From contig CAWDMF010000013.1 in assembly GCA_963803185.1 (NCBI GenBank), forward strand, positions 12,067-76,066: a DNA stretch of 64,000 nucleotides. Reading direction: 5' to 3'. The stretch is from an uncultured Gammaproteobacteria bacterium (lineage in GTDB: Bacteria > Pseudomonadota > Gammaproteobacteria > SZUA-229). The notes below the pieces were generated by a model. The model had not been told where the DNA came from, made no database searches, and saw only the letters and a list, made by a program, of their open reading frames with translations. Shown here piece by piece: positions 1-64,000 of the stretch. How positions within the stretch are numbered: position 1 is the first letter of the stretch; every line of letters begins with the position of its first letter. The translations under genes and the position numbers were made by a program.

Positions 1-409
1 AAAATTACGCGATATGTACCAGGACTGGCCCTATTTCAAAGCCTTACTAAGTAACACTGAAATGGCTTTATATAAAGCGGATATGCGAACTGCAAAAGAG
101 TATTCAGAGCTGTGCCTTTCGAAAGAAACCGGTCAGCGCATCTATGAAATGATAAGAGATGAACACGACCGCACACTGGAAATAACACTAAAAGTAGCAA
201 ATATGGAACACCTGCTGGATGACATCCCGCCGTTAGCGCTATCATTAATGCGTCGTGACCCTTATCTCGATCCATTGAACCATATACAAATCAGACTGTT
301 AAAACGCTATCGGGATGAGTCATTAGACAAGGAAGAGCGCGAGAAGTGGCTGAAACCCTTATTGCGCAGCATTAATGCCATTGCTGCCGGGATGCGCAAC
401 ACCGGTTAA
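1..409 (+). CDS. ppc: phosphoenolpyruvate carboxylase, C-terminal fragment (5' end outside window)
   Basis: ORF ends ...INAIAAGMRNTG, the conserved PEPC C-terminus; DWPYF...LEMALYKAD block matches PEPC. Confidence 0.85.
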   Translation, partial: KLRDMYQDWPYFKALLSNTEMALYKADMRTAKEYSELCLSKETGQRIYEMIRDEHDRTLEITLKVANMEHLLDDIPPLALSLMRRDPYLDPLNHIQIRLLKRYRDESLDKEEREKWLKPLLRSINAIAAGMRNTG

Positions 410-494
410 ACACAACGTAGCCAGTGCCACCCTAAAACCGAGTTTCATGACATAAATCAATAGTATTGCTTTCTGTCATTGTTATCATCGAAAA

Positions 495-878
495 ATGGAT
501 ACAATAACAATGATTGTAGGGGGCGCGCTTGTACTTTTAGTTACGCTATTCGCATTACGCCTGTCATATACTATCCTGATAAACCTGATCAATGGCCGTA
601 AATTTCACCATGCACTCGAACAGGAATTCAGCAAATTGCGTTTGAGCAATATGCTCACTGCACTGGGCATCAGTAAAACTGATTACATTTATCAGACCAG
701 CGTCAAAGACATAAACCAGCAAATGAAGAGTTGCTCGGACTGTAGAAATACCGGTGAATGTGACGAAAAATTAGCTGCGCCCAACGTCGATATAACTGAG
801 ATTGAGTTCTGTAATAATGAAGAACAGCTTAAAGAAATAAAGCATCTTCAATCGAAAAAAGAATCCGCCCACGAATAG
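495..878 (+). CDS. hypothetical membrane-anchored protein with CxxC-containing C-terminal region
   Basis: 127 aa ORF, N-terminal TM helix, CSDCRNTGEC motif; no recognisable family. Confidence 0.4.
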   Translation: MDTITMIVGGALVLLVTLFALRLSYTILINLINGRKFHHALEQEFSKLRLSNMLTALGISKTDYIYQTSVKDINQQMKSCSDCRNTGECDEKLAAPNVDITEIEFCNNEEQLKEIKHLQSKKESAHE

Positions 879-1007
879 TGCGAAAAGAGCAAAAAAGCCT
901 TATAACTTCAAGCAAGGTATGCATTTTTATACTGCACACGTGTAATAACACCAGAACCTGGTAACCGCGTGAGCATAACAACACCTGCCCACCCGTATGG
1001 ACACTAT

Positions 1008-1388
1008 TTACGCTACCTGAACAGGTATTTGATTCGAGGTACGAATAACCTGATTCGCGCCATCAAGGTAAACCAGTGTCGGTTTAAAATTGGCCACCTC
1101 ATGCTGAGACAATCGAGCATAACAACAGATAATCACCCGGTCACCTTTATTGGCTTTATGCGCCGCCGCGCCATTCACTGAAATCACACCACTGCCTGCT
1201 GCTGCCTGAATAGCATAGGTGGTAAAACGTTCACCATTGTTTAAATTATAAATATGAATCTGCTCATACTCATTGATGCCCGCCGCAGACAGCAAGTCTG
1301 AGTCAATTGCGCAGGAGCCTTCATATTCCAGTTCGGTGAGTGTTACCGTCGCCTGGTGAAGCTTTGATTTTAAAAGTGTAATTTCCAT
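1008..1388 (-). CDS. panD: aspartate 1-decarboxylase
   Basis: LHxATVT..[10 protein letters not shown]...ISVNGAAAH motifs typical of PanD; 126 aa. Confidence 0.9.
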
Positions 1389-1655
1389 AGATTTATGATC
1401 TTTGGCCTAATCTGTTAATTCATGTGAGTGCCGTAATACAGCATAGTCACCATCAATACCTGTATTATCGGCTATCCACGCTATTGCTTCAAGTCCAGTC
1501 CGGGGAGGCTGTCCGGGAACAATAAACTATAAAATGCCCCGCGCCGGGGGTGGAGGAGTCAATTTACAACATTTTGTGGCTGATATTCGATATTCTTTGT
1601 CTTGTGAGGCCAGGCCCAGGCCCGAAAGAAGTTGATTCAAGCCCAGTCGCGCAAC

Positions 1656-2519
1656 TCAGGAATCGATGGTAAATATTATATTATCGATTAATCGTGTTTT
1701 ACCTAATTTTGCCGCCGCCAGTATGACCAGTTCCTGATTTAGAGTTATCTCATCATTTGATACTTTTTCCAGCCGGCTGGTTTCCCTGAGCGTTACATAA
1801 TCCACAATAAAGCCATGGCTTTCTAAGGCTTCAACACAGGCATTTTCCGCCTGTACTATGTCTGCACCCTGCTCAATTTGACAACGACAGAGCATGAGAG
1901 ATTCTGACAAAATCCGACTAGTTTCTCTTTCAGCAGGACTCAGATAATTATTACGAGAACTTTTCGCCAGTCCATCTGCTTCACGTTTCGTCTGACCACC
2001 TATAATTTCAATCGGTAAATTCAAATCATTGACCATCTGCCGAATAACAAGTAATTGCTGAAAATCTTTTTCACCAAAAACAGCAATATCCGGCTGCACC
2101 ATGTTAAACAGTTTTAAAACAACCGTGGCCACCCCTTTAAAAAAACCAGGACGAAACTCGCCTTCAATGATATGAGACAAAACCGGCACTTCAACATAAG
2201 CACTGTGCTGTTCACCATCAGGATAAATTATCGCGTCATCCGGGGTAAAAACTAAATCAACACCCATGGCCTGCAGATTTTTTAAATCCTGTTCCAGCGT
2301 GCGCGGATAACTCGCAAAATCTTCACCCGGTGAAAACTGTAAAGGATTGACATAAACACTGACCACAACACGTGATGCTTTTTGTTGGGCAATTTCTACC
2401 AGAGACAAATGACCTTGATGCAAATTACCCATCGTAGGGACAAACGCAATGGTCTCATTGTCGCTATGCCACTCGCTAATCTGCTTGCGCAATTGCCCTA
2501 TGTTTTGACAGCTTTGCAT
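1656..2519 (-). CDS. panC: pantoate--beta-alanine ligase
   Basis: VPTMGNLHQGHLSL motif, 287 aa, adjacent to panB/panD. Confidence 0.9.
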   Translation of the reverse strand: MQSCQNIGQLRKQISEWHSDNETIAFVPTMGNLHQGHLSLVEIAQQKASRVVVSVYVNPLQFSPGEDFASYPRTLEQDLKNLQAMGVDLVFTPDDAIIYPDGEQHSAYVEVPVLSHIIEGEFRPGFFKGVATVVLKLFNMVQPDIAVFGEKDFQQLLVIRQMVNDLNLPIEIIGGQTKREADGLAKSSRNNYLSPAERETSRILSESLMLCRCQIEQGADIVQAENACVEALESHGFIVDYVTLRETSRLEKVSNDEITLNQELVILAAAKLGKTRLIDNIIFTIDS

Positions 2520-2539
2520 TGTCTTATAAAGAAGTATTG

Positions 2540-3358
2540 TTAATTGAACACATGTTCAGCAGCAGGAAACTCTGCCTTTTTAACAGCTGAGACATACTGT
2601 TGAATGGCTTGTTCAATACTGTTTGAAGATATCATAAAATTTTTACTGAACTTTGGTCGCATACCCAGGCTAATGTCAAGAATGTCATATAACACTAAAA
2701 TTTGACCATCACAGTTAAGACTTGCGCCGATACCTATAACTGGAATATCCAGGGCTTCGGTTATTTTACTGGCCAGAATATCCGGCACACATTCAAGCAA
2801 CATTAAATCCGCGCCTGCCTGCTGCAAAATTAATGCATCTTTTAGTATTTTATCGGCCGCCCCTGCATCACGACCCTGTACCCGATAGCCGCCAATTTTA
2901 TGCACATATTGCGGTTGCAAACCCAGGTGCGCACAAACAGGAATACCATTTTTATTTAAAGCAGAAACGGTTTCTGCCTGGTCCACACCGCCTTCAAGTT
3001 TAACCATATGGGCACCACCCTGTTTCATAAACAGACCTGCATTCAATACCGCCTGTTCTTCAGAGGTGAAACTTAAAAAAGGCATGTCCGTAACTAACAG
3101 TGCATTTTTCAGCCCTTTAGCAACGCATTGCGTGTGATACAACATATCGTCAACAGAAACCGGTAAAGTCGTTTCTTCACCCTGAATAACCATGCCTAAA
3201 GAATCACCAACAAGCACAACATCAACACCTGATTTTTCCAGCAATTGCGCAAAGCTGGCATCATAAGCCGTTAAACAGGCAATTTTTTCTTTAGCCTGTT
3301 TCATTTCCGCTAATCGACGGACAGTTACTTTTTTTCTGCTATCTGTTTGTGCGCTCAT
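2540..3358 (-). CDS. panB: 3-methyl-2-oxobutanoate hydroxymethyltransferase
   Basis: CLTAYDASFA ... VLVGDSLGMV motifs, 272 aa. Confidence 0.9.
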   Translation of the reverse strand: MSAQTDSRKKVTVRRLAEMKQAKEKIACLTAYDASFAQLLEKSGVDVVLVGDSLGMVIQGEETTLPVSVDDMLYHTQCVAKGLKNALLVTDMPFLSFTSEEQAVLNAGLFMKQGGAHMVKLEGGVDQAETVSALNKNGIPVCAHLGLQPQYVHKIGGYRVQGRDAGAADKILKDALILQQAGADLMLLECVPDILASKITEALDIPVIGIGASLNCDGQILVLYDILDISLGMRPKFSKNFMISSNSIEQAIQQYVSAVKKAEFPAAEHVFN

Positions 3359-3372
3359 TAGTTACTCAAATA

Positions 3373-3445
3373 TTAGTTGTATGTTTTAAGTTGTATGTTA
3401 TAGGTTTTTAACTGCTAACTTAAAACTTTCAACTTATAACTAATG
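3373..3445. repeat. AT-rich inverted-repeat element (family 2: AAGTTGT/AACTTAT heptamer arms)
   Basis: gttgtatgttttaagttgtatgtta ... taacttaaaactttcaacttataac arms flanking short spacer; related copy at 7479-7608. Confidence 0.6.
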
Positions 3446-3447
3446 TT

Positions 3448-4137
3448 TTATAAAGCGACCTGTGTCGGGTTAAAATAATGCCGTCCCGACTGCACTTCAA
3501 TAATTTGCTGGTGTAATAATAAATAATCTGCATCATTATTTGCAAAATCAATGTCTGCTGCATTAACGATTAATAATGGTGCATTATTATACAAATAAAA
3601 AAATTGAATGTAAGCGTCACATAATCGTTGTAAATATGCAGCCTCTATAAAGCGCTCATGCTTTAAACCTCGCTTTTGAATTCGTTCCAGCAATACTTCC
3701 ACCGGTGCCTGCAAATAAACTACAAGGTCAGGTCTTGGCATATCAATGGTTAAACTGGCGTAAACCTGTTCATACAAATCAAGTTCATCAGAACTTAAAG
3801 TGAGTTCTGCAAATAATCGGTCTTTCTCAATAAGATAATCAGCGACACGCACAGGGTTAAACATATCCCCCTGTTTCATTGCTTTTAACTGACGTGCCCG
3901 TTGCAACAAAAAAAACAACTGCGTTGGCAGTGCCGCCGCAGCGGGGTTTTCATAAAACTTTTCCAGAAAAGGGTTTTCATCTGCGCCTTCAAGTAGTAGA
4001 TCACTACCAAATGAAGATGCGAGTTTATTAGCCAGTGTTGTCTTACCGACACCTATCGGGCCTTCGATAACAATAAAACCGGGGACTTCACGCTTTAAAG
4101 CTAATTCAGATTCACTATGTTCGAGCTGAGAACCCAT
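3448..4137 (-). CDS. deoxynucleoside kinase family protein
   Basis: P-loop IVIEGPIGVGKTT, dNK-family ERF/ lid motifs, 229 aa. Confidence 0.7.
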   Translation of the reverse strand: MGSQLEHSESELALKREVPGFIVIEGPIGVGKTTLANKLASSFGSDLLLEGADENPFLEKFYENPAAAALPTQLFFLLQRARQLKAMKQGDMFNPVRVADYLIEKDRLFAELTLSSDELDLYEQVYASLTIDMPRPDLVVYLQAPVEVLLERIQKRGLKHERFIEAAYLQRLCDAYIQFFYLYNNAPLLIVNAADIDFANNDADYLLLHQQIIEVQSGRHYFNPTQVAL

Positions 4138-4143
4138 ACAATT

Positions 4144-4665
4144 TTACCTGTTTATACTGCCAACAAACTGGCAGGCAAAATCAGAGCTTACATCGCCCGT
4201 TAATTTCACCATGCTATTTAATTTTCCTTTGCCAGGCAAATCTATCTCAGGCTTTATTTTCAACAACGGCAGATAAACAAAGTCACGTTGACAAATACCC
4301 GGATGCGGCACGCACAATTCCCGGGTATTAATTTGCTGGTCAGCATATAACAAAATATCCAGATCAATAGTACGCTCACCCCAATGACGCCTTTTAACGC
4401 GGTGTTGCTGTTTTTCTATTTGCTGGCAATGTTTCAATAATTGACTAACACCTATTGTAGTTTCTAACTCAATAACAGCATTCACATAATCCGGCTGATC
4501 TTCAGGCCCCATCGGCTTGCTTTTAAAATAGCCTGAGTCTGTTTTCACTTCCGTGCCCGCTAAATTATTTAATGCGATGATCGCATTTTTTATTTGCTGA
4601 TATGGCTGCTCTAAATTACTGCCCAGTCCAATGTAAGCAATTTTGGTTTTGTGGCTTAAAGGCAC
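4144..4665 (-). CDS. folK: 2-amino-4-hydroxy-6-hydroxymethyldihydropteridine pyrophosphokinase
   Basis: YIGLGSNL ... RTIDLDILLY ... motifs of HPPK; downstream of pcnB as in E. coli. Confidence 0.85.
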   Translation of the reverse strand: MPLSHKTKIAYIGLGSNLEQPYQQIKNAIIALNNLAGTEVKTDSGYFKSKPMGPEDQPDYVNAVIELETTIGVSQLLKHCQQIEKQQHRVKRRHWGERTIDLDILLYADQQINTRELCVPHPGICQRDFVYLPLLKIKPEIDLPGKGKLNSMVKLTGDVSSDFACQFVGSINR

Positions 4666-4690
4666 CTCTATTCAATCCTGCTGTTCTGGC

Positions 4691-6169
4691 CTACTGAGCT
4701 GGTTTATTAGCTTTTTTCCTGCCTGGCGAGCGGCGAGACCTGGCACCACTTGCCGATCGTTTTTTCGGCGTGGAAAACAGTAGCTTTCTCTGTTGCTCTG
4801 CTGTCTGTTGCTGTATCTCCGTCCACCATTGACAGTCCTGTTGTAAATTGTCATCCGCAGTGTCTTCAACTGCTTGCGCACGAATACATAAAAAATCATA
4901 TCCCGCGCGAAATTTTTCGTGCTCTAATACAGCTATTGCACGTTTTCCTGCACGATAATGAAACCGGGTTTGCAAGCCCCAGATATCCCGCATGGTTGAA
5001 GTAAATCGCTTGGGTATCGAAACACTGGCCGCTTGTTGGCTTAATATTTTAGTCGCTACCTTTTGTATGGCAACAGAGTACGGCATACCCTTAGCAACAA
5101 TTTCTTTGGTGCGTGAGTTCACTGGCTGCCATAACAATGCTGCCAGTAAAAAGGCAGGTGTAACACGCATGTCATTTTTAATACGATCATCGGTGCTTTT
5201 CATGGCGATGAACAGCACCTTTTTAACACTTTCATCCTGCTTGATCGATTTATCTGCCTCGGGAAACAAATATTGAAGTAAATCAAATTCCAGTAGCAAT
5301 TCAAAACTACGAACAGCGTTGCCCGAATGAAACAGTTTTAATACTTCTTCATACAACCTGGCGGCGGGAATATCATTCAATAAATGGCCCAATTCGTAAA
5401 TCGGTAATTTACTGGCTTCATCAATAGCAAAATCCAGCTTGGCTGAAAAACGAAGCGCACGTAACATTCTTACCGGATCTTCTCGATAACGGGTTTCTAC
5501 ATCACCAATTAAATGCAACCGCTTCTGCTTTATGTCCTCAAATCCACCAACAAAATCGATTACACTAAAATCGGAAATATCGTAATACAGGGCATTGGCG
5601 GTAAAATCCCGACGCCAGACATCTTCCGCCAGTTCACCAAAAACATTATCTCGAACAATACGACCGCTTTCATTCTGGATACCCGATGGTGTGAGATCAT
5701 GACTAGCGCGATAGGTGGCGACTTCGATAATCTGCCGGCCAAAATGAACATGTGCAAGTCGAAAACGACGACCAATTAATCGACAGTTACGAAATAATTT
5801 ATTTACCTGCTCCGGTGTGGCATCAGTCGCCACGTCAAAATCTTTTGGTGTAAGACCCAACAATAAATCACGGACCGCACCACCAACCAGGCAGGCGTGG
5901 TAACCGGCTTTATGCAAACGATACAAAACTTTTAACGCGTGATCATCGATGTTGTCGCGCGAGATGCCATGCTCGCCACGACTAAAAATAACCACATCAT
6001 GGCTTACCGAATTTTTCGCTGTACTGCTTGCTGTAGTGCGCTTTGTTTTACTTGCCGTCTTGCTTTTTGCCTTTCTTTTATTCGGACGATCACCGGCAGC
6101 ATGCGGCACTGAAGGTGACCGCTTAGATGACGAGTGTTTTTTCTTTAATGACTTTATCCAGTTCAGCAT
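4691..6169 (-). CDS. pcnB: poly(A) polymerase I (start codon uncertain)
   Basis: LVGGAVRDLLLG...DFDVAT nucleotidyltransferase head, basic C-terminal tail, 492 aa. Confidence 0.85.
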   Translation of the reverse strand: MLNWIKSLKKKHSSSKRSPSVPHAAGDRPNKRKAKSKTASKTKRTTASSTAKNSVSHDVVIFSRGEHGISRDNIDDHALKVLYRLHKAGYHACLVGGAVRDLLLGLTPKDFDVATDATPEQVNKLFRNCRLIGRRFRLAHVHFGRQIIEVATYRASHDLTPSGIQNESGRIVRDNVFGELAEDVWRRDFTANALYYDISDFSVIDFVGGFEDIKQKRLHLIGDVETRYREDPVRMLRALRFSAKLDFAIDEASKLPIYELGHLLNDIPAARLYEEVLKLFHSGNAVRSFELLLEFDLLQYLFPEADKSIKQDESVKKVLFIAMKSTDDRIKNDMRVTPAFLLAALLWQPVNSRTKEIVAKGMPYSVAIQKVATKILSQQAASVSIPKRFTSTMRDIWGLQTRFHYRAGKRAIAVLEHEKFRAGYDFLCIRAQAVEDTADDNLQQDCQWWTEIQQQTAEQQRKLLFSTPKKRSASGARSRRSPGRKKANKPAQ

Positions 6170-6247
6170 GTTTATATCAATCTTTCTTAATCAGCATCTT
6201 TAATCCAGCTTTTTTTATTAATCCCGCTTCTATTAATCCCGCTTCTA

Positions 6248-6916
6248 TTAATCAATTTCTTTCAATATCAAGGTTAAGCCATCACCGATGGTGAGCAGAC
6301 TTTGACTGACACGATCATCATCTTTTAGCATGTCGTTAAAACGGCGAATGGCGCGCGTTCCAGGTTCCTTATTTTCAGTATCTGCAACTGCACCCGACCA
6401 CAAGGTGTTATCGACAGCAATGATTCCACCTTTTCTCAACAGGCGTAGTGCCATTTCATAATACATGATGTAGTTTTGCTTATCGGCATCAATAAAAATA
6501 AAGTCAAATGACTTTTCGCCGCCATCATCAAGCAACATCTGTAATGTCTGCTCTGCCGGCTGGATATGTAAATCAATTTTATTCTCTAGCCCAGCCAAAA
6601 CCCAGTACTTTTTGGCAATGTCTGTCCACTGTGGTGATATATCACAACAGATCAGCTTGCCATTTTCAGGCATGGCGCTGGCGACACAGATTGAGCTATA
6701 ACCGGTAAAAGTACCAATCTCGATGGCACATTTTGCCCCCATCAATTTAATCAACAATGACATAAACTGACCCTGCTCAGGCGAAATTTGCATCACAGAA
6801 TACTCTATTTTTGCGGTTTCTTCACGCAACTGTCGCAACAGCTCTGGCTCATTAATAGAAACGTCACAAAGATAGTCGTAGATGCGGTCATCAATTGACA
6901 GCGTTCGATTGCTCAA
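6248..6916 (-). CDS. class I SAM-dependent O-methyltransferase (caffeoyl-CoA OMT-like); likely TTG/alternative start near 6916, long ORF to 7000
   Basis: IEIGTFTGYSS ... FDFIFIDADK motifs of O-methyltransferase family 3. Confidence 0.7.
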   Translation of the reverse strand: MSNRTLSIDDRIYDYLCDVSINEPELLRQLREETAKIEYSVMQISPEQGQFMSLLIKLMGAKCAIEIGTFTGYSSICVASAMPENGKLICCDISPQWTDIAKKYWVLAGLENKIDLHIQPAEQTLQMLLDDGGEKSFDFIFIDADKQNYIMYYEMALRLLRKGGIIAVDNTLWSGAVADTENKEPGTRAIRRFNDMLKDDDRVSQSLLTIGDGLTLILKEID

Positions 6917-7039
6917 GAAAAAACACCCTGAAAAAACTCGATTTATAATTAATCGAAAATTATACCAAAAACAGAGACTTATAACACGGCGTAGTGCCAA
7001 TATTTGTTATATATACTCAGCCGAAACGCTTTATGACTA

Positions 7040-7474
7040 TTACAAAGGTAATTTTATTGTACCATTCAGTCGATATTCACAGTAATCCTGCAGAATCTGC
7101 CGATGATCAAATGCCAGTTCAACATCGACATTAAATGGATCAAACAACGCAATATCTTTAGCATCATCAGCTGCAACAGGTTTTCCAGCGGCACTGCCAA
7201 CAAATACAGCACAGGCCGTATGCCCTCTAAAGTCACGCTTGGGGTCTGAATAAATACCAAGCAAAATATCAAGATCGACTTCCAGGCTGGTCTCTTCAAG
7301 CGCCTCACGCTGTGCTGCAGTTGCAATGGTTTCCCCGACTTCAACAAACCCACCTGGAATTGCCCAGCCATAAGGTTCGTATTTCCGTTCAATAAGGACA
7401 ATCGGCTTATCATCGAACATTGGTATTTCAATGATGACATCGGCGGTAATGAGTGGCGTGACAGGTTTGGTCAT
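7040..7474 (-). CDS. NUDIX hydrolase
   Basis: [24 protein letters not shown] Nudix box, 144 aa. Confidence 0.75.
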
Positions 7475-7478
7475 TTTA

Positions 7479-7608
7479 TTAGTTGTAAGTTTTAAGTTTT
7501 AAGTTCATTGTAAAAAAACCGTTATAATTATCAAGCAGTTTTATATTATTAACTTGCAACTTTTAACTTACAACTTAAAACTTATAACTTATAACTTATT
7601 TTTAAAGT
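7479..7608. repeat. AT-rich inverted-repeat element (family 2), overlaps last codons of hslR
   Basis: gttgtaagttttaagttttaagtt ... aacttacaacttaaaacttataacttataac inverted arms around 60-bp spacer. Confidence 0.6.
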
Positions 7609-7975
7609 TTCGCAACTGCTCGCGTTCATGCTTACCGGGTTTACGCTTTGGCACCGGTCTCGTGGCTGAAGCCAGTTTTTTCATTTTCTGTTCCTGCTCA
7701 CGTTTTAACCGACTTAGCTCAGATTCTTCATAGCTTAAACAAGCTTCTTTCGCCGGTCGCCGCGTTTTATTGATGCCGGTAATGGTCACTTCATATAAAT
7801 CATAATTTTTCTGAATAGATAAAACATCACCTATTTTGACCAGCCGCCCGGCTTTAACGCGCTGTCCATTTAAATGAACCTTACCACCATTAACAGCATT
7901 ACTAGCCAATGCCCGAGTTTTAAAAAATCGAGAGGTCCACAACCACTTATCAATTCTAATTCCGTCTTTTGTCAT
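7589..7975 (-). CDS. hslR: ribosome-associated heat shock protein Hsp15 (S4 domain)
   Basis: IRIDKWLWTSRFFKTRALA S4 RNA-binding N-terminus, basic C-terminal tail. Confidence 0.75.
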   Translation of the reverse strand: MTKDGIRIDKWLWTSRFFKTRALASNAVNGGKVHLNGQRVKAGRLVKIGDVLSIQKNYDLYEVTITGINKTRRPAKEACLSYEESELSRLKREQEQKMKKLASATRPVPKRKPGKHEREQLRNFKNKL

Positions 7976-7989
7976 ATGCCGTTATTTTG

Positions 7990-8952
7990 TCAGATTAATA
8001 AAGCTATCCCAACGATGCCTAATAGCCACCACCAAAGACTGCTACTTTCCTGTTCAGGCTTTTCAGGCTCTTTAAGCTCTGTTTTTACCACAGGTTTAAT
8101 CACACCCGGTTTAATTTTCATTTTCCTGGGCACCGCTTTTGGCAATGGCACATAAGCGGTTTCACCTTTGGCGATGACTTCATTTCCCGCTTCATTATGC
8201 ACATTAACCAGGCCTTTGATCACTTCCAGATAAAGCCCGTCATCTGCATCAATGGTACCGCCACAGCCTTTGGACTGGAATACTCGCAAGGCATATTCTG
8301 TGCCACGCACACCAACACTGGCTAGCGGTGTTTTTAACTCATAAACATCTTCTGTCATTTTCCCGATCTTGCCGGTTATTTTTTTCAAACTGCCCTGTAG
8401 TAAATTCAGGATACTTTTGCGATTGCTGTTATTTAACGCGTATTCTTCAATCACCATAATACTGAAACACCTCAAATCCAGTATGGCTTCATCAATCATA
8501 CGAAGACGCACAGAACCGTTTTCGCCAGTAACAACCTTGTCACCTAAAAAGACCGGGGAACCAGTTGATAATTCTCGTGACACTTTCCTTTTATCAACCG
8601 CAATCACACTACCACTGTTTTCTACGACAATCCCTACCTGTTGTCTTTTTACCGGTTTTACCGGCTCAGAACGAACCACAACTTTTTGCGGTAAAGTCAG
8701 GCGCACACCTGCTTTCATCTGCGTTGGATCATTATTGATAAACGCATGTGGATTTTGTCGTACGATATCGTTAGTTATTTTCGGCCACTGTTTTACCCGA
8801 TTGGGATATAACTGTTTAACGATATTATGCAGTGTTTGCCCTTTTTGCACATGCAGATAGCGGATATCAGTGTTATAGGCTTCTTTGGCGAATGAGACCG
8901 ATGGATGAAAACCGAGTACAAATAAAAAAATCAATAACTTAACTAGGAACAT
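7990..8952 (-). CDS. secreted LysM-like/FecR-domain protein with C-terminal TM anchor
   Basis: Signal peptide, LHVQKGQTLHNIV LysM-like segment, FecR-like core (GDKVVTGENGSVRLRM), C-terminal hydrophobic helix. Confidence 0.5.
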   Translation of the reverse strand: MFLVKLLIFLFVLGFHPSVSFAKEAYNTDIRYLHVQKGQTLHNIVKQLYPNRVKQWPKITNDIVRQNPHAFINNDPTQMKAGVRLTLPQKVVVRSEPVKPVKRQQVGIVVENSGSVIAVDKRKVSRELSTGSPVFLGDKVVTGENGSVRLRMIDEAILDLRCFSIMVIEEYALNNSNRKSILNLLQGSLKKITGKIGKMTEDVYELKTPLASVGVRGTEYALRVFQSKGCGGTIDADDGLYLEVIKGLVNVHNEAGNEVIAKGETAYVPLPKAVPRKMKIKPGVIKPVVKTELKEPEKPEQESSSLWWWLLGIVGIALLI

Positions 8953-9076
8953 CTTTACTTTGGAGAGGTAGTTTGAATACTCAAAGTATAGCTATAGATG
9001 TTCTGTTTTTGAGAAATTCTTTACAATAATGCTAAGGAACCTCTGAATAAGTCATGAATCGACATCTTGTGATTAA

Positions 9077-9153
9077 AATGGCCTGCTTCAAGGCGTGTAA
9101 CGCGCGTAATAGCAGGGCTATTGCGAAGTTTCACAACGATGAAGCAGGCCATT
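9077..9153. repeat. hairpin (14-bp stem aatggcctgcttca / tgaagcaggccatt, about 45-nt loop)
   Basis: seen directly in sequence downstream of htpG. Confidence 0.5.
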
Positions 9154-9198
9154 TAACCGACAATCTGTTCGAACCAGACTTAATCAGAGATTCCCTAA

Positions 9199-9407
9199 AA
9201 CTTATTTAGTCCACGAAGCACGCACTAAAATGCCGGGAGCATTTTGAACGTACGCTAGTACGGTCCGAAGGACGTAGCACAGGAGGCGCGTAGTAAAACA
9301 CGCAAATATTTTTAAGCTAAAAAAAGCTTTTATCTGTGTTGACATGCAGGGATAGCGCTAATGTAGCCTGCGCATGGAGCGCAGGAGCTACCATCTGCGT
9401 GCATCTG
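9199..9407. repeat. degenerate copy of family-1 palindromic element (GAACGCAAAT-type)
   Basis: left arm ttatttagtccacgaagcacgcac, right arm catctgcgtgcatctgtggac resemble arms of copies at 14381, 22848, 53418. Confidence 0.45.
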
Positions 9408-9423
9408 TGGACTGCTATTTTCT

Positions 9424-11328
9424 TTATTTGTCTAACAGTTTATTCACTCGTTTCACAAAACCAGCTGCATCTTCCAGAGGCGCACCGGCTGCAAGCTGTG
9501 CCTGCTCAAATAACAGATGCGTATAATCTTCAAACTGGTCATCGTCTGTTATATCGTTAAGTTTTTTAACCAGACTATGATCTGGATTTAACTCCAGTAT
9601 TGGTGCTGATTTTGGCGCATATTGCCCCGCCGCCTCCATAATCTGCTGCATTTGTGCACTCATGTCGTTTTCTTCTAATACCAGACACGACGGCGAATCT
9701 GTTAAGCGTTGCGATAAACGAACTTCTTTGACTTTATCACCCAGCACTTTAGTCGCATGTTCAATAACCGAGGTAAAAGTTTTTTCTGTTTCTGCAAGTT
9801 CCTTCTTATCTTCTTCCTCGTCAATATCAAGCGTACCACGAGCTACTGACTGCAGTTTTTTACCGTCCACTTCAGTCAGGTGTGATACCAGCCATTCATC
9901 AACACGGTCACTCAATAACAATACTTCAATGCCTTTTTTCTTGAACACTTCCAGGTGCGGGCTATTTTTTGCTGCCGTGTAATTATCTGCAACAATGTAA
10001 TAAATTTTCTCCTGGTTATCAGGCATACGCGAAATATAATCATCCAGAGTAACGTTCTGTTCATCATTGCCATTATGTGTACTGGCAAACAACAATAGTT
10101 TTGCAATACGCTCTTTGTTTACCATGTCTTCGATTGGACCTTCTTTCAGCACCTGGCCAAAAGATTTCCAGAAAGTCGCATATTTTTCAGCATCCTTTTT
10201 CTGCAGAGACTCAAGCAAACCCAGCACTTTCTTCACTGAAGCACCGCGAATTCGATCGATTACCTTGTTCTGCTGCAATATCTCACGTGATACATTTAAT
10301 GGTAAATCATCTGAATCGATAACACCTTTAACAAAACGTAAATAGGTAGGCATCAACTGTTCTGCATCGTCCATAATGAAAATACGTTTTACATACAGTT
10401 TTACCCCGCGTTTATGGTCACGGTCGAATAAATCAAACGGTGGATTGGTTGGTATGTAAAGCAACGATGTATAACTTTGATTGCCTTCTACTTTTGAGTG
10501 TGTCCAGCTCATCGGGTCGGCAAAATCCATGCTGACGTGTTTATAAAATTCCTTATAGTCTTCGTCAGAAATATCACTTTTATCACGAGCCCACAATGCA
10601 GATGCGCTGTTTACGCGCACCTCTTTGGTGATGACGTTACCATCAGCATCTTTTTCAGGCTTGCCTTCATCATCCAGCGCTGCTTCAGTCATCATTACTG
10701 GAATTGAAATATGATCAGAATACTGCTTGATTATGCTTTTCAGGCGATAGGGGCTGGCGAATTCGGTTTCGCCCTCTTTCAGATGCAGGGTAACTTTGGT
10801 GCCGCGTGTTTCCTTGTCAATATTTTCCAGCGAGAAACTGCCTTCGCCATCAGATTCCCAACGAACAGCTTCATCGGAAGCAACACCTGCACGGCGTGTC
10901 TCCAGGGTAACTTTATCTGCTACGATGAAACTGGAATAAAATCCCACACCAAACTGACCGATCATCTGAGCGTCTTTAGCCTGATCACCACTCATCGCCT
11001 CAAGGAATTTTCTTGTTCCTGAACTGGCAATTGTGCCTACATTATCAATCACTTCCTGACGCGACATACCAATACCATTATCACTAATAGTGATGGTTTT
11101 AGCTTCTTCATCAAAAGCAACGTGGATCGATAATTCAGAATCGCCGTCATACAGACTATCGTCGGCCAAAGCCTCAAAACGAAACTTATCACAGGCATCA
11201 GATGCATTCGATACAAGTTCCCGCAGGAATATTTCTTTATTTGAATACAGTGAATGGGTCATCAAATGCAGGATTTGACGGGCTTCTGTTTGAAATTCGA
11301 GGGTTTCTTTACTCGCTTCGACGCTCAT
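9424..11328 (-). CDS. htpG: molecular chaperone HtpG (Hsp90)
   Basis: [16 protein letters not shown] ... GIGMSRQEV ... GQFGVGFYS motifs, 634 aa. Confidence 0.95.
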
Positions 11329-11378
11329 TTTTTACTCCAAAAAATAGAAAATTAGTAATAATTTTGCTGGTTCTGTTG

Positions 11379-11407
11379 AATATGGGAATGAAAAAGCTAT
11401 TATCAAG
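11379..11407 (-). promoter_or_regulatory. candidate sigma-32 heat-shock promoter of htpG (-35 CTTGATA, 13-nt spacer, -10 TCCCATATT)
   Basis: minus-strand reading cCTTGATAatagctttttcatTCCCATATT about 45 nt upstream of htpG ATG; matches CTTGAAA/CCCCATNT consensus. Confidence 0.5.
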
Positions 11408-11585
11408 GCATAGTATGGGAAGTAATTAAAAAAATACTCTCTCTTTATAAACTATCTAAATGTCAACAATACGGCTCAGCACTACTTCACTCGAGCCTTC
11501 TTAATACTCAAAAAATAAATTTATAAAAAGGGATAAAGTCCAAGCTAACTCAAGTATTTACCGACTTATTACGGGGCACCCTGTT

Positions 11586-12386
11586 TTGAAAAAGTATTTT
11601 ATTTCACGCATTATATATGCCTTACTGCTATCTTTATTTTCAGTGAACGCCTCAGCTGAAAAATACAATCTGTCCATACAGCCCGTATTACCTGCTAATC
11701 AGATAAAGGCCAATTATCAGCCTCTTTCAGACTATCTTGCTAAAAAGACCGGTCACGAATTCACTATTATTGCTTACAGGGATTTTCTGACTTACTGGAT
11801 ACGCATGAAAAAGGGCAAAAACCTGCACTTCATCCTGGATGCCGCACATTTTACCGATTTCCGCATTCAGCGGAAAGATTACCAGGTACTGGTAAAAATA
11901 CCTGATACGGTTAGTTTTACTGTAGTAACCAATGAAGAAAATTTTGTTTTTGATATGGATGAGCTGATTTCAAAAAGGATAGCATCAATGCCTTCCCCGG
12001 GCCTGGGTGCAATAAGATTAAATCAAATGTTTCCTAATCCATTACGGCTACCGATTAGTATCCAGGCCAGTGACTCAATTGATGCCGTAAACAAAGTACT
12101 GGATGGTTCTGTTGTTGCGGCCATTATCCCGAGCCCACTGGTAGGAAGATTTGAAGGTTTAAACTCTGTCATTTCAACAGAACCCGTTCCTCATATGGCA
12201 TTATCCGCCTCTCCACAAGTTCCTGATGATGTTGCAAAGGCTGTTAAAAAAGCATTAATGGAAGCAGCCAGCTCGGCTGAGGGTAAAAAGATGCTTGCAG
12301 ACATAAAACTTGCCGGCTTCGAGGATACCAACAGCAAGACATACGCAGGTTATGCAGACATGCTCGATGGAGTTTTTGGTTATTAA
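11586..12386 (+). CDS. PhnD/SsuA-like periplasmic substrate-binding protein (TTG start), orphan (no adjacent ABC permease/ATPase)
   Basis: Signal peptide, phosphonate-binding SBP-like fold motifs; 266 aa. Confidence 0.55.
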   Translation: MKKYFISRIIYALLLSLFSVNASAEKYNLSIQPVLPANQIKANYQPLSDYLAKKTGHEFTIIAYRDFLTYWIRMKKGKNLHFILDAAHFTDFRIQRKDYQVLVKIPDTVSFTVVTNEENFVFDMDELISKRIASMPSPGLGAIRLNQMFPNPLRLPISIQASDSIDAVNKVLDGSVVAAIIPSPLVGRFEGLNSVISTEPVPHMALSASPQVPDDVAKAVKKALMEAASSAEGKKMLADIKLAGFEDTNSKTYAGYADMLDGVFGY

Positions 12387-12428
12387 GCCCGTCATCACCT
12401 TCGCGGCTAAAACAGATCTCTTCGCTAA

Positions 12429-14315
12429 TTATTCACTATTCACTGTTTTCAACAAGCGTATTTTTTGCAGGTTCTGATTAATTATTGCCTTCCGTGAGTC
12501 ACTGGCAGTAACAACCAATAAATCGGAGAATACTTTTTTAGCATCATCATAGATCTTTGCCAGCATTAAAGCACTACCTGCTTTGAAACGTGCAGATTGT
12601 CCCCACAATTCATGCTCTTCCCCGGCTACTGCGCGTGCAGATTCCAGGTAAAATAATGCGGCCTGGTCATATTCTTGCAGTGAGAAATAGGACTCTGCTT
12701 TCCAGAAATAAATCTCTCGCTGTAGTTTTTCATCCAGCTTTTCTAAAGAGACTAGATCAAATAATTGAATAGCCTGCTGATGTTGTTGCACGGTTTGAAA
12801 ATCAAAAACCACCTGAATAAATCGATCCAGCTCTGCGCGGGTAATGCTTGTTTTTTCTGCAAAGGTTTTACGTATTAAATCTTCACTTTGCTGGTATTCA
12901 CCCTGCAAAATAAGAACACGTGCTTTTCGCATACGCCAGTCAAAAAACGATTTCCCCTGCGGAGGTTCTTTCAGGCTTTGCATTATTGTTGCTGCCTCAA
13001 AGTAGCTACCTTCTGACAAAGCATAATCAACCAGGCGATAACGCACTTCATCAGGCAACACATTTACATCCGTCACTTTATTACTGTGCAGGTAAAGCTG
13101 ATTGATTAATTCAAGACCATTTTTTCGACGCTCCAGTATTTCTACAATTGTTTTATGCTGTTGCTGCCTGGTGACAAATTTATCTGTATGCAATACCAGT
13201 GCAACATTTAGAGCCAGGGCTTTTTCTGGATCTTTATTGATTAACTGTTCTGACAATTTTTGCCATTGCTCATCATTGCCAAATAAAAGGCCGCTATCGT
13301 TGGCAGCCATTAAACCCTGCTTATTATACAAATCCCATAAGTCATCGGCAGTGACCTGATAATTATCATCAAACAGCGGGTATTCAATTCCCAGAGACAA
13401 CATCACTTCCAGGTTTGAAATTTGTGCTGAATTATCTGATAAGACTTTTGCTGCAAGATAAGCAACGTAAGAATATGCCCAACGTGCTGACTGACTTAAT
13501 ACCTGCCCATCAAGTTTTTCCCGCATTTGCTGGTTAATTTTTTTCGCACTTTTCGGATCATTTTGTAATTTCGCAATTAACAACAAGGCTTCAATATCAA
13601 CTGCATTTTCAACAGGGATCTTCTCTAATAGCTGAATGGCCTGCTGTGGCCGCTGGGTTTTGAGCAGCAACTGCGCCTGCAGCAAAACCCAGTCTATATT
13701 TGATTCATCTGTTTTATAGTCACGCTCATATTTAACCAGTGCTCTTCGCGCATCATCGTCTGCTTCTAGCTGCAAATAAGCACGAATAACCAGTCGTCGC
13801 CAGACAACAGGCAATGATGGGTCTCGATGTTCCGGCTCGGTGCTCCACAACAGATATTGCAGCTGGTTTAATGCCTGCTCACTTTGTTTTAATTGCAATC
13901 TTGCTATCACCTGCTGAGTTTCGAACCATAAACGAATTTTTCGTGTGATATGCCCTTCACTTTTAGCAGTATCAAATAACCATTGTGTTCGTTCGACAAT
14001 TTTGTTCCAGCGTTCAAGTGCTGACATTAATACGATACGTTTATACTCAAAGGTATACCAGTCCGCAGAAAACGCGGGCCGTTTATTCTGCTCGCCATCT
14101 AACAGGCTTAATGCTAACGCTGGCACCCCGAGCTCAATCAGCTCATTCATTTGAGCTAAAGATTTGAAAGTGACTGACTGTTTATTTTCAGCAGGAGTTG
14201 CAGCATTATTTGGCGTTGCTGGCACTGTAGCAGGAGAATCATTCTGCTCTGCCCAGGTTTTGGCAAAAACACCAAATATCAGTAAAACAGAGAATAAGAT
14301 ACGCATCGATAACAA
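12429..14315 (-). CDS. secreted tetratricopeptide-repeat protein, function unknown
   Basis: Signal peptide MLSMRILFSVLLIFGVFAKTWA, repeated helical TPR-like segments, 628 aa. Confidence 0.55.
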   Translation of the reverse strand: MLSMRILFSVLLIFGVFAKTWAEQNDSPATVPATPNNAATPAENKQSVTFKSLAQMNELIELGVPALALSLLDGEQNKRPAFSADWYTFEYKRIVLMSALERWNKIVERTQWLFDTAKSEGHITRKIRLWFETQQVIARLQLKQSEQALNQLQYLLWSTEPEHRDPSLPVVWRRLVIRAYLQLEADDDARRALVKYERDYKTDESNIDWVLLQAQLLLKTQRPQQAIQLLEKIPVENAVDIEALLLIAKLQNDPKSAKKINQQMREKLDGQVLSQSARWAYSYVAYLAAKVLSDNSAQISNLEVMLSLGIEYPLFDDNYQVTADDLWDLYNKQGLMAANDSGLLFGNDEQWQKLSEQLINKDPEKALALNVALVLHTDKFVTRQQQHKTIVEILERRKNGLELINQLYLHSNKVTDVNVLPDEVRYRLVDYALSEGSYFEAATIMQSLKEPPQGKSFFDWRMRKARVLILQGEYQQSEDLIRKTFAEKTSITRAELDRFIQVVFDFQTVQQHQQAIQLFDLVSLEKLDEKLQREIYFWKAESYFSLQEYDQAALFYLESARAVAGEEHELWGQSARFKAGSALMLAKIYDDAKKVFSDLLVVTASDSRKAIINQNLQKIRLLKTVNSE

Positions 14316-14380
14316 CCCGTTTTTATGTTTATTGTTTTAATTGTATCAGCAACACGAAAACAAAAAGAAAAACTTTTTTT

Positions 14381-14519
14381 AGTCCACAGATGGACGCAAA
14401 TGAACGCAAATATAAAACCTGGTATGGATCTGTGTATTTGGCATTCATAAGGTGTTAATCAAGTGGGTTTGGTATTACAAAGATTTTTCTTTGCGTTCAT
14501 TTGCGTTCATCTGTGGACA
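14381..14519. repeat. family-1 palindromic element (arms agtccacagatggacgcaaatgaacgcaaat / atttgcgttcatttgcgttcatctgtggac)
   Basis: about 30-bp inverted arms containing tandem GAACGCAAAT decamers around 78-bp spacer. Confidence 0.8.
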
Positions 14520-14548
14520 ATATTTTTTGGACTACTATTTTTCAGACG

Positions 14549-14577
14549 AAAAAAAAGCGGCACACTAAGCACCGCTC
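14549..14577 (-). terminator. rho-independent terminator downstream of rplS
   Basis: minus strand: agcggtgcttagtgtgccgct hairpin followed by T8. Confidence 0.55.
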
Positions 14578-14601
14578 TTAAAAAATTATAAATATGCCTG
14601 A

Positions 14602-14964
14602 TTATTTTTTATCAGACAGTTTAAGCTTTTCGGTAATACGTGCCGCTTTACCCGTTCTACCACGTAAGTAGTAAAGTTTTGCGCGACGTACTTTACCGCT
14701 GCGTTTAACGGTGATATCACCAATTGCATTACTGTACGTCTGGAATACACGCTCAACACCTTCACCGTGCGACATTTTACGTACGGTAAATGCAGAGTGT
14801 AAACCACGGTTGCGTTTTGCAATTACTACGCCTTCGAAAGCCTGTAAACGCTCACGATCACCTTCCTTTACACGTACCTGAACCACAACGGTATCACCAG
14901 GATAAAATGCTGGTACTTCACGTGTCATTTGTTCAGCTTCAAGCTGTTGAATTATGTTGCTCAT
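14602..14964 (-). CDS. rplS: 50S ribosomal protein L19
   Basis: 120 aa, [13 protein letters not shown]...[13 protein letters not shown]19 signature. Confidence 0.9.
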
Positions 14965-15098
14965 ATCATTACTCCGCTTTCGCGCCTTAATCTGTGTTGT
15001 TATCTCTAATGTATATCTTTATTCTGCTATTTAGCATGTTAAGTCCTTTTCACTGTAACCTGCACTTTAGCTAACCCTATGGACAGTACGGTTTGTAT

Positions 15099-15893
15099 TC
15101 ATCCATTATAATCAGCTATAAACTCAGCTAACAGGTCTGCTTTTTCAGCATCCCAGTGTATCGCATCTTTTTTCACCGCTTCCAGCAGATCCGGCCTTCT
15201 TAACCAGGTTCGACCCAACGACTGCTTTAAACGCCAGCGTTGTATCGCCTTATGGTCACCGCTTAATAAAACATCCGGCACATCCTGACCATTAACCGTT
15301 TCAGGCCGGGTGTAATGCGGACAATCCAGCAAACCCTGCATGAATGAATCCTGTATCGCCGATTCATCATCACCTAACACACCGGGTATTAAGCGAGTTA
15401 TGGCATCAACTACAACCAGTGCAGCAAATTCGCCGCCACTTAACACATAATCACCAACTGACCATTCTTCATCAACCAGTGATTCGATTAATCGCTCATC
15501 GATACCTTCGTATCGACCAGCAATCAAAATTAAATCCCTTTCCAATGTCGTGGCCTGTGCAGCGGTCTTCACTACCAGCTGCTGATTTAACTGTTGACCC
15601 TGCGGACTCAGGTAAACCACTTTGACCGACTTCTTCGCCGACAATCCAGCGACTACCCCTGCCGCTTCCCTGGCTGCCATTATTGCTTTCGCTAATGGTT
15701 CGACTTTCATCAGCATACCGGGGCCACCACCGTAAGGCCGGTCATCTACCGTGTGATGTCTGTCTTTTGTATAATCTCTTGGATTAAAACATTGCAGCTT
15801 AAGCTGCTGCTGTTTTATCGCTCTACCCAACACGCCAAATGTTACGGCCTGCTGTATTAATTCTGGAAACAGAGTAATGAGATAAATATTCAC
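15099..15893 (-). CDS. trmD: tRNA (guanine37-N1)-methyltransferase
   Basis: LITLFPE...VLGRA...GGGPGMLM...GRYEGIDER motifs. Confidence 0.9.
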
Positions 15894-15920
15894 AGTGCTG
15901 TTTCGCGTTTTTAACCCTGA

Positions 15921-16541
15921 CTAAAACTCAGGATCCCAGTCAACTTCAATAACTTTGCGTACCATATCAACCGCAATAATCGCGTTATTCATCGTCCATG
16001 GAATCAAACGTTCTCTGACTTCCGCTTTAGAGCCTACTGCAGGCTCTATTTCAGAAGCGACCACCAGTACATCATTAGCACCCGTTTCCAGCAAACCTTT
16101 TACCACACCCAGCTCAACATTTTGCTGGTTGATTACCCGCAAGCCAATCAGGTCTCGCCAGTAATATTCATTTTTTTCTTTTAATGATTCAAGCTGTTCA
16201 AGTTCTATTGCAATTTCAGTTCCAATGTAAGCCATCGCAGCATCACGATCATTACACTGTTCAAGTTTTGCAACCACTGTTTTAGCCTGGCGTTTGCCTG
16301 CTTTCAGCTGCACCCGGGTCCATGGTGCCTTTTGTCGACCCTCAGCCCTTATATACCAGGGATTGTAATCAACAATAGCTTCCATCGGCTCGGTGTATGA
16401 AAAAACTTTAACCCAGCCTTTTACACCGTAAACTCCAGTAATTCGTCCTAATATGACTTTTTCCGAAGCCTCATCCTGCTGCGTATCTTCTAGCCGCTCT
16501 TCATCTTGTGTGTATACCATGTCCTTAACAATAAGGCTCAT
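15921..16541 (-). CDS. rimM: ribosome maturation factor RimM (start possibly internal)
   Basis: ILGRITGVYGVKGWVKV ... PRC-barrel C-term, position between rpsP and trmD. Confidence 0.85.
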   Translation of the reverse strand: MSLIVKDMVYTQDEERLEDTQQDEASEKVILGRITGVYGVKGWVKVFSYTEPMEAIVDYNPWYIRAEGRQKAPWTRVQLKAGKRQAKTVVAKLEQCNDRDAAMAYIGTEIAIELEQLESLKEKNEYYWRDLIGLRVINQQNVELGVVKGLLETGANDVLVVASEIEPAVGSKAEVRERLIPWTMNNAIIAVDMVRKVIEVDWDPEF

Positions 16542-16560
16542 TCAACAAGACAGGAAATTA

Positions 16561-16827
16561 TTAAGCAGAAGCTTCCAGGTTTGTATTAGCTTTGGCCTGT
16601 TTAATCAGTGTAGAAACACGATCAGATGTTTGCGCACCCAGAGATTTCCAGTGTGTTACACGATCAATGTCAACCACCAGTCGTTGCTCACCACCGGTAG
16701 CACCCGGATTAAAATAGCCTAAACGCTCAATATAACGACCATCACGAGATCGTCGTGAGTCTTTAACATCAATATGATAAAAAGGCTTTTTCTTGGCACC
16801 GCCTCTTGATAAACGTATTGTTACCAT
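16561..16827 (-). CDS. rpsP: 30S ribosomal protein S16
   Basis: [21 protein letters not shown]... Confidence 0.9.
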
Positions 16828-17045
16828 TAGTCACTCTCAAAATTCTTTAAATAAATGACCTTTCGGTCACAGGAAACCGCGCATTTTACGTGATTATTTC
16901 GCTAGATGGAAGCCTGATTTACGGATAAAAACAAGAATGATTAACCGCCGAGACGCAGAGGCATAGAGAAAAACCTTAAATAGTCGGCGAATAAAGCTTC
17001 CGCATCCTGCTCACGCCCCTTACCTACGTACATCTAGGCAACGCG

Positions 17046-17211
17046 AAAGGCGCAAATGAACGCAAACAAATGCAAATTAAAAATTTCTTTTATTCTTTTG
17101 CAGGTTGGGCGCTGCCCACCGAAATGCCGGCAGTATTTATAGAGAAGGCGCACAATGCCCGCCTTACCAATCTACGCTTTTAAATATTGGCGTTCATTTG
17201 CGGACTACTAG
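17046..17211. repeat. degenerate family-1 palindromic element between ffh and rpsP
   Basis: gcgcaaatgaacgcaaacaaatgcaaat ... ggcgttcatttgcggactac. Confidence 0.55.
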
Positions 17212-17229
17212 TTTTTTACGATTTTCCTT

Positions 17230-18612
17230 TTAAAACCCCATACCACCCGGACCGCCCATGCCCGGCGGCATACCGCCACCGCCTTTCATGGCGCGCATCA
17301 TTTTTGCCATGCCGCCTCCAGACATTTTTTTCATCATTTTCTTCATCTGCATTTGCTGCTTGATGAGCCGGTTTACGTCCTGTACCTGCAGGCCACATCC
17401 TGCTGCTATGCGGCGTTTTCGTGATCCTTTGATAATATCCGGGAAGGCCCTTTCTTTCGGCGTCATGGAGTTGATAATACCAACCATGCGACTCATTTCT
17501 TTGTCATTGACCTTATCCTTGATCTTGTCTGCCATACCCGGCATACCGGGAAGTTTATCCATCAAGCCGGCCATGCCGCCCATGTTCTGCATTTGTTCAA
17601 ACTGTTCTTTCAGGTCATTGAAATTAAAACTTTTGCCTTTCTGAATTTTTTTCGCCAGTTGCGTGGCTTTTTTATGGTCAACTTTCTGCTGGACTTCTTC
17701 CACCAGTGAAAGCACATCCCCCATACCCAATATACGTGACGCTACCCGGTCGGGATGAAAAGCCTCAAGCGCTTCAACTTTTTCACCGGAACCCATAAAT
17801 TTAATGGGTTTGCCGGTAATCTGGCGAATCGACAAAGCGGCACCGCCACGGGCGTCACCGTCAGTTTTAGTCAGCACGACACCGGTTAGTGGCAATGCTT
17901 CATTGAAAGCCTGCGCTGTAATAGCGGCATCCTGGCCGGTCATACTATCCACCACAAACAGGGTTTCTACCGGCTTAACCGTCGCGTGAATGGCTTTAAT
18001 TTCATCCATCATCTTGCTATCGATATGCAAACGACCGGCGGTATCCACCAGCAGCACATCGATAAAATGTTTACGCGCATAATCAAGCGCAGCGCTGGCT
18101 ATATCGGTGGGTTTTTGATCGCTACTGCTGGGGAAAAATTCTGCGCCAACCTGTGCTGCAAGTGTTTTTAACTGCTGTATCGCCGCTGGTCGATAAATAT
18201 CACAACTCACCAGTAGTGATTTTTTCTTATCTTTTTCGCTGAGCATTTTTGCCAGTTTGGCAACCGTGGTGGTTTTACCGGCACCCTGCAGGCCCGCCAT
18301 TAACACCACCGCTGGTGGTTGTGCGCTTAAATCGAGCGACTCGTTCTGCGCACCCATCACCTTAACCAGTTCTTCCTGAACGATATTAATGAAGACATGG
18401 CCCGGTTTCAGGCTGGTTAAAACTTCTTCACCCAATGCACGCTGTTTTACCTCATCGATAAAGCTGCGAACGACTGCCAGCGCGACATCGGCTTCTAACA
18501 AAGCCATGCGGACATCACGCAGCGCATCCTGAATATTATTTTCGCTTAATCGGCCTTCACCACGCAATTTCTGCGCGGTACTGGCAAGGCGGTCACTTAG
18601 TCCATCAAACAT
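17230..18612 (-). CDS. ffh: signal recognition particle protein Ffh
   Basis: GLQGAGKTT, DTAGRL, M-domain Met-rich C-terminus; 460 aa. Confidence 0.95.
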   Translation of the reverse strand: MFDGLSDRLASTAQKLRGEGRLSENNIQDALRDVRMALLEADVALAVVRSFIDEVKQRALGEEVLTSLKPGHVFINIVQEELVKVMGAQNESLDLSAQPPAVVLMAGLQGAGKTTTVAKLAKMLSEKDKKKSLLVSCDIYRPAAIQQLKTLAAQVGAEFFPSSSDQKPTDIASAALDYARKHFIDVLLVDTAGRLHIDSKMMDEIKAIHATVKPVETLFVVDSMTGQDAAITAQAFNEALPLTGVVLTKTDGDARGGAALSIRQITGKPIKFMGSGEKVEALEAFHPDRVASRILGMGDVLSLVEEVQQKVDHKKATQLAKKIQKGKSFNFNDLKEQFEQMQNMGGMAGLMDKLPGMPGMADKIKDKVNDKEMSRMVGIINSMTPKERAFPDIIKGSRKRRIAAGCGLQVQDVNRLIKQQMQMKKMMKKMSGGGMAKMMRAMKGGGGMPPGMGGPGGMGF

Positions 18613-18794
18613 GGCTTACCTGTTAATAAAAGAATTAGTTATAAAGGGGAATTATAACGAATTATGGAAGCGGTCGTTAGTCGTTTGTGATGCAGAAGGT
18701 ATCAGATCGATTTTCTGCGACTCCAGTAGCTGGACACCCCGGTTATTGTGGTATCAGAATCAGTGAAACCTTAACGCCGACAATGTCAGCTTAC

Positions 18795-19044
18795 AGATCA
18801 AAAATATCGCCGCTTTTCAGTTGATGAAGCTCCCAGCCCGGCAAAGCCGCTTTACATTGCGTCATAATTTGCTGTTCAAGTCCGGGCTTAAGATGTGAAA
18901 TACAGACTTTGGTTTTATGCATTAATATGCTCAAATCCTGCGCCAATAATGAAACGCTATTTTTGCCAGTGCTAAATCTTTATCCAGAAAAGCAGACTCA
19001 ACTTGCTTTATTCCGCCGCTACATCCTAATACACGCACTTTCAT
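18795..19044 (-). pseudogene. possible degraded gene remnant (two short frames: MKVRVLGCSGG... then MHKTKVCISHLKPGLEQQIMTQCKAALPGWELHQLKSGDIFDL)
   Basis: two short consecutive reading-frame pieces in different frames in a 600-bp gap that is empty in E. coli; N-terminus resembles MBL-fold hydrolase starts. Confidence 0.2.
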
Positions 19045-19226
19045 TTTGTAATGGCCTAACTCAACTTGGACAACTATATGATAATATGTCACACAAGGGA
19101 AAAGTATACGTCGACAGATTAGCTCGAATGTGAAAAAACTCACATTTTTTTCAGCATCAAATCCAGTTAGCAAACTTTTTATTGTTACTCATTATCAATA
19201 AGTATAAACCAGCAATTTAATTCAGT

Positions 19227-20048
19227 ATGAATAATTACATCCTAACTTTCAGCGCCATTATTCTTTATCTTACCTGTTCTGCTCTATTGTTAATTAACAT
19301 CAATAAAGCAGGGATACTAGCCACGATAAAAAAGGGAATACTGTCAAAAAAACATATCATCTTCATTGGTTTAGCCGGTTTGATTTTGCACGGCCTGACT
19401 TTGTATAACAGTACATTTAGCAGTATTGGTGTCAACCTGGGCTTTTACAATGCCATTTCACTGGTCAGTGCTTTTATTGTTCTATTCACCCTGATCGCAA
19501 CCTGGCGCCACCCGGTTGAAATACTGGCCATCATTCTGTTACCCATTGCCGTTGTCGCCATGCTAATTGAATTAGCTAGCACAAGCAGCCATTTACTTGC
19601 GGCAGGCACTTCAAAGGCGTTGATCTTTCATATATTAACCTCGATCATCGCCTACAGCCTGCTGGCACTGGCTGCTTTGCAGGCCATTTTACTCTCGGTA
19701 CAGAATAAATTTCTTCATGCACACCAGCCTGGTGGAATAATCAAACTGTTGCCACCATTAAAAAGCATGGAAGCTTTATTATTTGAAATTATTGTTGCCG
19801 GTTTTGTAACATTAACCATATCCCTTGGTAGCGGCCTGATTTTTCTGGAAGACATGTTCGCACAGCAACTGGTACACAAAACAATTTTATCCATACTGGC
19901 CTGGCTGGTATTTCTGATTTTGTTAGTCGGGCACTGGAAACTCGGCTGGCGTGGTCGCACGGCTATTCGTTGGACCTTAAGTGGTTTTGCCAGCCTGATG
20001 CTGGCCTATTTCGGCAGTAAATTTGTGCTGGAAATATTATTAAAATGA
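19227..20048 (+). CDS. ypjD: inner membrane protein, cytochrome c assembly (CcsA-like) family, YpjD homolog
   Basis: polytopic membrane protein, conserved divergent position next to ffh and upstream of CBS/CorC transporter. Confidence 0.7.
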   Translation: MNNYILTFSAIILYLTCSALLLININKAGILATIKKGILSKKHIIFIGLAGLILHGLTLYNSTFSSIGVNLGFYNAISLVSAFIVLFTLIATWRHPVEILAIILLPIAVVAMLIELASTSSHLLAAGTSKALIFHILTSIIAYSLLALAALQAILLSVQNKFLHAHQPGGIIKLLPPLKSMEALLFEIIVAGFVTLTISLGSGLIFLEDMFAQQLVHKTILSILAWLVFLILLVGHWKLGWRGRTAIRWTLSGFASLMLAYFGSKFVLEILLK

Positions 20049-20092
20049 AGTTTGCTTACTCTTCTATCGCCTAAATCAAGAGACTTTTCTGC

Positions 20093-21409
20093 TTGAACGA
20101 ATTATCGATAACCACGCTATTTATCCTCCTTGTCATACTGATTTTTCTTTCCGGTTTCTTTTCGGGATCGGAAACCGCATTGATGACGCTGAATCGTTAT
20201 CGGGCAAAAAGTCTTGCCGACAAAGGCCATAAAGGCGCGCAACTTGCCCTTAAATTACTCGACCGACCTGATCGATTACTGGGTTTAATACTGCTCGGCA
20301 ACAACATCGTAAATATTTTTGCAGCAACCATTGCGACTATCATCGCATTACGACTGTATGGTGAAATCGGACTGGCGCTGGTCCCTTTCGCTTTAGCTTT
20401 CGTCATTTTAGTTTTTGCTGAAGTCACGCCTAAAACGCTGGCCGCATTAAAACCTGAAAAACTTGCCTTTCCGTCAGCATTTATCTATACGCTAATTGCC
20501 GCACCACTTTACCCTTTTGTCTGGTTAGTTAATATTTTTTCCAATGGTCTTTTACGACTCATTGGTATTTACCCTGACAGGGAAAAAAGGCAGGAGCTCA
20601 GCGCTGACGAATTGCGCGCGGTGGTGATAGAAGCGGAACACTTTATGCCACAGGCCCACTCTGATATGTTGCTCGGCATTCTCGACCTGGAACAGGTCAG
20701 TGTGGAGGATATTATGATTCCACGCAATGAAATTACCGGCATCGATTTAAACGATGACTGGAATGACATTGTGCACCAGATCACCCATAGCCAACGCACA
20801 CGTGTTCCTGTTTTTCATGACAGCATCGATAACACGATTGGCGTTTTGCATTTACGCAAAGTGCTTAACCTGTTTTCGCGCGATGAACTCAACATGAAAA
20901 CGCTTAAAGGGCTAATTGCCCAGGCTTATTTTATTCCAGCCGGCACCCCACTCACCCACCAGTTATTAAGTTTTAAAGATAATCGTCGACGCTCCGGACT
21001 GGTCGTTGATGAGTACGGCAGTATTCAGGGGCTGGTAACACTGGAAGATATTCTGGAAGAAATTGTTGGCCAGTTCACCACCGATTCACCGACGCGTAGT
21101 CTTGGCATCCACAAACAGGATGACAACAGCTATCAAATTGACGGCAATACACATATTCGGGAGATTAATCGCGCATTAAACTGGAAACTGCCGGTTAATG
21201 GCCCAAAAACGCTAAATGGTTTAATTCTGGAACACATGGAAATTATTCCACAAAACGGCACCAGCTTGATGATCAATAACTACACTATTGAAATAACACG
21301 TACCACCAATAATGCAGTACAAACTGCAAGGGTGAAAAACACCAGAACCGTTGCCAGCAATAATAAGTTAACTGAGCCAACGAACCCGGGCATTTCACAA
21401 AACACATAA
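20093..21409 (+). CDS. HlyC/CorC family transporter (DUF21 + CBS pair + CorC_HlyC), YfjD homolog
   Basis: GSETAL DUF21 start, CBS domains, C-terminal transporter-associated domain. Confidence 0.8.
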   Translation: MNELSITTLFILLVILIFLSGFFSGSETALMTLNRYRAKSLADKGHKGAQLALKLLDRPDRLLGLILLGNNIVNIFAATIATIIALRLYGEIGLALVPFALAFVILVFAEVTPKTLAALKPEKLAFPSAFIYTLIAAPLYPFVWLVNIFSNGLLRLIGIYPDREKRQELSADELRAVVIEAEHFMPQAHSDMLLGILDLEQVSVEDIMIPRNEITGIDLNDDWNDIVHQITHSQRTRVPVFHDSIDNTIGVLHLRKVLNLFSRDELNMKTLKGLIAQAYFIPAGTPLTHQLLSFKDNRRRSGLVVDEYGSIQGLVTLEDILEEIVGQFTTDSPTRSLGIHKQDDNSYQIDGNTHIREINRALNWKLPVNGPKTLNGLILEHMEIIPQNGTSLMINNYTIEITRTTNNAVQTARVKNTRTVASNNKLTEPTNPGISQNT

Positions 21410-21411
21410 AG

Positions 21412-22782
21412 ATGGCTAAAGCAAAAATACAATATTCCTGCACCTCCTGCGGTGCCAGTCATTCTAAATGGGCCGGTCAATGCGGTGACTGTGGCGAATG
21501 GAACACCATGAGTGAAACCATTACCGCCATCACAACAAATAACCGCCAGGGGTTTGCTGGCAAAAAAGGCAGTGCAAAAATTCAGGCATTAGAAGATATA
21601 CAAATGCACGCTGAAATGCGCACAGCAACCAATATTAGTGAACTTGACCGGGTACTGGGCGGTGGCCTGGTGCATGGTTCCGTCACCTTAATTGGTGGCG
21701 ACCCCGGCATTGGCAAATCGACCCTGTTAACACAAACCCTGGCCAGCTTAAGTCAGTCTTTGCCCTGCTTGTATGTAACCGGTGAAGAATCGCTGGAACA
21801 GATATCCATGCGTGCGCACCGACTGGGGCTGGAAGACAGGGGGTTGAAATTACTCTCCGAAACCTGTGTCGAAAACATCATCACCCTGTCCAGCGAGTCA
21901 AATCCAAAAGTTATTGTCATTGATTCCATTCAAACCATTTACACTGAAGCGTTGCAGTCAGCTCCCGGTGCAGTTGCACAGGTTCGAGAAAGCGCAGCGC
22001 AACTGGTGCGTTTTGCCAAACAAACCGGCACCGCGTTATTCCTGGTCGGCCATGTAACCAAAGAAGGCACCCTCGCCGGTCCTCGTGTGCTTGAGCACAT
22101 GGTCGATACGGTACTTTATTTTGAAGGCGACCCCGGTGAACGCTACCGCATGATTCGCGCCATAAAAAATCGTTTTGGCGCAGTCAATGAGCTTGGTATT
22201 TTCGCGATGACCGATGAAGGTTTAAAAACGGTCAGCAATCCATCGGCGATTTTTCTTTCCCGTCACGAACAGCCCGTACCCGGCAGCATTATTACCGTGA
22301 CCCGCGAAGGCAGCCGGCCCATGCTTATCGAACTACAGGCACTGGTGGATGAAAGCCACAGCAACAATCCGCGACGTGTTTGCCTGGGATTAGACCCCAA
22401 CCGCCTTAACATGCTGCTCGCTGTGATGCACCGGCACGCTGGCATCGCCATGTTTGATCAGGACGTATTTATCAATATTGTTGGCGGTGTCCGCCTCACC
22501 GAAACCTCGGCCGACACTGCACTGATGCTTGCCGCACTATCCAGCTTTCGTGACAGACCTTTACCAAACAACGTTTTTACCTTTGGCGAAGTCGGCCTGG
22601 CCGGTGAAATCCGCCCCGTGCCCAACGGTCAGGAACGATTACGCGAAGCCGCCAAACACGGTTTTAAAACCGCAATTATCCCAAAAGCCAATAAACCAAG
22701 AAAAGGCGAAACCATTGAAGGGCTAAATATCATTGCCGTACAACGGGTTAGTGAACTGATAGAAACCGCTATTACACTATAA
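21412..22782 (+). CDS. radA: DNA repair protein RadA/Sms
   Basis: C4 zinc finger CTSCGASHSKWAGQCGDCGEWNTM, Walker A GGDPGIGKSTL, KNRFG, Lon-like C-term. Confidence 0.95.
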   Translation: MAKAKIQYSCTSCGASHSKWAGQCGDCGEWNTMSETITAITTNNRQGFAGKKGSAKIQALEDIQMHAEMRTATNISELDRVLGGGLVHGSVTLIGGDPGIGKSTLLTQTLASLSQSLPCLYVTGEESLEQISMRAHRLGLEDRGLKLLSETCVENIITLSSESNPKVIVIDSIQTIYTEALQSAPGAVAQVRESAAQLVRFAKQTGTALFLVGHVTKEGTLAGPRVLEHMVDTVLYFEGDPGERYRMIRAIKNRFGAVNELGIFAMTDEGLKTVSNPSAIFLSRHEQPVPGSIITVTREGSRPMLIELQALVDESHSNNPRRVCLGLDPNRLNMLLAVMHRHAGIAMFDQDVFINIVGGVRLTETSADTALMLAALSSFRDRPLPNNVFTFGEVGLAGEIRPVPNGQERLREAAKHGFKTAIIPKANKPRKGETIEGLNIIAVQRVSELIETAITL

Positions 22783-22796
22783 AAACCCTGAAACTA

Positions 22797-23037
22797 TTTT
22801 GCCGCGAAAAACGAAAAGAACGCGAAAGACGCAATAAAAGCTTATTTAGTCCACAGATGAACGCAAATGAACGCAAATCGAAAACTAGAGGATTTGTAAG
22901 GACTAAATCGTTTGATTTTTACAGGTGGTGCTAAAAAAGATTTAGATTTTACAAAAGGTTTATTTGCGTTCATTTGCGTTCATCTGTGGACAATATTTCT
23001 TTTGTTTTTCGCGCACTTTGCGTTTTTCGCGGCAAAA
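22797..23037. repeat. composite family-1 palindromic element: inner GAACGCAAAT-type arms (22848-22991) nested inside outer inverted repeat (gccgcgaaaaacg / cgtttttcgcggc)
   Basis: agtccacagatgaacgcaaatgaacgcaaat ... atttgcgttcatttgcgttcatctgtggac plus outer 13+ bp IR. Confidence 0.8.
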
Positions 23038-23085
23038 CAGTTTTTAATGTTCATTTCTACATGACTATATCAAGTCTCGAATAGT

Positions 23086-23331
23086 TTGCTAAAATGCGTT
23101 ATGACTAAAAAGATCCCCAATTTTGAAAAAGCATTAACCGAGCTGGAAACCCTGGTCGAAGAGATGGAACAGGGCAATCTCAGCCTCGAAGAATCACTAA
23201 AACGTTTTGAAAAAGGCATCGCTTTGAGCACAGAATGCCAGCAGGCACTGCAAAATGCTGAGTTAAAAATCAAGGAGCTGGTCGAAAAAAACGGTAAGTT
23301 ACTGGAACAGGACATCGAACTTGATAGTTGA
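23086..23331 (+). CDS. xseB: exodeoxyribonuclease VII small subunit
   Basis: 81 aa, FEKALTELETLVEEMEQGNLSLEESLKRFEKGIAL. Confidence 0.9.
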   Translation: MLKCVMTKKIPNFEKALTELETLVEEMEQGNLSLEESLKRFEKGIALSTECQQALQNAELKIKELVEKNGKLLEQDIELDS

Positions 23332-23455
23332 TGAGTTCGCATTTCTCATCAGCAGACAACATAGAACACAAGCGAATGATTTATAAACAACCATCTTGTT
23401 ATTTCAACCCAGGCACCGCTGCTGCAGCTGAAAACCTGGTGGGAAATGCAAACTG

Positions 23456-24352
23456 ATGCCTCATGTATTCCAATCCCGTCTACTCACTTACCAGAAACGA
23501 GTCAATACTGCTTTAGACAAGTACCTGCCAACAGACGATCCGCCAGAACATAATCTCGCTGAAGCGATGCGTTACTCTGTCATTGGCGGTGGTAAACGTA
23601 TTCGCCCGGCAATGGTTTACGCTGCCGGTGAAGCGCTGGGGGTATCACCGGATCTGCTGGATATTCCTGCCTGTGCGATTGAAATGATCCATGCCTACTC
23701 ATTAATTCATGATGATCTGCCAGCAATGGATGACGATGACCTGCGTCGCGGTCGGCCTACCTGTCACAAAGCGTTTGATGAAGCCACTGCAATATTAGCC
23801 GGTGATGCACTGCAGGCTTTGGCTTATGAAATTCTGGCAAAAGATGACCACAAAGAATTAACAGCGGAACACCGTGTCAGGATGTTAAGCCTGTTAACCG
23901 AAGCCAGTGGCGCACATGGCATGGCCGGTGGACAGGCCGTTGATCTGGCATCAGTCGGAAAACAGCTTACACTTGAACAGCTGGAACACATGCATCAGCT
24001 TAAAACTGGGGCATTGATTCGAGCCAGCATCCTGCTTGGCGGCATGTGCAAACAGCATGTCAGCAAGGATGAAATTGATATGCTTGGCGAATACGCCTTA
24101 AGCATCGGTCTTTCTTTCCAGATTCAGGATGATATTCTTGATGTTGTCAGTGACACTAAAACACTAGGAAAACCACAAGGTTCTGATGAAAAACAGAAGA
24201 AACCGACTTTTCCTGCAATCATTGGTCTTAAAGAATCACAACAACGTGCACTAGAGCAGCATCAACGTGCACTAAAAATACTTGAACCTATGGACAAAAA
24301 AGCGGATAGTTTACGCCAGTTATCTGCTTATATTGTTGAAAGACAGTTTTAA
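23456..24352 (+). CDS. ispA: (2E,6E)-farnesyl diphosphate synthase
   Basis: LIHDDLPAMDDDDLRRG and FQIQDDILD aspartate-rich motifs. Confidence 0.9.
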   Translation: MPHVFQSRLLTYQKRVNTALDKYLPTDDPPEHNLAEAMRYSVIGGGKRIRPAMVYAAGEALGVSPDLLDIPACAIEMIHAYSLIHDDLPAMDDDDLRRGRPTCHKAFDEATAILAGDALQALAYEILAKDDHKELTAEHRVRMLSLLTEASGAHGMAGGQAVDLASVGKQLTLEQLEHMHQLKTGALIRASILLGGMCKQHVSKDEIDMLGEYALSIGLSFQIQDDILDVVSDTKTLGKPQGSDEKQKKPTFPAIIGLKESQQRALEQHQRALKILEPMDKKADSLRQLSAYIVERQF

Positions 24353-24435
24353 CCAGCAACCCATACGAGCGTCATTAGTAACCATGCCCGATACTTATAC
24401 CATCTAGCCCGGCCCATTGCCCATGCCCTTTCCCC

Positions 24436-26358
24436 ATGCCATTTTCTAACTCCAACTGGTCGCTGCTAGAGTCGATAAACTCGCCGGCGGATGTTCGCAA
24501 GCTTAACAGCATGCGGCTAAAAGAACTGGCTCGCCAACTGCGTGAGTTTTTGCTGGAAAGCGTATCTTCCACTGGTGGTCACTTATCTGCCGGTCTTGGT
24601 ACCGTCGAGCTCACCATTGCACTGCACTATGTATTCAACACCCCTTACGATCGACTGGTGTGGGATGTTGGCCATCAAACCTACCCGCATAAGATCCTCA
24701 CCGGTCGCCGTGAAGAGATGGCCGGGTTACGCCAGAAAGGGGGTATCGCAGGCTTTCCAAAACGCAATGAAAGTGAATATGACTGTTTTGGTACCGGCCA
24801 TTCGAGCACATCGATTGCCGCTGCTTTAGGCATGAGTTTTGCTGCTAAACAGAACCATGAAAGCCGTCATTGTGTGGCAGTGATTGGTGATGGCGCGATG
24901 ACTGCAGGCATGGCATTTGAAGGACTGAATCATGCCGGTGACAGTGATGCTAATTTGCTGGTCATTTTAAATGACAATGACATGTCAATTTCAGCCAACG
25001 TTGGCGCACTATCCAACCACCTCACCCGGATATTATCCGGTGATCTGTTCTCAACGCTACGGGAAGGCAGCAAAAAAGTGCTGGAGAACATCCCCCCGGC
25101 ACTGGAACTGGCACGACGCACCGAAGAACATGTCAAAGGCATGGTCGCACCGGGCACACTTTTTGAAGAACTGGGCTTTACTTATTATGGACCTGTTGAC
25201 GGCCATGATCTTGACACGCTGATTCCGGTATTAAAAAATATCAATCAACAAACCGGGCCGAGACTGCTACATATTAGAACGCAAAAAGGCAAAGGTTATT
25301 TTCCAGCCGAAGATGCGCCGGTTAAATACCACGGCGTCGGCGCATTTGATCTAAGCACCGGTAAGTCACACGCCACCGGCAAAACCAGACCACAAACTTA
25401 TACTGAAATTTTTGGTCAATGGTTATGCGACATGGCTGAGCAGGACAAACGACTTGTTGGCATCACGCCGGCAATGAGCGAAGGCTCAGGCATGATTGAT
25501 TTTTCCAAACATTTCCCGAAACGCTATTTTGATGTTGGCATTGCAGAACAGCATGCTGTGACACTCGCTGCAGGTATGGCGTGCGAAGGTATAAAACCTG
25601 TTGTTGCCATCTATTCCACGTTCTTACAACGCGCTTATGATCAACTTATTCACGATGTCACCATACAGAATTTATCAGTGATGTTTGCGATTGATCGTGC
25701 CGGTATTGTTGGTGCAGATGGTCCCACCCACACTGGTGCTTATGACATCAGCTTTTTACGCTGCATACCCAACATGGTAATAATGACACCTGCCGATGAA
25801 GTCGAATGTCGCGGCCTGTTAACCACTGCATTTTTACATGACGGTCCCAGCGCAGTTCGTTATCCTCGTGGATCGGTGCATGATTTATCCATGGCTTTGA
25901 GCACAGGTGATGAGCCCGGCAACCGTAAATCCAGTAATAATAAATTGCAGGCGCTGCCCTTTGCTCAGGCAAAACAATACCGGCAGGGCAACAAAATCGC
26001 AATACTGGTGTTTGGCTCTTTGTTATCAACAGCCATTGTGGTTGCTGAAGAACTCGATGCCAGTGTTTACAGTATGCGCTTCGTCAAGCCACTGGATACA
26101 AACGCCATCAAAGCAGCTGCAGAGCAACATGACCTGTTGGTGACGATTGAAGATAATGCCATTGCAGGCGGTGCCGGCAGTGCCGTATCCGAGTACCTCA
26201 ACGAGCAAAATATCAGCACAGGACTGCTGCAGATAGGTTTTCCTGACGAATTCATCAATCATGGCAACCCCGATGAGTTATTGTCTGACTGGAAACTTGA
26301 TAAAACCGGCATATTACAGACCATACAGGCTCGAGTTAACGCAAATGTTTCACGCTAG
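24436..26358 (+). CDS. dxs: 1-deoxy-D-xylulose-5-phosphate synthase
   Basis: TPP motif [18 protein letters not shown], 640 aa, xseB-ispA-dxs synteny. Confidence 0.95.
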
Positions 26359-26391
26359 TACGCGCTCTCGAAAAAACCAGGCAATATCAGA

Positions 26392-26432
26392 AAATGAATA
26401 TATATCAATAACTTGATATATATTATTCATTT
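26392..26432. promoter_or_regulatory. 40-bp near-perfect AT-rich palindrome (aaatgaatatatatcaataacttgatatatattattcattt): candidate operator (Zur/Fur-type) for queD-folE2 or dxs terminator hairpin
   Basis: seen in sequence 34 bp after dxs stop, 200 bp before queD. Confidence 0.35.
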
Positions 26433-26633
26433 CCTTGATAACACTTAGCGCTTCGAAGCCTGCACAAAACACCACTCCAGCTGATGTTTTCAATGAAAAT
26501 TTTACCGGAGAAATCCTTTCTTAGTGAGGTCACCACACTAATGTAAAACATTTGAGTGTAGAAATTGCTTATATAAGGAAAACAGGATAAAATCCCTACT
26601 GTTTTACTCAGGTATTATTTAGGACTATAAATA

Positions 26634-27011
26634 ATGGCAGCTCGCTACCAGCTGAAAGTGGTGACCGAATTTGCTTCAGCTCATACTTTACGGGATTATC
26701 CCGGCGCATGCAGCCGTATGCATGGCCACAACTGGAAAGTTGAACTGGAAGCGGTGGCTACCCGGCTCGATAATGTCGGCATGGGCATTGATTTCAAAGT
26801 AATGAAAAACGCTGCCAATGAAATCGGTGATGAACTTGACCATCGTTATCTAAATGATCTTGAGCCGTTTAAAGAAGTTAACCCAACGGCAGAAAATATA
26901 GCAGCGTACATGTATAAAGCTATCTCTGCCCGTATAAACAGTGACAGCATTAAAGTGACTGCAGTTACGCTCTGGGAAACCGAACGCGCCTGCGTTCGTT
27001 ATAGTGAATAA
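26634..27011 (+). CDS. queD: 6-carboxy-5,6,7,8-tetrahydropterin synthase
   Basis: CSRMHGHNW and EL(E/D)H catalytic motifs of PTPS/QueD family, 125 aa. Confidence 0.8.
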   Translation: MAARYQLKVVTEFASAHTLRDYPGACSRMHGHNWKVELEAVATRLDNVGMGIDFKVMKNAANEIGDELDHRYLNDLEPFKEVNPTAENIAAYMYKAISARINSDSIKVTAVTLWETERACVRYSE

Positions 27012-27030
27012 AAAGTGAAGAGAATATACG

Positions 27031-27843
27031 ATGACAGACGTCCTTGATAAGAAAACCAGAACCACAAACACCTTACCCGATGTTCAGAACAGTGAGGACA
27101 CCCGTGCGATTGCGATTAATAAAGTAGGCATTAAGGATATTCGTCATCCGGTACAGGTAAAAGACCGTACCGGGCAGATTCAACATACCATCGCAAACTT
27201 CAACATGTACGTTGATTTGCCACATGAATTCAAAGGCACCCATATGTCGCGATTTGTTGAAATTCTCAACAATCACGACTGGGAAATCACCGTTGACTCG
27301 TTCAAAATCATGTTAACCGAGATGACCAGCCTGCTGGATGCTGAAGTAGGTCATATTGAAATGAGCTTCTATTTCTTTATTAACAAAACCGCCCCCGCTT
27401 CCGGGGTAAAAAGTTTGCTGGATTACGAAGTCAGTTTTATTGGCGAACGTAAAAATAACGAAAATAAAATCAACATAAAAGTTGTAGTGCCGGTCACCAG
27501 CTTATGTCCTTGCTCGAAAAAAATATCAGACCGCGGTGCTCACAATCAACGCTCTCATGTCACTGTTGATGTCGAAACAGAAGATTTTATCTGGGTAGAA
27601 GAAATTATTGACCTGGTTGAAGCACAGGCTTCCTGTGAATTATACGGCTTATTAAAACGCCCGGACGAAAAAATTGTTACCGAACGTGCCTACGATAATC
27701 CAAAATTTGTCGAAGACATGGTGCGCGACATTGCCCATCAATTAAACATTGATAAACGCATACTTTCCTATACCGTAGAATCAGAAAATTTTGAATCCAT
27801 TCATAACCATTCGGCTTATGCGCTGATTGAGAAAACACGATAG
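27031..27843 (+). CDS. folE2: GTP cyclohydrolase FolE2 (type IB, COG1469)
   Basis: 270 aa, [21 protein letters not shown] conserved FolE2/MptA motif. Confidence 0.8.
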
Positions 27844-28448
27844 ACGTAGCTAATACAAAAAAAACATATGTGTTAAGCCCGCTTTTTTATCAGCTGGCAA
27901 GCAATGCTACGATAAACCATTGCTAATGCCTGATGCATTGCTTTTGCATAACGGGCAAACAAATAGCGCTGCTCACAAGGAAAGCTGATACCCCATTGGT
28001 GTCCAGGCTCATCAGCTTATACTTCATCGACGAGTAAAGTGGCACTCTCAGGCATATGCCTGGCGCCAACAGAAAGCACAACAGAAAGGGAAAGCTCAGT
28101 GCCACGTGATGTTCGGCGTGGCAGGTCTCGCAGCACAACCGCAGCAAGCCCTGTTCCAGGTAGCTGCATTTCAGTAGTCGCCGATCCATACCCGCTGGAC
28201 GTAACCGGGCAAATCCTGGATATGCCATAAAAAGGTCGCGGGCAGTGTACCGCTGGCATTTTAATCTTATGTTGCTGCCGTACCAGTACTCTTGCAAAGT
28301 GATGCTAACCTGCTCTACTTCAGGCTTCCGGGCTTTCGCCTTTCGGGCCAACCATTGGTTGTTCAAAATCGCTGCCGACGATTTTGTCGCGGCAATGACA
28401 GCTAAGCGGTAAAGCAGTGCGGGAATTCCTTTTTTATTCGCTGCCGGT

Positions 28449-28878
28449 TTACCTGTGGCAGTCCCGGCAGCTGTCATGCGGGCCCGTGGGGAGGCTCTGC
28501 TCATGCCGATGTTTATGGCAGCCGGTGCAAAGGCCATGGAATGCTTGCTGCGCGTTGCGCACCGGTGGTTCAGCGTCGTTCACCGAATCGGGCTCGGCTT
28601 TCCTGATATTGGCGATGCTGAAATACCTGGCCTGGTGGCAGGCTATAACAGCTGCGAACAGGCTCGTCCTTAGTGCGCAACGTATGGTGGCAGGTGACGC
28701 AGCGTACACCTTCGAGGTCACTGTGGCGCTGGTGGGCGAAGGTTACCGGACCGAACTTGGGCGTCAGGGTGATCTCGGCCTTTTCGGGCGGGATAGCGTC
28801 AGTCGCGGTCACCAGCGCCGGCGCAAGCCCAAAAAATAGAACGAACCAGCGCAACCGATTTGGGGCAGCTGGCCGCAT
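28449..28878 (-). pseudogene. c3-type tetraheme cytochrome c with Sec signal peptide, interrupted by an apparent 1-nt insertion near 28640 inside the second heme motif (CYSCH)
   Basis: Frame A (28878->28570): MRPAAPNRLRWFVLFFGLAPALVTA...VTFAHQRHSDLEGVRCVTCHH...RSCYS; frame B (->28449): ...AFHGLCTGCHKHRH...DSCRDCHR; deleting one C restores CYSCH giving four CxxCH. Confidence 0.5.
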
Positions 28879-28894
28879 CTGCACGCAGCTCGGG

Positions 28895-30277
28895 CTAGAA
28901 GTAATAACGAACACGGAATTCCAGCTTGTAGTTGTTGGGCTTTTCTCCCCACTCGGTGAGCTGATCGCCAATAGGCGCAATCAGTCGTAGCCGTAGGTCC
29001 AGGTTATCGACGCCTTCGTAGTTCAGCTCAGGCGAAACCGAGTAGCTGTTATCCAGCAAGTTGTAGAGCACCTGGAAACCCGGCGTGAAATAAAGGATGT
29101 TGTAGGGCTCTCTCCACCAGGCACGCAGGTGAAAATACTGGCGCATGGGATTGGGTTTGGTGAATGGACCCTTGTCGACGTCTTCGTCGAGGGGCAGTCC
29201 GGCCAGCAGGTCCGGATCGCCGGCGTCCCAGGCGCGGTGAACGCATTCGTAAAACTGCCGCTGATCCTGTTCCCGGTTTCCGGCGCCGTTGTAATAATAT
29301 TCAGCGATCCAGGTGACATCGTTCTCGGTTCGGTAGCGCAGCCCGAGTAGAGAGCTGATTTTGTCATCTGGCGCCTCCCGTGTGAATTTGCAATCCGGGG
29401 TTATGTTGTGCAGCGACACATCGGTGAGGTAAGCGAGTTCGCCGTGGACCGCAAAATTGGTGGTGATGTTACTGGCAAAATCCATGCCGTAGCGTGCTGT
29501 CTTGCTGCCTTCACTGAGGAACAGGAAATCGATGTCAGTGTTCTGGTACAGCAGGTAAAGCTTGGCCGCGTAGTTGGTGAAGCCTTCCTTGCCGAAGTCA
29601 TTATTGATGCTGCCGCGGTTCGGCAGTACCAGTGGCGTTAAGGCAACGGTCTTCAGCCGGCCGCCGAAGGTCTTTATATAATCGAAGCCGGCGATCCAGA
29701 AGCCCTCGCGCGCAAGATCGGGATTACCGGCGTCCTTGGCCCGTTCAACAAATGCGACGGGGTTCCACGCGTAGCCGGTGCCCCAGCGATAGGCCTTCTT
29801 GCCCATGTCAAAGCTGAAGCCGGGATCAGGCTGCAGGTTCAGCAGGCCCTCGTACAATATGGTTTCGCCGCTTTCGTCGGTGTAATCCCAGGTCTTGCTG
29901 GTATGAGTGCGGAAAGACAGGGTGGTGATGCCCCGCCGGTAGCGACCATCGAGTTCGAGTACGGCCGGCAGGCGGGAGATGCTGTCGCGCGGCTGTTCGT
30001 CGAAGAACTGCAGCTGGTACAGCGCACCATCCTGGTTGCTCTGTGCATAATTCGGCTCGATCTCGGCGTAACCGCGCAGCACGAATGGTTTGGCCTCAAA
30101 TTTTTCGACGTCGAAGGTGAACTCGTCGGCACCCAGACCCGGCATCGACGTCACCACACAGGCGGTGGCAATCAAGACTCCTGCATGCCGACGGAGGCTA
30201 GCTCGTGTCAATAGCCCAGTCGCCCGCCCCCCTCTTTCCATACCGCTAAGAACCATGGGTGCTGGCAGTTGAGTCAC
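28895..30277 (-). CDS. outer-membrane beta-barrel protein (GTG start overlapping upstream stop; mature start probably internal after signal peptide)
   Basis: 460 aa, signal-like LIATACVVTSMPGLGA, alternating amphipathic strands rich in Y/W/G, C-terminal ...EFRVRYYF aromatic terminus typical of OM barrels. Confidence 0.55.
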   Translation of the reverse strand: MTQLPAPMVLSGMERGGRATGLLTRASLRRHAGVLIATACVVTSMPGLGADEFTFDVEKFEAKPFVLRGYAEIEPNYAQSNQDGALYQLQFFDEQPRDSISRLPAVLELDGRYRRGITTLSFRTHTSKTWDYTDESGETILYEGLLNLQPDPGFSFDMGKKAYRWGTGYAWNPVAFVERAKDAGNPDLAREGFWIAGFDYIKTFGGRLKTVALTPLVLPNRGSINNDFGKEGFTNYAAKLYLLYQNTDIDFLFLSEGSKTARYGMDFASNITTNFAVHGELAYLTDVSLHNITPDCKFTREAPDDKISSLLGLRYRTENDVTWIAEYYYNGAGNREQDQRQFYECVHRAWDAGDPDLLAGLPLDEDVDKGPFTKPNPMRQYFHLRAWWREPYNILYFTPGFQVLYNLLDNSYSVSPELNYEGVDNLDLRLRLIAPIGDQLTEWGEKPNNYKLEFRVRYYF

Positions 30278-31014
30278 CGCAGCTCCTTCACCTTCGGCAT
30301 GTAGTTGAGCGTGAACACCTCGTCCGGAAAATCGCGGGCCTGGACTTTTGCAAACAGCATGACCGCCTTGTAGCCCTTGTACAGAGGGCTGTCGGTCTCG
30401 AGCATGGAAGGCCGCCGGATACCGTCGCCGAAGTCCTTGATTTCGCTGTAACGGAGCCGCTTGATCAACAAACCGCTGGCAGCGAAAGCCTCAATCGACA
30501 GCGGTAGCAGGGAACTTTTATCCACCACCATAGCCAGGCGATCATAGGCCACGGAGCCCGTCCTGGCCTTCAGTGACAGCTTGTAGTTGTCAGCCACTTC
30601 CTCGATGGTCTCGACGTTGTATTCAGTGCTGAACTCCAGTCGCATCAAGTCGGAATTATTGAAGATGCCGCCAACGACCGATTGCAGGCTGGTGATGCGG
30701 ATCGGTTTGCCCACATCGGGGATGAACAGCCACATGTTGTCGCCACGGCGAAGGGTGGTGCGACCGGCGTCGGTGGACGGCTCCAGGAACAACGCAACCA
30801 TGCTGTCACGACCTTTTTTGGCGGTATATAAGACGAATTCCTTGCGCTTACCGTCCGGTTCAACATTGATGAGTTTGCGATACATCTCGTACGACTCGGG
30901 GGCCAGGTTGCGATCCACCTGTTGCAGAATCGACTGCCCGTCAACAGCGTGGACACTGGCGGCGGCGCACAGCAGGATCACTACAGCCAGCAAGATTGGT
31001 CGCCTCATGTTCAC
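30274..31014 (-). CDS. periplasmic LolA-like (outer membrane lipoprotein-sorting protein family) carrier protein
   Basis: 246 aa with signal peptide MNMRRPILLAVVILLCAAASVHA; size/composition and operon context with MacB-type ABC typical of LolA-like proteins. Confidence 0.4.
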   Translation of the reverse strand: MNMRRPILLAVVILLCAAASVHAVDGQSILQQVDRNLAPESYEMYRKLINVEPDGKRKEFVLYTAKKGRDSMVALFLEPSTDAGRTTLRRGDNMWLFIPDVGKPIRITSLQSVVGGIFNNSDLMRLEFSTEYNVETIEEVADNYKLSLKARTGSVAYDRLAMVVDKSSLLPLSIEAFAASGLLIKRLRYSEIKDFGDGIRRPSMLETDSPLYKGYKAVMLFAKVQARDFPDEVFTLNYMPKVKELR

Positions 31015-31409
31015 TCGCCCCTCAATTCCTTGGCGACATCTTCGACAGTGCCACTGCGGCGGACAAAGCGTACTTTGCGTGCAACCATGACGTCCTCCAT
31101 CTTGGGCCCGACCATACCGCCGACGAGCACTGAGACACCCTTGTCGGCGAGTGTGGTGGCTGCCGCCGGTCCGATGCCGAACTCGAGATCAAGGTGGGGA
31201 TTGGCAAGGACCTCGATGGCTTTACCGTTGATATCGTAGAGGTGGAAATAGGGCGAAATGCCTGACAGCTTGCTGATCGACGACGTCAGTTCGGCACCCT
31301 CTGCCGCTATAGCGAAGTTATCGGCTTTGTAGGCGTCGGCTTCTTCGGCCGCAAAGGTCGACGTCAGCGTAAGGGTGACTAATGCGAAAAAGGAAAGTAC
31401 TCTGATCAT
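31011..31409 (-). CDS. secreted NifX/NafY-like dinitrogenase FeMo-cofactor-binding domain protein
   Basis: Signal peptide MIRVLSFFALVTLTLTSTFA; APYFHLYD...GKAIEVLAN and FGIGPAAATTLADKGVSVLVGGMVGPKM match PF02579 consensus (apyfliyd / ggaGi.aa.lL...gvdvv.tg.iGp). Confidence 0.55.
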   Translation of the reverse strand: MIRVLSFFALVTLTLTSTFAAEEADAYKADNFAIAAEGAELTSSISKLSGISPYFHLYDINGKAIEVLANPHLDLEFGIGPAAATTLADKGVSVLVGGMVGPKMEDVMVARKVRFVRRSGTVEDVAKELRGE

Positions 31410-31468
31410 AATGTTTCTCCTGGTGAAGACACAAACTCGCCGCTATCCAGCATGTTCGTATCCGGGGT

Positions 31469-32905
31469 TCATACGTGCCTTAATGCCTTGATCGGGTTCA
31501 TCCGCGAGGCCTTCCAGGCGGGCTGTAAACTTGCCAGGACCGCGACGAGTATGGTCAGCAGCCCGGTGATAATGACATCGGAGGCGGATATTGAGGGTAC
31601 CAGGATGAGATTATCCTGGCGCCCGAAGGCGATAGTGAAGGTCATCCGGTTGGCGATCCCAATGGCAGCAAGGCTGATCGCGGTCCCGATCACCGTCCCG
31701 ACGAAACCAAGAAGGAAACCCTCGCTGACGAACAGCGCCAGGATCGTAGCAGGTTTTGTGCCAATGGCGGAGATGGTGCCAATCTCCCGGATGCGTTCAT
31801 ATACTGCCATGATTAACACGTTCATGACGCTGATCAATACCACAGAAATCAGGATAATCCGGATGAACAGGGTCATCAGGTCTATCATGTCAGCAATCTT
31901 GGAAAACGGCACGAATTTCTGCCAGGGGTGTATCTGAAAAATGGTCAGCCCACGGCGGTTTTTCAATTCAGCGACTTTGGCCTCGAGACTGGCGAGCGTA
32001 ATTTCCTGCATGCCGCGATCACGCAATCGGATCGCGATCTCACTGACCTCGGAAGGTTGTCCCCAGCCTCTTTCGCTGAACAGCTTGCGCGTTGCGGGCA
32101 AAAACTCGTCGGTATCAGTGAGCGGAACCGGTGGTTGCTCGGCCAGTGCCGCGTCTCGCTTCAATTTGAGGCTGTCAACGGGGGCTTCGGCCGGCGCCTC
32201 GGCATAACCAAGACCCGCAAGTAATTCCTGTTCGACCGCCTGTTCCTCTATGCGCAGGAGTTCGCGCGCGTCGTCGATATGGAGGTAGCCGTCTCGACCG
32301 CCCGGACCGGAGATACTCTCAAGGATGCCCTGTACCACAAAGGTCTTGCCATTGACCGAACCGTCCTTGTTGGTTGCCACCAGCACAACGGTATCACCCA
32401 CCTTGACTTTCATGCCGTTGGCGATGAGCTCCGGGACCTGGATTTTGCCTTTTTCCACCAGGGGTGAGGACGTGCCGCCGGCGAACACCCGCTGGGTGAC
32501 CTGTGGCACGGTGGCGACCTCGCGATCGGGGTAGACGCCGTTGAGTCGGATGCTGGTGGTGCTGGCGAAATTGCTGAACATGGCCATCAACTTGATCCGC
32601 GGCGACCACGCCTCGATCTCGTCGGTTTCGTCAAGGCTCTGGTAAAGCTTGACCAGCATTCGTGGCCGCATGTTGCGATCGACGGGCAGGCTTTCCATGG
32701 CACCGACATAACCGCGACGGTGAACCTGGAGGTGTCCCACCATGGAGTCGGTGAATTGCGATACCATCATGGTCTTGAACGAGCCGGCAACCGCGATAAA
32801 TAGTAACACGGCTACCAGGCCCACGGTGATCAGAAGCGAGGTCAGAATAGTGCGTCGCTTGTAGCGCAGCAGGTTGCGACCCGCGATCTTGAGTACGTCA
32901 TTCAT
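31469..32905 (-). CDS. ABC transporter permease, FtsX/MacB/LolCE-type with about 300-aa periplasmic domain (ORF extends to 33028 but probable start MNDVLKIAGRNLLRYKRR at 32905)
   Basis: N-terminal TM, large periplasmic domain, C-terminal 3 TM helices ending ...SLQPAWKASRMNPIKALRHV typical of FtsX family. Confidence 0.75.
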   Translation of the reverse strand: MNDVLKIAGRNLLRYKRRTILTSLLITVGLVAVLLFIAVAGSFKTMMVSQFTDSMVGHLQVHRRGYVGAMESLPVDRNMRPRMLVKLYQSLDETDEIEAWSPRIKLMAMFSNFASTTSIRLNGVYPDREVATVPQVTQRVFAGGTSSPLVEKGKIQVPELIANGMKVKVGDTVVLVATNKDGSVNGKTFVVQGILESISGPGGRDGYLHIDDARELLRIEEQAVEQELLAGLGYAEAPAEAPVDSLKLKRDAALAEQPPVPLTDTDEFLPATRKLFSERGWGQPSEVSEIAIRLRDRGMQEITLASLEAKVAELKNRRGLTIFQIHPWQKFVPFSKIADMIDLMTLFIRIILISVVLISVMNVLIMAVYERIREIGTISAIGTKPATILALFVSEGFLLGFVGTVIGTAISLAAIGIANRMTFTIAFGRQDNLILVPSISASDVIITGLLTILVAVLASLQPAWKASRMNPIKALRHV

Positions 32906-33602
32906 GGCTTGCACCCTCATCTTTTGTCTGCCGTCGCACATGGCCGTCCTCGAGTACGAAGGTCTCCTCAGCCTCGGCCATGATCTTGGGATCGTGCGTC
33001 GAGAACACGAAGGTGGTACCAAATTCATCCCGGAGTTGTCGCATCAGCCCGATGATCCGGAGGGCCGTTGAGCGATCGAGATTCGCGGTTGGCTCGTCGG
33101 CAAGCACCAGCCTGGGATTCGTCACCAGGGCGCGGGCCACGGCGACCCGCTGCTTCTGGCCACCGGACAGCTGATCGGGACGTTTATCGGCCTGGTCAGA
33201 GATACCCGCTGCGGCCAGCAGGCTAAGGATCCGCTCGCGGCGACGCTGCAGGGGCCATTTCTGCACCATGATCAGCGGGTATTCCACATTCTCGTATACC
33301 GTAAGCACAGGAATAAGATTGAAGTCCTGAAAGACGAAGCCGATGTTCTCTCCACGGAATACCGCTGCTGCGTGATGGTCGAGTGTCGATACGTCCGTGC
33401 CGCTGACGGTGAGGCGGCCATCGGTCGGTGGATCGAGGCAGCCGATCATGTTGAGCAGCGTACTCTTGCCGCTTCCGGAGGGCCCGACGAAGCAAACGAA
33501 TGATGCCGGCTCGATGCTAAAGTCGACGCCGCGAATCGCGTGGACCGTCACATCGCCGGTGCGGTAATCCTTAACCAGATTTTCTGCGGTCACCAGGCTC
33601 AT
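32898..33602 (-). CDS. ABC transporter ATP-binding protein (MacB/LolD-type)
   Basis: Walker A GPSGSGKSTLLN, signature LSGGQKQRVAVARAL, Walker B LVLADEPT, H-loop; 234 aa. Confidence 0.85.
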   Translation of the reverse strand: MSLVTAENLVKDYRTGDVTVHAIRGVDFSIEPASFVCFVGPSGSGKSTLLNMIGCLDPPTDGRLTVSGTDVSTLDHHAAAVFRGENIGFVFQDFNLIPVLTVYENVEYPLIMVQKWPLQRRRERILSLLAAAGISDQADKRPDQLSGGQKQRVAVARALVTNPRLVLADEPTANLDRSTALRIIGLMRQLRDEFGTTFVFSTHDPKIMAEAEETFVLEDGHVRRQTKDEGASHE

Positions 33603-33706
33603 TGCCTGTCTCTCCTGTCTATCTGCGCGTCAGCCTTTTTCCTGCCCGTGGATCCCGCCTGCGGAGGTGCAAAGTCCAGTATCTCATCCAGGGCCCTCAT
33701 TACCGG

Positions 33707-34357
33707 CTATTTCTTCAGCTTTAACGGGTGTAACTGCTTGAGCAAGCCGGGTTCAGGTTCTTCGTCGTGGAGGTAACCTGGCGGCGGATAGATGGTCTCA
33801 CAAGTCCCCTCTTTGACCTCGGCCAATTCCCGCTGCGTCATGCAGACGTCGTAATTGCCAGGGCCACCATCCAGCTTGCCGTATCCGGGTCCATCCCACA
33901 ATACGTCAAAATCGCCCTCTCCGCCATAGAGCTGGTCGTCACCCGGCGCGCCAAACAGCCAGTCGTCACCGGGGCCGCCGTAAATGATATCAACACCGCG
34001 CGCGCCAAACAGGGAGTCAATGCCGGGGCCACCGCACAGGATGTCGTCCCCTGCGTCGCCGTGGACGACGTCGTTGCCAGGACCGGCGACGATGACATCA
34101 TTTTCGTCGCTACCCAGTATCAGGTCATGACCGGTAGTGCCCACACAAGTGGCTTTCTCGCCATGACAGAGCGGCACTTCGCTCAGGCCTGGCGGAAGAT
34201 AGGGGCACTTGATTACAGTATGAGCGGTCGTGTAGTCGGGGAAGGCTTCCTTGGTCACTTCGGGGCCCGCCGCCGTGGACATCGCGGCTAACGCGACGCT
34301 GATCGCAACAGCGATTTCGAAAAGACAAGAAACTCGGGATGATGATAAAACGCACAT
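33707..34357 (-). CDS. secreted RTX-like calcium-binding beta-roll protein (hemolysin-type GGxGxD repeats) with N-terminal Sec signal and Cys-containing flanks
   Basis: tandem nonapeptides GGPGIDSLF GARGVDIIY GGPGDDWLF GAPGDDQLY GGEGDFDVL; N-terminal hydrophobic signal, no C-terminal T1SS-type signal evident. Confidence 0.6.
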   Translation of the reverse strand: MCVLSSSRVSCLFEIAVAISVALAAMSTAAGPEVTKEAFPDYTTAHTVIKCPYLPPGLSEVPLCHGEKATCVGTTGHDLILGSDENDVIVAGPGNDVVHGDAGDDILCGGPGIDSLFGARGVDIIYGGPGDDWLFGAPGDDQLYGGEGDFDVLWDGPGYGKLDGGPGNYDVCMTQRELAEVKEGTCETIYPPPGYLHDEEPEPGLLKQLHPLKLKK

Positions 34358-34708
34358 TTTTTTATTCTCCTAATGTCATTTTTATTATTGTCCTTACAGT
34401 TGTTAAGTATACTCCCACTTTTCTAACGACATCAACCCTTCGGCTTCATTCTTTTGCAAAATTCAACCAATGCTCATCAGCTTTATTGCTGGTCAACAAT
34501 TTGTCGTACGAATACCCGATGTGCAGCTGACAGAATTCACCGATGCATTAACGCACGGCGAGATATTGCTGATGGCCGATGTATCACTTTTCGTGTTGCT
34601 GAAATTGAAAATCTTGTTCATAAGCAGCATCCAGAAGCGGCAGTTAGTGGTATAAGCTGGACAATGGATGGTTTCGGTATTTAACCTGGAGATTTTAAAA
34701 TAGCCGGG

Positions 34709-36058
34709 TTAAATAACCAAAAAATAGCCTGAACCAACAGCAGCGCATGCAGCAATTACGGAAACAATACCCGCTTTATATCTAAACAGGGCAATAAACG
34801 CTGCCGCACCGATGAAAGCTGAAAACCACTCAAAGTGGCCATCAAAACCTTGCGGCCAAAGCACATGGTAAGCAAAAAAAGTGGCAAGATTAAGAATGAC
34901 ACCAACCACCGCTGCGGTTATGCCGGTTAACGGGGCCGTAAACTTAACATCATCTCTGGTCGCTTCAACAGCGGGACCACCTAACAAAATAAAAAGAAAA
35001 GAAGGTAAAAAAGTAAACAAGGTGGCAATGCCTGCGCCTGCCGCGCCAGCTAAAAGTAACGAGTCAGGTCCAAAAATTTCTTTTGTCCAGGCGCCAACAA
35101 AACCCACAAAAGCCACAACCATAATCAGCGGTCCGGGTGTGGTTTCACCCAGGGCCAGGCCATCAATCATCTGGCTTCCGGTTAGCCATTGATATTGCTC
35201 AACACCACCTTGATAAACATAAGGTAAAACCGCATAAGCACCACCAAAAGTCACCAGTGCGGCTTTAGTAAAAAACCAGCTCATTTGTGTAAGCGTGCCC
35301 TGCCAGCCGTAAGCATTGATCAACATGATCATTACCGCGCCAGCAATGAACAGACCTATCAAAGAAAAAACCAGAAACCGGCCCCACTTAAACTGTGCAT
35401 GTTCAGGTGCGGGTGTGTCGTCATCAATAATGGCAGGCCCGTATGTCTCCTTCGAGGCACCATGGCCTGCACCCGCTTTAAAATGCTCAGGCGAAACATA
35501 GGACCCTATATAGCCGATTAAACCTGCCGCTAATACAATGTAAGGAAAAGATATCTCAAAAGCAAAAATAGCAATGAAGGCCAGTACAGCCATGAGACGC
35601 AGCACATTATTTTTTAACGCCCTGGAACCAATGCGGTAAGCAGCAAAGACCACTATCGCGGTAACAGCTGGTTTAATGCCGTATAAAACACCTTCAACCA
35701 CCGGCACATCACCATAAACCAGGTAAATCCATGTCAGACCAATAAGAATAAAAAGTGACGGCAGCACAAATAAAACACCCGCAGCAATACCACCCCAGAC
35801 ACCATGCATTAACCAGCCGATATAAGTTGCCAGCTGCTGCGCTTCTGGTCCAGGCAGTACCATGGTGTAATTAAGAGCATGCAAAAAACGATGTTCAGAA
35901 ATCCACCGGCGCTTTTCTACCAGCTCCTGATGCATCATGCTTATCTGGCCCGCTGGTCCACCAAAACTGATAAATCCTAACTTAAGCCAGTACATAACGG
36001 CTTCGAAAAATGAAACGGGCTCAGGTTGCCCTGTTAATTCCTTTGTATTTGAAGCCAT
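34709..36058 (-). CDS. chrA: chromate ion transporter ChrA (CHR family, two-domain); ORF extends to GTG at 36112
   Basis: FISFGGPAGQISMM...LPGP and second-half FGGAYAVLPYV motifs. Confidence 0.8.
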   Translation of the reverse strand: MASNTKELTGQPEPVSFFEAVMYWLKLGFISFGGPAGQISMMHQELVEKRRWISEHRFLHALNYTMVLPGPEAQQLATYIGWLMHGVWGGIAAGVLFVLPSLFILIGLTWIYLVYGDVPVVEGVLYGIKPAVTAIVVFAAYRIGSRALKNNVLRLMAVLAFIAIFAFEISFPYIVLAAGLIGYIGSYVSPEHFKAGAGHGASKETYGPAIIDDDTPAPEHAQFKWGRFLVFSLIGLFIAGAVMIMLINAYGWQGTLTQMSWFFTKAALVTFGGAYAVLPYVYQGGVEQYQWLTGSQMIDGLALGETTPGPLIMVVAFVGFVGAWTKEIFGPDSLLLAGAAGAGIATLFTFLPSFLFILLGGPAVEATRDDVKFTAPLTGITAAVVGVILNLATFFAYHVLWPQGFDGHFEWFSAFIGAAAFIALFRYKAGIVSVIAACAAVGSGYFLVI

Positions 36059-36224
36059 TAGATTCACTCTGAAAAACAAGCCGTTATTGTACACAACAGG
36101 CAGTTGAGACACTATTTAAGGAAGAAATATATGATTAATCCGGGCATTGAAGTAAATAGTGCAGCCTAACTGTATAACGACACTTTATGCTCAGCGGCGG
36201 AGTGAAAATTCTTTATCATTCCTT

Positions 36225-36255
36225 CCGCAAATGAACGCAAATACACGCAAATAAT
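36225..36255. repeat. solo half-arm of family-1 element (ccgcaaatgaacgcaaatacacgcaaat)
   Basis: matches arm motif without a partner arm nearby. Confidence 0.5.
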
Positions 36256-36390
36256 AATCTTTTTAACAACCACAAAAGTTATTTTTCTATACTTAAGCCG
36301 AATTTAGCATGGCTATGCAATATCCGGCGTAAGCAGACAATAAATAGCACCATCATGATGCACTTCTGTTCCACAAATAATATCTAGAGA

Positions 36391-36700
36391 CATGGATCGG
36401 AAGCACCTTGCTGAGACCGTCAGCCACAGGGCAGGTGTTTTGCTCCTGCAAAACCTGCACTTCCACCGTCCGTGGTGGTCGGATGTGGCTGCCGAGCCCC
36501 CATGGATGGGTTTACGGCGTGTCTCAGCAAGGTGCTTACGGTTCATGTCGGTTGTAAACAATGCTTTTAAGCAGATACACTGGCACCGAGACATGAATTG
36601 TGTGTTACCGCCAAAGACACGCCGTAAACCCATCCATGGGGGCTCGAACCCCGCATCCATGCGTGATACGGTCTTTGGCGGTAACACGCAACCCATGCCT
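36391..36700. repeat. complex block of interleaved GC-rich inverted repeats (three or more overlapping hairpin pairs)
   Basis: catggatcggaagcaccttgctgagac / gtctcagcaaggtgcttacggttcatg; gagcccccatggatgggtttacggcgtgtc / gacacgccgtaaacccatccatgggggctc; tgtgttaccgccaaagac / gtctttggcggtaacacg. Confidence 0.7.
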
Positions 36701-36790
36701 CTCATATTTGTGAAACCGAAGTGCATCATGATGGTGCTATTTATAAATCAGACCCTGTCGCAGATATCAGGGTTAAAATATTTAATGATG

Positions 36791-37942
36791 CTATTCCAGG
36801 TGCTCCGCCAAAACGTTTCTTAACTGCTCAGCCAGGGCGGTACTGTATACATCACCATCATCATCGGTTGCTTGTGAATTTTCGGCATCTTTAACTTCGA
36901 TTTGAATAACACCACCCATGTCGGTGAACTCAAGACGATATTGTCGGTTTTTATTTAATGCAATATTTTTTTCATCTGAATCAGTGAATAATTGCATTAA
37001 CCAGCTGGATTGGGACAAATCATCATCGTCTTCTTCTATCTTAAGTTCTTCTGAAGAAATTTTGCTAACACCAAAGTTAATCATATTGTTGGCTTTATCT
37101 TCAATAATATTCTGCATTCGCATGCGATCCAGTGCACGCATCGACCGGCGCCAGACAAAATCCATACTGCCCTTCATGGTCAACGCGATTGTATTTGTGC
37201 TATCAATTTTTATCAGTGAACTATAAGGACGATAGTTTTCCAGCAATGCTACAGACTGCTCTTTGCTTAAACCGGCAAATACAGCCATGCGAGAAATAAT
37301 CTCGCGCTCCGCTTCTAAATTGCTTGGTTGCGATACCCAGATATATTCATCAGCAAATTCACCACGAACCTGGCGCTCGATTCTCGAATGTGCAACGTAT
37401 ATGCGCGTTTTACGGTCAAGATCAAAACGTTCAACACGGAGGCGAAATTTATCTTTTACGTCCGGTTCAAATTTCTGGAACATCGATCTGAAAAAGCCTT
37501 TTTCATCACCTAGCCGTTCTGTCCAGTCGGTTTCCATAAAACCAAGTAATGGGCGCTTCTCCACCAGCTCTATACCTTCTGCCTCCCAGAATTCAAGCAA
37601 TCTTGGCCACACTTTTTCGACCTCGTTATCAACTTCAATCCAGCTGCTGCCGGCAAAACTCACCATGCGTACGCCATCAAATTTCGGCGTGATCACGGTA
37701 TCCAGCTTGTTATTATCACGAAATTGCTGCAGCGCTTCTTCTGTAGGTTTCGCCACTCTAAGCTCATCAGCGGTATCCGGTTCGGTTAGATCAGGCGGCA
37801 CTTCCAGATTTTTATAATATTCTGCTCCCTGATAAACCGGGCGCTCATCACCACCGAACAGGCCACAGGATGCGCTGCTTAGTGCCATCAAAACCAAACC
37901 GAGATACTTCAACGTATCAAACATCGTACTATATAACCTCAT
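36791..37942 (-). CDS. bamC: outer membrane protein assembly factor BamC (NlpB lipoprotein)
   Basis: lipobox LSSASC after signal, downstream of dapA as in E. coli, 383 aa with acidic linker. Confidence 0.75.
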   Translation of the reverse strand: MRLYSTMFDTLKYLGLVLMALSSASCGLFGGDERPVYQGAEYYKNLEVPPDLTEPDTADELRVAKPTEEALQQFRDNNKLDTVITPKFDGVRMVSFAGSSWIEVDNEVEKVWPRLLEFWEAEGIELVEKRPLLGFMETDWTERLGDEKGFFRSMFQKFEPDVKDKFRLRVERFDLDRKTRIYVAHSRIERQVRGEFADEYIWVSQPSNLEAEREIISRMAVFAGLSKEQSVALLENYRPYSSLIKIDSTNTIALTMKGSMDFVWRRSMRALDRMRMQNIIEDKANNMINFGVSKISSEELKIEEDDDDLSQSSWLMQLFTDSDEKNIALNKNRQYRLEFTDMGGVIQIEVKDAENSQATDDDGDVYSTALAEQLRNVLAEHLE

Positions 37943-37972
37943 TAATGATGTACTCCGACCGGCTTTGCTGGT

Positions 37973-38848
37973 CTATTGTGTCGCCTGCTGCATGGCTTCC
38001 CGCAGTGGCTGATGGAATTCTTCTGCAAATTCTATCAACGGCAGACGTATGCCAGGGAGAATAAGTTTCATTTCAGACAGCGCCCATTTTACGGGGATCG
38101 GGTTGGCTTCAAGAAATAACCGGGTATGCAACCCGGTTAAAGGCTGGTTTATGGATTCCGCTAGCGCACGATCACCTGCCAATGCAGCTTCGCACATTGC
38201 CGCCATGGCTTTAGGCGCAACATTGCTGGTCACTGAAATAACCCCATGACCACCACGCAGCAAAAACTCGGTCCCGGTTGCATCATCACCACTGTACAAA
38301 CCAAATGCCGCACCATCCAGCAATGCCTGGGTCTCGGCGAGACGATCCAGATCGCCAGTGGCATCTTTAAGGCCGACGATGTTATCAATTTCAGATAGTC
38401 GCTTAACCGTTTCAGGCAACATGTCTACCGCGGTACGGCCTGGGACGTTATACAGGATTTGTGGGATATCAACCGTCTCAGCAATTTTTTTATGGTGTAA
38501 ATACAGGCCCTGTTGCGGTGGTTTATTGTAATACGGCGTGACCAGTAAACAGGCATCTGCACCACCTTGCTGGGCACAGCGCGTGAGTTCTATCGCTTCC
38601 CAGGTTGAATTAGCACCGGTACCGGCAATAACAGGAATACGGCCTTTAACCATTTCCACTGTGCGAGCCATCACCTCGCAGTGTTCGTCCATATTCAGTG
38701 TCGCAGATTCACCCGTCGTGCCCATTGACACAATCGCCGAGGTGTTATTTTCTATATGAAATTCAACCAGTTTAGCCAAACTTTGATAGTCGACACTGCC
38801 GTCAAGATGCATCGGCGTAACCAATGCAACCATACTGCCACGAAACAT
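37973..38848 (-). CDS. dapA: 4-hydroxy-tetrahydrodipicolinate synthase (ORF extends to 38890; probable start [12 protein letters not shown])
   Basis: [10 protein letters not shown]...GTTGES...Schiff-base Lys region, 292-305 aa. Confidence 0.9.
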
Positions 38849-39087
38849 GCCAAGAGTATTCATTAAAGGCCCCAAGAAAAGAAGGCGCACAGTTAATCAA
38901 TATTTCAGCTTTATTTCAATGATTTATCTTGCCAAATACAATTATTTTACTAGTCTTTATTTGAGGCCTTTAAGCGACATACTTTGGATAGTGACAAATC
39001 CATTGCAATACTTAGCCTATGCATAGCACCTGATTTTTCAGGTCAGATACAGAGTCATTCAAAAATTGAACAAAATGGGACACACAA

Positions 39088-39459
39088 ATGAATACAACAA
39101 TGCAAACACAGTCAGAACGCCGTAGTTACAATCGTATCCCTTTTAATGCAGAAATTCTAATGCAATGTGGCCATGAGGAATGGAGCTGCAACCTGCTCGA
39201 TATTTCGCTCAAAGGCATGCTGGTAGAACCACCAGATAACCTTGACATCAACATGGACAACCCCTGTGGCATGGCACTATTTCTTGGTGAAGACATCTCT
39301 ATCCATGCAAGGGTAAATATCATTCGTAGCAGCGATGACAACTGGGGGCTGAAATGGTTACAGATTGACGACAACAGCTTGCAACATTTACGGCGTTTGA
39401 TTGAATTAAACACCAGCAACCCTGCAATGTTGATGCGCGAACTTTCAGAACTCGGATAA
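39088..39459 (+). CDS. PilZ domain protein (c-di-GMP binding)
   Basis: ERRSYNRIPF (RxxxR) and DISLKGMLV (D/NxSxxG) PilZ signature motifs; 123 aa. Confidence 0.7.
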   Translation: MNTTMQTQSERRSYNRIPFNAEILMQCGHEEWSCNLLDISLKGMLVEPPDNLDINMDNPCGMALFLGEDISIHARVNIIRSSDDNWGLKWLQIDDNSLQHLRRLIELNTSNPAMLMRELSELG

Positions 39460-39500
39460 TCTTTTATCCAGGCAGTATAATCTGCCCGTCACTGCCGTAA

Positions 39501-39543
39501 GTCCAGGGAATCTCAAATCAACTAAATTAGAGATTCCCTGGAC
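39501..39543. repeat. perfect 14-bp stem hairpin (gtccagggaatctc / gagattccctggac, 15-nt loop) 42 bp after PilZ stop, no U-tract
   Basis: seen directly. Confidence 0.6.
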
Positions 39544-39824
39544 GACACTTTCACAGCCAAACTTATCTCACCATAGCCACGCTGCCACCAGCAATGACAA
39601 TTATGTGCGGCTCGACAACCATTGCATGGTAGTGCCGAAAAGGAAATATCTACCCGTACTTCCTTGTACAACTGCGTTATCCTGCTGCCATCCATCCTGA
39701 CCATATGGCAAGGAGCGATTATCCACCATGGAGACCGGTTTTGCCTTTAATGTTTTGCGTTTAAGCATTTTTTGTTTACACTGTGCCCCTGTAAAACTGC
39801 TACCTGAAAATATCAAACAAAAAC

Positions 39825-40355
39825 ATGACTACTAAACTTGTTATCTCCGCACTGGGTGCTGACCGTGCCGGCATTGTCGACGAACTGAGTAATATTATTT
39901 ATACCCATGAACTCAATATTGAAGACAGCCGCATGACTGTACTCGGCGGGGAGTTCGCCATCTTACTTCTGGTCAGCGGCGAACAGTCTGCAATAGAGCA
40001 ACTACAGGCACAGGCAACGGACATTGAACAGGCGCTACAAATGCGACTACTGATCAAACCGACGACGGAGTCTGCACCTGCTGTCAACAGTATTCCCTAT
40101 TCTGTTGAAGTTGCGGCAATAGACCATCCGGGTATTGTGGGTAATATTTCCCGTTTTTTCTCCAGTCGCAATATTAATATCGTCAACCTGCAAACCGAAC
40201 GTTACGCTGCGCCGCATACCGGCTCACCCATGTTTGCCCTGCACATGACCATTGGCCTTTCTGCCGATACCAACATTGCACGGCTACGCGATGCTTTTAC
40301 CGAGGTTTGTGATGATCTTAACCTCGATGCCGAATTGAAAAAACATATAAAATAA
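39825..40355 (+). CDS. gcvR: glycine cleavage system transcriptional repressor (tandem ACT domains)
   Basis: LVISALGADRAGIVDELSNII and second ACT repeat; gcvR-bcp synteny divergent from dapA. Confidence 0.8.
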   Translation: MTTKLVISALGADRAGIVDELSNIIYTHELNIEDSRMTVLGGEFAILLLVSGEQSAIEQLQAQATDIEQALQMRLLIKPTTESAPAVNSIPYSVEVAAIDHPGIVGNISRFFSSRNINIVNLQTERYAAPHTGSPMFALHMTIGLSADTNIARLRDAFTEVCDDLNLDAELKKHIK

Positions 40356-40372
40356 AATTTCTGGAAACTGAC

Positions 40373-40837
40373 ATGGTAAAAACAGGCAAAAAAGTTAACA
40401 ACTTCTCAGCTACAGCAACAGGTGACAAAACAATCAGCCTGAAACAGCTAGCGGGTAAAAAGGTGGTACTTTATTTTTATCCAAAAGACAATACGCCTGG
40501 CTGCACTACAGAAGGCCAGGACTTCCGTGATGCTAAAGCAAAATTTACCCGACAGAACACGGTCATACTTGGTGTTTCACGCGACAGCATAAAAAAACAC
40601 GAAAACTTCAAGGCCAAACAAAATTTCAATTTTGACCTGCTCTCCGATGAAGATGAATCACTATGTAAACAATTCGATGTGATCAAACTTAAAAAATTGT
40701 ATGGCAAAGAATATATGGGTATCGAGCGCAGTACATTCTTAATTAGTGAAGACGGCGTACTACTGAAAGAATGGCGCGGTGTTAAAGTAAAAGGCCACGT
40801 TGATGACGTATTGGCTGAATCTAAAAAACACAAATAA
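40373..40837 (+). CDS. bcp: thiol peroxidase Bcp (peroxiredoxin Q)
   Basis: YFYPKDNTPGCTTEGQDFRD peroxidatic Cys motif. Confidence 0.9.
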   Translation: MVKTGKKVNNFSATATGDKTISLKQLAGKKVVLYFYPKDNTPGCTTEGQDFRDAKAKFTRQNTVILGVSRDSIKKHENFKAKQNFNFDLLSDEDESLCKQFDVIKLKKLYGKEYMGIERSTFLISEDGVLLKEWRGVKVKGHVDDVLAESKKHK

Positions 40838-40855
40838 GTACCGCGATTTCAAGCC

Positions 40856-41473
40856 ATGTTCACCAATATCAAGCCCTATCCTGTCATATGGACAGGTTTA
40901 TTTTTCACTGTTTTCATCTGGTCTGCCATTGCACCAAAAGATTACTATACCTGGATACTTGAGACGGCACCGGCCGTCATTGGATTCATTGTATTAGTGC
41001 TCACACGCAAGAAATTTCCGCTGACAACATTATGCTATTCACTTATTTTGCTACATTGCTGGATACTTTTCATCGGTGGTCATTATACCTATGCCGAAGT
41101 CCCTTTTTTCGATACCATTAAAGAAGTGTTTAACCAGTCAAGAAATAATTTCGACAAAGCCGGCCATTTTGCACAGGGCCTGGTACCAGCGATCATCTGC
41201 CGGGAAATAGTTATCCGTTTGAACATTATATCCGGCAAATATTTCACGCATTTTTTCACACTATGTTTTTGCCTCGCCCTCAGTGCATTTTACGAGTTAC
41301 TCGAATGGTGGGTCGCACTGCTGAGCGAAGAGGCCGCTGAAGCGTTTCTCGGCACACAAGGTTATGTCTGGGACACGCAGTCTGATATGGCATGGGCTTT
41401 ACTGGGCGCTATTATCGCGCTGACTCCTGCTTTCCAGCAGTCACAACAAACAAATTCGGCAAATACAAAATAG
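40856..41473 (+). CDS. DUF2238-like inner membrane protein
   Basis: 205 aa polytopic membrane protein, no catalytic motif. Confidence 0.45.
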   Translation: MFTNIKPYPVIWTGLFFTVFIWSAIAPKDYYTWILETAPAVIGFIVLVLTRKKFPLTTLCYSLILLHCWILFIGGHYTYAEVPFFDTIKEVFNQSRNNFDKAGHFAQGLVPAIICREIVIRLNIISGKYFTHFFTLCFCLALSAFYELLEWWVALLSEEAAEAFLGTQGYVWDTQSDMAWALLGAIIALTPAFQQSQQTNSANTK

Positions 41474-41478
41474 ATACC

Positions 41479-43248
41479 ATGAACAATAAAACCTACATCA
41501 AGGGGAAAGACGCGGCACTGGAAGAATCCATTACCTCTATGCAAAAAAAACTAATGGATCTAAATTTTGATATTGAAGAAGCCTCCTGGCTAAACCCGGT
41601 ACCCAATGTTTTTTCTGTGCATATAAGAGACAAAGACTGCGGTCTAATGTTTACCAATGGCAAAGGCACAACAAAAAAATCCTGTCTTGCCAGTGCTCTG
41701 GGTGAATACTTTGAACGTTTAAGCTGTAATTATTTTTTTGCTGATTTTTATCTGGGCCAGGATTTTGCAAATGATGAATTTGTGCATTACCCTGATGAAC
41801 GCTGGTTTAAAAACAAAGATGAGGATGACGATAGCATTCATAAAGAATTACTCGATGAAAAACTCTGGAATTATTACGATCCGGAACAGGCACTAAGTGC
41901 TTCAAAAATATTTGATACCAATTCAGGTACCGGCGAACGCGGTATCTGCGCCTGCCCGTACCACCGGCAACGTGATGGTAAAACCATCTGGTTTCCGATT
42001 AATATTATCGGTAACTGTTATGTCAGTAATGGCATGTCAGCGGGCAATACCAAAAATGAAGCCCGCGTGCAAAGTTTGTCAGAAGTTTTCGAGCGTTATA
42101 TTAAAAACAAAATTATTGCCGAAGGCATCTGTTTGCCCGAAGTACCTGATGCTGTTTTGCAGCGTTACCCGCAAATCACTGAAGCCATTAAAAAACTGGA
42201 ACAGCATGGTTATCAATTGCGTATAGCCGATGCGTCACTTGGTGGGCGTTACCCGGTAATGAGTGTCACTTTAATTAATCCCACAAACGCAACTGTGTTT
42301 GCTTCTTTTGGCGCACACCCGAGTTTTGAAGTTGCACTGGAACGCACGGTAACCGAACTATTACAGGGTCGCGACCTGAATCAGCTTGATGGATTTCAAT
42401 CACCCAGTTTTGACCTGGATGAAGTTGCAGAGCACCATAATCTCGAAACACACTTTATTGATTCCAGCGGTTTAATTGCTTACGACTTCTTCAAGAACAA
42501 ACCCGACTATGAATTCATTGACTGGGATCATGATGCATCAACCACTGATGAATTCAGTTATCTTTGCGACATTATTCATGATTTAGGTTTTGATATTTAT
42601 ATCGCTGACTATGAACATTTAAATGTGTACTCCTGCCGAATAATTGTACCGGGAATGTCGGATATTTACCCGGTAGACGATCTGCTCTGGAACAACAATA
42701 ATGAAGGTGCTTTATTTCGCGAAGAAATTCTTTCATTAAAACATCTTGATCAATCCGCCTGGCAATCCATCCTCGATCGACTGGAAGAAGGCGGTTACAA
42801 TGACTACCAGCGTGTTGCAGAATTCATTGGCATAGCGCCAGATGCCGGAACGACCTGGGCAAGGCTGCGTATCGGTGAACTAAAAGCCATGTTGTGCCTT
42901 GCCTTAAAAAATGATGAAGCTATTGAATGGGTCAACTGGAGCATACACATCGATCAGCTTGACAAGAACTCCACCCGTTTTTATTTATGCCTTCAGGCAT
43001 TGCTCGAGATCAACAGTGATCCACAGCGAAACCTGGACGATTACATGGCTAGCCTTAAATTAATGTTTGATCAACAAACCTTGTCAGATTGTCTTGATGT
43101 TATTTCCGGTAAAGAAAACTTCTTTGGCCTGCACAGCCCGGGATTGAGTCTGGATGGTTTTGCAACGCACCAGAAGCTTCTGCATGGATATAAAAAACTA
43201 CACCTTGCCAAGCAGAATAACTGGCAGAACAGAACTGAACAACAATAA
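41479..43248 (+). CDS. ycaO: YcaO-type kinase domain protein (ribosomal protein S12 methylthiotransferase accessory factor); long ORF begins 41392 but conserved start MNNKTYIKGKDAALE at 41479
   Basis: N-terminus nearly identical in pattern to E. coli YcaO (GKDAALE..SI...Q.KL.DLGF.IEEASWLNPVPNV.SVHIRDK.C.L.FTNGKG.TKK..LASALGEYFERLS.NYFFADF). Confidence 0.85.
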   Translation: MNNKTYIKGKDAALEESITSMQKKLMDLNFDIEEASWLNPVPNVFSVHIRDKDCGLMFTNGKGTTKKSCLASALGEYFERLSCNYFFADFYLGQDFANDEFVHYPDERWFKNKDEDDDSIHKELLDEKLWNYYDPEQALSASKIFDTNSGTGERGICACPYHRQRDGKTIWFPINIIGNCYVSNGMSAGNTKNEARVQSLSEVFERYIKNKIIAEGICLPEVPDAVLQRYPQITEAIKKLEQHGYQLRIADASLGGRYPVMSVTLINPTNATVFASFGAHPSFEVALERTVTELLQGRDLNQLDGFQSPSFDLDEVAEHHNLETHFIDSSGLIAYDFFKNKPDYEFIDWDHDASTTDEFSYLCDIIHDLGFDIYIADYEHLNVYSCRIIVPGMSDIYPVDDLLWNNNNEGALFREEILSLKHLDQSAWQSILDRLEEGGYNDYQRVAEFIGIAPDAGTTWARLRIGELKAMLCLALKNDEAIEWVNWSIHIDQLDKNSTRFYLCLQALLEINSDPQRNLDDYMASLKLMFDQQTLSDCLDVISGKENFFGLHSPGLSLDGFATHQKLLHGYKKLHLAKQNNWQNRTEQQ

Positions 43249-43371
43249 AAAATTCACCATTCTCATCCTGAGGCACAAAAGGTCTTGCTCTTGCTTTTTC
43301 AACACAAGATTCTTCACTATTGTTCAGAATGCCCCCACCTGTAACCCTGAGGTAATAAATACTGTCGAACC

Positions 43372-43947
43372 ATGCTTAAATTATTTTCAAAAATAATATT
43401 GAAACTTATTGGCTGGCATGTAGATGTTACCCTGCCAGAAGAAAAAAAATTTGTTTTAATTGGGGCGCCACATACGACAAACTGGGACTTACCGATAGGC
43501 CTGCTTTGTCTCTGGTCTGTTCCGATACATCTGACCTGGATTGCAAAAAAACAGCTATTTATCGGCCCACTTAATTATTTTTTTCGTGCATTGGGTGGCG
43601 TACCCGTTGATCGATCCATTGCTACTGGTTTTATTGAACAAATTGCTCATCAATTTGATTGTCGTGAAGAAATGATCTTCGGGCTTACGCCTGAAGGTAC
43701 ACGTTCAAAAACAGAGTACTGGAAGACCGGTTTCTATTACATTGCGCTGAAAGCAAACGTCCCTATCTGTTTAGCCTACGTCGACTACCCAAGCCGCACA
43801 TTCGGCTTAGGTGAAATGCTTTATCCAAGTGGTGATATCGAGAAAGATTTTGAATTAATAAGAACATTTTATCGGGGAAAAAAAGGCAAACACCCCGAAG
43901 AACAGGGGCCTGTACACATAAAAAAACGTCAGAGAAACTCAGATTAA
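43372..43947 (+). CDS. lysophospholipid acyltransferase family protein (PlsC-like)
   Basis: HxxxxD motif APHTTNWD, FGLTPEGTRS motif. Confidence 0.65.
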   Translation: MLKLFSKIILKLIGWHVDVTLPEEKKFVLIGAPHTTNWDLPIGLLCLWSVPIHLTWIAKKQLFIGPLNYFFRALGGVPVDRSIATGFIEQIAHQFDCREEMIFGLTPEGTRSKTEYWKTGFYYIALKANVPICLAYVDYPSRTFGLGEMLYPSGDIEKDFELIRTFYRGKKGKHPEEQGPVHIKKRQRNSD

Positions 43948-43948
43948 G

Positions 43949-44791
43949 TTACCGCTGCTGATACTGTCGCATCATTTCCTGGCCGCGGCGCATCTGCCCC
44001 AGCATCTCAGGAGACATTTGTCCTGACTGCTGCATCTGCCTGGCCATTTGCTGTATTTGTGGCTGTTGCCCATGATAACCACGCCGCTGTATTTTCTGCT
44101 GTACATTTGTCATGTCTTTTGCCACCGTCTTCATCTTGTCCTGCATAGTCACGTCTGTGTAGTTGGCAGGGATAACAAAGGTATTAGCAGGCAAGACCAC
44201 ATCCATATTAATACTTTTTATTTCGTTCTCAACACGGCCGTTTTTTTCGGTGCGCATCGGCATGCCTATAGTGTTTACATGATCAGCCACCTGCATATCA
44301 GCCAGCGTACAGTCATCCACAAATGCGGCAAAACCACCCAGTAGCGCACGTTGATTTTCCAGCATGGTTTTTATCGCAGTTAACAGGACTTTTATCTCCC
44401 TGGCCTGGTAGGCATCGGTAGAACCATAGATAACACCGCATGACTTGCCGTTTGCTGTGTAACTGTATTTTTGCGTTTTATAACCCGCTATCATCTGCCC
44501 GGGGCTTAATCGTTTAACTGAAGTTCGAACCAGGGGCGCACTATTAGCCGTAGCGGTTTCACCCACATTGAGCAGCATCACCTGCTGTTTTTGTGGATCA
44601 ACAACGCTGACATTATTATTCTTATAATCGACAATAATATAGTCTGCCCCTGACATATTGATGCGTGCCTGCTGGCCATCAGTCATGATGCTCACGCGTT
44701 CGTTATTATTTTTCATTTCAATGACAGTTCCTGCCATTACAGATGAGCTGAGAAACAGGGTAATCAGCAAAAATTGTATCGCTTTATTCAT
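43949..44791 (-). CDS. secreted hypothetical protein with Gln/Met-rich C-terminal tail
   Basis: signal peptide MNKAIQFLLITLFLSSSVMA; C-terminus QQKIQRRGYHGQQPQIQQMARQMQQSGQMSPEMLGQMRRGQEMMRQYQQR. Confidence 0.5.
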   Translation of the reverse strand: MNKAIQFLLITLFLSSSVMAGTVIEMKNNNERVSIMTDGQQARINMSGADYIIVDYKNNNVSVVDPQKQQVMLLNVGETATANSAPLVRTSVKRLSPGQMIAGYKTQKYSYTANGKSCGVIYGSTDAYQAREIKVLLTAIKTMLENQRALLGGFAAFVDDCTLADMQVADHVNTIGMPMRTEKNGRVENEIKSINMDVVLPANTFVIPANYTDVTMQDKMKTVAKDMTNVQQKIQRRGYHGQQPQIQQMARQMQQSGQMSPEMLGQMRRGQEMMRQYQQR

Positions 44792-45040
44792 TAAACACTC
44801 CCAAAAATTCTGACTGAATTATACCTGTTCTGCTCACGGTTAAAACTGTTGATAACAGTTTTCTACCTATTATGAGCACTATCTCTACCCAATAACGCAT
44901 ATGATAATCTACATGAGAATCATTTGCATTTGCGTTAACATTGCTTATAATGTGCCGAAAACATGACTAATTCCGGTGGCTGCGTTTTAACACACTCAGC
45001 ATCGCATCCGCTAACGAATTATCAAGCACCATTTAGTTAA

Positions 45041-46228
45041 ATGACTTTGGAGAAATCCGTGAAATACCCATCTATTATTAAAAACGCACTGCTTAGTGCT
45101 ATTACATTCGGCATAGCACAATCGGCCCTTGCGGTAACAGACGACGAATTTAATGCTTTAAAGGAGCAATTTAATCAGCTGGCTGACCAGGTTGACGATA
45201 ACAGTAAAAATAGTAGCAGCGCTACCACGGTCGGTGGCTATGGTGAATTACACTATAATAATTGGAGTGACGGCCAGGGCAAGACAAAAAGAGAATTGGA
45301 TTTTCACCGTTTTGTTTTATTCGTGAATCATGAATTCAATGACCACATCCGCTTATTCACTGAACTTGAAATTGAACATGCATTTGTAGAAGATACCGAA
45401 GATGGCTCCAATGAGGGTGCAGTCGAACTCGAACAGGCCTATGTCCAGTTTGACCTGAGCGAACACACAAAAGCCAATGCCGGCCTGTTTTTGATCCCGG
45501 TCGGTATCCTTAACGAGACACACGAACCCCCTACTTTCTACGGTGTTGAACGTAACCCGGTAGAGCAGAACATCATCCCGACAACCTGGTGGGAAGGCGG
45601 TGCGATGTTGTCAGGCAATAATGACTCAGGTTTTAGTTATGATATCGCCTTAACCAGTGGCCTGGATGGTGGCACCAATATCCGTGGTGGACGTCAAAAA
45701 GTATCCAAAGCCACTGCAAGAAACCTGGCTGCAACCGGTCGCGTAAAATACACTGGCATAAACGGATTAACACTTTCTGCTACCGCACAATATCAGGACG
45801 ACATGACACAGGACTCAACGGATGACGTCGGCAGCGCCATCTTGCTTGAAGCACACGCACGCTGGAATATTGCTGATTTCACTCTGACCGCTTTATACGC
45901 GAACTGGGATATCGATGTGAAGGACACCGCAGCTCAGGAAGATAAAGATAAAGACACTCAAAACGGTGGCTATCTCGAAGCTTCATACAAACTTAACCCG
46001 GCATGGGGCGTGTTTGTTCGCCAGAACCAATGGGACAATGGCGGCGCAGGTGATACTAAAAAATCACAGACTGATATCGGTATCAACTACTGGCCACATG
46101 AAAACGTTGTAATCAAAGCCGATTACCAGGTGCAATCTGATTACGATAAATTCGATTACGATGAGGGTACAACTAAAACCATCGCTGGCTTCGATGGCTT
46201 TAACCTTGGTATAGGTTACCAGTTCTAA
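45041..46228 (+). CDS. outer membrane porin-like beta-barrel protein (probable GTG start at 45059 after GGAG)
   Basis: signal peptide, N-terminal coiled segment, C-terminal ...GFNLGIGYQF aromatic terminus. Confidence 0.55.
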   Translation: MTLEKSVKYPSIIKNALLSAITFGIAQSALAVTDDEFNALKEQFNQLADQVDDNSKNSSSATTVGGYGELHYNNWSDGQGKTKRELDFHRFVLFVNHEFNDHIRLFTELEIEHAFVEDTEDGSNEGAVELEQAYVQFDLSEHTKANAGLFLIPVGILNETHEPPTFYGVERNPVEQNIIPTTWWEGGAMLSGNNDSGFSYDIALTSGLDGGTNIRGGRQKVSKATARNLAATGRVKYTGINGLTLSATAQYQDDMTQDSTDDVGSAILLEAHARWNIADFTLTALYANWDIDVKDTAAQEDKDKDTQNGGYLEASYKLNPAWGVFVRQNQWDNGGAGDTKKSQTDIGINYWPHENVVIKADYQVQSDYDKFDYDEGTTKTIAGFDGFNLGIGYQF

Positions 46229-46312
46229 AGACGCCTTAGAACCATGTTGCCGGGGTGCCTGATGAATATCAGGGGCGCTCCTTTTTGCCTTTATGATGTA
46301 AAATTCGCCGCT

Positions 46313-46843
46313 ATGACCATGCATATAAATATCACCGCCCTCTTCCTGTTCAGCCTGATTTTCAGCGCTGTTACTGTTGCCGGCGGTGTTTATCAGGAAC
46401 CGGATGATTTTATTAATGAGGTTTTTGACAACAAACCACCGAAAGCCGAAGCGTTATGGCTGAACAAAGATTTAAAAGAACAGATCGTTAAAATTCTTGA
46501 TCACAAATACAAAGGCCTGCGTGTTCGTTACTGGCGTAAGCAAGAAAGGTCTGCATGGATACTGGATGAAATCGGCAAAGAAAAGCTGATCACCACTGGT
46601 ATCGTTATTAATAACGCTCATGTCGAACAGGTTAAGGTACTGGTATTCCGGGAAAGCCGAGGCTGGGAAGTGCGCCATGACTTTTTCACTGATCAATTTA
46701 AATCGGTAGCACTTAAAGATGACCACCAACTGGATAAGACCATTGATAATATATCCGGTGCTACATTATCAGTACGCGCAATTAGGAAACTTGCCACCAT
46801 TGCCCTGTTGCTTGATCAGGAAATTCAAAAGAAACTGGATTAA
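46313..46843 (+). CDS. FMN-binding domain protein (ORF begins 46244; probable start MTMHINITALFLF)
   Basis: NISGATLSVRAIRKL FMN_bind-like motif, N-terminal signal/anchor. Confidence 0.5.
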   Translation: MTMHINITALFLFSLIFSAVTVAGGVYQEPDDFINEVFDNKPPKAEALWLNKDLKEQIVKILDHKYKGLRVRYWRKQERSAWILDEIGKEKLITTGIVINNAHVEQVKVLVFRESRGWEVRHDFFTDQFKSVALKDDHQLDKTIDNISGATLSVRAIRKLATIALLLDQEIQKKLD

Positions 46844-46878
46844 TCAGCACAACATTATGACTCAGAATAAACTTTCGA

Positions 46879-46949
46879 CATTGCGAGGTACGAAGCAATC
46901 TTATGATTTTGGGTATACGCTAATAGAGATTGTTTCGTACCTCGCAATG
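46879..46949. repeat. hairpin with about 20-bp stem (cattgcgaggtacgaagcaatc / gattgtttcgtacctcgcaatg)
   Basis: seen directly between FMN-binding and PepSY genes. Confidence 0.55.
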
Positions 46950-46987
46950 CCGTTTTATATAAAGCAGACAGTATTCAGGAGTCATTA

Positions 46988-47785
46988 ATGACCAACCGAA
47001 GACCTAAACGATTTACCGCTTTTTTATGGCACCGGCGCATCGGTTTGTTTGCACTGGTACTGGTTGTCATTCTTGCTATTACCGGCATCATGTTAAATCA
47101 TACCGAAAAACTAAATCTCGATAACACTTTCATAAACAACTCGTTATTGCTTGGCTGGTATGGTATCGAACCGGAAGATGAACCAGTTTCCTTTCGCATA
47201 AAAAACAGCACGCAGGATCACATTATCAGTGCCTGGCAAAAACAACTTTTTTTTGATAACACCGCTATCATTAATCTTGAACAAATGATGCATGGTGCGA
47301 TTGCTGCAGAACAGTTCATCGTTGTCGCCCTGGAGAATGAAATCATCCTGTTATCTTATGAAGGTGAATTAATTGAACGCATCTCCACCGGTATAAGTTT
47401 CGGCAACATCCAGCGCCTGGGCAAGAAATACAAACGTCCCGTTATCGAAACCAGTGGACCACTGTATTACATAGCAGATGAACATATTCTGGACTGGGAT
47501 GTCATCATCAACGAAGGTGTCGAATGGACAGAAGAATACACACTAAATAATAAGGAAAGAGAACAACTACTGATAGCATACCGTGGCAATGGGCTTAAAC
47601 TGGAACGCGTTATTCTTGACCTGCACAGTGGTCGTATATTCGGGCACTATGGCATATACCTGATGGATGCCGCTGCCATCGCCCTGCTCTGGTTATCGTT
47701 AAGTGGTTTGTGGGTATGGAGCAGCCGGCGCAGAAAAATGCGCAAGAAGAAGCATTATCAGAAACACCACAGAAAAACCTTATAA
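46988..47785 (+). CDS. PepSY-associated TM helix domain protein
   Basis: WHRRIGLFALVLVVILAITGIML start and C-terminal TM typical of PepSY_TM family. Confidence 0.55.
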   Translation: MTNRRPKRFTAFLWHRRIGLFALVLVVILAITGIMLNHTEKLNLDNTFINNSLLLGWYGIEPEDEPVSFRIKNSTQDHIISAWQKQLFFDNTAIINLEQMMHGAIAAEQFIVVALENEIILLSYEGELIERISTGISFGNIQRLGKKYKRPVIETSGPLYYIADEHILDWDVIINEGVEWTEEYTLNNKEREQLLIAYRGNGLKLERVILDLHSGRIFGHYGIYLMDAAAIALLWLSLSGLWVWSSRRRKMRKKKHYQKHHRKTL

Positions 47786-47794
47786 AAATTATTA

Positions 47795-47960
47795 TCCGCA
47801 AATGAACGCAAATAAAAAATTTACGAGTGTTTTTTAAAGTTATTTGCCTCTTGTATTTTAATCAAGCGATGCAGATGCATTTCATAAATTTATTAAAAGG
47901 CTTCACCTAGTAACGCAAATGCAATTCTATTTTTGTTTTTATTTGCGTTCATTTGCGGAC
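47795..47960. repeat. family-1 palindromic element between convergent genes
   Basis: tccgcaaatgaacgcaaat ... atttgcgttcatttgcggac. Confidence 0.75.
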
Positions 47961-48019
47961 CAATAAGGCTTTTAACCCGGATATTTCATAGGAATGCAGA
48001 ATTTTGGAGAAATATCGGG

Positions 48020-49078
48020 TTAAGCTTCTTGATTTTGAATCGACGGCCAGGAATGAATCACTGCCTGTATGAGAGTTGCCAGTGGAATCGCAAAAAACAC
48101 GCCCCACACGCCCCAGAGGCCACCAAAAAACAAAACAGCGATAATTATTGCCGCCGGGTGCATATTTACAACTTCAGAAAACAGTAGCGGTACAAGAATA
48201 TTGCCATCCATAAACTGCACAACAAGATACGCCACCATTAGATAAACAAAGTCACTACTGGCGCCCCACTGGAACCATGCGATCATCGCCACAGGTATTG
48301 TTACCGCAACGGCACCGACGTAGGGAATAATAACAGACAGTCCGACCAGTAAACTCATGGTTGCGGCATAATTCATGCCCATGACTTTCAACGGAATAAA
48401 GGTTGCTACGCCGACAATCGCGATTTCCAGTAATTTACCGCGAATGTAGTTACCCATCTTGACATCAACTTCTTTCCATACGGAATAAGCAAGGCCACGA
48501 TCTTCGGGTAAGAAACGCCTGAACCAGCCTATTATTTCAGCTTTATCTTTTAGTAGAAAAAATACCAGTAACGGAACAACCACCAGGTAAACCAGTACAG
48601 TAAAAACATCAACGACAGATGACAGCGATACTGAAACCAGCTTCTGTCCAACACCAACCAGTTCTGTTGAAAAACTGCCAAGCATTTTTTCTATTTCCTG
48701 ATCGGCGAATACAGGGTAGCGTTCAGGAATAGTAAGTATCAGTTGCTGAATCTTATCTAAAATTTTAGGGAAATCTGTAATTAGCTGTGATAGCTGACTT
48801 ATCACCAATGGCACCAAACCAAATAAGATCAGTGCCAGTACAGTCACAAACAAAGTGAAACTGAATAAAAATGCTGCAAATCGCGGCACACCAAGATGAT
48901 TAAGTCTACAAACAAGACCTTCTAAAACATAAGCAATAATAATACCGGCTAAAACCGGGGTAAGGATACGGCCCCAGTACAATACCAGTATTGCGCCCAG
49001 TACCAGAATACTGACAAGCATAATGGCCTGCGGATCTGAAAAGTGTTTTTCAAACCAGTCTTTAATTACATCAATCAT
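48020..49078 (-). CDS. AI-2E family transporter (PerM/UPF0118)
   Basis: 352 aa, 8 TM, conserved AI-2E core region. Confidence 0.7.
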   Translation of the reverse strand: MIDVIKDWFEKHFSDPQAIMLVSILVLGAILVLYWGRILTPVLAGIIIAYVLEGLVCRLNHLGVPRFAAFLFSFTLFVTVLALILFGLVPLVISQLSQLITDFPKILDKIQQLILTIPERYPVFADQEIEKMLGSFSTELVGVGQKLVSVSLSSVVDVFTVLVYLVVVPLLVFFLLKDKAEIIGWFRRFLPEDRGLAYSVWKEVDVKMGNYIRGKLLEIAIVGVATFIPLKVMGMNYAATMSLLVGLSVIIPYVGAVAVTIPVAMIAWFQWGASSDFVYLMVAYLVVQFMDGNILVPLLFSEVVNMHPAAIIIAVLFFGGLWGVWGVFFAIPLATLIQAVIHSWPSIQNQEA

Positions 49079-49452
49079 TATCCTTGCTGCTCACCATTTC
49101 TATTACTTTCCTGTACTAACTTTTTATAAGCATCCTCGAATAAAACTTCCATTTCATCGATAACTTCTACCACATCACGGCCTTTCACCATATGGTCTGT
49201 CATTAAAGCTGAAGCTTCTGAAAAAACTGACATACTGCCAACCATGTGATAAGTCGCTTTAAGGCGTTTTATTGCGCCCACCACCGTTTCCTGCTCAGGA
49301 CGTGGAATATCATCCGGTGCCTGTACTTCTTTTGCAACAGGCTCCGCCTGTGCATACAAAAAATCAGCGAAGTCAGACAAACTTTTCTTACGGCTGTCGT
49401 CCAATGCCTGGTAAAGATCAATTAGATCCTGACTACTTTTAAGTTTATTCAT
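49078..49452 (-). CDS. hypothetical cytoplasmic protein
   Basis: 124 aa ORF translationally coupled (ATGA overlap) with AI-2E transporter gene. Confidence 0.4.
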   Translation of the reverse strand: MNKLKSSQDLIDLYQALDDSRKKSLSDFADFLYAQAEPVAKEVQAPDDIPRPEQETVVGAIKRLKATYHMVGSMSVFSEASALMTDHMVKGRDVVEVIDEMEVLFEDAYKKLVQESNRNGEQQG

Positions 49453-49640
49453 TCGTAGCTACTCAGTTACAGTTACGCGGAACTACTCACTGAGTAGTTA
49501 CATTCATTATTCACTTCTTGTGGTAACCGACTGGTGACATCGCTGGAGGTTGGAGTCACTAAGCAATCGGTGTATGGAATAAAAGACCACCGCTTATTTA
49601 GTGATTCCACCCCGGTAGCGGTAGCTAAATATTCTTACCA

Positions 49641-49691
49641 GGACACCTCCGCATAAGTATCAGAACTTATGATACTTATGCAGAGGTGTCC
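49641..49691. repeat. about 21-bp stem hairpin overlapping LysR stop codon (ggacacctccgcataagtatc / gatacttatgcagaggtgtcc)
   Basis: seen directly; candidate terminator or REP-like. Confidence 0.5.
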
Positions 49692-50587
49692 TAGGCCATA
49701 TTTTTACAGAATTCCTGAGCAAAACCTAACAGCTCATCGGCAGCACGCGATTTAAATTTATAACGCTGACGAACGAATGAAAAAGGTCGTTCCAGCTTGG
49801 GGGATAACTCTACTGCAGTTAAAGTACCTAGTCGTAACTCTTTATCGATACTGGCGCGAGATACAATCGAAATGCCCATACCCGCTTCTACCGCGCCTTT
49901 AATCGCTTCCGGGCTACTTAACTCGAAACACACATTCAATAGACTGTCAGGACTTTGTTGTTCAACATAATTGGTAATAGCTTCCTGGGTACCTGAACCA
50001 CTTTCACGGCAAATAAACGGATGACTGATAATGTCTCTGACATGCAGTGTGCTTTCTTTCGCCAACTGATGACTATTAGGCATAATCACCACCAGCTGAT
50101 CAACCCGGCACTGCTCAACAATTAAATTTTTGTTATTGACCGAGCCTTCTACAATAGCTAAATCAACCACATTATTTTCCACCATGGTAATAATGTCTTC
50201 AGAGTTAGACTCTTTCAGACTGATGTTCACCTCAGGATACTTAACTTTAAACTCCCCTATCAGCAATGGCAGCATGTATTCAGCAATAGTCGTACTCGCG
50301 CCAAGCGATACTCCGCCACTGACATCCCCTGTCATCTCGGTTATGCTGTGATTCATATCGTCATATAGCTTCAAAATACGATCGGCATACATATAAACCT
50401 GTTTACCGGCATCGGTAAGTGTCACTTTATTATGCGTACGATCGAATAACCGGGTATTAAACTGGTCTTCTAACTGACGTATCTGAAAAGTTACCGCTGG
50501 CTGTGTCATATGCAGTTGCTCACCTGCTTTAGTAAAATTAAGCAAGCGTGCAACAGTGTGAAATATTTTTAGTCGACGATCAGCCAT
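49691..50587 (-). CDS. LysR family transcriptional regulator
   Basis: N-terminal HTH LKIFHTVARLLNFTKAGEQLHMTQPAVTFQIRQLE, LysR substrate-binding domain. Confidence 0.85.
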   Translation of the reverse strand: MADRRLKIFHTVARLLNFTKAGEQLHMTQPAVTFQIRQLEDQFNTRLFDRTHNKVTLTDAGKQVYMYADRILKLYDDMNHSITEMTGDVSGGVSLGASTTIAEYMLPLLIGEFKVKYPEVNISLKESNSEDIITMVENNVVDLAIVEGSVNNKNLIVEQCRVDQLVVIMPNSHQLAKESTLHVRDIISHPFICRESGSGTQEAITNYVEQQSPDSLLNVCFELSSPEAIKGAVEAGMGISIVSRASIDKELRLGTLTAVELSPKLERPFSFVRQRYKFKSRAADELLGFAQEFCKNMA

Positions 50588-50697
50588 TATTTAATTTTGC
50601 AACCTTGTTGGTGAAAATAAATTTTAAGATGCCGCATCAAAGTTGATTTTATGGCCATTAACCGCTATTTTAACACTACGACTAAGCAATAGGTAAC

Positions 50698-51165
50698 ATG
50701 GATATTATGTGCACTAAAACACTCATCAACAGTATTATCACAACATTTTTGTGTCTATTATTTCAAGCATCATCCTATGCTGAGATTTATAAATGGACAG
50801 ACGAAAATGGCCAGGTTCACTATGGTGAACATCCTGGTAATACCGGTGCTGAAAAAGTCAGTATTCGCCAGAATGAAACAACCAAGCCACGCCCCATTAA
50901 TAAAGCTGAAGAGGACACGGCGGAATCTGACAAAAAAAATTCAGGCCAGCAAGCTGAAGCGTCTGGCGAACTGGTAGAAGTACCACCATCCAAAAAAGAA
51001 AAACGCAAATTGTGCAATCAAGCCAAAAGTGATATTGCCGCGATCAATAACCGGGGCCGCATGCGGGAAATCAATAAAAAAGGCGAATACGTGTACTTAA
51101 CAGAGCAACAACGCCAGCAACGGCTTTCTGCTGCCAGAAAAAAACAAGGTGAATTTTGCCGGTAA
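50698..51165 (+). CDS. DUF4124 domain secreted protein
   Basis: IYKWTDENGQVHYGE motif characteristic of DUF4124. Confidence 0.55.
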   Translation: MDIMCTKTLINSIITTFLCLLFQASSYAEIYKWTDENGQVHYGEHPGNTGAEKVSIRQNETTKPRPINKAEEDTAESDKKNSGQQAEASGELVEVPPSKKEKRKLCNQAKSDIAAINNRGRMREINKKGEYVYLTEQQRQQRLSAARKKQGEFCR

Positions 51166-51186
51166 TGTAAAACAACAGGAAACACC

Positions 51187-51525
51187 ATGCCATTATTAGA
51201 GATCACTACCAACACAGCCATCGTTAACATCCAGGGTGTCGCCTCACAGGCCTCAAAGCTCACCGCCGAGATGTTAGCTAAGCCGGAAAGTTACGTCATG
51301 GTAAAAATCCTGCCAGAACAGACACTGATTTTTGCAGGAAATAATGAACCTGCCGCGCACATTAAATTAAAAAGCCTGGGCCTGGCTGAGGATAACACAG
51401 TCGATTTCTCAAAAAAAATCTGCTCTTTCATTAACTCACAGCTTCATATAAACAGCGCACGTATTTATATTGAATTTTCCAGTCCTGCACGGCATATGTG
51501 GGGTTGGGACGGAAAGACGTTTTAG
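51187..51525 (+). CDS. tautomerase/MIF superfamily protein (N-terminal Pro1)
   Basis: MPLLEITTN... start with Pro after Met, 112 aa. Confidence 0.5.
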   Translation: MPLLEITTNTAIVNIQGVASQASKLTAEMLAKPESYVMVKILPEQTLIFAGNNEPAAHIKLKSLGLAEDNTVDFSKKICSFINSQLHINSARIYIEFSSPARHMWGWDGKTF

Positions 51526-51559
51526 GCTGGCCGTTTATTTTAAATACCACTGTAAATTT

Positions 51560-51610
51560 CAAGGTTTTTTCTGCTAACAGCAAACTTATAACTGCCAACT
51601 TATCTTTTCC
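51560..51610. repeat. partial family-2 AT-rich element (ctgctaacagcaaacttataactgccaacttatc)
   Basis: shares ctgctaac...aacttataact motif with copy at 3373-3445. Confidence 0.35.
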
Positions 51611-51694
51611 TGATAACTTTCTTTTCGTCGCATAAATCTAATTAGTTGGTAGAATGCGCACATTCTACCCAGTGCCTCATCAAGGTTAAACAAT

Positions 51695-53398
51695 ATGTAT
51701 TTATCAAAGTTTCAATTAACCACTTTAAAAGAAAACCCGTCCGACGCAGAAATTGCCAGCCACCAGTTAATGTTGCGTGCCGGACTCATTCGAAAACTTG
51801 CTTCTGGACTTTATAGCTGGCTACCACTGGGTTTGCGCGTAATGCGTAAAGTGGAAAAAATCGTTCGTCAGGAAATGGACAAAAGCGGCGCACTGGAACT
51901 GCTTATGCCCGCAGTACAGCCCAGTGAATTATGGCAGGAATCAGGTCGCTGGGAACAATATGGCCCTGAACTATTACGTTTAAAAGACCGCCATGGACGT
52001 GAATTTTGTTTTGGCCCAACGCATGAAGAAATTATTACCGATATAGCACGCAAGGAACTTTCCAGCTATAAACAGTTGCCGGTAACCTATTACCAGATCC
52101 AAACCAAGTTCCGCGATGAAGTGCGGCCACGCTTTGGCGTGATGCGTGCGCGTGAATTTATTATGAAAGATGCCTATTCATTTCACACCAGCCAGGATAG
52201 CCTGCAGGCAAGTTATGAAGTGATGTACCAGGCTTACAGCAATATCTTTACCCGATTGGGCCTGGAATTTCGCGCAGTAATGGCTGACAGCGGTTCTATT
52301 GGTGGCAACAGTTCACACGAATTTCACGTGCTTGCCGACTCTGGCGAAGACGCCATCGCTTTTTCCAATGAAAGTGATTATGCCGCTAATGTGGAAAAAG
52401 CAGAGACGCTGCCACCTACCACACCTCGCCCGGCAGCGACTACCGATATGGCTAGCGTTGATACGCCAAATCAACATAGCATTGAAGAGATCAGCCGGTT
52501 CCTCTCCGTAGCACCAAGCCAATGCCTTAAAACCTTGCTGGTCGAAGGCAGTGAAGAGAACACCATCATTGCACTGGTTTTACGTGGTGACCATGAACTA
52601 AATGAAATCAAAGCCAGTCACCTGCAAGCCGTCGCAGAGCCACTGTGTTTTGCCAGTGATGAGCAGATAAAACAGGTTGCCGGTTGTTCGGCGGGATCGT
52701 TAGGCCCCGTCGATTTAAAGATAACAGTCATTGCCGATTATGCAGCACTGCAATGTGCTGATTTTGTCTGTGGCGCCAATGAAGATGGTAAACATTTAAC
52801 CGGGGTCAACTGGGAACGTGACTGTGCTATACCTGAATCGGCCGATATAAGAAACATTGTTGAAGGTGATGTCAGCCCTGACGGCAAAGGTACTCTGTCT
52901 ATTGTACGCGGTATCGAAGTTGGCCATATCTTCCAGCTCGGTAAGAAATACTCCGAAACCATGAAAGCAACGGTACTGGATGAAAACGGTAAAGCCAGCA
53001 CCATGACCATGGGCTGCTACGGCATCGGTATAACGAGAACTGTTGCCGCTGCCATTGAACAAAATCATGATGACAACGGCATTATCTGGCCGGATAGTAT
53101 TGCGCCATTTGATGTCGCTATTGCACCGATAAATATGCAAAAGTCCGAAGACGTTAGCAATACCGCAATCAAACTACATGATGAACTCACTGCTGCAGGA
53201 CTGGATGTTTTACTTTATGACGAAAAATCCCGTTTGGGTGGTATGCTGGCTGATCTTGATTTAATTGGCATACCGCACCGTATCGTCATTGGTGATCGCG
53301 GCCTGAAAGAAAATAAGGTGGAATATAAAAAGCGCGATGCAGAACAAAGTCAGGATATTGCCGTTGATGAAATCGTTAATTTTTTAACAGACAAATAA
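51695..53398 (+). CDS. proS: proline--tRNA ligase
   Basis: N-terminus [39 protein letters not shown] matches ProS; 567 aa with editing domain. Confidence 0.95.
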
Positions 53399-53417
53399 AA
53401 TATCAAAGCTTAAATTC

Positions 53418-53599
53418 GTCCGCAGATGAACGCAAATGAACGCAAATAATAACAAAACAGTAAAACTGTCATACTGGACGACAGTGAAAGATCTAACACT
53501 TTAATATGCCACCAAGGTTGCAAGATCCTTCACCGTCGTTCAGGATGACATAAAATTATATATTATTTTTTTTGCGTTCATTTGCGTTCAACCGTGGAC
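53418..53599. repeat. family-1 palindromic element
   Basis: gtccgcagatgaacgcaaatgaacgcaaat ... ttgcgttcatttgcgttcaaccgtggac. Confidence 0.8.
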
Positions 53600-53628
53600 T
53601 AAATTTCTTTTATGTATATATTTAATAC

Positions 53629-54207
53629 ATGATTAAACGCTTAGCCATCGCACTCTTTTTATTCCTTTTCAATACATTTGCTATCACGCAGTTGTATGCC
53701 GACAGCCAGCCTGTCGATCCGAAGCTCCGCCAGTTACTTACCGAAGCAATCAACTCATCAGAAAGTTTTGAAGACCGCTTCCATGCAGAAGTCTGGCTTG
53801 TAGATATGTCTAATCGCCTGAAACGTTTTATTAAAGATGAAAAAACCCGTCTTTCCATGCTCAAACATATCCACCAGGAAGCGACTCGCGTTAAATTACA
53901 ACCAGAACTGGTACTGGCACTCATCGAAGTTGAAAGTCATTTTGATAGCTACGCCATTTCAAAATCTGGCGCTCAGGGCATGATGCAGATAATGCCCTTC
54001 TGGTTAGATGAAATCGGACATCACGACGACAACCTGATTAATATGAAAACTAATCTGCGGATGGGATGCACCATATTAAAATACTACATGGACATGGAAA
54101 GCAATGACCTGCACAAAGCCCTGGCAAGATACAATGGCAGTCGTGGATCAAAAGTTTATAGCAATAAAGTACTGACCGCTTTACATGACCACTGGTATCA
54201 ATCATGA
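53629..54207 (+). CDS. lytic transglycosylase domain (SLT) protein
   Basis: IEVESHFDSYAISKSGAQGMMQIMP (ES...GA.GLMQ) SLT catalytic motif, signal peptide. Confidence 0.75.
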   Translation: MIKRLAIALFLFLFNTFAITQLYADSQPVDPKLRQLLTEAINSSESFEDRFHAEVWLVDMSNRLKRFIKDEKTRLSMLKHIHQEATRVKLQPELVLALIEVESHFDSYAISKSGAQGMMQIMPFWLDEIGHHDDNLINMKTNLRMGCTILKYYMDMESNDLHKALARYNGSRGSKVYSNKVLTALHDHWYQS

Positions 54208-54838
54208 CCAGGGAACCTCTATCTATATGATCATTGCGAATTCAATTAAAAGAAATGGAATCAAAGGGATATATAGAAATCAAACGTGGCAATATTAAAA
54301 TTAATGATACACCTGCGTTACAGAACGAACATAAGCAGCAACTAAAACACTACTGAAATCCGCTTAAGTACGCTTATTTCAAATCGTCCAAAATGACGAA
54401 GATTTTCTCGAGCTGATTTTAAGGTGAAAAACAATTAATTGAGGCGCCCTTAAACAACGTTATCAGAAGTTTTCTGACCATAACTTACCCATATTCACAT
54501 TTCTCATTATGGAGATTCATGTTTTTCCACCTGAAAAAGTTTATAAGCCCTTAAATCGAGTAGCAACATGTTAATTTAAAAAAATATTATTCCTATAAAT
54601 TTCAATAAGATAGAGTACACTCCAAAATAAACTCTTATATTTCCTCTGAATTATTTACCTTTCACATAATTAATATAATATATTTAGCATTGCATTTGCT
54701 GTGGATATTCCCTAAAAATGCAACTAGTGATAAACTATTGTGTAATTAACATGAGATGGTGCTTAAAATTTAAAAACATGTTTCTCCTGCTGCATCAAAC
54801 TGACAGCAGATACCATAATAAAAACGTAGAGTAAAACT

Positions 54839-55696
54839 ATGAACAATAAAATTTCTTCCATGGAGTATAGCGCTGCTTCACAGAAGAAAAGGATTTCTGA
54901 AGACCAGCACCATACATTTATTTCCAATCTCAGGCATGCAATTGATAATGATGAACTAAGTCTTCATTTCCAGCCTCGTTTTAATGCGATATCCGGTAAA
55001 GCAGATATTCTCGAAGCACTTGTCCGCTGGCACCGACCCGGTATCGGACGATATTATCCTGGCGTTTTTATTCCAGATGCAGAAGAAAATGGGTTGATAT
55101 TCTCACTCGATCTATGGGTATTTGAGCGTTGCTGCAAAGATTTAAAGCACCTGCAAACAACCGTTAATCCGCATACTAAAATAGCCATCAACCTTTCAAT
55201 ACTTACCTGCGAGAGCATTTATTACGCTCAAAAAATTATTGAAATCAGTAAAAAGTACGATATATTTCTATCTGATTTTGAATTTGAAATTACAGAAAAC
55301 GCACAGGTTCGTGATATTCGAAAAGTCGTTTCATTTTGTGAAACATTAAAAAGCTATGGTGCCGAATTTAGTCTGGACGATTTTGGCACCGGACAGTCCC
55401 CATTAGTTAATTTAAACATTCTGCCGGCAAACACAATAAAGATTGATAACTGCTTTATTCATGGCATCGGCAATTCAAAACGCAGTGAAATCATCATTCG
55501 CTCGCTGGTTAATATGGCAAAAGAGTTAGACATGCAAGTTGTTGCTGAAGGCATAGAAAGCAATGAACAGTACTGGTTTATGCGTGATACAGGTTGTGAT
55601 CAGCTTCAGGGTTTTCTACTTTGCAGACCAATAGAGCTTAGCCGAATAGAATCATCAAAGTTATATGCCCCGGAAGTAAAATATTCTGGCACCTAG
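54839..55696 (+). CDS. EAL domain c-di-GMP phosphodiesterase (stand-alone EAL)
   Basis: EALVRW, DDFGTG, QVVAEGIE motifs. Confidence 0.8.
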   Translation: MNNKISSMEYSAASQKKRISEDQHHTFISNLRHAIDNDELSLHFQPRFNAISGKADILEALVRWHRPGIGRYYPGVFIPDAEENGLIFSLDLWVFERCCKDLKHLQTTVNPHTKIAINLSILTCESIYYAQKIIEISKKYDIFLSDFEFEITENAQVRDIRKVVSFCETLKSYGAEFSLDDFGTGQSPLVNLNILPANTIKIDNCFIHGIGNSKRSEIIIRSLVNMAKELDMQVVAEGIESNEQYWFMRDTGCDQLQGFLLCRPIELSRIESSKLYAPEVKYSGT

Positions 55697-56138
55697 GGAA
55701 ACGCTGTTACAGTGTAATTCTATTAGACTTGTTAATATCATCATACCTGTGCTCTCATCATTAGCTCAACGGTACCTGTGCCAAGTGTCATATGGATGCT
55801 TGAGCCAAACTGCTCACTTAGTAAAATATATAAACAAAATTCATGCGCACCTATCTACATCATAGATTCACTGGTGACAAATAATTCACCCAGTGAAAAG
55901 AACATCTGAAAAATAACGATTACCCATCAGAGTGCATCCGCCACAGGAACCGCTGTGGCGAAACGTTTTTTAACATCAATTTACATGTTCCATGCAAACT
56001 CATGCAATCGCGTGATGTGCCGGATGAATATCTTATATGCCTTTTTCAGGTTTTTCGGGATAATGTGACAATGTCACTGACATACAAATAGCAATAACAT
56101 AGTATAAGCACACTATTTAAACTCATTGGAGAACTATT

Positions 56139-56339
56139 ATGTGTAACGTTGGTGGAATCGATCGTATTATCCGTATTATTGCAGGTGCTTTTTTAATTAG
56201 CCTGGTATTTTTTGGTGATCAGATTATAGGTCAAAATGTTGTCTGGGGCTGGGTTGGTGTTGTGCCTTTAGCTACCGGTATTTTCAAATTTTGTCCTGTT
56301 TATAGCCTTTTGGGATTAAAAACCTGCACAACCAAGTAA
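56139..56339 (+). CDS. DUF2892 (YgaP-like) small membrane protein
   Basis: GxDRxIRxxxG ... GxCPxYxLLG motif. Confidence 0.55.
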   Translation: MCNVGGIDRIIRIIAGAFLISLVFFGDQIIGQNVVWGWVGVVPLATGIFKFCPVYSLLGLKTCTTK

Positions 56340-56412
56340 AATTATTCAGCAACCTTTGACCACCTATGGACGAAGCAGTTTGCAGTCTAGACATTCAAAT
56401 TTAAAACGTGAA

Positions 56413-56443
56413 CTCCCTGCAATAACACGTTATTGCAGGGAGG
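56413..56443. repeat. perfect 13-bp stem / 3-nt loop hairpin (ctccctgcaataac acg ttattgcagggag)
   Basis: seen directly 74 bp after first DUF2892 gene. Confidence 0.55.
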
Positions 56444-56757
56444 GCATACGGTAGCAGGGTAACGCATGTAGCGATACCTGTGGGCAATTGCCGAGAATGC
56501 TGGCTTTGTGAAGGTTAACAACGCTGAGGCTGAGTATCCGGTTAGCTTAAAAAATGCTATTTCATGTGACGTGCCACATAGATGTTGCGCATTAACAAAT
56601 CTAAGGATGAAACTGATCAAAGGCTCTTTAAATAGAAAGGTAGAAGACAACAGCCCTGGCAAAAAGCATTGGCGCTGTGCATTTATAGCGCATTGTGCGA
56701 AACTTTTAACACAACATAGCAGACTAATATATTATAATTAATCTATATCGTGTTTAT

Positions 56758-56991
56758 TTGCTGCGTGTTTTTTTGATGTGTAATTTAAATATTTTTAGCC
56801 AGCTGTTAAGAATTATCCTCGGGATAATTCTTCTCGCTGCTGCCTGGTTTGGTCCACAAACATCACTATTAAGCCTGGAATGGATGAGTTTATGGCGTTT
56901 GGGCTGGTTAGGTATAATCCCGCTGATCTCAGGCATTGCTGCCTTCTGCCCAATCTATGCAGTTTTAGGTTTCGATCATAAAAAAAAATAA
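56758..56991 (+). CDS. DUF2892 small membrane protein paralog (start probably internal, about 56776)
   Basis: GIAAFCPIYAVLGF C-terminal motif shared with 56139-56339 product. Confidence 0.5.
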   Translation: MLRVFLMCNLNIFSQLLRIILGIILLAAAWFGPQTSLLSLEWMSLWRLGWLGIIPLISGIAAFCPIYAVLGFDHKKK

Positions 56992-58182
56992 TTAACGCAT
57001 ACCACGTAACAGGTCTGCCTTAATATCTTCAATATCTTCCAGCCCCACTGCAATACGAATTAAACCATCTGATATACCCGCCTCGCTACGTTGCTCAGGT
57101 GTTAAACGACCATGTGTGGTTGTTGCCGGGTGGGTAATGGTTGTCCTGGTGTCACCCAGATTAGCAGTAATCGAAAGCAACTGAGTAGCATCAATCAAAC
57201 GCCAACCTTCTGCTTTGCCACCGTTTAATTCAAACGACAATAAACCGCCAAAAGCTGATTGCTGTGTTTTAGCCAGAACATGTTGTGGATGACTTTCCAG
57301 TCCGGGGTAAAATACTCTTTTAACCTCAGGCAGTTGTTCTAACCATTCTGCAAGTTCCTGTGCGGCCGCAGAATGCGCCAGCATGCGTAACTTCAATGTC
57401 TCCAGGCCCTTTAGAAAAACCCAGGCATTAAAGGCACTCATGGTAGGGCCTGCGCTGCGTAAAAAACCAAATACACCATCACCTACCACATCATTAGTAC
57501 CGCAAACTGCTCCACCCATACAGCGGCCCTGACCGTCAATATATTTCGTCGCAGAATGAATAACAATATCAGCACCTAAGACTATCGGCTGTTGTAAAGC
57601 CGGTGTACACAAACAATTGTCAACGGCCAACAGGCAGCCATGTTTATGGGCAATTTCAGCTAGAGCAGTTATGTCAACCAATTCCGTCAGTGGGTTAGAC
57701 GGTGTCTCCAGAAACAGCAATTTTGTTTCTGGTTTTATTGCTTTTTCCCATGCTGATAGTTCTGATAGCTCGACGAACGTTGTATCTATACCTAACCTGG
57801 CAATAATATTGGTCAACAAAACGGTGGTGGTACCAAAAATGCTGCGAGACGAAACAATATGGTCACCCGTTTTCAGCAATCCTAAAATGGTTGCGGTAAT
57901 TGCAGACATACCTGATGCAGTGGCCACGCAACATTCAGCCATTTCCAGTGATGCCAGCCGATTTTCAAACGTTCTTACTGTCGGGTTAGTAAAACGCGAG
58001 TATATATTGCCCGGTTCTTCACCAGAAAACCTTGCGGCAGCTTCTGCTGCTGATGCAAACACATAACTGGAGGTGGGAAATATTGGTTCACTGTGTTCAT
58101 TTTCATTAGTACGCACCTGTCCTTCACGTACAGCACGTGTTGCAAAACTTAAGCCGGATGTATCAATCTTTTTATTTGTCAT
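56992..58182 (-). CDS. metZ: O-succinylhomoserine sulfhydrylase / cystathionine gamma-synthase family PLP enzyme
   Basis: Cys/Met-metabolism PLP-dependent enzyme family; 396 aa; RFTNPT-type motif near N-terminus and SATKY-type Lys motif. Confidence 0.7.
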   Translation of the reverse strand: MTNKKIDTSGLSFATRAVREGQVRTNENEHSEPIFPTSSYVFASAAEAAARFSGEEPGNIYSRFTNPTVRTFENRLASLEMAECCVATASGMSAITATILGLLKTGDHIVSSRSIFGTTTVLLTNIIARLGIDTTFVELSELSAWEKAIKPETKLLFLETPSNPLTELVDITALAEIAHKHGCLLAVDNCLCTPALQQPIVLGADIVIHSATKYIDGQGRCMGGAVCGTNDVVGDGVFGFLRSAGPTMSAFNAWVFLKGLETLKLRMLAHSAAAQELAEWLEQLPEVKRVFYPGLESHPQHVLAKTQQSAFGGLLSFELNGGKAEGWRLIDATQLLSITANLGDTRTTITHPATTTHGRLTPEQRSEAGISDGLIRIAVGLEDIEDIKADLLRGMR

Positions 58183-58217
58183 CGCATAAACAAACCTGTT
58201 AACTATTCTTCCCTCTA

Positions 58218-58721
58218 CTACTCTTCTATGAGTACTTCACTGCCAACCTCAACCAGTCGAAACAAATCGACCACATCCTGGTTACACATTCGAATGCAGC
58301 CAATTGAAGCAGGTGTACCTATGCTTTCCTCATGATTGGTACCGTGAATATAAATATAACGTTGATAAGTATCCACGTACCCTCCCTGATTACGCCCCGG
58401 CTCCATTCCTTCCAGCCACAAAATACGGCTCATTATTACATCATCGGGTAAATCCACACCCCGTTCAGTACATTCTTCAAGATTGCCATGTGGCACCCGA
58501 CCGATAAACACTTCATTAACCGGCATAGCGCCACCTAATTTATCTTTAATACGGTGTAAACCCAACGGGGTTTGTTCACTGCCATTCTGGTTGCCCGTAC
58601 CGTATTTGGAAGTGGATACTGGATATTGTTGAAGCAGGTTTCCGCCTTCATCAAACAGCTTTAGCTGTTGCTGTGTTAGATTTATTTTTATTGAATTCAC
58701 ACACTTACCCGCTAATGGCAT
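58218..58721 (-). CDS. L,D-transpeptidase (YkuD domain)
   Basis: IHGTNHEESIGTPASIGCIRMCNQDVVDL catalytic His/Cys motif. Confidence 0.75.
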   Translation of the reverse strand: MPLAGKCVNSIKINLTQQQLKLFDEGGNLLQQYPVSTSKYGTGNQNGSEQTPLGLHRIKDKLGGAMPVNEVFIGRVPHGNLEECTERGVDLPDDVIMSRILWLEGMEPGRNQGGYVDTYQRYIYIHGTNHEESIGTPASIGCIRMCNQDVVDLFRLVEVGSEVLIEE

Positions 58722-59130
58722 TTCTATTCATATTATGAACTCAAAGTATCACACAGTTGAAGCGATAATCAATAGCCCATCACAATTTACTAAACCGCAG
58801 AACTTTATGATAGCTAAACAGAATTACCCTATGTTAGGGTAGTGTCTCATATTAAGTGTCCATATAAAAAATCATTATATATTCAGGTACAAGACGTAGT
58901 CCACAATGAATGGTATTCCCTTGACAAGGTCTACAACGTAGTAATCATGCATTTAAGGATTCCCTTCGGCGAGACCAGGGCAATTACCTGCGTTACTGCG
59001 ATCTCCTGAGGTAGAATTACTATCCCTACAAGGTGTACCTGGCAGATAACTGCTCTCGTCTATATGTGCATTTAAAATGAGACACCACAGTAAAATCTAA
59101 GCGCTTTGGCAAAAAAATGGGAATAGGCTG

Positions 59131-59757
59131 ATGAATGAAACTGATGCAAAAACTGAAACAGATCTCAATCAAGCTAAGATTCAGACGGAACCAGCAGGTG
59201 AAAACGAAACACCTTTCTTTCCGGTTTCAGAAGGTAAACTCATCACACTGTATATATTAAGTTTTGGTTTATACGGTATTTACTGGTTCCAGCAAAACTG
59301 GAAACGACAGCAACCAATGATGGATAAAAAAATCTATCCGGTATGGCGTGCTATTTTCTCAATATTTTTTACTCACTCATTATTTAAACGTATCGACCAG
59401 CAAGCTGTTCATTTGCCACAACAACATAAATTTAATGCTAATGCACTTGCCACCTTTTTTGTCGCCGCTATTGTTGCCAGTAATGTTATAGACCGTTTAT
59501 CAATCAATACTGACATGGCTCAAAGCATTACAAACACTATATTAATAATCACATCGTTAGTTTTATTCTTGTTTAGCGCATACCCACTGGCCAAAGTTCA
59601 GGCTACCGTCAATCGAATAAACAATGATATGCTTGGCTATTTAAATCACAAATACAGCGTATGGAATTATGTATTAATAATTCTTGGCACTGTTTCCTGG
59701 CTGATGCTTGCGATGGGATTACTGGCTGAATCAATAGGACTGGTTGTACCCCAGTAA
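59131..59757 (+). CDS. hypothetical inner membrane protein (DUF4234-like)
   Basis: LYILSFGLYGIYWF motif, 4 predicted TM segments. Confidence 0.4.
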   Translation: MNETDAKTETDLNQAKIQTEPAGENETPFFPVSEGKLITLYILSFGLYGIYWFQQNWKRQQPMMDKKIYPVWRAIFSIFFTHSLFKRIDQQAVHLPQQHKFNANALATFFVAAIVASNVIDRLSINTDMAQSITNTILIITSLVLFLFSAYPLAKVQATVNRINNDMLGYLNHKYSVWNYVLIILGTVSWLMLAMGLLAESIGLVVPQ

Positions 59758-60061
59758 GTCATTGTGAATAAAAAATTCGTAGATACTGGCATTATTTTAG
59801 TACTACTGAAAGGTTTTGAAAAACAGCGGCTACCAGGGTTTATTGAAATCAAACTTTAGCTGGATAACGGTGAAACTATAAATGAATTTGAACCTGTGTT
59901 GAAGAATATCAGACATTTTCTTAAGGCAGCTGACAAGTATAGTGGCTAAATCCTTGCGCTAGAGTACCTGGTTTTGACTAGCGAATTAAACATATTTAAC
60001 CTCAATGGCTGGATCTTCCGCTTTTGCAGCCAGACATGAAATAAATCAGGAACTTTCAGGT

Positions 60062-61597
60062 TTATCGCTGAGAGCCGACTTTACTGTTCTTATTCTTGTT
60101 CTTATTCTTATTCTTGTTCTTATTCTTGTTTTTTTTCTGTTTTGCTACATCATTACGCTGATCTGATAAGCGCTCAAAATATGCCGCATCAACATCTTGC
60201 GTCACATAAATACCATCAAAACAGGAGCTATCAAAAGCGGTTATTTTTTCATTACCTTTACGTACAGCAGTAATTAAATCTTCCAGGTCCTGATAAACCA
60301 GCCAGTCGGCACCAATAATTTTGGTTATCTCTTCAACCGTTCTGTTATGCGCAACAAATTCAGCATGTGATGCCATATCAATGCCATAAACATTTGGATA
60401 GCGCACGGGTGGGGCCGCTGACGCCATGTATACTTTTTTTGCACCGGATTCCCTTGCCATCTGTACAATTTGCTTGGAGGTAGTACCACGCACAATAGAG
60501 TCATCGACCAACAATACATTTTTACCAGCAAATTCCAGTTCAATAGGATTGAGCTTTTGGCGCACCGACCGTTTACGCTCCTGTTGCCCAGGCATAATAA
60601 AGGTACGCCCGATGTAGCGGTTTTTGATGAAGCCTTCACGATATTTCACGTTCAGATGATAGGCAACTTCCAGTGCAGTACTACGACTGGTATCAGGAAT
60701 AGGAATAACAACATCGATATCATGATCGGGCCTTTCGCGCAGGATTTTCTGCACCAGTGTTTGCCCCATACGTAAACGAGCTTTATAAACCAGCACACCA
60801 TCCAGAAGTGAATCCGGCCGTGCAAAATAAACATATTCAAATATACAGGGCGATAGCTTAGAATTTTCTGCACATTGCTTGCTAAAAAAATCACCCTGTT
60901 CACTTATAAAAACTGCCTCGCCCGGTGCAACGTCACGTACCAGTTCAAAACCCTGTGCCTGTAATGCAACACTTTCAGATGCCACCATATAGTCAGTGCC
61001 CTGTGCAGTTTCGCGAACACCATAAACCAGTGGTCGAATACCATTGGGATCACGTATCGCTAAAACACCCTTACCTGCGACCATGGCAACCACAGCATAA
61101 CCACCACGACAGCGGCGATGAATAGCAGACACAGCGGTAAAAATATCTTCGTGATCAAAATCCGGCTTAGCGATTATCTGTAATTCATGAGCAAAAATAT
61201 TAAGCAGGGCTTCTGTATCTGAATCAGTATTTAGGTGACGTAAGTCAGACAGAAACAATTGCTCTTTGAGTTCATCGGCATTGGTCAGGTTGCCATTATG
61301 TGCCAGTGCGATACCATACGGCGAGTTCACATACAAAGGTTGCGACTCTGCTGACGACGAGGTACCCGCTGTAGGGTAACGAACATGAGCAATGCCCATT
61401 TTCCCCGGTAAATTTTCCATGTGTTTTTTGTAAAACACATCACGCACCAGTCCATTACTTTTGCGCATATAAAAACGGCCGTTTTCACACGTTGTTATAC
61501 CTGCCGCGTCCTGACCACGGTGTTGCAAAACAGACAATGATTCGTATAGATCAAGATTAACTGCGCTATGCGCAACAATACCGGCAATACCACACAT
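60062..61597 (-). CDS. purF: amidophosphoribosyltransferase with unusual C-terminal (Lys-Asn)8 tail
   Basis: MCGIAGI N-terminal nucleophile, PRTase motif [12 protein letters not shown]; dedD-cvpA-purF synteny. Confidence 0.95.
60086..60130. repeat. hexanucleotide microsatellite (gttctt/attctt)x7-8 inside purF 3' end
   Basis: seen directly; encodes [16 protein letters not shown] on minus strand. Confidence 0.85.
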
Positions 61598-61608
61598 ATG
61601 AAAGCTCT

Positions 61609-62118
61609 TTAGGGTGCTGGTGCAGGTTTATAGGAAAGATTCAGGTCTTCAGGAATATATTCCTGGATAACAATAGCGCTGCTTTCAAACCATTGCAATA
61701 ATGTTGATGACTGCCACCACTCCGTTTCAGGCAAGGGTGTCATGCCGCCGATAACAACAAAAACAATAATAATTAAGCCACCGCGTAAGATGCCAAAAAC
61801 CACACCAAAAACACGGTCGGCGCCTGACAGCCCCGTCTTTTTCACTACCTGGGACACTAGCATATTAACTAAAGCACCTACCATCAGCGTGAGTACAAAT
61901 AACACACCAAAACCGATGGCCTGGCGCACGGCTTCTGATTCAATATTACTGGGTAAAGCGTCGGCTAATTGAGGGGCAAAGGTAGCTGCCAGCCAGATAG
62001 CAATAATCCAGGTCGCCAGTGAGATAGCTTCTTTAACAAACCCTCTGAGCAAACTAAATAAAGCTGACAGGAAAATTACAAATATTACGACTACGTCTAC
62101 AACTGTCATGAAGATCAC
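61609..62118 (-). CDS. cvpA: colicin V production protein CvpA
   Basis: 4-TM protein, upstream of purF. Confidence 0.85.
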
Positions 62119-62219
62119 ATGTGTTTTTCTAAAGGGGTATTATACGCTTTTGTAAGCACTCTGAAAATGCAGTGAAATAACATAGTTTCACTAAGCCGGA
62201 TATTTCATTGGAACACAGA

Positions 62220-62711
62220 TTAAGGATGATTGACAACGTAAGCATCTATTTTGTGTGATTTTTTGAGATCTTTTTTCCATTTTTCTAGAACACTATGCTC
62301 TAGTTCCGGCCCCACTCTTACCTTATAGCTGGTTTTCCCCCTGGACTGCGACTTCTGAACAAAGGTGGTATAACCGGCTTTTCTCAAGGTATTACGCAAT
62401 TTTTCCGCGTTCTCCTTGCTACTGAAGGTGCCAACTTGCAAAGCAAATGATTTAATCGCTTTTTTATGCGATTTTTCCGGGTCAGACTTAATCGCTTTCT
62501 CCTGTTGCGCTTTGATTTCTACTAATGGTGTTGCAATAGGCTTAAGCTTTTTCTGTTTTAACGGGGGGAACTCAGGTTTATCCTTGATTTCAATATCCTT
62601 TACCTGCCTGGATTTATAACCGGAGCCATCTAATAGTGCCGGTATAAAAATAACACCCAGGGTAACCAGGACAATGGCTCCGACAATACGTTGCTGGAAT
62701 TGCACTTCCAT
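62220..62711 (-). CDS. dedD: cell division protein DedD (SPOR domain)
   Basis: N-terminal TM, C-terminal SPOR FALQVGTFSSKENAEKLRNTLRKAGY. Confidence 0.75.
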   Translation of the reverse strand: MEVQFQQRIVGAIVLVTLGVIFIPALLDGSGYKSRQVKDIEIKDKPEFPPLKQKKLKPIATPLVEIKAQQEKAIKSDPEKSHKKAIKSFALQVGTFSSKENAEKLRNTLRKAGYTTFVQKSQSRGKTSYKVRVGPELEHSVLEKWKKDLKKSHKIDAYVVNHP

Positions 62712-64000
62712 TTATTTTATAGACTCCACAACGTTTGTATTTACCTCAGAGAAAAATTGCATGGCTTGTGCTACTGTATAGAACGAACCAAAAATTATAA
62801 TACGGTCATTTTTATTAGCTTTAGACAGCACAAGGGCACAGGCCTGTTTCACCGATTTTGCTGACAGAACTGTATCGTGCAATATTTTACACTGATTTTC
62901 CTCATTTGTTGCCTTAATAAAATCAACAGGCAGATTTTCTATCAATGCCTGCACAGACAAACCACGTGACGTGTTTTGCAGACCCGCAAAACACCATTTG
63001 TCGATGTCTGCTGCGACGCTTTTTATAACGCCTTTTATGTCCTTATCTGACAGCATCGCCATAATAGCCCAGGTAGTAGACTGCCCGCTGGTATTATCGA
63101 CGGAACCGGATTTTAATTGTGATGCCAGGGCCTGTGCAGCTTGCAGGTTATGCGCCACATCAACATAGACCCGTGGGTTTGTATGTATTAGCTGAAAACG
63201 GCCAGATAACTTTATTTGCTTTAATGCCCTGCTTATTACTGTTCTAAATGATTTCGTCAATTGCAAACAGGGCAAGGAAGGTAACATTTTTTTAGCCTGC
63301 AAAGCTTGTAAAGCCAGTATAGCTGTGGCCGCATTTAAATATTGAAAGTCTCCAGCCAAACAGGGTTTTGCTAACTCAGATATATCTGCATAGCAACTTT
63401 TCAGATTCCAGCTAGCATCTGAATGATTAATATAAACCTCATAATCACAACCCGCCCGAATTAATTTACACTGTAATTTTTCTGCGTGCTGTAGCACACT
63501 GGCAGGGACATCACGTTCGCCACATATCACCGCTCTGCCCTGGCGAAAAACACCGGCTTTTTCATAACCAATAGATTCTCTATTATCACCCAGCCAGTCA
63601 ACATGATCGATTGCCACAGAGGTTAACACACAAACATCAGAATCCATGATGTTCACTGCATCCAGTCGACCACCAAGTCCAACTTCCAGTATAACCAGGT
63701 CAGGCTGCTGTTTAAAAAACAACTCAATTGCGGCAAGCGTGCCGAACTCAAAATAGGTGAGCTGGATATTGCCACGCGCCTGATCTATACGTTCAAAAGC
63801 TTGACACAATACATCATCATCAACCGGCTGCGCATTGATTTTAATTCGTTCATTATATTGAAAAATATGTGGAGAGGTATAACTGCAAACTTTTAAGCCC
63901 GCTGCTTTTGCTATTGCTTCAAGCGTGGCAACAACAGAGCCTTTTCCATTAGTACCAGCAACCGTTATCAGTGGACAGTTGAATGAACTTGATAAGCCTG
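62712..64000 (-). CDS. folC: bifunctional folylpolyglutamate synthase/dihydrofolate synthase, N-terminus beyond window end
   Basis: reading frame continues upstream of listed Met through ITVAGTNGKGS P-loop to window end; C-terminus GSFYTVAQAM. Confidence 0.85.
   Translation of the reverse strand, partial: GLSSSFNCPLITVAGTNGKGSVVATLEAIAKAAGLKVCSYTSPHIFQYNERIKINAQPVDDDVLCQAFERIDQARGNIQLTYFEFGTLAAIELFFKQQPDLVILEVGLGGRLDAVNIMDSDVCVLTSVAIDHVDWLGDNRESIGYEKAGVFRQGRAVICGERDVPASVLQHAEKLQCKLIRAGCDYEVYINHSDASWNLKSCYADISELAKPCLAGDFQYLNAATAILALQALQAKKMLPSLPCLQLTKSFRTVISRALKQIKLSGRFQLIHTNPRVYVDVAHNLQAAQALASQLKSGSVDNTSGQSTTWAIMAMLSDKDIKGVIKSVAADIDKWCFAGLQNTSRGLSVQALIENLPVDFIKATNEENQCKILHDTVLSAKSVKQACALVLSKANKNDRIIIFGSFYTVAQAMQFFSEVNTNVVESIK

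Follow-up and report, generated by a model that had tools for sequence, protein, structure and literature searches.

Gene-less intergenic hairpin doublets in a gammaproteobacterial genome and their probable kinship with inverted-repeat cassettes carrying GxxExxY putative nuclease genes

We analysed a 64,000-nt stretch of DNA from an uncultured gammaproteobacterium (hereafter the window), the intergenic regions of which carry dispersed pairs of inverted, tandem-unit arms. We consider it probable (about 0.6) that these copies are gene-less, non-coding members of an inverted-repeat (IR) cassette family whose full-length form carries the gene of a GxxExxY putative nuclease. Small hairpin-forming extragenic repeats are an already known kind of element; the GxxExxY link, the tandem-unit design of the arms, and the cross-phylum identity of the arm sequence were not found in the searchable literature.

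Results

Inverted arm pairs in the window

The original prediction of a family of repeated intergenic palindromes was borne out, in that inverted pairs are present at the sites it named and the 20-mer GAACGCAAATGAACGCAAAT, with up to 3 mismatches, matches the 64-kb window 13 times versus 0.02 times expected from shuffles; a count of 13 was reached in 0 of 100 shuffles. The single 10-mer, with up to 1 mismatch, gave 23 window matches versus 7.5 expected. In total, six pairs, four of them intact and two degenerate, and a solo arm were counted in the window. Each arm, ∼30 bp long, comprises a terminal (G/A)TCC(A/G)C followed by two to three head-to-tail 10-bp units (..ATGAACGC..), and the arms surround AT-rich spacers, which is the architecture that had been described; the spacers span 77–127 nt, have a GC content of 27–34% (versus 44% for the window), and are mutually unrelated.

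The four intact pairs lie where they had been placed. One of them, at 14382–14518, has arms at 14382–14411 (GTCCACAGATGGACGCAAATGAACGCAAAT) and 14489–14518 around a spacer of 77 nt and 32% GC; it is located 3′ of the terminator of rplS, in the upstream region of a TPR gene, and its predicted RNA hairpin has a folding energy of −61.3 kcal/mol (z −8.3). Another, at 22849–22991, with perfect 30-nt arms (22849–22878 and 22962–22991) and a spacer of 83 nt, is nested, as it occupies the loop of an outer element (22791–23043) with a distinct but related arm flavor, GCCGCGAAAAACGAAAAGAACGCGAAAGACGCAATAAA. The 48-nt arms of this outer element (22791–22838 and 22996–23043) are 83% complementary, its predicted DNA fold reaches −83.7 kcal/mol (z −16.3), and it begins 9 nt past the radA stop codon, upstream of xseB. 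The third intact pair, at 47795–47959, is flanked by convergent genes, and it begins 10 nt past the stop codon of a 265-aa gene; its 24-nt arms (47795–47818 and 47936–47959; TCCGCAAATGAACGCAAATAAAAA) are 100% complementary, with 117 nt between them. The last, at 53418–53599, begins 20 nt past the proS stop codon, upstream of an SLT-domain gene, and its arms (53418–53447 and 53570–53599) read GTCCGCAGATGAACGCAAATGAACGCAAAT and its complement around a 122-nt spacer that is a hairpin in itself; the predicted RNA fold of the element reaches −77.7 kcal/mol (z −12.2). Thus, the anticipated capacity to form long hairpins is upheld by the predicted folds.

The ends of the degenerate pairs are better set at 17039–17205 and 9209–9412 than at the positions first given. 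The former, in the ffh/rpsP intergenic region, has the left arm CAACGCGAAAGGCGCAAATGAACGCAAACAAATGCAAAT and the right arm ATTGGCGTTCATTTGCGGAC. The latter, 3′ of htpG, has the termini GTCCAC...GTGGAC, and its left arm is split by a structured module of ∼77 nt at about 9220–9300. This module is inserted within an arm unit, right after ACGC, and folds as a three-way junction closed by ACGCAC/GTGCGT, with compensatory changes at four base pairs among only three sequences; it had no Rfam match. L135–L137 share it (loci outside the window are given by L numbers): it lies at 1697–1775 and 1905–1983 in L135 and is likewise present in L137, and the first of these sites is empty in L136. Because related strains differ in whether one module site is occupied, the module has the appearance of a mobile sub-element with the arms as its target.

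The solo arm (TTCCGCAAATGAACGCAAATACACGCAAAT; 36223–36252, plus strand) is one for which no partner arm was found. Beside it lies a hyper-structured, GC-richer region of 416 nt (36335–36750; RNA minimum free energy −226.5 kcal/mol, z −15.2) that contains nested inverted repeats with ATGGAT loops. Within this region, the TwoAYGGAY family (RF01731) scored below threshold at 36581–36708 on the minus strand (36.1 bits versus a 43-bit cutoff), and the ORFs called there had no Pfam match. Other repeats of the window include a second hairpin family at 7476–7599 and 3371–3438, which has tandem-unit arms (TTATTAGTTGTAAGTTTTAAGTTTTAAGTT / AACTTAAAACTTATAACTTATAA) and is intergenic, beside other genes. 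Adjacent to the 9.2-kb copy, an imperfect hairpin with 58-nt arms (9033–9197) has the motif CAGAGATTCCCT / AGGGAATCTCTG in common with a short palindrome at 39501–39543, and the two may constitute another small repeat family.

Placement of the window copies relative to genes

The window carries panCB, pcnB, htpG, rplS-trmD-rimM-rpsP, ffh, radA, xseB-ispA-dxs, proS, and purF, and the flanking genes htpG, rplS, rpsP, ffh, radA, proS, and xseB were assigned by NCBIfam or Pfam. All of the copies are outside ORFs, in keeping with their description as intergenic. Their expected proximity to gene 3′ ends was also recovered, as five of the six pairs begin 9–20 nt past a stop codon (radA, proS, ffh, htpG, and the 265-aa gene). 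Placement between convergent genes, the alternative that had been offered, is true only of the copy at 47795 and does not apply to the radA copy, where xseB is next on the same strand. At rplS, an intrinsic terminator of its own (14579–14553, minus strand) sits between the stop codon and the element at 14382–14518. A Bacteroidota origin of the window, with an invertible Bacteroides-type promoter, was considered and rejected on account of the gammaproteobacterial gene content. Between ∼28000 and 34000 lies an island of 56–59% GC in the 44% GC window, which encodes a LolA-like protein, an RTX-repeat protein, and an ABC transporter-like permease and ATPase (judged from sequence), and which was probably acquired horizontally.

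The elements do not correspond to an annotated structured RNA, since no Rfam 15 family reached its gathering score anywhere in the window; a relaxed-threshold Rfam scan around 8950–9450 gave chance-level matches only and nothing relevant, and a tRNA/tmRNA scan of the window returned none. Pfam or NCBIfam scans of 30 window ORFs matched neither a recombinase family nor an integrase, with the remaining ORFs judged from their N-terminal sequence. Comparison with integron attC sites by inspection showed arms on both sides of the ORF and no R′′/R′ GTTRRRY core. Moreover, an HMM built from the arm-enclosed ORFs of other genomes (see below) detected no GxxExxY gene in the 64-kb window, and a six-frame HMM search of the window spacers for GxxExxY remnants scored no better than shuffled sequence. 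As the spacers are unrelated and without a gene remnant, the window copies do not stem from recent duplication of a single master element.

Distribution of the arm across genomes

The arm is not confined to the window, in that a search of one genome per species with the query GRACGCAAATGAACGCAAA returned at least 116 stretches. Among the matches listed, the exact arm recurs in genomes of 37–71% GC from many phyla, including Gammaproteobacteria (Chromatiaceae, Thiodiazotropha, Sedimenticola, Thiotrichaceae, and others) as well as Planctomycetota, Acidobacteriota, Armatimonadota, Verrucomicrobiota, Cyanobacteria, Spirochaetia, and more. Most of the arms listed stand in inward-facing pairs (plus, then minus), 40–500 bp apart, and several of the listed MAGs have many copies; none of the 116 matches listed shares synteny with the window. 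The arm sequence can be written as (G/A)(T/A)CCGCAAAT(GAACGCAAAT)n, also in genomes of 70% GC. In a position-frequency table, the 30-mer is sharply conserved, the sequence outside of it is weakly purine-rich and then A/T-rich, and nothing is conserved inside. A single arm is not a palindrome (fold of −0.9 kcal/mol), its consensus has no GTAG or CGTC tag, and an arm of three units presents both TGA and ATG in all three frames. In the lower-GC loci, element ends point toward gene 3′ ends 44 times versus 21 times toward 5′ ends, and 26 of the 44 3′-facing ends are within 30 nt of a stop codon.

Spacers do form families inside single MAGs, with identities of 83–85% in Lamprocystis and 88% in a Wenzhouxiangellaceae MAG. 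In a Planctomycetota MAG, whole elements are repeated head to tail in up to 11 copies, with a 186-nt period and 96–100% identity (L108, 5935–7954; L096, 1688–3003; and L084, 5690–6239), and the Planctomycetota arrays include ones of alternating orientation. The L108 array directly adjoins a GxxExxY gene.

A different arrangement was seen in the Moraxellaceae loci L027, L033, L046, L061, and L116 (Acinetobacter/Psychrobacter), where the bare 10-mer forms long one-directional arrays, (GAACGCAAAT)n, and also a perfect palindrome, TTTGCGTTCA|TGAACGCAAA, without a GTCCGC terminus or a partner arm. The IMG/VR loci L223–L229 and L236 share this arrangement, which looks like an iteron or operator of Moraxellaceae phages or plasmids and is probably unrelated to the arms. 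The arm 19-mer was present in only 14 IMG/VR contigs, most of which have a different palindromic or iteron-like layout that resembles the Psychrobacter/Acinetobacter tandem arrays.

Association of the arms with GxxExxY genes

Where paired arms are 400–480 bp apart, they enclose an ORF of ∼125 aa that scores 139–146 bits against TIGR04256 (GxxExxY protein) and 138–144 bits against PF13366 (PDDEXK_3). With the HMM of these arm-enclosed ORFs, 8 of the 116 listed loci were found to carry a GxxExxY gene at the arms; the flavor found in the window brackets GxxExxY genes in L042, L064, L078, L091, L102, L125, L135, and L138, and a flavor similar to that of the outer element at 22791–23043 brackets one in L141. 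When the 177 arm-adjacent ORFs of the 116 listed loci were clustered by BLAST, GxxExxY was the only family recurrently enclosed by arms, no transposase-, recombinase-, or RAYT-like cluster was present, and the other recurrent neighbors, such as carA, look like housekeeping genes. Cassettes in which these arms bracket a GxxExxY gene are present at carA-carB of Gammaproteobacteria and also in one or more other phyla, and arm doublets occur together with a GxxExxY gene within one MAG in Thiodictyon I-2_bin-116, Rhodanobacteraceae SE1508, and Planctomycetota MFD05684.

The association was also approached from the gene. Four homologues chosen only for lying on long contigs are all situated between carA and carB, and the arm-selected loci L042, L064, L091, and L102 are likewise at carA; all three of the four homologues for which DNA was available are flanked by arms. 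In a metagenome sample of 80 GxxExxY loci, 77 of which were testable, a bracketing IR with a score of at least 14 was found at 58 genes, as compared with maximum scores of 12 in shuffled sequence and 9 at 16 neighboring ORFs. A self-period of 9–10 nt is present in 49 of these 58 gene-flanking arms, whose flavors include CGCAGATGAA, CACAGATGAA, CACGGATGGA, GGGGATAAA, CAGGATGGA, CGCAAAGGA, and CGCCGATGCA. Since arms of many flavors bracket GxxExxY genes, the CGCAAATGAA arm of the window is one flavor of a large family of tandem-unit IRs.

In L125 (1595–2080) and L138 (1960–2510), the GxxExxY cassette is wedged into the carAB operon. The left arm contains the carA stop codon (TGA), and the distance from the right arm to the carB ATG is 9 nt in L125 and about 40 nt in L138. 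Further in, the enclosed GxxExxY genes are provided with a Shine-Dalgarno sequence and an ATG of their own, and the ATGs of the arm are therefore probably not real start codons.

In the literature, no paper was found on an association of GxxExxY genes with inverted repeats, and searches for GxxExxY, PDDEXK_3, PF13366, and TIGR04256 returned no functional or repeat-related paper. As for the arm sequence, the 10-mer appeared only in primers, and arm 13-mers gave nothing relevant. A lead on PA4757 gave nothing usable.

The GxxExxY protein

Among GxxExxY proteins, the residues Glu28, Asp67, Glu77, and Lys79 are invariant, which, at the level of sequence, is the E...D...ExK signature of PD-(D/E)XK nucleases. 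The AF2 model (pLDDT 86.8) has its best fold neighbors in the PDB among Cas4 SSO0001, lambda-exonuclease-like proteins, the AddAB/AdnAB (RecB-type) nuclease domains, and MGME1, with TM scores of only about 0.5; no relative was found in the PDB by sequence. The family is large, with at least 7955 proteins (representatives of clusters at 90% identity) at E ≤ 1e-10, and a 2012 survey of the PD-(D/E)XK superfamily lists it as "Unknown, multiple transfers" (PMC3424549). An origin in defense or in phages was considered and rejected, as PADLOC gave no match, PHROG gave a single weak match with no function assigned, and the gene is rare on viral contigs, with only one viral GxxExxY locus found.

Selection and dynamics of the arms

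Comparison of the carA-carB cassettes, whose proteins are 60–72% identical, showed that third codon positions are only 23–52% identical, which means that synonymous sites are essentially saturated. The core of the downstream arm, GCGTTCATTTGCG.TCAT, is nevertheless kept among these cassettes, and arm identity holds at ∼90% where synonymous sites within the enclosed gene have reached saturation; arms beside a GxxExxY gene are thus under constraint. The carA-carB gene appears to have been inherited vertically over long times, a history equally compatible with a domesticated and with a selfish role.

At the rplS site, by comparison, where the element has orthologous copies in L003–L008, the arms have diverged by ∼12%, the spacer by ∼18%, and the third codon positions of rplS by ∼6%. 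As these arms evolve about as fast as the spacer, gene-less copies are not visibly constrained. The site has also been rearranged in several ways. In L003, one arm has three units rather than two. In L004 and L006, where the flanks are colinear, the spacer is inverted relative to the window and L007 (94% identity in reverse complement versus 59% on the same strand). In L001 and L002, the element has been lost by deletion between GTCCA direct repeats (microhomology). This deletion is the sole element-free orthologue, and neither a clean empty site nor a target-site duplication was found, the flanks being A/T-rich and ambiguous. At the ffh-rpsP site, L001 and L002 carry a different arm flavor, ACCGCAGAGGCGCGGAGACGCAGAG. 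A different MITE-like element, with arms CACTGCTGTCCCGTTAAC ... GTTAACGGGACAGCAGTG, is present at ∼3430–3700 of L001, and also in L002, about 60 nt beyond the position of the deleted rplS-site element.

Discussion

A proposed cassette family with gene-less members

Doublets are dispersed in genomes that bear GxxExxY genes and sit tightly behind stop codons, where they nest, form arrays, decay, invert, and are deleted. We infer that GxxExxY proteins may recognise or mobilise the arms. Head-to-tail units of 10 bp place equivalent positions on one face of the DNA helix, and a resident GxxExxY protein could bind these phased units as a multimer. It might then cut at the arm ends, or at an extruded hairpin or cruciform, after which host repair or replication would copy or maintain the doublets in trans, in a manner that would parallel the upkeep of REPINs by RAYTs; for the window, this scheme assumes a trans-acting nuclease in the source organism. 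Side effects on the host can also be envisaged: with TGA in all three frames, an arm would close the upstream gene cleanly, and the long hairpin may serve as a transcript end or as an RNase III site. More tentatively, and with somewhat less confidence than doubt, we propose that GxxExxY genes and tandem-unit IRs together form an unrecognised, cross-phylum class of elements, the sole protein of which, a PD-(D/E)XK nuclease of ∼125 aa, would recognise the phased 10-bp repeats and drive or maintain populations of gene-less hairpin doublets.

Alternative explanations

Small size, a lack of coding capacity, terminal IRs, multiple copies, and nesting are traits of these elements that would also be expected of ordinary MITEs, with the arms serving as terminal IRs for a conventional (DDE or similar) transposase encoded elsewhere and GxxExxY being a frequent passenger. 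This reading would also supply the missing chemistry, as a PD-(D/E)XK nuclease cuts and does not join, and we know of no strand-joining activity or transposition chemistry for such a protein alone. We nonetheless regard it as unlikely, because GxxExxY is the sole recurrently arm-enclosed gene in the listed loci and has no transposase-like cluster for company, because the arming of 75% of gene-selected GxxExxY loci, in many flavors, is hard to explain for a passenger, and because target-site duplications were not seen. Selection by the host for RNA or DNA hairpins that terminate transcription in both directions, stabilise mRNA 3′ ends, or are cut by RNase III, without any mobility, would account for the very stable folds, the 9–20-nt distance from stop codons in five of six pairs, the 2:1 bias to gene 3′ ends, and the T-rich sequence outside the arms. 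It sits poorly, however, with the canonical terminator that rplS already has ahead of its element, with an rplS copy that drifts at about the rate of its spacer and is deleted in L001, and with copies directly before start codons, such as that of carB; furthermore, structure alone needs no identical 30-mer across genomes of 37–71% GC. We therefore judge it quite unlikely as the primary cause, and a host hairpin role is plausible as a side effect.

Two further readings, both of which we hold to be highly improbable, lack defining features for which the elements were tested. In one, the elements are invertons, the spacer of which is flipped by a site-specific invertase as a phase-variable switch, and the inversion of the whole rplS-site spacer between close strains, with colinear flanks, is what such a switch would produce. 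Only a single inversion event was seen, however, and template switching can flip a short spacer flanked by inverted repeats, with no need for an invertase; the window ORFs scanned include no recombinase, none recurs beside the arms at the listed loci as clustered by BLAST, and positions past stop codons or between convergent genes are unsuited to a promoter switch. In the other, REP/REPIN elements are kept by a RAYT (a Y1 HUH transposase), which is the partner that the original prediction had proposed to search for. Hairpin-forming doublets at extragenic sites do match the REPIN definition (PMC3116915), and arrays of alternating orientation are present in Planctomycetota. Against this partner stand the non-palindromic single arm, the lack of the GTAG or CGTC tag, the identity of the arm-flanked gene (PF13366 and not a Y1 transposase), and the lack of a RAYT-like neighbor cluster. 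What survives of that prediction is the broader characterization of a dispersed, MITE- or REPIN-like hairpin family that is unrelated to the REP and ERIC sequences of Escherichia coli, and a cassette family with a GxxExxY gene in its full-length form is the reading that we prefer for it.

If the more tentative proposal of a cross-phylum element class is true, that class would be a nuclease-based counterpart of the REPIN-RAYT system and would provide a first function for the very large GxxExxY family. The association itself yields a testable hypothesis for GxxExxY targets, given that the genes come with conserved phased-repeat arms that are also scattered intergenically as gene-less doublets, and it raises the possibility of a second class of enzymes in partnerships of the REPIN type between a repeat and an enzyme. 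In practical terms, inversion and deletion of arm repeats can occur just past the stop codons of housekeeping genes, where the repeats can also disrupt assemblies or annotations.

Comparison with known systems

The Correia/NEMIS elements of Neisseria are non-coding MITEs of 100–200 bp with terminal IRs of ∼26–30 bp, which are intergenic, are often co-transcribed, and form RNA hairpins. The present elements are like them in size, terminal inverted repeats, intergenic location, and hairpin, and are unlike them in that no target-site duplication or DDE partner was found, the spacers are unrelated, and the full-length relative carries a nuclease-like gene. In the 23S rRNA intervening sequences of Leptospira and Coxiella that contain an ORF, a four-helix-bundle protein is encoded between RNA-pairing inverted repeats; these share with the cassettes a small, selfish-looking, IR-bracketed ORF within a transcription unit (here, the carAB operon), whereas the host site here is intergenic mRNA and not rRNA, and the ORF belongs to the GxxExxY family. 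A very small PD-(D/E)XK enzyme as the only protein of a selfish cassette has a parallel in I-Ssp6803I, a free-standing PD-(D/E)XK homing endonuclease. Homing targets one conserved site, whereas the elements described here are found at many mutually unrelated sites between genes, with gene-less copies in abundance.

A further comparison is with REPINs, which are extragenic, hairpin-forming inverted doublets (PMC3116915; PMC5581495). Like the REPIN-RAYT system, the present family has two short, conserved, inverted sequences that form a hairpin around a poorly conserved spacer, its copies are extragenic, numerous, and arranged in clusters or arrays, and the small enzyme gene is itself flanked by the repeat and apparently transmitted vertically at a fixed site (here, between carA and carB). 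Unlike that system, its arm is non-palindromic, built of 10-bp tandem units, and without a GTAG tag, its protein has a predicted PD-(D/E)XK fold rather than that of an HUH Y1 transposase, and its arm sequence is cross-phylum. By analogy, the fixed, vertical position between carA and carB would resemble that of RAYTs more than that of insertion sequences.

Follow-up and report, generated by a model that had tools for sequence, protein, structure and literature searches.

A foreign GC-rich operon for a predicted Lol-like envelope pathway, probably carried in by an ISCR-type transposase

Introduction

Elements of the IS91 family have neither inverted repeats nor target duplications, and in 1-14% of events they terminate wrongly and mobilise neighbouring DNA as well (PMC13181058). 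Of their two ends, terIS is found upstream and oriIS downstream of the transposase gene (PMC13393415). Among envelope systems, the Borrelia BBJ23-29 cluster encodes a predicted export system in which a MacB-like ABC transporter, a LolA-like protein and an outer-membrane barrel are found together (PMC13078400).

The locus described here, in a window of 64,000 nucleotides (the whole stretch of DNA analysed), bears on both. Like ISCR2/ISVsa3, it has a transposase sequence (~55% identity over residues 36-160) with cargo on the 5' (terIS) side, co-oriented like floR, and it shows no inverted repeats, target duplication or integrase. Unlike ISCR2/ISVsa3, its cargo is a 6-kb envelope-transport operon rather than a resistance gene, its site is chromosomal in an uncultured marine Gammaproteobacterium of ~43% GC, and only the frameshifted N-terminal third of the transposase is left, with oriIS absent and terIS not recognisable. 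The cargo also combines a MacB-like transporter, a LolA-like protein and an outer-membrane barrel and, as in Borrelia, the system is a predicted one. However, the Borrelia barrel is Omp85/BamA-like and its accessories are TPR chaperones, whereas the island barrel is predicted to be OprD/AlgE-like with 18 strands, and its companions are a NifX-like protein, an RTX protein and a cytochrome c3.

Results

The 6.6-kb GC-rich block from ~27,860 to ~34,450 is foreign, horizontally acquired DNA. Three independent lines support this: its composition, the host-composition DNA that two related metagenome contigs carry in the same slot, and copies of the operon that have different flanks in unrelated contigs. 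In 1-kb bins, GC is 0.548-0.594 across 28,001-34,000 and 0.339-0.484 in all remaining bins of the window (host GC outside the block ~0.43). In 100-bp bins, GC falls from 0.63 to 0.34 at ~34,300 on the right edge and climbs gradually across 27,900-28,100 on the left. Five large island ORFs have a GC3 of 0.65-0.75, compared to 0.41 ± 0.05 (maximum 0.51) for 44 host ORFs, and the island lies at a tetranucleotide L1 distance of 0.49 from the host, versus 0.14 ± 0.017 for 51 host segments of the same length (z = 20). After normalisation for base composition, the tetranucleotide signature of the island still correlates with the host at only r = 0.69, compared to 0.91 ± 0.02 (minimum 0.83) for host segments. 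In high-GC Gammaproteobacteria that carry the operon, operon GC equals flank GC. An earlier note on this DNA had proposed a GC-rich island of ~6.5 kb in an AT-richer chromosome, probably acquired horizontally; GC, GC3 and tetranucleotide distance bear out the island, binned GC and the tetranucleotide signature both place the block outside the host range, and the acquisition is supported by composition, by the slot content of the two related contigs and by the presence of the operon in unrelated contigs.

The features of the block and its borders are as follows (labels beginning with L below denote the contigs and loci compared).

27857..27867 (to 27,868 at widest), unstranded: left junction zone between host and foreign DNA, from comparison with relatives
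27868..28222, minus strand: IS91-family rolling-circle transposase pseudogene, ISCR2/ISVsa3-like, residues ~36-165 of ~497
28223..28448, minus strand: degenerate transposase 5' end and presumed terIS/promoter region, with no homology to operon copies elsewhere
28449..28914, minus strand: class III (c3-type) tetrahaem cytochrome c with signal peptide (Pfam Cytochrom_CIII)
28895..30277, minus strand: predicted outer-membrane 18-stranded beta-barrel, 460 aa (barrel fold)
30274..31014, minus strand: LolA-like periplasmic carrier (PF17131, Pfam E = 1.7e-38)
31011..31409, minus strand: NifX-family (Nitro_FeMo-Co, PF02579) periplasmic protein with signal peptide (Pfam E = 1.3e-12)
31469..32905, minus strand: MacB/LolCE-type (type VII) ABC permease, 478 aa (Pfam MacB_PCD and FtsX)
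32898..33602, minus strand: ABC ATPase of the LolD/MacB/DevA group (Pfam ABC_tran E = 7e-34)
33707..34357, minus strand: small, secreted or periplasmic RTX (calcium-binding beta-roll) repeat protein (HemolysinCabind E = 7.5e-31, four stretches)
34406..34437, minus strand: donor-derived promoter-like element TTGATG-18-TATACT upstream of the operon (sigma-70 scan at 34,435-34,406)
34438..34469, unstranded: right junction zone, from comparison with relatives, with the border placed at 34,438 to ~34,455
34470..34688, plus strand: host membrane-protein gene remnant, 3' part (last 71 codons, 1-nt deletion)

All seven operon genes are co-oriented on the minus strand with overlapping or short junctions, as had been read earlier, the permease gene overlapping the ATPase gene by 8 bp. 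The RTX gene comes first and is conserved upstream of the cassette within a gammaproteobacterial subclade. Against the NCBIfam lolCE model the permease gives E = 3.6e-25, far under the equivalog cut-off. The closest PDB structures to the NifX-like protein are MTH1175, 1rdu and the orange protein ORP (2wfb), and its PDB relatives include the TM1290 type; 28 of 29 homologues have a signal-peptide-like N-terminus, and in five loci (Planctomycetota, Aegiribacteria) the domain is fused to a LolA-like domain. The LolA-like carrier exceeds the gathering score of PF17131 (132.6 bits, cut-off 30), and among solved structures it is nearest to 3buu (NE2245 'LolA superfamily protein', E = 3e-28). The barrel family has no Pfam or NCBIfam model. 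The cytochrome c3 scores 26.9 bits against PF02085 (cut-off 22.9), and four CxxCH motifs are present in the copies of L001 and L147. In the window the gene has an extra G at 28,643 within the second CxxCH, which turns CYTCH into CYS-LPP relative to the intact copies of L001, L002, L005 and L006. This insertion is private to the window sequence; the gene is intact in L146 and in L147 (98.6% identical).

At the left end, the operon is followed by the remains of a transposase, which lie downstream of it and co-oriented, so that the operon is on the transposase 5' side; in a reference plasmid, floR likewise lies on the 5' side of ISVsa3 and is co-oriented. The NCBIfam model NF052416 ISCR_clade_Ia matches at model positions 104-166 (E = 7.7e-11) and 68-96 (E = 2.4e-4), collinear and in two frames, and the stitched fragment matches plasmid-borne transposases annotated as IS91-like ISVsa3 (tblastn, ~55% identity, 97% coverage, E = 2e-26). 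Mapped onto a 497-aa reference transposase it covers residues 36-160, which includes homology to the N-terminal zinc-binding domain (PF14319-type) of IS91/ISCR transposases. PF14319 is present in 21/21 database homologues of the remnant, some of which also have PF04986, and Pfam did not report PF14319 on the frame-broken translations of the remnant itself. The remnant has one in-frame stop and at least three frame changes; homology ends at about residue 165, 24 bp from the folE2 stop, the catalytic HUH/Y2 domain (PF04986) is absent, and no further transposase sequence was found elsewhere in the window. With the catalytic domain missing and homology ending at ~165 of 497 residues, the transposase is a dead remnant. 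It is a distinct member of the family and not ISCR2 itself.

The 226 bp upstream of the remnant align weakly with the terIS region of ISCR2, sharing only short motifs, and homology to the operon copies of L001, L002, L005, L006 and L146 ends at 28,445-28,454. Two other loci, L014 and L073, likewise have ISVsa3-type fragments downstream of the cassette and in its orientation; in L014 the fragment is 3.4 kb away, with other genes between. None of the closest operon copies (L001, L002, L005, L006) is followed by a transposase, and an intact unit of ISCR element plus operon was found nowhere. IS91/ISCR elements insert with their oriIS end beside a target tetranucleotide of the GTTC/CTTG type; this end of the element is missing from the window.

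We then compared the borders with relatives. On the left, host homology past the folE2 stop (27,843) reaches 27,856 in L144, and transposase-derived sequence ('KKAGLTH') begins at 27,868. The same left junction is present in L147 (Logan ERR11443744), an independent contig from another sequencing run that is 98.6% identical over folE2, the junction, the transposase remnant, the cytochrome gene and the end of the barrel gene, with an 8-bp indel at 28,336. On the right, donor-type similarity stops at ~34,438 and host similarity to L086, L089 and L090 starts at ~34,455-34,468; no independent contig spanning this junction was found. The promoter-like element is conserved with the upstream regions of L005 and L006. 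The earlier note had correctly seen GC jump past folE2 and drop near the right end, but it gave the island as 27900-34400, with AT-rich DNA resuming immediately upstream of 34357; with the border at 34,438 to ~34,455, the AT-rich promoter region of the donor counts as island.

No tRNA gene was found within the 64-kb window, no island ORF has an integrase domain, and the borders show no repeats beyond chance matches and no flanking direct repeats; as in IS91/ISCR elements, there are neither terminal inverted repeats nor a target-site duplication. We therefore rejected a classical integrative genomic island or ICE, in agreement with the earlier note, whose finding of no integrase, tRNA or direct repeats is upheld by the ORF domains, the tRNA search and the border repeat search. 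That inventory had, however, overlooked the transposase pseudogene at 27,868-28,222.

The host backbone runs dxs-queD-folE2, a variable slot, and bamC-dapA, and is otherwise conserved. The folE2-bamC interval is hypervariable, a recombination hot spot whose gene content takes at least six different forms among relatives. The related metagenome contigs L089 and L090 keep dapA-bamC-chrA…folE2, with flanks 86-95% identical in nucleotides to the window, and at the island position they have 1.7 kb of host-GC DNA with two genes; in more distant relatives bamC adjoins folE2 directly. The neighbours had been described as ordinary host genes, which holds for chrA in composition, but chrA is itself accessory in the slot and missing from many relatives.

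Beyond the right border lies a stump of a slot gene; relatives without the island have this gene whole (167-182 aa). Residues 112-182 of the L089 protein match the window (tblastn, E = 6e-19), residues 1-111 are absent from it, and the missing base is seen in the DNA alignment. This truncated, frameshifted stump indicates that the island was gained and took the place of host DNA. The replaced DNA is ~1.7 kb and comprised a 4Fe-4S membrane-protein gene together with the first two-thirds (5' side) of the small membrane-protein gene.

Discussion

We consider it reasonably likely that a foreign seven-gene operon for a Lol-like pathway, with its own promoter and an ISCR remnant, was captured by one-ended rolling-circle transposition, and that an ISCR/IS91-type transposase probably carried the operon in. 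In the donor, an ISCR element would have lain just after the cytochrome gene. Rolling-circle transposition would start at oriIS, on the 3' side of the transposase gene, and run past terIS on the 5' side, so that the upstream operon would be copied along in a one-ended transposition, and the unit would insert next to folE2. A deletion, at insertion or later, would then have taken the 3' two-thirds of the transposase gene, oriIS and adjacent host DNA, leaving the island immobilised. This deletion is an extra step that the ISCR route needs to account for the replacement of host DNA. A one-ended ISCR route explains why integrase, tRNA, inverted repeats and target duplications are all missing, and the mobility mechanism is of an already known kind. 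Since oriIS is deleted and the presumed terIS aligns weakly to ISCR2, we infer the role of the transposase as vehicle from adjacency and orientation.

Less likely, but a serious candidate, is the entry of a larger fragment by transformation, conjugation or transduction that recombined homologously or illegitimately into the slot, with the ISCR fragment a mere passenger or an older relic. Such an entry would suit a hot spot with so many gene contents and an event that was a replacement rather than a clean insertion; both strains that carry the transposase have it in heavily decayed, truncated form, and the closest operon copies lack one. However, the remnant directly adjoins the operon, at the very point where homology to all the other copies of the operon stops, its orientation is that predicted for ISCR capture, the transposase-cassette association recurs in L014 and L073, and no flanking homology that could guide homologous recombination is visible inside the island.

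The remaining explanations are far weaker. That the block is ancestral and was lost from relatives, its odd composition reflecting gene-specific constraints, is very improbable and effectively refuted: the operon is under purifying selection and present in at least two strains, but its GC3 (0.70 versus 0.41) and GC-normalised tetranucleotide signature lie outside the host range, the genes at the site of the stump are intact in relatives without the island, bamC lies directly beside folE2 in more distant relatives, and a transposase pseudogene is attached. We give scarcely any credence to an assembly or binning artefact, in which a high-GC contig was chimerically joined into a low-GC genome; composition changes abruptly, the source is probably uncultured and exact look-ups of window proteins gave no record, but L147 spans folE2 to the end of the barrel gene at 98.6% identity, and the right border falls inside a recognisable host gene remnant rather than at a random break. 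An anti-phage defence island or prophage remnant is just as implausible. The hot-spot location would fit, and the ABC ATPase matches ATPase components of defence systems (PADLOC), but these matches reflect generic P-loop and LolE-TM similarity, five of the seven proteins have no match, all seven are envelope or periplasmic components, and there are no phage genes.

As in LolCDE-LolA-LolB, a LolD-like ATPase, a LolC/E-like permease and a LolA-fold carrier are encoded together, but the cargo has no LolB, a single permease gene and no encoded lipoprotein substrate, and adds an 18-strand barrel, a periplasmic NifX-family partner, an RTX protein and a cytochrome c3. A LolCDE lipoprotein-release transporter was rejected, with the ATPase scoring 212.6 bits against TIGR02211 (LolD; cut-off 307.75) and the one permease 88.8 bits against TIGR02212 (cut-off 362.45), where such a transporter would have two paralogous permeases or LolF. 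The permease shares the MacB periplasmic core and FtsX domains with MacAB-TolC, yet there is no MacA and no TolC-like duct, and a LolA-like carrier and a porin-like barrel are found instead; this pump was rejected too, with no HlyD/MFP domain in the island or as a recurrent neighbour (52-63 loci). The island protein has the PF02579 domain of NifX, NafY and orange proteins but differs from them in being predicted to be exported, in its lack of nitrogenase context and in its LolA fusion in some homologues.

The operon is 84-92% identical in nucleotides in unrelated contigs with different flanks, and the core cassette is found in more than 580 species and conserved across phyla. With dN/dS values of 0.07-0.25, the cassette is under purifying selection. 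No paper characterises it, and neighbour analysis of 52-63 related loci revealed no conserved partner pointing to a substrate. Judged by protein families, folds and gene fusion, the cargo would be a Lol-like, ATP-driven envelope pathway. Its type VII ABC motor would pass on a ligand, hydrophobic or cofactor-like, and the periplasmic pair of LolA-like and NifX-like proteins would carry this ligand to or through the dedicated barrel.

A GC-rich block of foreign DNA beside folE2

The earlier note had proposed, from the sequence alone, a GC-rich island acquired horizontally by a lower-GC chromosome, and our composition analysis bore out the contrast. In 1-kb bins, GC content was 0.548-0.594 across positions 28,001-34,000 and 0.339-0.484 in the rest of the 64-kb window. 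At 100-bp resolution it dropped from 0.63 to 0.34 at the right edge, near 34,300, and climbed gradually between 27,900 and 28,100 at the left edge. Large island ORFs had a GC3 of 0.65-0.75, compared to 0.41 ± 0.05 (maximum 0.51) for 44 other ORFs in the window, and the tetranucleotide profile of the island lay 20 SD farther from the host than did host segments of the same length. After correction for base composition, tetranucleotide correlation with the host was 0.69 for the island and 0.91 ± 0.02 (minimum 0.83) for host segments. The sliding GC and tetranucleotide check thus returned a profile that is not uniform.

As previously described, the block holds seven minus-strand genes in one orientation, with compact junctions that are either 4-8 bp overlaps or short gaps. 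Core housekeeping genes lie on both sides: panC, ffh, radA, ispA, dxs, queD and folE2 on one, and bamC, dapA, purF, proS and htpG on the other. No tRNA was found within the 64-kb window, an Rfam search of the window gave no match, and a repeat search at the island borders returned chance-level matches only. With integrase, tRNA and direct repeats all absent, the block differs from a classical integrative island, in agreement with the earlier note.

Island-free relatives and a variable interval

Host relatives were collected via FolE2 and BamC. The dxs-queD-folE2 and bamC-dapA synteny is kept among them, and the interval between folE2 and bamC is hypervariable: bamC immediately adjoins folE2 in L103, L110, L119 and L130, five unrelated genes separate the two in L003, and other gene sets occupy the interval in L004, L144 and L145.

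The most informative relatives were the island-free contigs L089 and L090, joined by L086 on the chrA side, whose nucleotide identity to the window is 86-88% over dapA-bamC-chrA and 92-95% at the folE2 end. In L089 and L090, only 1,685 bp of DNA at host GC (0.35-0.48) separate the folE2 stop from the equivalent of window position 34,470, where the window has the island, a comparison that upholds horizontal acquisition. This segment codes for a 329-aa 4Fe-4S (Fer4_5) membrane protein and a 167-182-aa membrane protein. The gene for the former is absent from the window, and the latter is represented by a remnant:

34,470-34,688, remnant of the membrane-protein gene (167-182 aa in relatives): last 71 codons, 1-nt deletion (tblastn E = 6e-19)

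Because the relatives hold both genes and the window keeps only a stump of the second, the island-bearing state is derived, with approximately 6.6 kb of foreign DNA having replaced approximately 1.7 kb of host DNA.

Among relatives that share the flanks, at least six gene contents occur in the folE2-bamC interval (window 27844-36790; also L003, L004, L089, L090, L103, L118, L144 and L145), a hot spot of plasticity. The neighbouring chrA (34709-36112), previously regarded as an ordinary host gene, does have host-like composition, but it is also an accessory insertion that many relatives lack. Between chrA and bamC lies a MITE-like element of about 405 bp (36340-36744), bounded by terminal inverted repeats of 40 nt (95% complementary) that enclose three nested pairs of internal inverted repeats. 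This element has no Rfam match. L089 and L090 lack it, the closest relative, L085, has its edge, and L145 has a partial copy (90%) downstream of folE2. A REP-like intergenic repeat of about 35-43 bp occurs in five window copies (36224-36266, 14475-14517, 22960-22990, 47928-47959 and 53419-53452), and the host relative L003 also has short repeats related to it.

A transposase remnant at the left border

Other copies of the operon have no equivalent of the 600-bp stretch that separates the folE2 stop from the cytochrome stop. Here the earlier note missed a transposase remnant. Three minus-strand frames of the stretch hold collinear pieces of an IS91-family transposase, which we aligned to a 497-aa reference (L143):

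28,222-28,094, minus strand, transposase residues 36-88
28,073-27,882, minus strand, transposase residues 97-160
to 27,868, third frame, 'KKAGLTH' extension

The NCBIfam model ISCR_clade_Ia matched in different frames, with E = 2.4e-4 at model positions 68-96 and E = 7.7e-11 at 104-166. In tblastn searches a stitched 101-aa peptide matched thousands of plasmids (best E 2e-26), with approximately 55% identity over 97% coverage to genes annotated as 'IS91-like element ISVsa3 family transposase', and PF14319, the IS91 zinc-binding domain, was present in 21 of 21 database homologues of the stitched fragment. Pfam applied to stop-masked frames did not detect the transposase, whereas NCBIfam and tblastn did. 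An in-frame stop interrupts the remnant, its frame changes at least three times, and truncation after residue ~165 leaves only 24 bp to the folE2 stop. Both the catalytic domain and oriIS, at the 3' end, have been lost, and what survives is dead, not an active element. The presumed terIS region, aligned to ISCR2, had short, weak similarity. A 204-aa ORF at 27,923-28,537 was rejected as a gene, being a read-through of the transposase wreck.

An independent contig, L147 (1,205 bp; Logan ERR11443744, another sequencing run), is 98.6% identical to window positions 27,759-28,956 and runs from the end of folE2 through the junction, the transposase wreck and the cytochrome gene to the end of the barrel gene. 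Since L147 spans the left junction, an assembly chimera at this point is excluded. Exact-sequence look-ups with four window proteins gave no match, and independent contig coverage was obtained for the left junction. The wreck has the same frames and truncation in L147, apart from one 8-bp indel, showing that the transposase was already dead before the two strains diverged. This indel, at 28336, is an absence of 8 bp from the window in the region upstream of the transposase, and is either a strain difference or a sequence error.

In the window, the second CxxCH motif of the cytochrome is interrupted by one additional G, at 28,643 (CYTCH to CYS-LPP). As the gene is intact in both L147 and L146, the closest operon copy, this G is private to the window, which makes it a sequencing error or else a mutation of very recent origin. 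With both equally possible, we set aside a reading of the frameshift as decay after transfer.

Origin and route of entry

Positions 28,445-34,273 share 78-85% nucleotide identity with the operon in L001, L002, L005 and L006, and 92.5% with L146. The flanks of all five contigs are unrelated to those of the window, and homology to every copy stops at the cytochrome stop codon (28,445-28,454). Upstream of the operon, the window shares one element with L005 and L006:

34,406-34,437, promoter-like element TTGATG-18-TATACT

The L146 contig (RCNC010043421.1), from the metagenome series that also yielded the island-free L089 and L090, terminates exactly at window 28,445, the operon/transposase junction; an assembly break is expected there if repeated or variable DNA comes next. 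In five MAGs of high-GC Gammaproteobacteria/Chromatiales (L008, L009, L013, L017 and L018) operon GC equals flank GC, so the context there looks native, while in L005 and L006 the operon exceeds its flanks by 0.06-0.07. The donor was probably a higher-GC gammaproteobacterium.

IS91/ISCR elements have neither terminal inverted repeats nor target duplications; their transposition starts at oriIS and ends at terIS, and termination failure in 1-14% of events co-mobilises neighbouring DNA (PMC13181058). Because terIS holds the transposase promoter and hence lies 5' of the gene, with oriIS 3' (PMC13393415), read-through captures DNA upstream of the transposase gene. In the window the operon is followed by the transposase in the same orientation, as predicted for read-through capture, and on a reference plasmid floR precedes ISVsa3 in the matching order. 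Co-oriented ISVsa3-type fragments also lie downstream of the cassette (the core operon genes) in two further loci out of 80, both in MAGs, which hints at a recurrent association between ISCR elements and the cassette:

L073 8397-8603, ISVsa3-like fragment, residues 18-86, 1.5 kb after the barrel gene
L014 13613-14187, ISVsa3-like fragment, residues 261-454, 3.4 kb after the barrel gene

Taking as established the foreign origin of the block, the replacement of host DNA, and what the transposase remnant is and where it lies, we favour ISCR-mediated one-ended transposition as the route and infer that the transposase was its vehicle, since the order of operon and transposase fits terIS read-through, as for floR-ISVsa3. 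Such an event would have brought the operon in, and a deletion during or after insertion would have removed oriIS, two-thirds of the transposase and the 1.7 kb of host DNA. The main rival, in which a larger fragment recombined into the hot spot with the ISCR element as a passenger, we consider unlikely but still a serious contender. A defence-island reading was rejected because PADLOC matches were generic only. One-ended transposition would make the mobility side a case of ISCR/IS91 gene capture, a known mechanism that is unusual here only in its cargo and host.

The cargo and its distribution

In transcription order, the minus-strand operon encodes the following products.

Products of the operon
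RTX-repeat protein, 216 aa, signal peptide, HemolysinCabind (E = 7.5e-31)
ABC ATPase, closest to LolD, MacB and DevA, under every equivalog cut-off
31,469-32,905, permease, 478 aa, MacB_PCD and FtsX
Nitro_FeMo-Co (NifX-family) protein, 132 aa, signal peptide
LolA_like protein, PF17131 (E = 1.7e-38), nearest structure NE2245 (3buu)
28895-30277, 18-strand barrel, family without a Pfam or NCBIfam model
Tetrahaem cytochrome c3, last gene of the operon

The core cassette of ATPase, permease, LolA-like protein and barrel occurs in at least 581 species-level genomes; carriers among the matches listed include Chromatiales, Thiobacillus, Sulfurisoma, Sulfuricaulis, Gallionellales, Nitrospirota, Methylomirabilis, Desulfobacterota, Planctomycetota and others. 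The barrel family comprises 1,182 representative clusters at 50% identity, annotated solely as 'hypothetical protein', and literature searches found no characterisation of the cassette. The best match in the scan of species genomes was 84%, and the host is placed as an uncultured marine Gammaproteobacterium. Only a gammaproteobacterial subclade has the RTX gene, and only the closest relatives have the cytochrome gene. With dN/dS values of 0.07-0.25 against L005 (dN of the permease gene, 0.037) and 0.22 against L146, the cargo genes are under purifying selection.

About one third of loci have a NifX-like gene between the permease and LolA-like genes, and the N-terminus is signal-peptide-like in 28 of 29 homologues. 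In five Planctomycetota/Aegiribacteria loci (L049 7945-9000, L056 2366-3421, L063 8931-9986, L066 2253-3308 and L083 2502-3557) the two are fused into single 351-aa proteins with a signal peptide, Nitro_FeMo-Co and LolA_like, which argues that the two periplasmic proteins would act together. This periplasmic NifX-LolA pairing is the newest feature of the uncharacterised cassette.

Apart from the NifX-like, RTX and cytochrome genes, the surroundings of the cassette are not conserved. No conserved partner gene pointing to a substrate was found among 63 downstream and 52 upstream neighbours; the census gave weak recurrence of RTX, CpxP-like Metal_resist/LTXXQ and two-component genes. In other lineages (L005-L084), CpxP/Spy-type periplasmic Metal_resist/LTXXQ proteins accounted for four of the 52 neighbours directly upstream, two-component sensor/regulator pairs for three and a multicopper oxidase for one, a weak hint of envelope or metal stress.

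The cargo differs from LolCDE proper in scoring under the cut-offs, having one permease and lacking LolB, and from MacAB-TolC in lacking both an adaptor protein and TolC. We tentatively propose a Lol-like relay, a model we hold at somewhat short of even confidence, in which a type VII ABC motor would hand its ligand, of hydrophobic or cofactor-like nature, to a LolA-like/NifX-like carrier pair and on to a dedicated barrel. The closest published analogy is the predicted Borrelia BBJ23-29 system (PMC13078400).

Implications

Horizontally acquired GC-discordant operons are common, and this island is ordinary in kind, its mechanism now being largely explained. To our knowledge, ISCR gene capture has been documented almost solely for clinical resistance genes. 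The island is a clean natural case, in an uncultured marine bacterium, of an ISCR/IS91-type element associated with an operon that does not confer resistance; with an empty site for comparison, the scar left in a gene and a junction contig obtained independently, it is useful for studies of ISCR capture. The cargo holds more potential than the mobility side; it has a conserved four-gene core, often accompanied by a periplasmic NifX-family protein. Read jointly, though this is a long shot, the data could describe a widespread, unrecognised envelope pathway in which an exported NifX-family cofactor-binding protein, physically together with a LolA-like carrier, a MacB-type motor and an 18-strand barrel, would carry a redox cofactor, either metal-cluster-like or hydrophobic, as far as the outer membrane or through it in bacteria that cycle sulfur, iron and nitrogen, and which an ISCR element would pass between sediment Gammaproteobacteria. 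The NifX-LolA fusion offers a concrete, testable handle on what the cassette carries and, if the joint reading is true, ISCR capture would act in nature on physiological operons, beyond antibiotic resistance.

Follow-up and report, generated by a model that had tools for sequence, protein, structure and literature searches.

An accessory cassette of a type VII ABC system, a LolA-like protein and an outer-membrane barrel in an uncultured gammaproteobacterium: a possible Lol-like relay

Background

Cassettes of the AmeABCD type (DUF1302/DUF1329/Ycf48-like/HAE3-RND) have been described for monoterpene tolerance in Castellaniella defragrans and are needed for tolerance to hydrophobic compounds (PMC6394551). 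[quoted passage not shown] The locus described here pairs an ABC system of the MacB/FtsX type with a LolA-superfamily protein and a barrel of its own, a composition that an earlier note had claimed and that was confirmed. A search of open-access full text found no published description of this cassette, which may have been described elsewhere; the cassette is a variant of the type VII ABC/Lol-like systems.

Results and discussion

Organization of the locus

Seven reading frames were found on the minus strand at 28449-34357 of the window, the whole 64,000-nt stretch analysed (Table 1). They were arranged in the order RTX, ABC ATPase, permease, NifX-like, LolA-like, barrel, and cytochrome c3-type, which is the gene content and order that the earlier note had given, and, of the profiles named beforehand as checks, HemolysinCabind, FtsX, MacB_PCD, PF02579, and PF17131 were matched. 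A Shine-Dalgarno motif was located before each gene, and spacing was tight or overlapping, with gaps of 104 nt between the RTX and ATPase genes and 57 nt between the permease and NifX-like genes. Three junctions had been reported as 4-nt overlaps: the NifX-like stop and the LolA-like GTG start (31014/31011), and the LolA-like stop and the barrel GTG start (30277/30274; AAGGAG motif 5 nt upstream), indeed overlapped as GTGA, whereas the ATPase stop and the permease ATG (32905/32898) were joined by an 8-nt overlap (ATGAATGA). The gene call of sister strain L089 places the start of the LolA-like gene at an ATG two codons past the GTG. Hydropathy analysis showed N-terminal hydrophobic, signal-like segments in the RTX, NifX-like, LolA-like, barrel, and cytochrome products. 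As judged from its sequence, the locus is a predicted single operon of six genes, horizontally acquired.

Table 1. Features of the island and its borders in the window
Feature	Position (nt)	Strand	Size	Evidence or remarks
IS91-family (rolling-circle) transposase, N-terminal fragment	27923..28420	-		Low-coordinate end of island
Cytochrome c3-type gene, broken	28449..28878	-		Cytochrom_CIII/Cytochrome_C7 fragments at 28570-28980 and 28449-28721
18-stranded outer-membrane beta-barrel, unclassified family	28895..30277	-		Signal peptide; C-terminal ...RVRYYF
LolA-superfamily periplasmic protein (TP_0789-like)	30274..31014	-	244-246 aa	PF17131, E 1.7e-38
Periplasmic NifX-like protein	31011..31409	-	132 aa	PF02579 Nitro_FeMo-Co, E 1.3e-12
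Type VII (MacB/FtsX) permease	31469..32905	-	478 aa (from ATG at 32905)	PF02687 FtsX, E 8e-16; PF12704 MacB_PCD, E 8e-9
ABC ATPase (core gene)	32898..33602	-	234 aa	PF00005 ABC_tran, E 7e-34
RTX-type beta-roll protein	33707..34357	-	216 aa	PF00353 HemolysinCabind x4, E 7.5e-31
AT-rich island/host junction upstream of RTX gene	34358..34440	-		Two sigma-70-like hexamer pairs; Shine-Dalgarno motif

The island and its host

The module was carried on a 6.4-kb high-GC island in a chromosome of 42% GC. Homology to the donor-like contig L004 ended at 28447, and on the reading preferred below the donor would belong to a Chromatiales-like clade. The transposase fragment shared 34% to 41% identity with annotated plasmid IS91-family transposases (tblastn, E 1e-5, in two pieces) and showed a weak ISCR match. 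At the opposite end, the AT-rich junction is a consensus-match candidate for the operon promoter. Since the island was absent in close relatives, the cassette is accessory. The sister strain L089 was 97.6% identical. In a comparison of two strains, the island genes were under purifying selection (pN/pS 0.11; 149 synonymous and 49 non-synonymous differences). The horizontally acquired high-GC island, the IS91 remnant flanking it, and its absence from close relatives had escaped the earlier note.

ABC ATPase and permease

The ATPase possessed intact Walker A (GPSGSGKST), signature (LSGGQKQR), Walker B (LVLADEP), and H-loop motifs, and shared 59% to 92% identity across loci. Its best NCBIfam matches were LolD, MacB, and DevA, all under cut-off, with 212.6 bits for LolD TIGR02211 (cut-off 307.75) and 196.9 bits for the MacB model NF007826 (cut-off 966). 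The permease contained 4 transmembrane segments by hydropathy (TM1 at about 17-49, TM2-4 at about 337-464), the stretch from TM1 to TM2 forming a periplasmic domain of about 295 aa, in accordance with the 300 aa or so estimated previously. It matched the sequences of a Streptococcus MacB-like permease, YtrF, MacB, LolF, and LolC/E in the PDB (E 1e-10 to 1e-7); as a single permease gene was present, a homodimer is expected.

Type VII ABC systems can be purely mechanical regulators, as exemplified by FtsEX. Being of the same superfamily, the ABC system here might transport nothing and only change the state of a periplasmic partner, either the LolA-like protein or the barrel, but we give this hardly any chance, as the MacB_PCD domain marks a transport-type subfamily and the partner, instead of activating an enzyme, has a carrier fold and comes with its own barrel.

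LolA-like protein and outer-membrane barrel

The LolA-like protein, a core gene product sharing 54% to 90% identity across phyla, had a signal peptide, lacked a canonical lipobox, and matched over its full length PDB 3BUU (NE2245, "LolA superfamily protein"; E 3e-28). No family was matched by the barrel in the domain search, and a DUF1302 signal was absent even at E<=5 when 49 homologues were searched. In the barrel, a WGxGYAWNP loop was invariant and the pair Cys296/Cys345 was conserved. Many Arg, Lys, and His residues were invariant as well, and these suggest an anionic substrate rather than a greasy one. The nearest solved folds were those of Occ, chitoporin, and maltoporin, uptake channels for water-soluble solutes; this likeness and the basic invariant residues count against a relay of hydrophobic cargo.

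With uptake channels as the nearest folds, the Occ-like barrel might instead import a poorly soluble nutrient, to be carried across the periplasm by the LolA-like protein and delivered to or into the inner membrane with the help of the ABC system. Such a route appears very unlikely, as type VII ABC systems (MacB, LolCDE, FtsEX, and YbbAP) are not known to import, and no catabolic genes recurred beside the cassette in the neighbour survey. It would be in line with the flagging of DUF1302/DUF1329 genes by RB-TnSeq work on the metabolism of fatty acids and alcohols in Pseudomonas putida.

Conservation of the core genes

Wherever a related locus had enough upstream DNA (about 80 to 88 loci), the ABC, permease, LolA-like, and barrel genes were colinear on a single strand. 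These loci encompassed Gammaproteobacteria, Betaproteobacteria, Desulfobacterota, Nitrospirota, Planctomycetota, and Methylomirabilis, that is, at least 6 phyla or classes. Such strict synteny, found again in about 80 independent loci, is not due to chance. Unsupervised clustering of 1204 neighbouring ORFs revealed no further universal partner. Of the gene set for which co-occurrence had been proposed, these four thus form one conserved unit, the invariant core of the cassette. Neither an HlyD-type adaptor nor TolC/OEP nor LolB was present among the recurrent neighbour families or in the island, in agreement with the earlier claim that a membrane-fusion protein and TolC are lacking, and neighbour clustering showed no lipoprotein gene conserved alongside the core.

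The best NCBIfam matches of both ATPase and permease were Lol models and the carrier belongs to the LolA superfamily, as would be the case for a specialised Lol paralogue, in which one class of lipoprotein (or of lipidated or amphipathic protein) would be extracted from the inner membrane and pass through the LolA-like protein to a barrel serving as insertase or surface-exposure device; the same idea was put forward by the authors on the Borrelia BBJ cluster (PMC13078400). However, every Lol model score was far under cut-off, LolB and a conserved lipoprotein gene were missing, and no lipobox was found on inspection of the RTX, NifX-like, and cytochrome sequences. Moreover, a cassette that is accessory and horizontally moved is not the housekeeping Lol pathway, and we consider a paralogue of this kind unlikely.

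Accessory genes and neighbourhood

No RTX gene occurred outside the gammaproteobacterial loci L001-L022, a Chromatiales-like clade; six Cys residues and a C-terminal PPPGY...PLKLKK tail were conserved in an alignment of 9 orthologues. The cytochrome gene was confined to L004, L005, L009, L010, and L089. In the window, an extra C at about nt 28643, within the second CxxCH, splits it into two frames (+1 insertion), so that the gene is a pseudogene or the extra base an error of the assembly; the "tetraheme cytochrome" of the earlier note applies to intact homologues with four CxxCH, such as those of L004, L005, and the sister strain, and not to the frameshifted copy. The NifX-like gene occurred in about half of the loci (gammaproteobacterial, some Desulfobacterota and Planctomycetota) and, by this distribution, is a putative semi-conserved fifth component. 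Its product had a signal peptide and no Cys, shared the motifs EVxxNP[HYF]xD and GxGPxxA..LA..GV in a 21-sequence alignment, and matched MTH1175, TM1290, and the Desulfovibrio orange protein 2WFB in the PDB. Being clade-specific add-ons, the RTX, NifX-like, and cytochrome proteins do not qualify as the cargo that the core machine carries in general. The envelope-pathway interpretation proposed earlier thus holds for composition and conserved unit but not for these candidate cargoes.

Neighbours of the ArsR/SmtB, ACR3, ArsM-like, CDF, SaoE-like, or cytoplasmic NifX-like types were present in 21 of the 83 non-redundant loci, as a raw count, and LTXXQ (Spy/CpxP/ZraP-type) genes, histidine kinases, and PAS-sigma54 activators adjoined the cassette in several loci. 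These are weak hints of metal(loid) or envelope stress. The metal/stress signal was limited to about a quarter of the loci.

The NifX-like fold is one that binds FeMo-co or Mo-Cu-S clusters. Metal(loid)-sulfur handling or detoxification, with the NifX-like protein and a basic-lined barrel expelling an anionic cluster or methylated metalloid under ABC power, would agree with the many invariant Arg, Lys, and His residues in the barrel, with a NifX-like gene lying inside the cassette in three phyla with its motifs conserved and resembling 2WFB in sequence, and with carrier organisms coming mostly from sulfidic or anoxic sediments. The neighbours point the same way, including ACR3, true ArsM, ArsR/SmtB, CDF, SaoE/SO_0444-type efflux, and LTXXQ/ZraP-like proteins as well as orp-like sets of PAS-sigma54 activator, NifX-like protein, and DUF5320. 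We nevertheless regard this function as doubtful, because about half of the loci lack the NifX-like gene, the protein is devoid of Cys, the neighbour signal is an uncontrolled raw count from a minority of loci, and LolA-type cavities are hydrophobic. The ChrA gene beside the island is part of the host backbone, so that its adjacency is coincidental.

Proposed mechanism

The reading that we prefer, with a probability of roughly 0.55, is that the mobile four-gene core operates as a Lol-like relay from the inner to the outer membrane, the barrel replacing LolB. The components would interact physically and transport would be directed outward, as export. An ATPase dimer would power mechanotransmission through the permease homodimer, whose large periplasmic domain would pick up a substrate of hydrophobic or amphipathic character, either out of the inner membrane's outer leaflet or from the periplasm. 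The substrate would then pass into the cavity of the LolA-like shuttle, which would cross the periplasm and dock on the barrel, where the cargo would be released or inserted at the outer membrane; with an integral barrel in LolB's place, no MacA/TolC duct would be required. The cargo, which may be hydrophobic or metal-associated, would most likely be a lipid or a small molecule other than protein that is handled when the envelope is stressed or metal(loid) stress occurs, rather than a co-encoded lipoprotein. To this core the Chromatiales-like clade would have added, as accessories, the NifX-like protein, the Sec-exported RTX beta-roll protein, and sometimes the four-haem cytochrome c3.

Comparison with known systems

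AmeABCD follows the same logic, its one cassette joining a pump of the inner membrane to a LolA-superfamily protein in the periplasm and an outer-membrane barrel of its own (PMC6394551), but its pump is of the RND type whereas the motor here is a type VII ABC system; the carrier here is PF17131 instead of DUF1329, the barrel has no DUF1302 signal, and a Ycf48/BNR protein is absent from the cassette. Borrelia BBJ23-BBJ29 likewise joins a MacB-like type VII ABC system to a LolA-like protein and its own outer-membrane barrel (PMC13078400), although that barrel is Omp85/BamA-like and accompanied by chaperones, in contrast to the Occ/AlgE-like 18-stranded barrel of unclassified family here, and accessory genes and taxa differ as well. 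In YbbAP-TesA, a type VII ABC system is also proposed to hand hydrophobic molecules from the inner membrane to a periplasmic partner, which is, however, a lipid hydrolase, with no LolA-like carrier or outer-membrane barrel.

With MacAB-TolC the cassette shares the MacB_PCD plus FtsX permease architecture and a LolD/MacB-like ATPase, but its nucleotide-binding domain is separate from the permease, a MacA-type membrane-fusion protein and TolC are absent from the island and do not recur in related loci, and it has instead a LolA-like protein and an outer-membrane barrel of different fold. Its type VII ABC system (separate ATPase, 4-TM permease with periplasmic domain) is paired, as in LolCDE-LolA-LolB, with a soluble LolA-superfamily carrier, and the cassette would likewise act as a relay and not as a continuous duct. 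Its ATPase and permease nevertheless fall far under the Lol equivalog cut-offs, its carrier is PF17131 and not LolA, a single permease gene is present, and a co-encoded 18-stranded integral barrel is found instead of LolB; and whereas Lol is essential, the cassette is accessory and horizontally transferred.

Organization of the cassette

Scanning against Pfam and NCBIfam revealed seven consecutive reading frames on the minus strand, from nt 34357 to 28449 of the window (see table), and the family matches bore out the ABC, FtsX/MacB_PCD, NifX-like, PF17131 and RTX products that an earlier note had read from the sequence. In the ATPase, the Walker A, signature, Walker B and H-loop motifs were all intact on reading of the sequence; its best NCBIfam models were LolD, MacB, DevA and FtsE, with every score under the cut-off. 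Hydropathy placed four transmembrane segments in the permease, TM1 at about residues 17–49 and TM2-4 at about residues 337–464, with a periplasmic domain of about 295 aa between TM1 and TM2, close to the approximately 300 aa previously estimated. This topology is of the MacB/FtsX type, and the nearest solved relatives by sequence were MacB-like, YtrF, MacB, LolF and LolC/E permeases. The LolA-like protein matched over its full length (residues 22–241, E 3e-28) PDB 3BUU, which is NE2245 of Nitrosomonas europaea, deposited as a 'LolA superfamily protein'. Signal-like hydrophobic N-termini were present in the RTX, NifX-like, LolA-like, barrel and cytochrome products, in none of which was a canonical lipobox observed.

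Features of the cassette and its downstream edge (window coordinates)
Feature	Position (nt)	Strand	Family match or remark
RTX protein, 216 aa, four RTX nonapeptide blocks	33707-34357	-	PF00353, E 7.5e-31
ABC ATPase	32898-33602	-	PF00005, E 7e-34
Permease	31469-32905	-	FtsX PF02687, E 8e-16; MacB_PCD PF12704, E 8e-9
NifX-like (Nitro_FeMo-Co) protein, 132 aa	31011-31409	-	PF02579, E 1.3e-12, 48.3 bits vs cut-off 26.3
LolA-like protein	30274-31014	-	PF17131 LolA_like, E 1.7e-38, 132.6 bits vs cut-off 30
Barrel, 460 aa	28895-30277	-	No family in Pfam and NCBIfam
Cytochrome c3/c7-type fragments, two frames	28570-28980 and 28449-28721	-	Cytochrom_CIII / Cytochrome_C7
IS91-family rolling-circle transposase, degenerate N-terminal fragment	27923-28420	-	Directly downstream of the operon, at the island edge

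A Shine-Dalgarno-like motif was found at each cassette gene. The tight packing described in the earlier note was evident, with GTGA overlaps at 31014/31011, where an alternative ATG lies two codons downstream, and at 30277/30274, where an AAGGAG motif lies 5 nt upstream; the overlap at 32905/32898, previously given as 4 nt, was in fact 8 nt (ATGAATGA).

The cytochrome gene, which had been taken to encode a tetraheme protein, is intact in orthologues on L004 (a donor-like contig) and L005, where it encodes 156 aa with four CxxCH motifs. Compared with L004 and with L089, the contig of a sister strain, the window copy has one extra base (C at about nt 28643, plus strand) that splits the gene within the second CxxCH. 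Thus the four CxxCH motifs in one frame that mark a class III (c3) cytochrome are found in the L004, L005 and L089 orthologues, and the tetraheme assignment holds for these three, not for the broken window gene. Since L089 lacks the extra base and keeps an intact four-haem frame, the frameshift appears to be either a strain-specific inactivation or an assembly error.

Conservation of a four-gene core

On long contigs, the neighbourhoods of barrel homologues carried RTX, ABC, MacB_PCD/FtsX, Nitro_FeMo-Co, PF17131 and barrel genes in the same order, and a scan of one genome per species detected the cassette in at least 581 loci (species-level genomes). The best 80 of these at least 581 loci belonged to Chromatiales-like Gammaproteobacteria, Thiobacillus, Sulfurisoma, Sulfuricaulis, Gallionellales, Rhodocyclaceae, Nitrospirota, Planctomycetota, Methylomirabilis and Desulfobacterota (including Geobacter, Desulfuromonas and Trichloromonas), among others.

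When the seven window proteins were mapped by tblastn onto 88 loci, the ABC, permease, LolA-like and barrel genes were colinear and on the same strand in each of the loci with enough upstream DNA, so that the gene grouping proposed from a single sequence held for these four genes. With the exception of L021, the gammaproteobacterial loci that reached far enough upstream all had the NifX-like gene, which also occurred in a subset of the Desulfobacterota and Planctomycetota loci (26% to 42% identity); the RTX gene was restricted to the gammaproteobacterial clade, and the cytochrome gene to the closest relatives (L004, L005, L009 and L010, besides the intact copy in the sister strain). No fifth universal family, partner or cargo gene emerged from unsupervised clustering of 1204 ORFs from the 88 loci or from a Pfam scan of 280 neighbouring ORFs, associations beyond the core being seen in a minority of loci only. 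Thus, the core of the cassette consists of four genes, and the RTX, NifX-like and cytochrome products, formerly regarded as candidate cargo, are lineage-specific additions. Across phyla, identities were 59% to 92% for the ATPase and 54% to 90% for the LolA-like protein, and the N-terminus of the permease and the mature N-termini of the carrier and the barrel were nearly invariant.

Some loci showed variant arrangements. In L006, an extra PF17131 gene and IS21/Y1 transposase genes were located just upstream of the module, and in L050 (nt 1712–9278), a Nitrospirota variant, two extra FtsX-type permease genes preceded the ATPase gene and a 314-aa ORF was inserted between the LolA-like and barrel genes. 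L006, L008 and L089 all came from the metagenome ERZ25039514, which thus contained the island-bearing host strain together with two other organisms with apparently native six-gene modules.

An unannotated family of outer-membrane barrels

Searching 5.8 billion proteins for homologues of the barrel yielded 780, none of them named or with a Pfam domain; among 1.84 billion cluster representatives, a profile search gave 1178 members at E ≤ 1e-3 and 527 at E ≤ 1e-10. Nearly all members are about 430 aa long, and the family is compact and unannotated. In a Pfam scan at E ≤ 5, 49 homologues gave just sporadic matches to OMP_b-brl, Porin_4 and Porin_O_P and none to DUF1302. An AlphaFold2 model from the 49-sequence alignment (mean pLDDT 84, pTM 0.77) had about 18 long antiparallel strands and one helical insert, which agrees with the β-barrel claimed earlier; the 460-aa protein is thus predicted to be an 18-stranded outer-membrane barrel. 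Its C-terminus is RVRYYF, the loop WGxGYAWNP is invariant and, in the 49-sequence alignment, the pair Cys296/Cys345 was nearly invariant and many Arg, Lys and His residues were invariant. The predicted fold is that of OprD/Occ and other 18-stranded channels; membership in Pfam OprD or another porin family was not found.

Genomic setting and mobility

The GC content was 0.54 to 0.62 from about nt 27950 to about nt 34350 and approximately 0.42 on either side. The flanks, with ffh, rpsP, rimM, trmD, radA, ispA, dxs, queD and folE2 on one side and chrA, bamC and dapA on the other, were chromosomal housekeeping genes of an uncultured gammaproteobacterium. ChrA belongs to this low-GC host backbone and was therefore rejected as a functional neighbour. 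Downstream of chrA, the gammaproteobacterial pair dapA-bamC (NlpB) at nt 36791–38890 supports the view that the window is of chromosomal and not of plasmid origin. A 30-nt imperfect palindrome (nt 34672–34721) overlaps the chrA stop, at the border of chrA and the AT-rich stretch that precedes the RTX gene; its role may be that of a terminator or of a regulatory site.

DNA similarity to L004 (84.6%) extended from nt 33982, where the L004 contig ends, to nt 28447, directly past the cytochrome stop. The operon is situated upstream of the 5′ end of the IS91 transposase. In IS91/ISCR elements, DNA on this side can be co-mobilised by one-ended transposition. The possibility that the high-GC block was an assembly chimera was excluded, because the island occupies the identical site in an independent assembly, L089 (ENA ERZ25039514 contig_31466), which matches the window at 97.6% identity over 22 kb. 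Between the window and L089, pS was 0.116 in six island genes versus 0.021 in seven backbone genes, a difference of about five-fold, with pN/pS being 0.11 for both sets. The island genes are under purifying selection, and their alleles have a history partly separate from that of the backbone; by this sequence comparison, the pS excess suggests that the island underwent allele replacement or recombination once acquired, or that it was acquired in independent events.

In the more distant relatives L090 and L091 (Dxs 95% identical) the module was absent, and an 88.6%-identical remnant, composed of the IS91 fragment and the 3′ half of the cytochrome gene, was located at nt 16572–17142 and 7781–8351, respectively, corresponding to nt 28107–28681 of the window. 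Three unrelated genes, one of them OmpA-like, separated folE2 from the remnant. Rearrangements thus have a hotspot just past folE2, and the cassette is a horizontally acquired island. Its absence from L090 and L091 marks it as accessory, hence not the essential Lol pathway of the organism. No match to the island was found by megablast in PLSDB plasmids or in all complete E. coli genomes, nor to the barrel by tblastn in plasmids; hence the cassette is not a cargo known from plasmids. Exact-sequence searches with three of the window proteins likewise gave no match. Scans for tRNA and Rfam families detected none in the whole window, which gives no tRNA-linked integration site, and no direct or inverted repeats bracketed the island.

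The NifX-like protein and neighbouring genes

Sequence similarity links the NifX-like protein to MTH1175, TM1290 and the Desulfovibrio orange protein. All module copies lack Cys and carry the motifs EVxxNP[HYF]xD and GxGPxxA..LA..GV. With its PF02579 domain it shares the defining fold family of NifX/NafY/NifB-C proteins, but it departs from their cytoplasmic location and nif context, as all module copies have a signal peptide and no nif genes were found near the cassette.

At least one metal(loid)-type gene was near the cassette in 21 of 83 non-redundant loci, the neighbourhoods being otherwise heterogeneous. ArsR/SmtB regulators occurred in nine of these loci and ACR3 in five; other such neighbours included ArsM-like methyltransferases (one passing the ArsM model), CDF transporters, SaoE/SO_0444-type efflux proteins and cytoplasmic NifX-like proteins. 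Several cassettes adjoined an LTXXQ (Spy/CpxP/ZraP-type) protein, histidine kinases, or PAS-sigma54-HTH activators with NifX-like and DUF5320 proteins. Since they come without a genome-wide background, these metal(loid) and stress counts are a weak lead.

The LTXXQ genes were directly upstream of the ATPase gene in some loci, and orp-like sets (PAS-sigma54-HTH_8 activators, cytoplasmic NifX-like proteins and DUF5320) adjoined the cassette in Geobacter and Planctomycetota loci; loci with LTXXQ or orp-like neighbours were L034 (nt 4587–5186), L032, L039, L045, L085, L054, L078 and L079. A cluster labelled 'sigma54 activator' was rejected as a single family, being a mix of PAS histidine kinases and enhancer-binding proteins.

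A possible relay to the outer membrane

Type VII ABC proteins (MacB, LolCDE and FtsEX) are known for mechanical work on the periplasmic side, not for carrying substrates through the inner membrane. The same principle is described for YbbAP-TesA (PMC12646458). A relay is the simplest model for a cassette that combines a LolA-fold carrier with a dedicated barrel and lacks an adaptor or duct. The composition, topology, fold, synteny, selection and mobility of the cassette are shown by the present analysis. The interactions, direction and cargo that we infer are as follows: cargo would be extracted at the inner membrane or in the periplasm, shuttled by the LolA-fold carrier and delivered to the barrel. 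The core is accompanied by no lipoprotein gene, and the cassette can be dispensed with; the favoured cargo is therefore hydrophobic or amphipathic, not a protein, and dealt with under stress. A more far-reaching reading is that the core represents a new class of trans-envelope machine, a mobile Lol-like relay from a type VII ABC motor through a PF17131 carrier to its own barrel, for a non-lipoprotein cargo; this cargo, a small molecule of metal(loid)-sulfur type or one otherwise related to stress, would be bound by the NifX fold in some lineages. We consider this reading unlikely as a whole, with a probability of about 0.15. If true, the FeMo-cofactor-binding fold would have its first periplasmic role, and bacteria of anoxic or sulfidic habitats a new exit route across the outer membrane.

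To our knowledge, many phyla have no accepted explanation for the transfer of hydrophobic cargo to the outer membrane where LolB and a TolC duct are lacking. In open-access text, no published description was found of the cassette, of PF17131 function or of NE2243-NE2247, and the OrpR regulon paper did not link orp to such a system. Judged from sequence, the cassette is real, widespread and uncharacterised, with recognisable parts. Compact, self-contained, strongly conserved and evidently transferable, it pairs a carrier family of solved fold (PF17131, PDB 3BUU) with a wholly unannotated barrel family. Two 'hypothetical' families are thereby placed in a genomic context, and a new relay from the inner to the outer membrane can be modelled in testable form. 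The cassette also draws attention to a periplasmic NifX-fold protein, the ligand of which could reveal the cargo.

Comparison with known systems

The FtsX and MacB-like periplasmic core, 4-TM topology and intact ATPase motifs place the cassette in the type VII ABC (MacB/FtsX-fold) superfamily, and the full-length match of the carrier to the PF17131 model and to a solved member of this TP_0789-like family places it in the LolA superfamily. It does not belong to LolCDE-LolA-LolB, MacAB-TolC, the DUF1302/DUF1329/RND systems or RTX type I secretion.

Compared with LolCDE-LolA-LolB, the ATPase scored 212.6 with TIGR02211 (cut-off 307.75), the TIGR02212 score was 89.4 (cut-off 362.45), and the carrier matched PF17131 only, not the LolA family. 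No LolB-like gene was present in the island or recurrent in related loci. Moreover, LolCDE-LolA-LolB is housekeeping and vertically inherited, whereas the cassette is part of a high-GC island that bears an IS91 remnant, and L090 and L091 lack it. In MacAB-TolC, the MacB nucleotide-binding domain is fused to the permease, whereas the cassette has separate ATPase and permease genes, which scored 196.9 and 44.5, respectively, with NF007826 (cut-off 966). As the earlier note had stated, there was no membrane-fusion protein or TolC: neither HlyD-type adaptors nor TolC/OEP proteins were found in the island, and neither was a recurrent Pfam family in the 280 ORFs that lie up to 3 kb from the cassette in related loci. 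A TolC may still be encoded in another part of the genome. Unlike type I secretion RTX substrates, the RTX orthologues (nine of nine) have an N-terminal signal-like segment ending in AAGP; the cassette ABC is of type VII and not a type I exporter, and has no membrane-fusion partner.

The closest parallel to the proposed relay is AmeABCD, whose RND pump, barrel and LolA-superfamily protein together make the cell tolerant to monoterpenes (PMC6394551). This DUF1302/DUF1329/HAE3 RND/Ycf48-like type differs in that no window protein, and none of the 49 barrel homologues at E ≤ 5, matched DUF1302 or DUF1329, and RND and BNR genes are absent from the cassette. The nearest published idea is Borrelia BBJ23-29, described computationally as a MacB-like ABC with a LolA-like protein and an Omp85 barrel, which differs from the cassette in barrel class and accessory genes (PMC13078400).

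Follow-up and report, generated by a model that had tools for sequence, protein, structure and literature searches.

The locus described here raises the question of whether a gene for a multiheme cytochrome, which is split between two reading frames inside one of its heme-binding motifs, is broken in the organism, was altered only in the assembly, or is decoded through a change of frame. A preliminary description of the 64-kb window (the whole stretch of DNA that was analysed) had proposed a gene for a tetraheme c3-type cytochrome c with a signal peptide, broken by a single-nucleotide frameshift inside a heme motif. Pfam, a profile search against the PDB and 39 full-length homologues bear this out and point to a predicted Sec-exported class III cytochrome c with one extra nucleotide in its second heme motif. 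The parts of the gene, in the direction of its transcription, are the following:

28449..28878, minus strand: the whole disrupted cytochrome c3-family gene, delimited by translation of both frames, Pfam PF02085 and alignments with intact orthologues
28804..28878, minus strand: putative signal peptide MRPAAPNRLRWFVLFFGLAPALVTA, then the conserved mature N-terminus TDAIPP, placed by inspection; the ALVTA/TDAIPP junction is kept in homologues
28687..28701, minus strand: heme motif 1, CVTCH (frame A), then the predicted distal-ligand His65, from translation, motif count and alignment
28635..28650, minus strand: heme motif 2, split, TGT TAT A[G]CC TGC CAC, read as C-Y-S-L-P in frame A and as I-A-C-H in frame B
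28643, minus strand: the extra nucleotide, G on the gene strand and C on the plus strand, from indel tables and orthologue alignments
28570..28572, minus strand: premature stop of frame A, ending a 102-aa product (P0032) that holds heme motif 1 only
28515..28529, minus strand: heme motif 3, CTGCH (frame B), with the invariant F113-H114 (predicted distal ligand) before the motif, from translation and alignment
28455..28469, minus strand: heme motif 4, CRDCH (frame B), at the C-terminus, from translation and alignment
28449-28451, minus strand: native stop TAA of the gene, from the frame B translation

The gene comprises 430 nt, that is, 429 nt plus one extra base. Frame A runs from the ATG at 28878 to the stop at 28570-28572 and reads MRPAAPNRLRWFVLFFGLAPALVTA-TDAIPP...VTFAHQRHSDLEGVRCVTCHH...RSCYS, then LPPGQVFQHRQ. 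Frame B, shifted by +1, reads ...ACHQARYFSIANIRK...AFHGLCTGCHKHRH...DSCRDCHR up to the stop at 28449-28451; around the junction it is also given as ...ACHQARYFSIANIRKAEPDS...AFHGLCTGCHKHRH...DSCRDCHR. Retranslation of both frames agrees with the frames, signal peptide and motif layout that had been described. When one base is deleted in TGT TAT AGC C TGC CAC (28650-28635), the two frames become one and encode a protein of 142 aa with four CxxCH motifs. The four motifs after repair are thus as first stated, and the length of 143 aa given earlier corresponds to 143 codons including the stop. Likewise, the count of four CxxCH in 430 bp applies to the repaired gene, whereas the sequence as deposited holds three intact motifs and one split motif. 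Ten CxxCH in total turn up when the 64-kb window is translated in all six frames, three of them in the cytochrome gene, and a Poisson estimate puts four or more by chance in this stretch at about 1e-9, which is negligible, as had been claimed. The 102-aa product of frame A is identical to a public protein, P0032 (NCBI/ENA, 104,196-bp contig), so the frameshift was already present in the sequence as deposited and did not arise from misreading.

The repaired 142-aa protein matched PF02085 with 41 bits (E=2.6e-10; gathering score of the model 22.9) over model positions 15-101 of 101. The retranslation did not reduce the CxxCH motifs to a misreading. The similarity search suggested in the preliminary description, run with the repaired cytochrome, retrieved 41 relatives with E values down to 8e-86, all annotated as PF02085 and matching colinearly across both frames. 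The full-length relatives measure 129-182 aa, and those with a name are called 'cytochrome c3 family protein [Gammaproteobacteria bacterium]'. We built an alignment of 40 sequences (A2), consisting of 39 full-length homologues and the repaired window protein, and its profile matched the cytochromes c3 2CY3 (E=1.5e-11) and 1W7O (E=9.6e-11) in the PDB, as well as the c3-like domains of HmcA. Weaker Pfam matches of the repaired protein were to the c7 and c3_2 models, and its NCBIfam matches (HmcA, c7, TmcA, nine-heme cytochrome) were all sub-threshold. The idea that the locus encodes no cytochrome and that its CxxCH motifs arose by chance in two unrelated frames is ruled out by the PF02085 match, the colinear homologues, the motif density and the profile matches. 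The disrupted gene belongs to a family that has already been annotated.

The residues expected to carry the hemes are conserved throughout. The second heme motif, which is the broken one here, is unbroken in 39 of 39 full-length homologues, with C77, C80 and H81 invariant. Motif 1 and the His that follows it (C60, C63, H64 and H65) are invariant in the 40 sequences, and so are all heme-binding Cys and His except the nearly invariant H121, the His of the third motif, which P0022 lacks. H49, H52, H65 and H114 are likewise invariant in the 40 sequences and align with the corresponding His of 2CY3; they are predicted to serve as the four sixth (distal) ligands of bis-His hemes. At the N-terminus, a basic region and a hydrophobic core were seen by inspection, together with a cleavage-like site between VTA and TD that is conserved among homologues; cleavage there would leave a mature protein of about 117 aa with CVTCH, CY(T/S)CH (split), CTGCH and CRDCH. 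Class III cytochromes c have four CxxCH or CxxxxCH motifs in a mature protein of about 100-130 residues. These features support the prediction that the product is a class III (c3-type) cytochrome c with four bis-His-ligated hemes, located in the periplasm. An AlphaFold2 model of the repaired protein, made with the 40-sequence alignment, had a mean pLDDT of 52.7 and a pTM of 0.26 and was too poor for a fold search; poor models are usual for folds that depend on heme.

The extra base was then placed against the relatives of the gene. The gene was recovered in nine independent sequences with 88-99% nucleotide identity (L001, L005-L009 and L012, and the relics L010 and L011), drawn from ENA, JGI, NCBI and Logan assemblies of different samples. 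The seven intact relatives (L001, L005, L006, L007, L008, L009 and L012), which come from independent assemblies and are 92-99% identical in nucleotides, are all one base shorter. Six of the seven read TGT TAT A-CC TGC CAC (C-Y-T-C-H), and L012 reads TAC G-CC TGT CAC (C-Y-A-C-H). The form TATA[G]CCTGC occurs in the window alone, the extra base being the plus-strand C at 28643. In three of these relatives (L008, L009 and L012) the gene sits where it does in the window, beside folE2. Since the intact relatives read ACC or GCC, the ancestral motif was more likely CYTCH than CYSCH, and the most parsimonious event suggested by the alignments is that an ACC (Thr) codon gained a G, giving A[G]CC. The repair proposed in the preliminary description, removal of one C to give CYSCH, does restore the frame; it is the nature of the event that the relatives read differently, favouring an extra G and an ancestral CYTCH. 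The alternative of a duplicated C in an AGC (Ser) codon would restore the frame equally, and it keeps its place because the relic in L010 and L011, which are more distant, and many homologues have Ser at this position.

When the G is removed, the window protein differs from P0068 (encoded in L007) only at V13I and F16I, both in the signal peptide. The mature protein is then 100% identical to P0068, and there are no window-specific substitutions downstream of the shift. There is no homopolymer at the site between the A and the CC. Heme motifs make up 20 of the 142 codons, so that a frameshift inside one of them is unremarkable. Clustering of about 15 billion proteins leaves the frame A product as the sole member of its cluster. 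The frameshifted form across the site is TATAGCCTGCC, which carries the extra base, and a scan of metagenomes for the pattern TGTTATA-N{1,2}-CTGCCACCAGGCCAGGTAT, designed to admit the frameshift allele, returned only two contigs, and both of these have the intact allele, ACC. Nor did a second assembly of the same strain come up when the frame A product, the frame B ORF, FolE2 and a 634-aa protein were looked up by exact sequence; the nearest other samples, L015 and L018, are 98.6-99% identical and end before the cytochrome gene.

The cytochrome is the last of seven co-oriented genes, the first of which encodes an RTX-repeat protein, and the whole set lies on a stretch of distinct composition:

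28895..34357, minus strand: the other six genes of the conserved operon, which precede the cytochrome gene, all intact by ORF list and Pfam
28895-30277, minus strand: protein of 460 aa, without a Pfam match and presumed to lie in the outer membrane
30274-31014, minus strand: LolA_like/TP_0789-like protein (Pfam)
31011-31409, minus strand: NifX-like protein (Nitro_FeMo-Co in Pfam) with an N-terminal hydrophobic stretch that resembles a signal peptide
31469-32905, minus strand: MacB-type FtsX permease (Pfam)
32898-33602, minus strand: ABC ATPase (Pfam)
33707-34357, minus strand: RTX-repeat protein (Pfam)
27950..34350, no strand: GC-rich island of 55-63% GC between folE2 and chrA, from composition profiles

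The gene order of the operon is common to the window, L002 (543-6435), L004 (509-6417) and L009 (12257-17728), L002 and L004 being MAGs of uncultured Gammaproteobacteria. More distant homologues of the cytochrome gene stand alone in L017 (61% identity) or, for P0039 (50% identity), beside a LolA-like gene. The 6.4-kb island, set in a genome of about 43% GC, contains the whole seven-gene operon and occupies the same insertion site in L008, L009 and L012, a sign that the island is real and was not created by a chimeric join. The GC content of the operon in L002 and L004 is close to that of its flanks. The island looks horizontally acquired, but no integrase, tRNA or flanking repeats were identified at it, and Rfam and tRNA scans of the 64-kb window gave no matches. 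A search of the literature on this operon or on gammaproteobacterial c3 cytochromes found only an architectural analogue in Borrelia, to which we return below.

Two intergenic stretches of the window deserve mention for themselves. Between the convergent folE2 and cytochrome genes lies a non-coding stretch of 526 bp (27905-28430; within wider bounds, 27843-28449, 600 bp are non-coding), which is conserved in L007, L008, L009 and L012 with variants of 1 nt, 8 nt and 12 nt and is cleanly absent from L014. None of its ORFs gave a Pfam signal, and it showed no Rfam match and no convincing terminator; it contains a lone CETCH at 28132, outside any coherent ORF. Compared with L009, the radA-xseB intergenic region (window 22800-23030) is strongly rearranged: it has a dozen small indels, and L009 6185-6394 matches window 23042-22821 in inverted orientation. 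This spacer appears to be invertible or palindromic and AT-rich.

The accuracy of the assembly around the gene was assessed mainly against L009, a 341,844-bp ENA contig that aligns with window 16598-36379 over 19.8 kb at 97.4% identity, with 21 indels. Eighteen of these are intergenic. The three in coding sequence measure 6 nt (in the gene for the 460-aa protein), 3 nt (in the RTX gene) and 1 nt (in the cytochrome gene), the last being the sole coding indel over the 19.8 kb that is not a multiple of three. The other genes in the aligned stretch are full length, and where lengths differ this is due to the choice of start codon or to the two in-frame indels. Ten further window ORFs that looked suspect, being short, overlapping or next to long gaps, all proved to hold full-length Pfam domains (10/10). 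Judged by these comparisons, the window is an accurate assembly with a single frame-breaking indel. The permease and ATPase, whose ORFs overlap, were considered as a second broken gene and rejected, as they are separate, intact ABC and FtsX genes. The impression that L009 lacks an intact cytochrome, no gene being called on that strand, was also dismissed: the gene is intact there, and the gene caller had taken an antisense ORF instead. This antisense ORF spans 28417-28839 on the plus strand of the window (140 aa) and 11866-12201 on the plus strand of L009 (111 aa, no Pfam match). Its call in L009 in place of the GC-rich cytochrome gene suggests that this cytochrome family is probably under-annotated in databases.

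Loss of genes is also seen elsewhere in this lineage. In L010 and L011, whose core genes are 92-94% identical to those of the window, the operon is absent beside folE2, and what is found (L010 14712-14950, minus strand; L011 about 8120-8350) is a 5'-truncated relic of the cytochrome gene, in which the 3' half, from ...GEPIRSCYSCHQ to the stop, is joined to unrelated sequence. We read this relic as an independent inactivation of the same cytochrome gene. In the window itself, at 18794-19044 on the minus strand, there is a relic of an MBL-fold gene (Lactamase_B / Apyc1-like / PDEase_II) with an internal frame change and about 500 nt deleted; it keeps residues 182-255 of a 255-aa protein that is intact in L010. 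L009 has no intact MBL-fold gene either, only ORFs of 37 and 43 aa being called there, and so the deletion appears to be common to the window and L009 and not an artefact of assembly. Together, the cytochrome relic in L010 and L011 and the MBL-fold relic indicate that real gene decay occurs in the lineage.

How, then, did the extra base arise? Programmed recoding would make it a genuine base across which a +1 ribosomal frameshift, or transcriptional slippage, inside the heme motif restores a full-length tetraheme cytochrome. Both halves of the gene are intact and the shift sits in an otherwise perfect gene, as this would require, but the shift occurs in none of the seven near relatives and none of the 39 homologues. 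A shift of +1 or -2 would be needed, -1 leading into a frame with stops. By inspection, UAU-AGC-CUG offers no re-pairing in the P site, and the A-site CUG is a sense codon, not a stop, and not evidently slow. AGC-CUG is not known as a shifty context. The site also has neither a homopolymer nor an A/T run on which transcription could slip. Programmed +1 frameshifting of the prfB type likewise needs a +1 shift to restore the frame, but the window differs from prfB in having no conserved shift, no CUU-UGA-type site or slow codon, and no upstream Shine-Dalgarno-like element that might act as a stimulator. We consider recoding to be extremely improbable, and the slippage site that the preliminary description had listed among its explanations finds no place here, which leaves the other two on its list, a recent pseudogene and a sequencing error. 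A far more serious contender is an artefact of sequencing, consensus or assembly, in which the organism's gene is intact (TAT ACC TGC CAC) and the base was added during assembly or polishing, for instance by the collapse of a mixed MAG population. The allele is indeed confined to one assembly, all relatives being intact; the gene is otherwise perfect and has no secondary lesions, as the identity of its mature protein to P0068 illustrates; and AGCC resembles an overlay of the ACC allele of L007-L009 and the AGC allele of L010/L011. However, that AGC allele also differs nearby (TGT vs TGC, AGT ATT vs AGC ATC), and since the window has none of these neighbouring variants, mixture with this known allele is not supported. 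The clean comparison with L009 and the ten intact ORFs speak against an error-prone assembly, and a homopolymer error, as had been suggested, fits poorly with a site that has no homopolymer run. We hold an artefact to be a strong possibility, somewhat short of an even chance.

The same clean assembly argues for a real mutation, and so does the kind of site, long-read or flow-chemistry errors being concentrated in homopolymers. The documented losses in the clade, the cytochrome relic of L010/L011 and the MBL-fold relic, make a further loss plausible, and the gene seems accessory, being borne on an island, placed at the end of its operon and found as a stand-alone homologue in L017. Against this, the allele is a singleton, the other six genes of the operon are intact, and there is no decay downstream of the shift, which gives the locus the same look as an assembly error. 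On balance we favour, at slightly better than even chances, a real and very recent loss-of-function mutation, either a nascent pseudogene or a variant within the population. We infer that the base is present in the DNA of the organism, having not come from the assembly, and that no function is left. More modest than recoding is a further reading, in which a real frameshift would mark the onset of decay of a horizontally transferred envelope operon that sister lineages have already reduced to a relic.

If the mutation is real and very recent, as we favour, its consequences would follow from a single G gained between codons 78 and 79, by which TAT ACC TGC became TAT AGC CTG. Translation would leave the frame after Cys77-Tyr78 and meet a stop 23 codons later, giving the product of 102 aa with one heme site. 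This product could still be exported, but with heme site 1 only it should not be able to form the four-heme c3 core. The part encoded in frame B has no signal peptide of its own and would therefore have no access to the periplasmic heme-attachment machinery, a step that follows from the established biogenesis of c-type cytochromes. With the cytochrome gene at the end of the operon, no polar effect on the other six genes would be expected.

For annotation, the locus should be given as one disrupted cytochrome c3-family gene, labelled as a pseudogene or a probable sequence error. The present record offers a 102-aa hypothetical protein here and, in L009, a spurious antisense ORF. Should the lesion be real, the strain has lost the electron-transfer part of a horizontally acquired envelope operon while the transport genes were kept, which would make it a small natural experiment on whether the operon needs its cytochrome to function. 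The frameshift in itself is unsurprising. More interesting are the island and its operon, in which ABC, LolA-like, NifX-like and presumed outer-membrane proteins are combined with a c3 cytochrome.

As regards known systems, the architecture of the operon is reminiscent of the Borrelia BBJ23-29 cluster, an export cluster of MacB, a LolA-like protein and an outer-membrane barrel (PMC13078400), to which the window operon adds a redox protein. The closest counterparts of the cytochrome are those of uncultured Gammaproteobacteria MAGs (MGB5279503.1, our P0009, and P0068 and P0060 from Logan), which belong to the same orthologous group with 75-98% amino acid identity. In most of the contigs that reach far enough, these orthologues directly follow the gene for the presumed outer-membrane protein of about 460 aa, as in the window; they are intact, whereas the window copy has one extra base. 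The triheme cytochrome c7 (PpcA family, Geobacter; PF14522, NF043011) has the N-terminal His and CxxCH pattern in common with the window protein, but the matches are weak, with 28 bits for PF14522 and 28 bits for NF043011 (cut-off 120). We reject membership of the c7 family, the window protein having four hemes and not three and a score far under the equivalog cut-off.

Another close known system is the type I tetraheme cytochrome c3 of sulfate reducers (PF02085; 2CY3, 1W7O). It is a small periplasmic protein with four c-type hemes, as the repaired window protein is predicted to be. The two have the same succession of F-x-H-x-x-H, CxxCHH, F-H followed by CxxCH, and a C-terminal CxxCH, together with four additional invariant His, and the profile match to 2CY3 spans hemes 1-4. 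They differ in the motif for heme 2, which is CxxxxCH in 2CY3 and CxxCH in the window, where all four motifs are CxxCH, and in the longer insert between hemes 2 and 3 of the window protein (SIANIRKAEPDS...). The host of the window gene is an uncultured gammaproteobacterium and not a sulfate reducer of the Desulfovibrio type. No hydrogenase or Hmc/Tmc/Qrc partner genes lie near the window cytochrome. Finally, unlike type I c3, the window copy is frameshifted.
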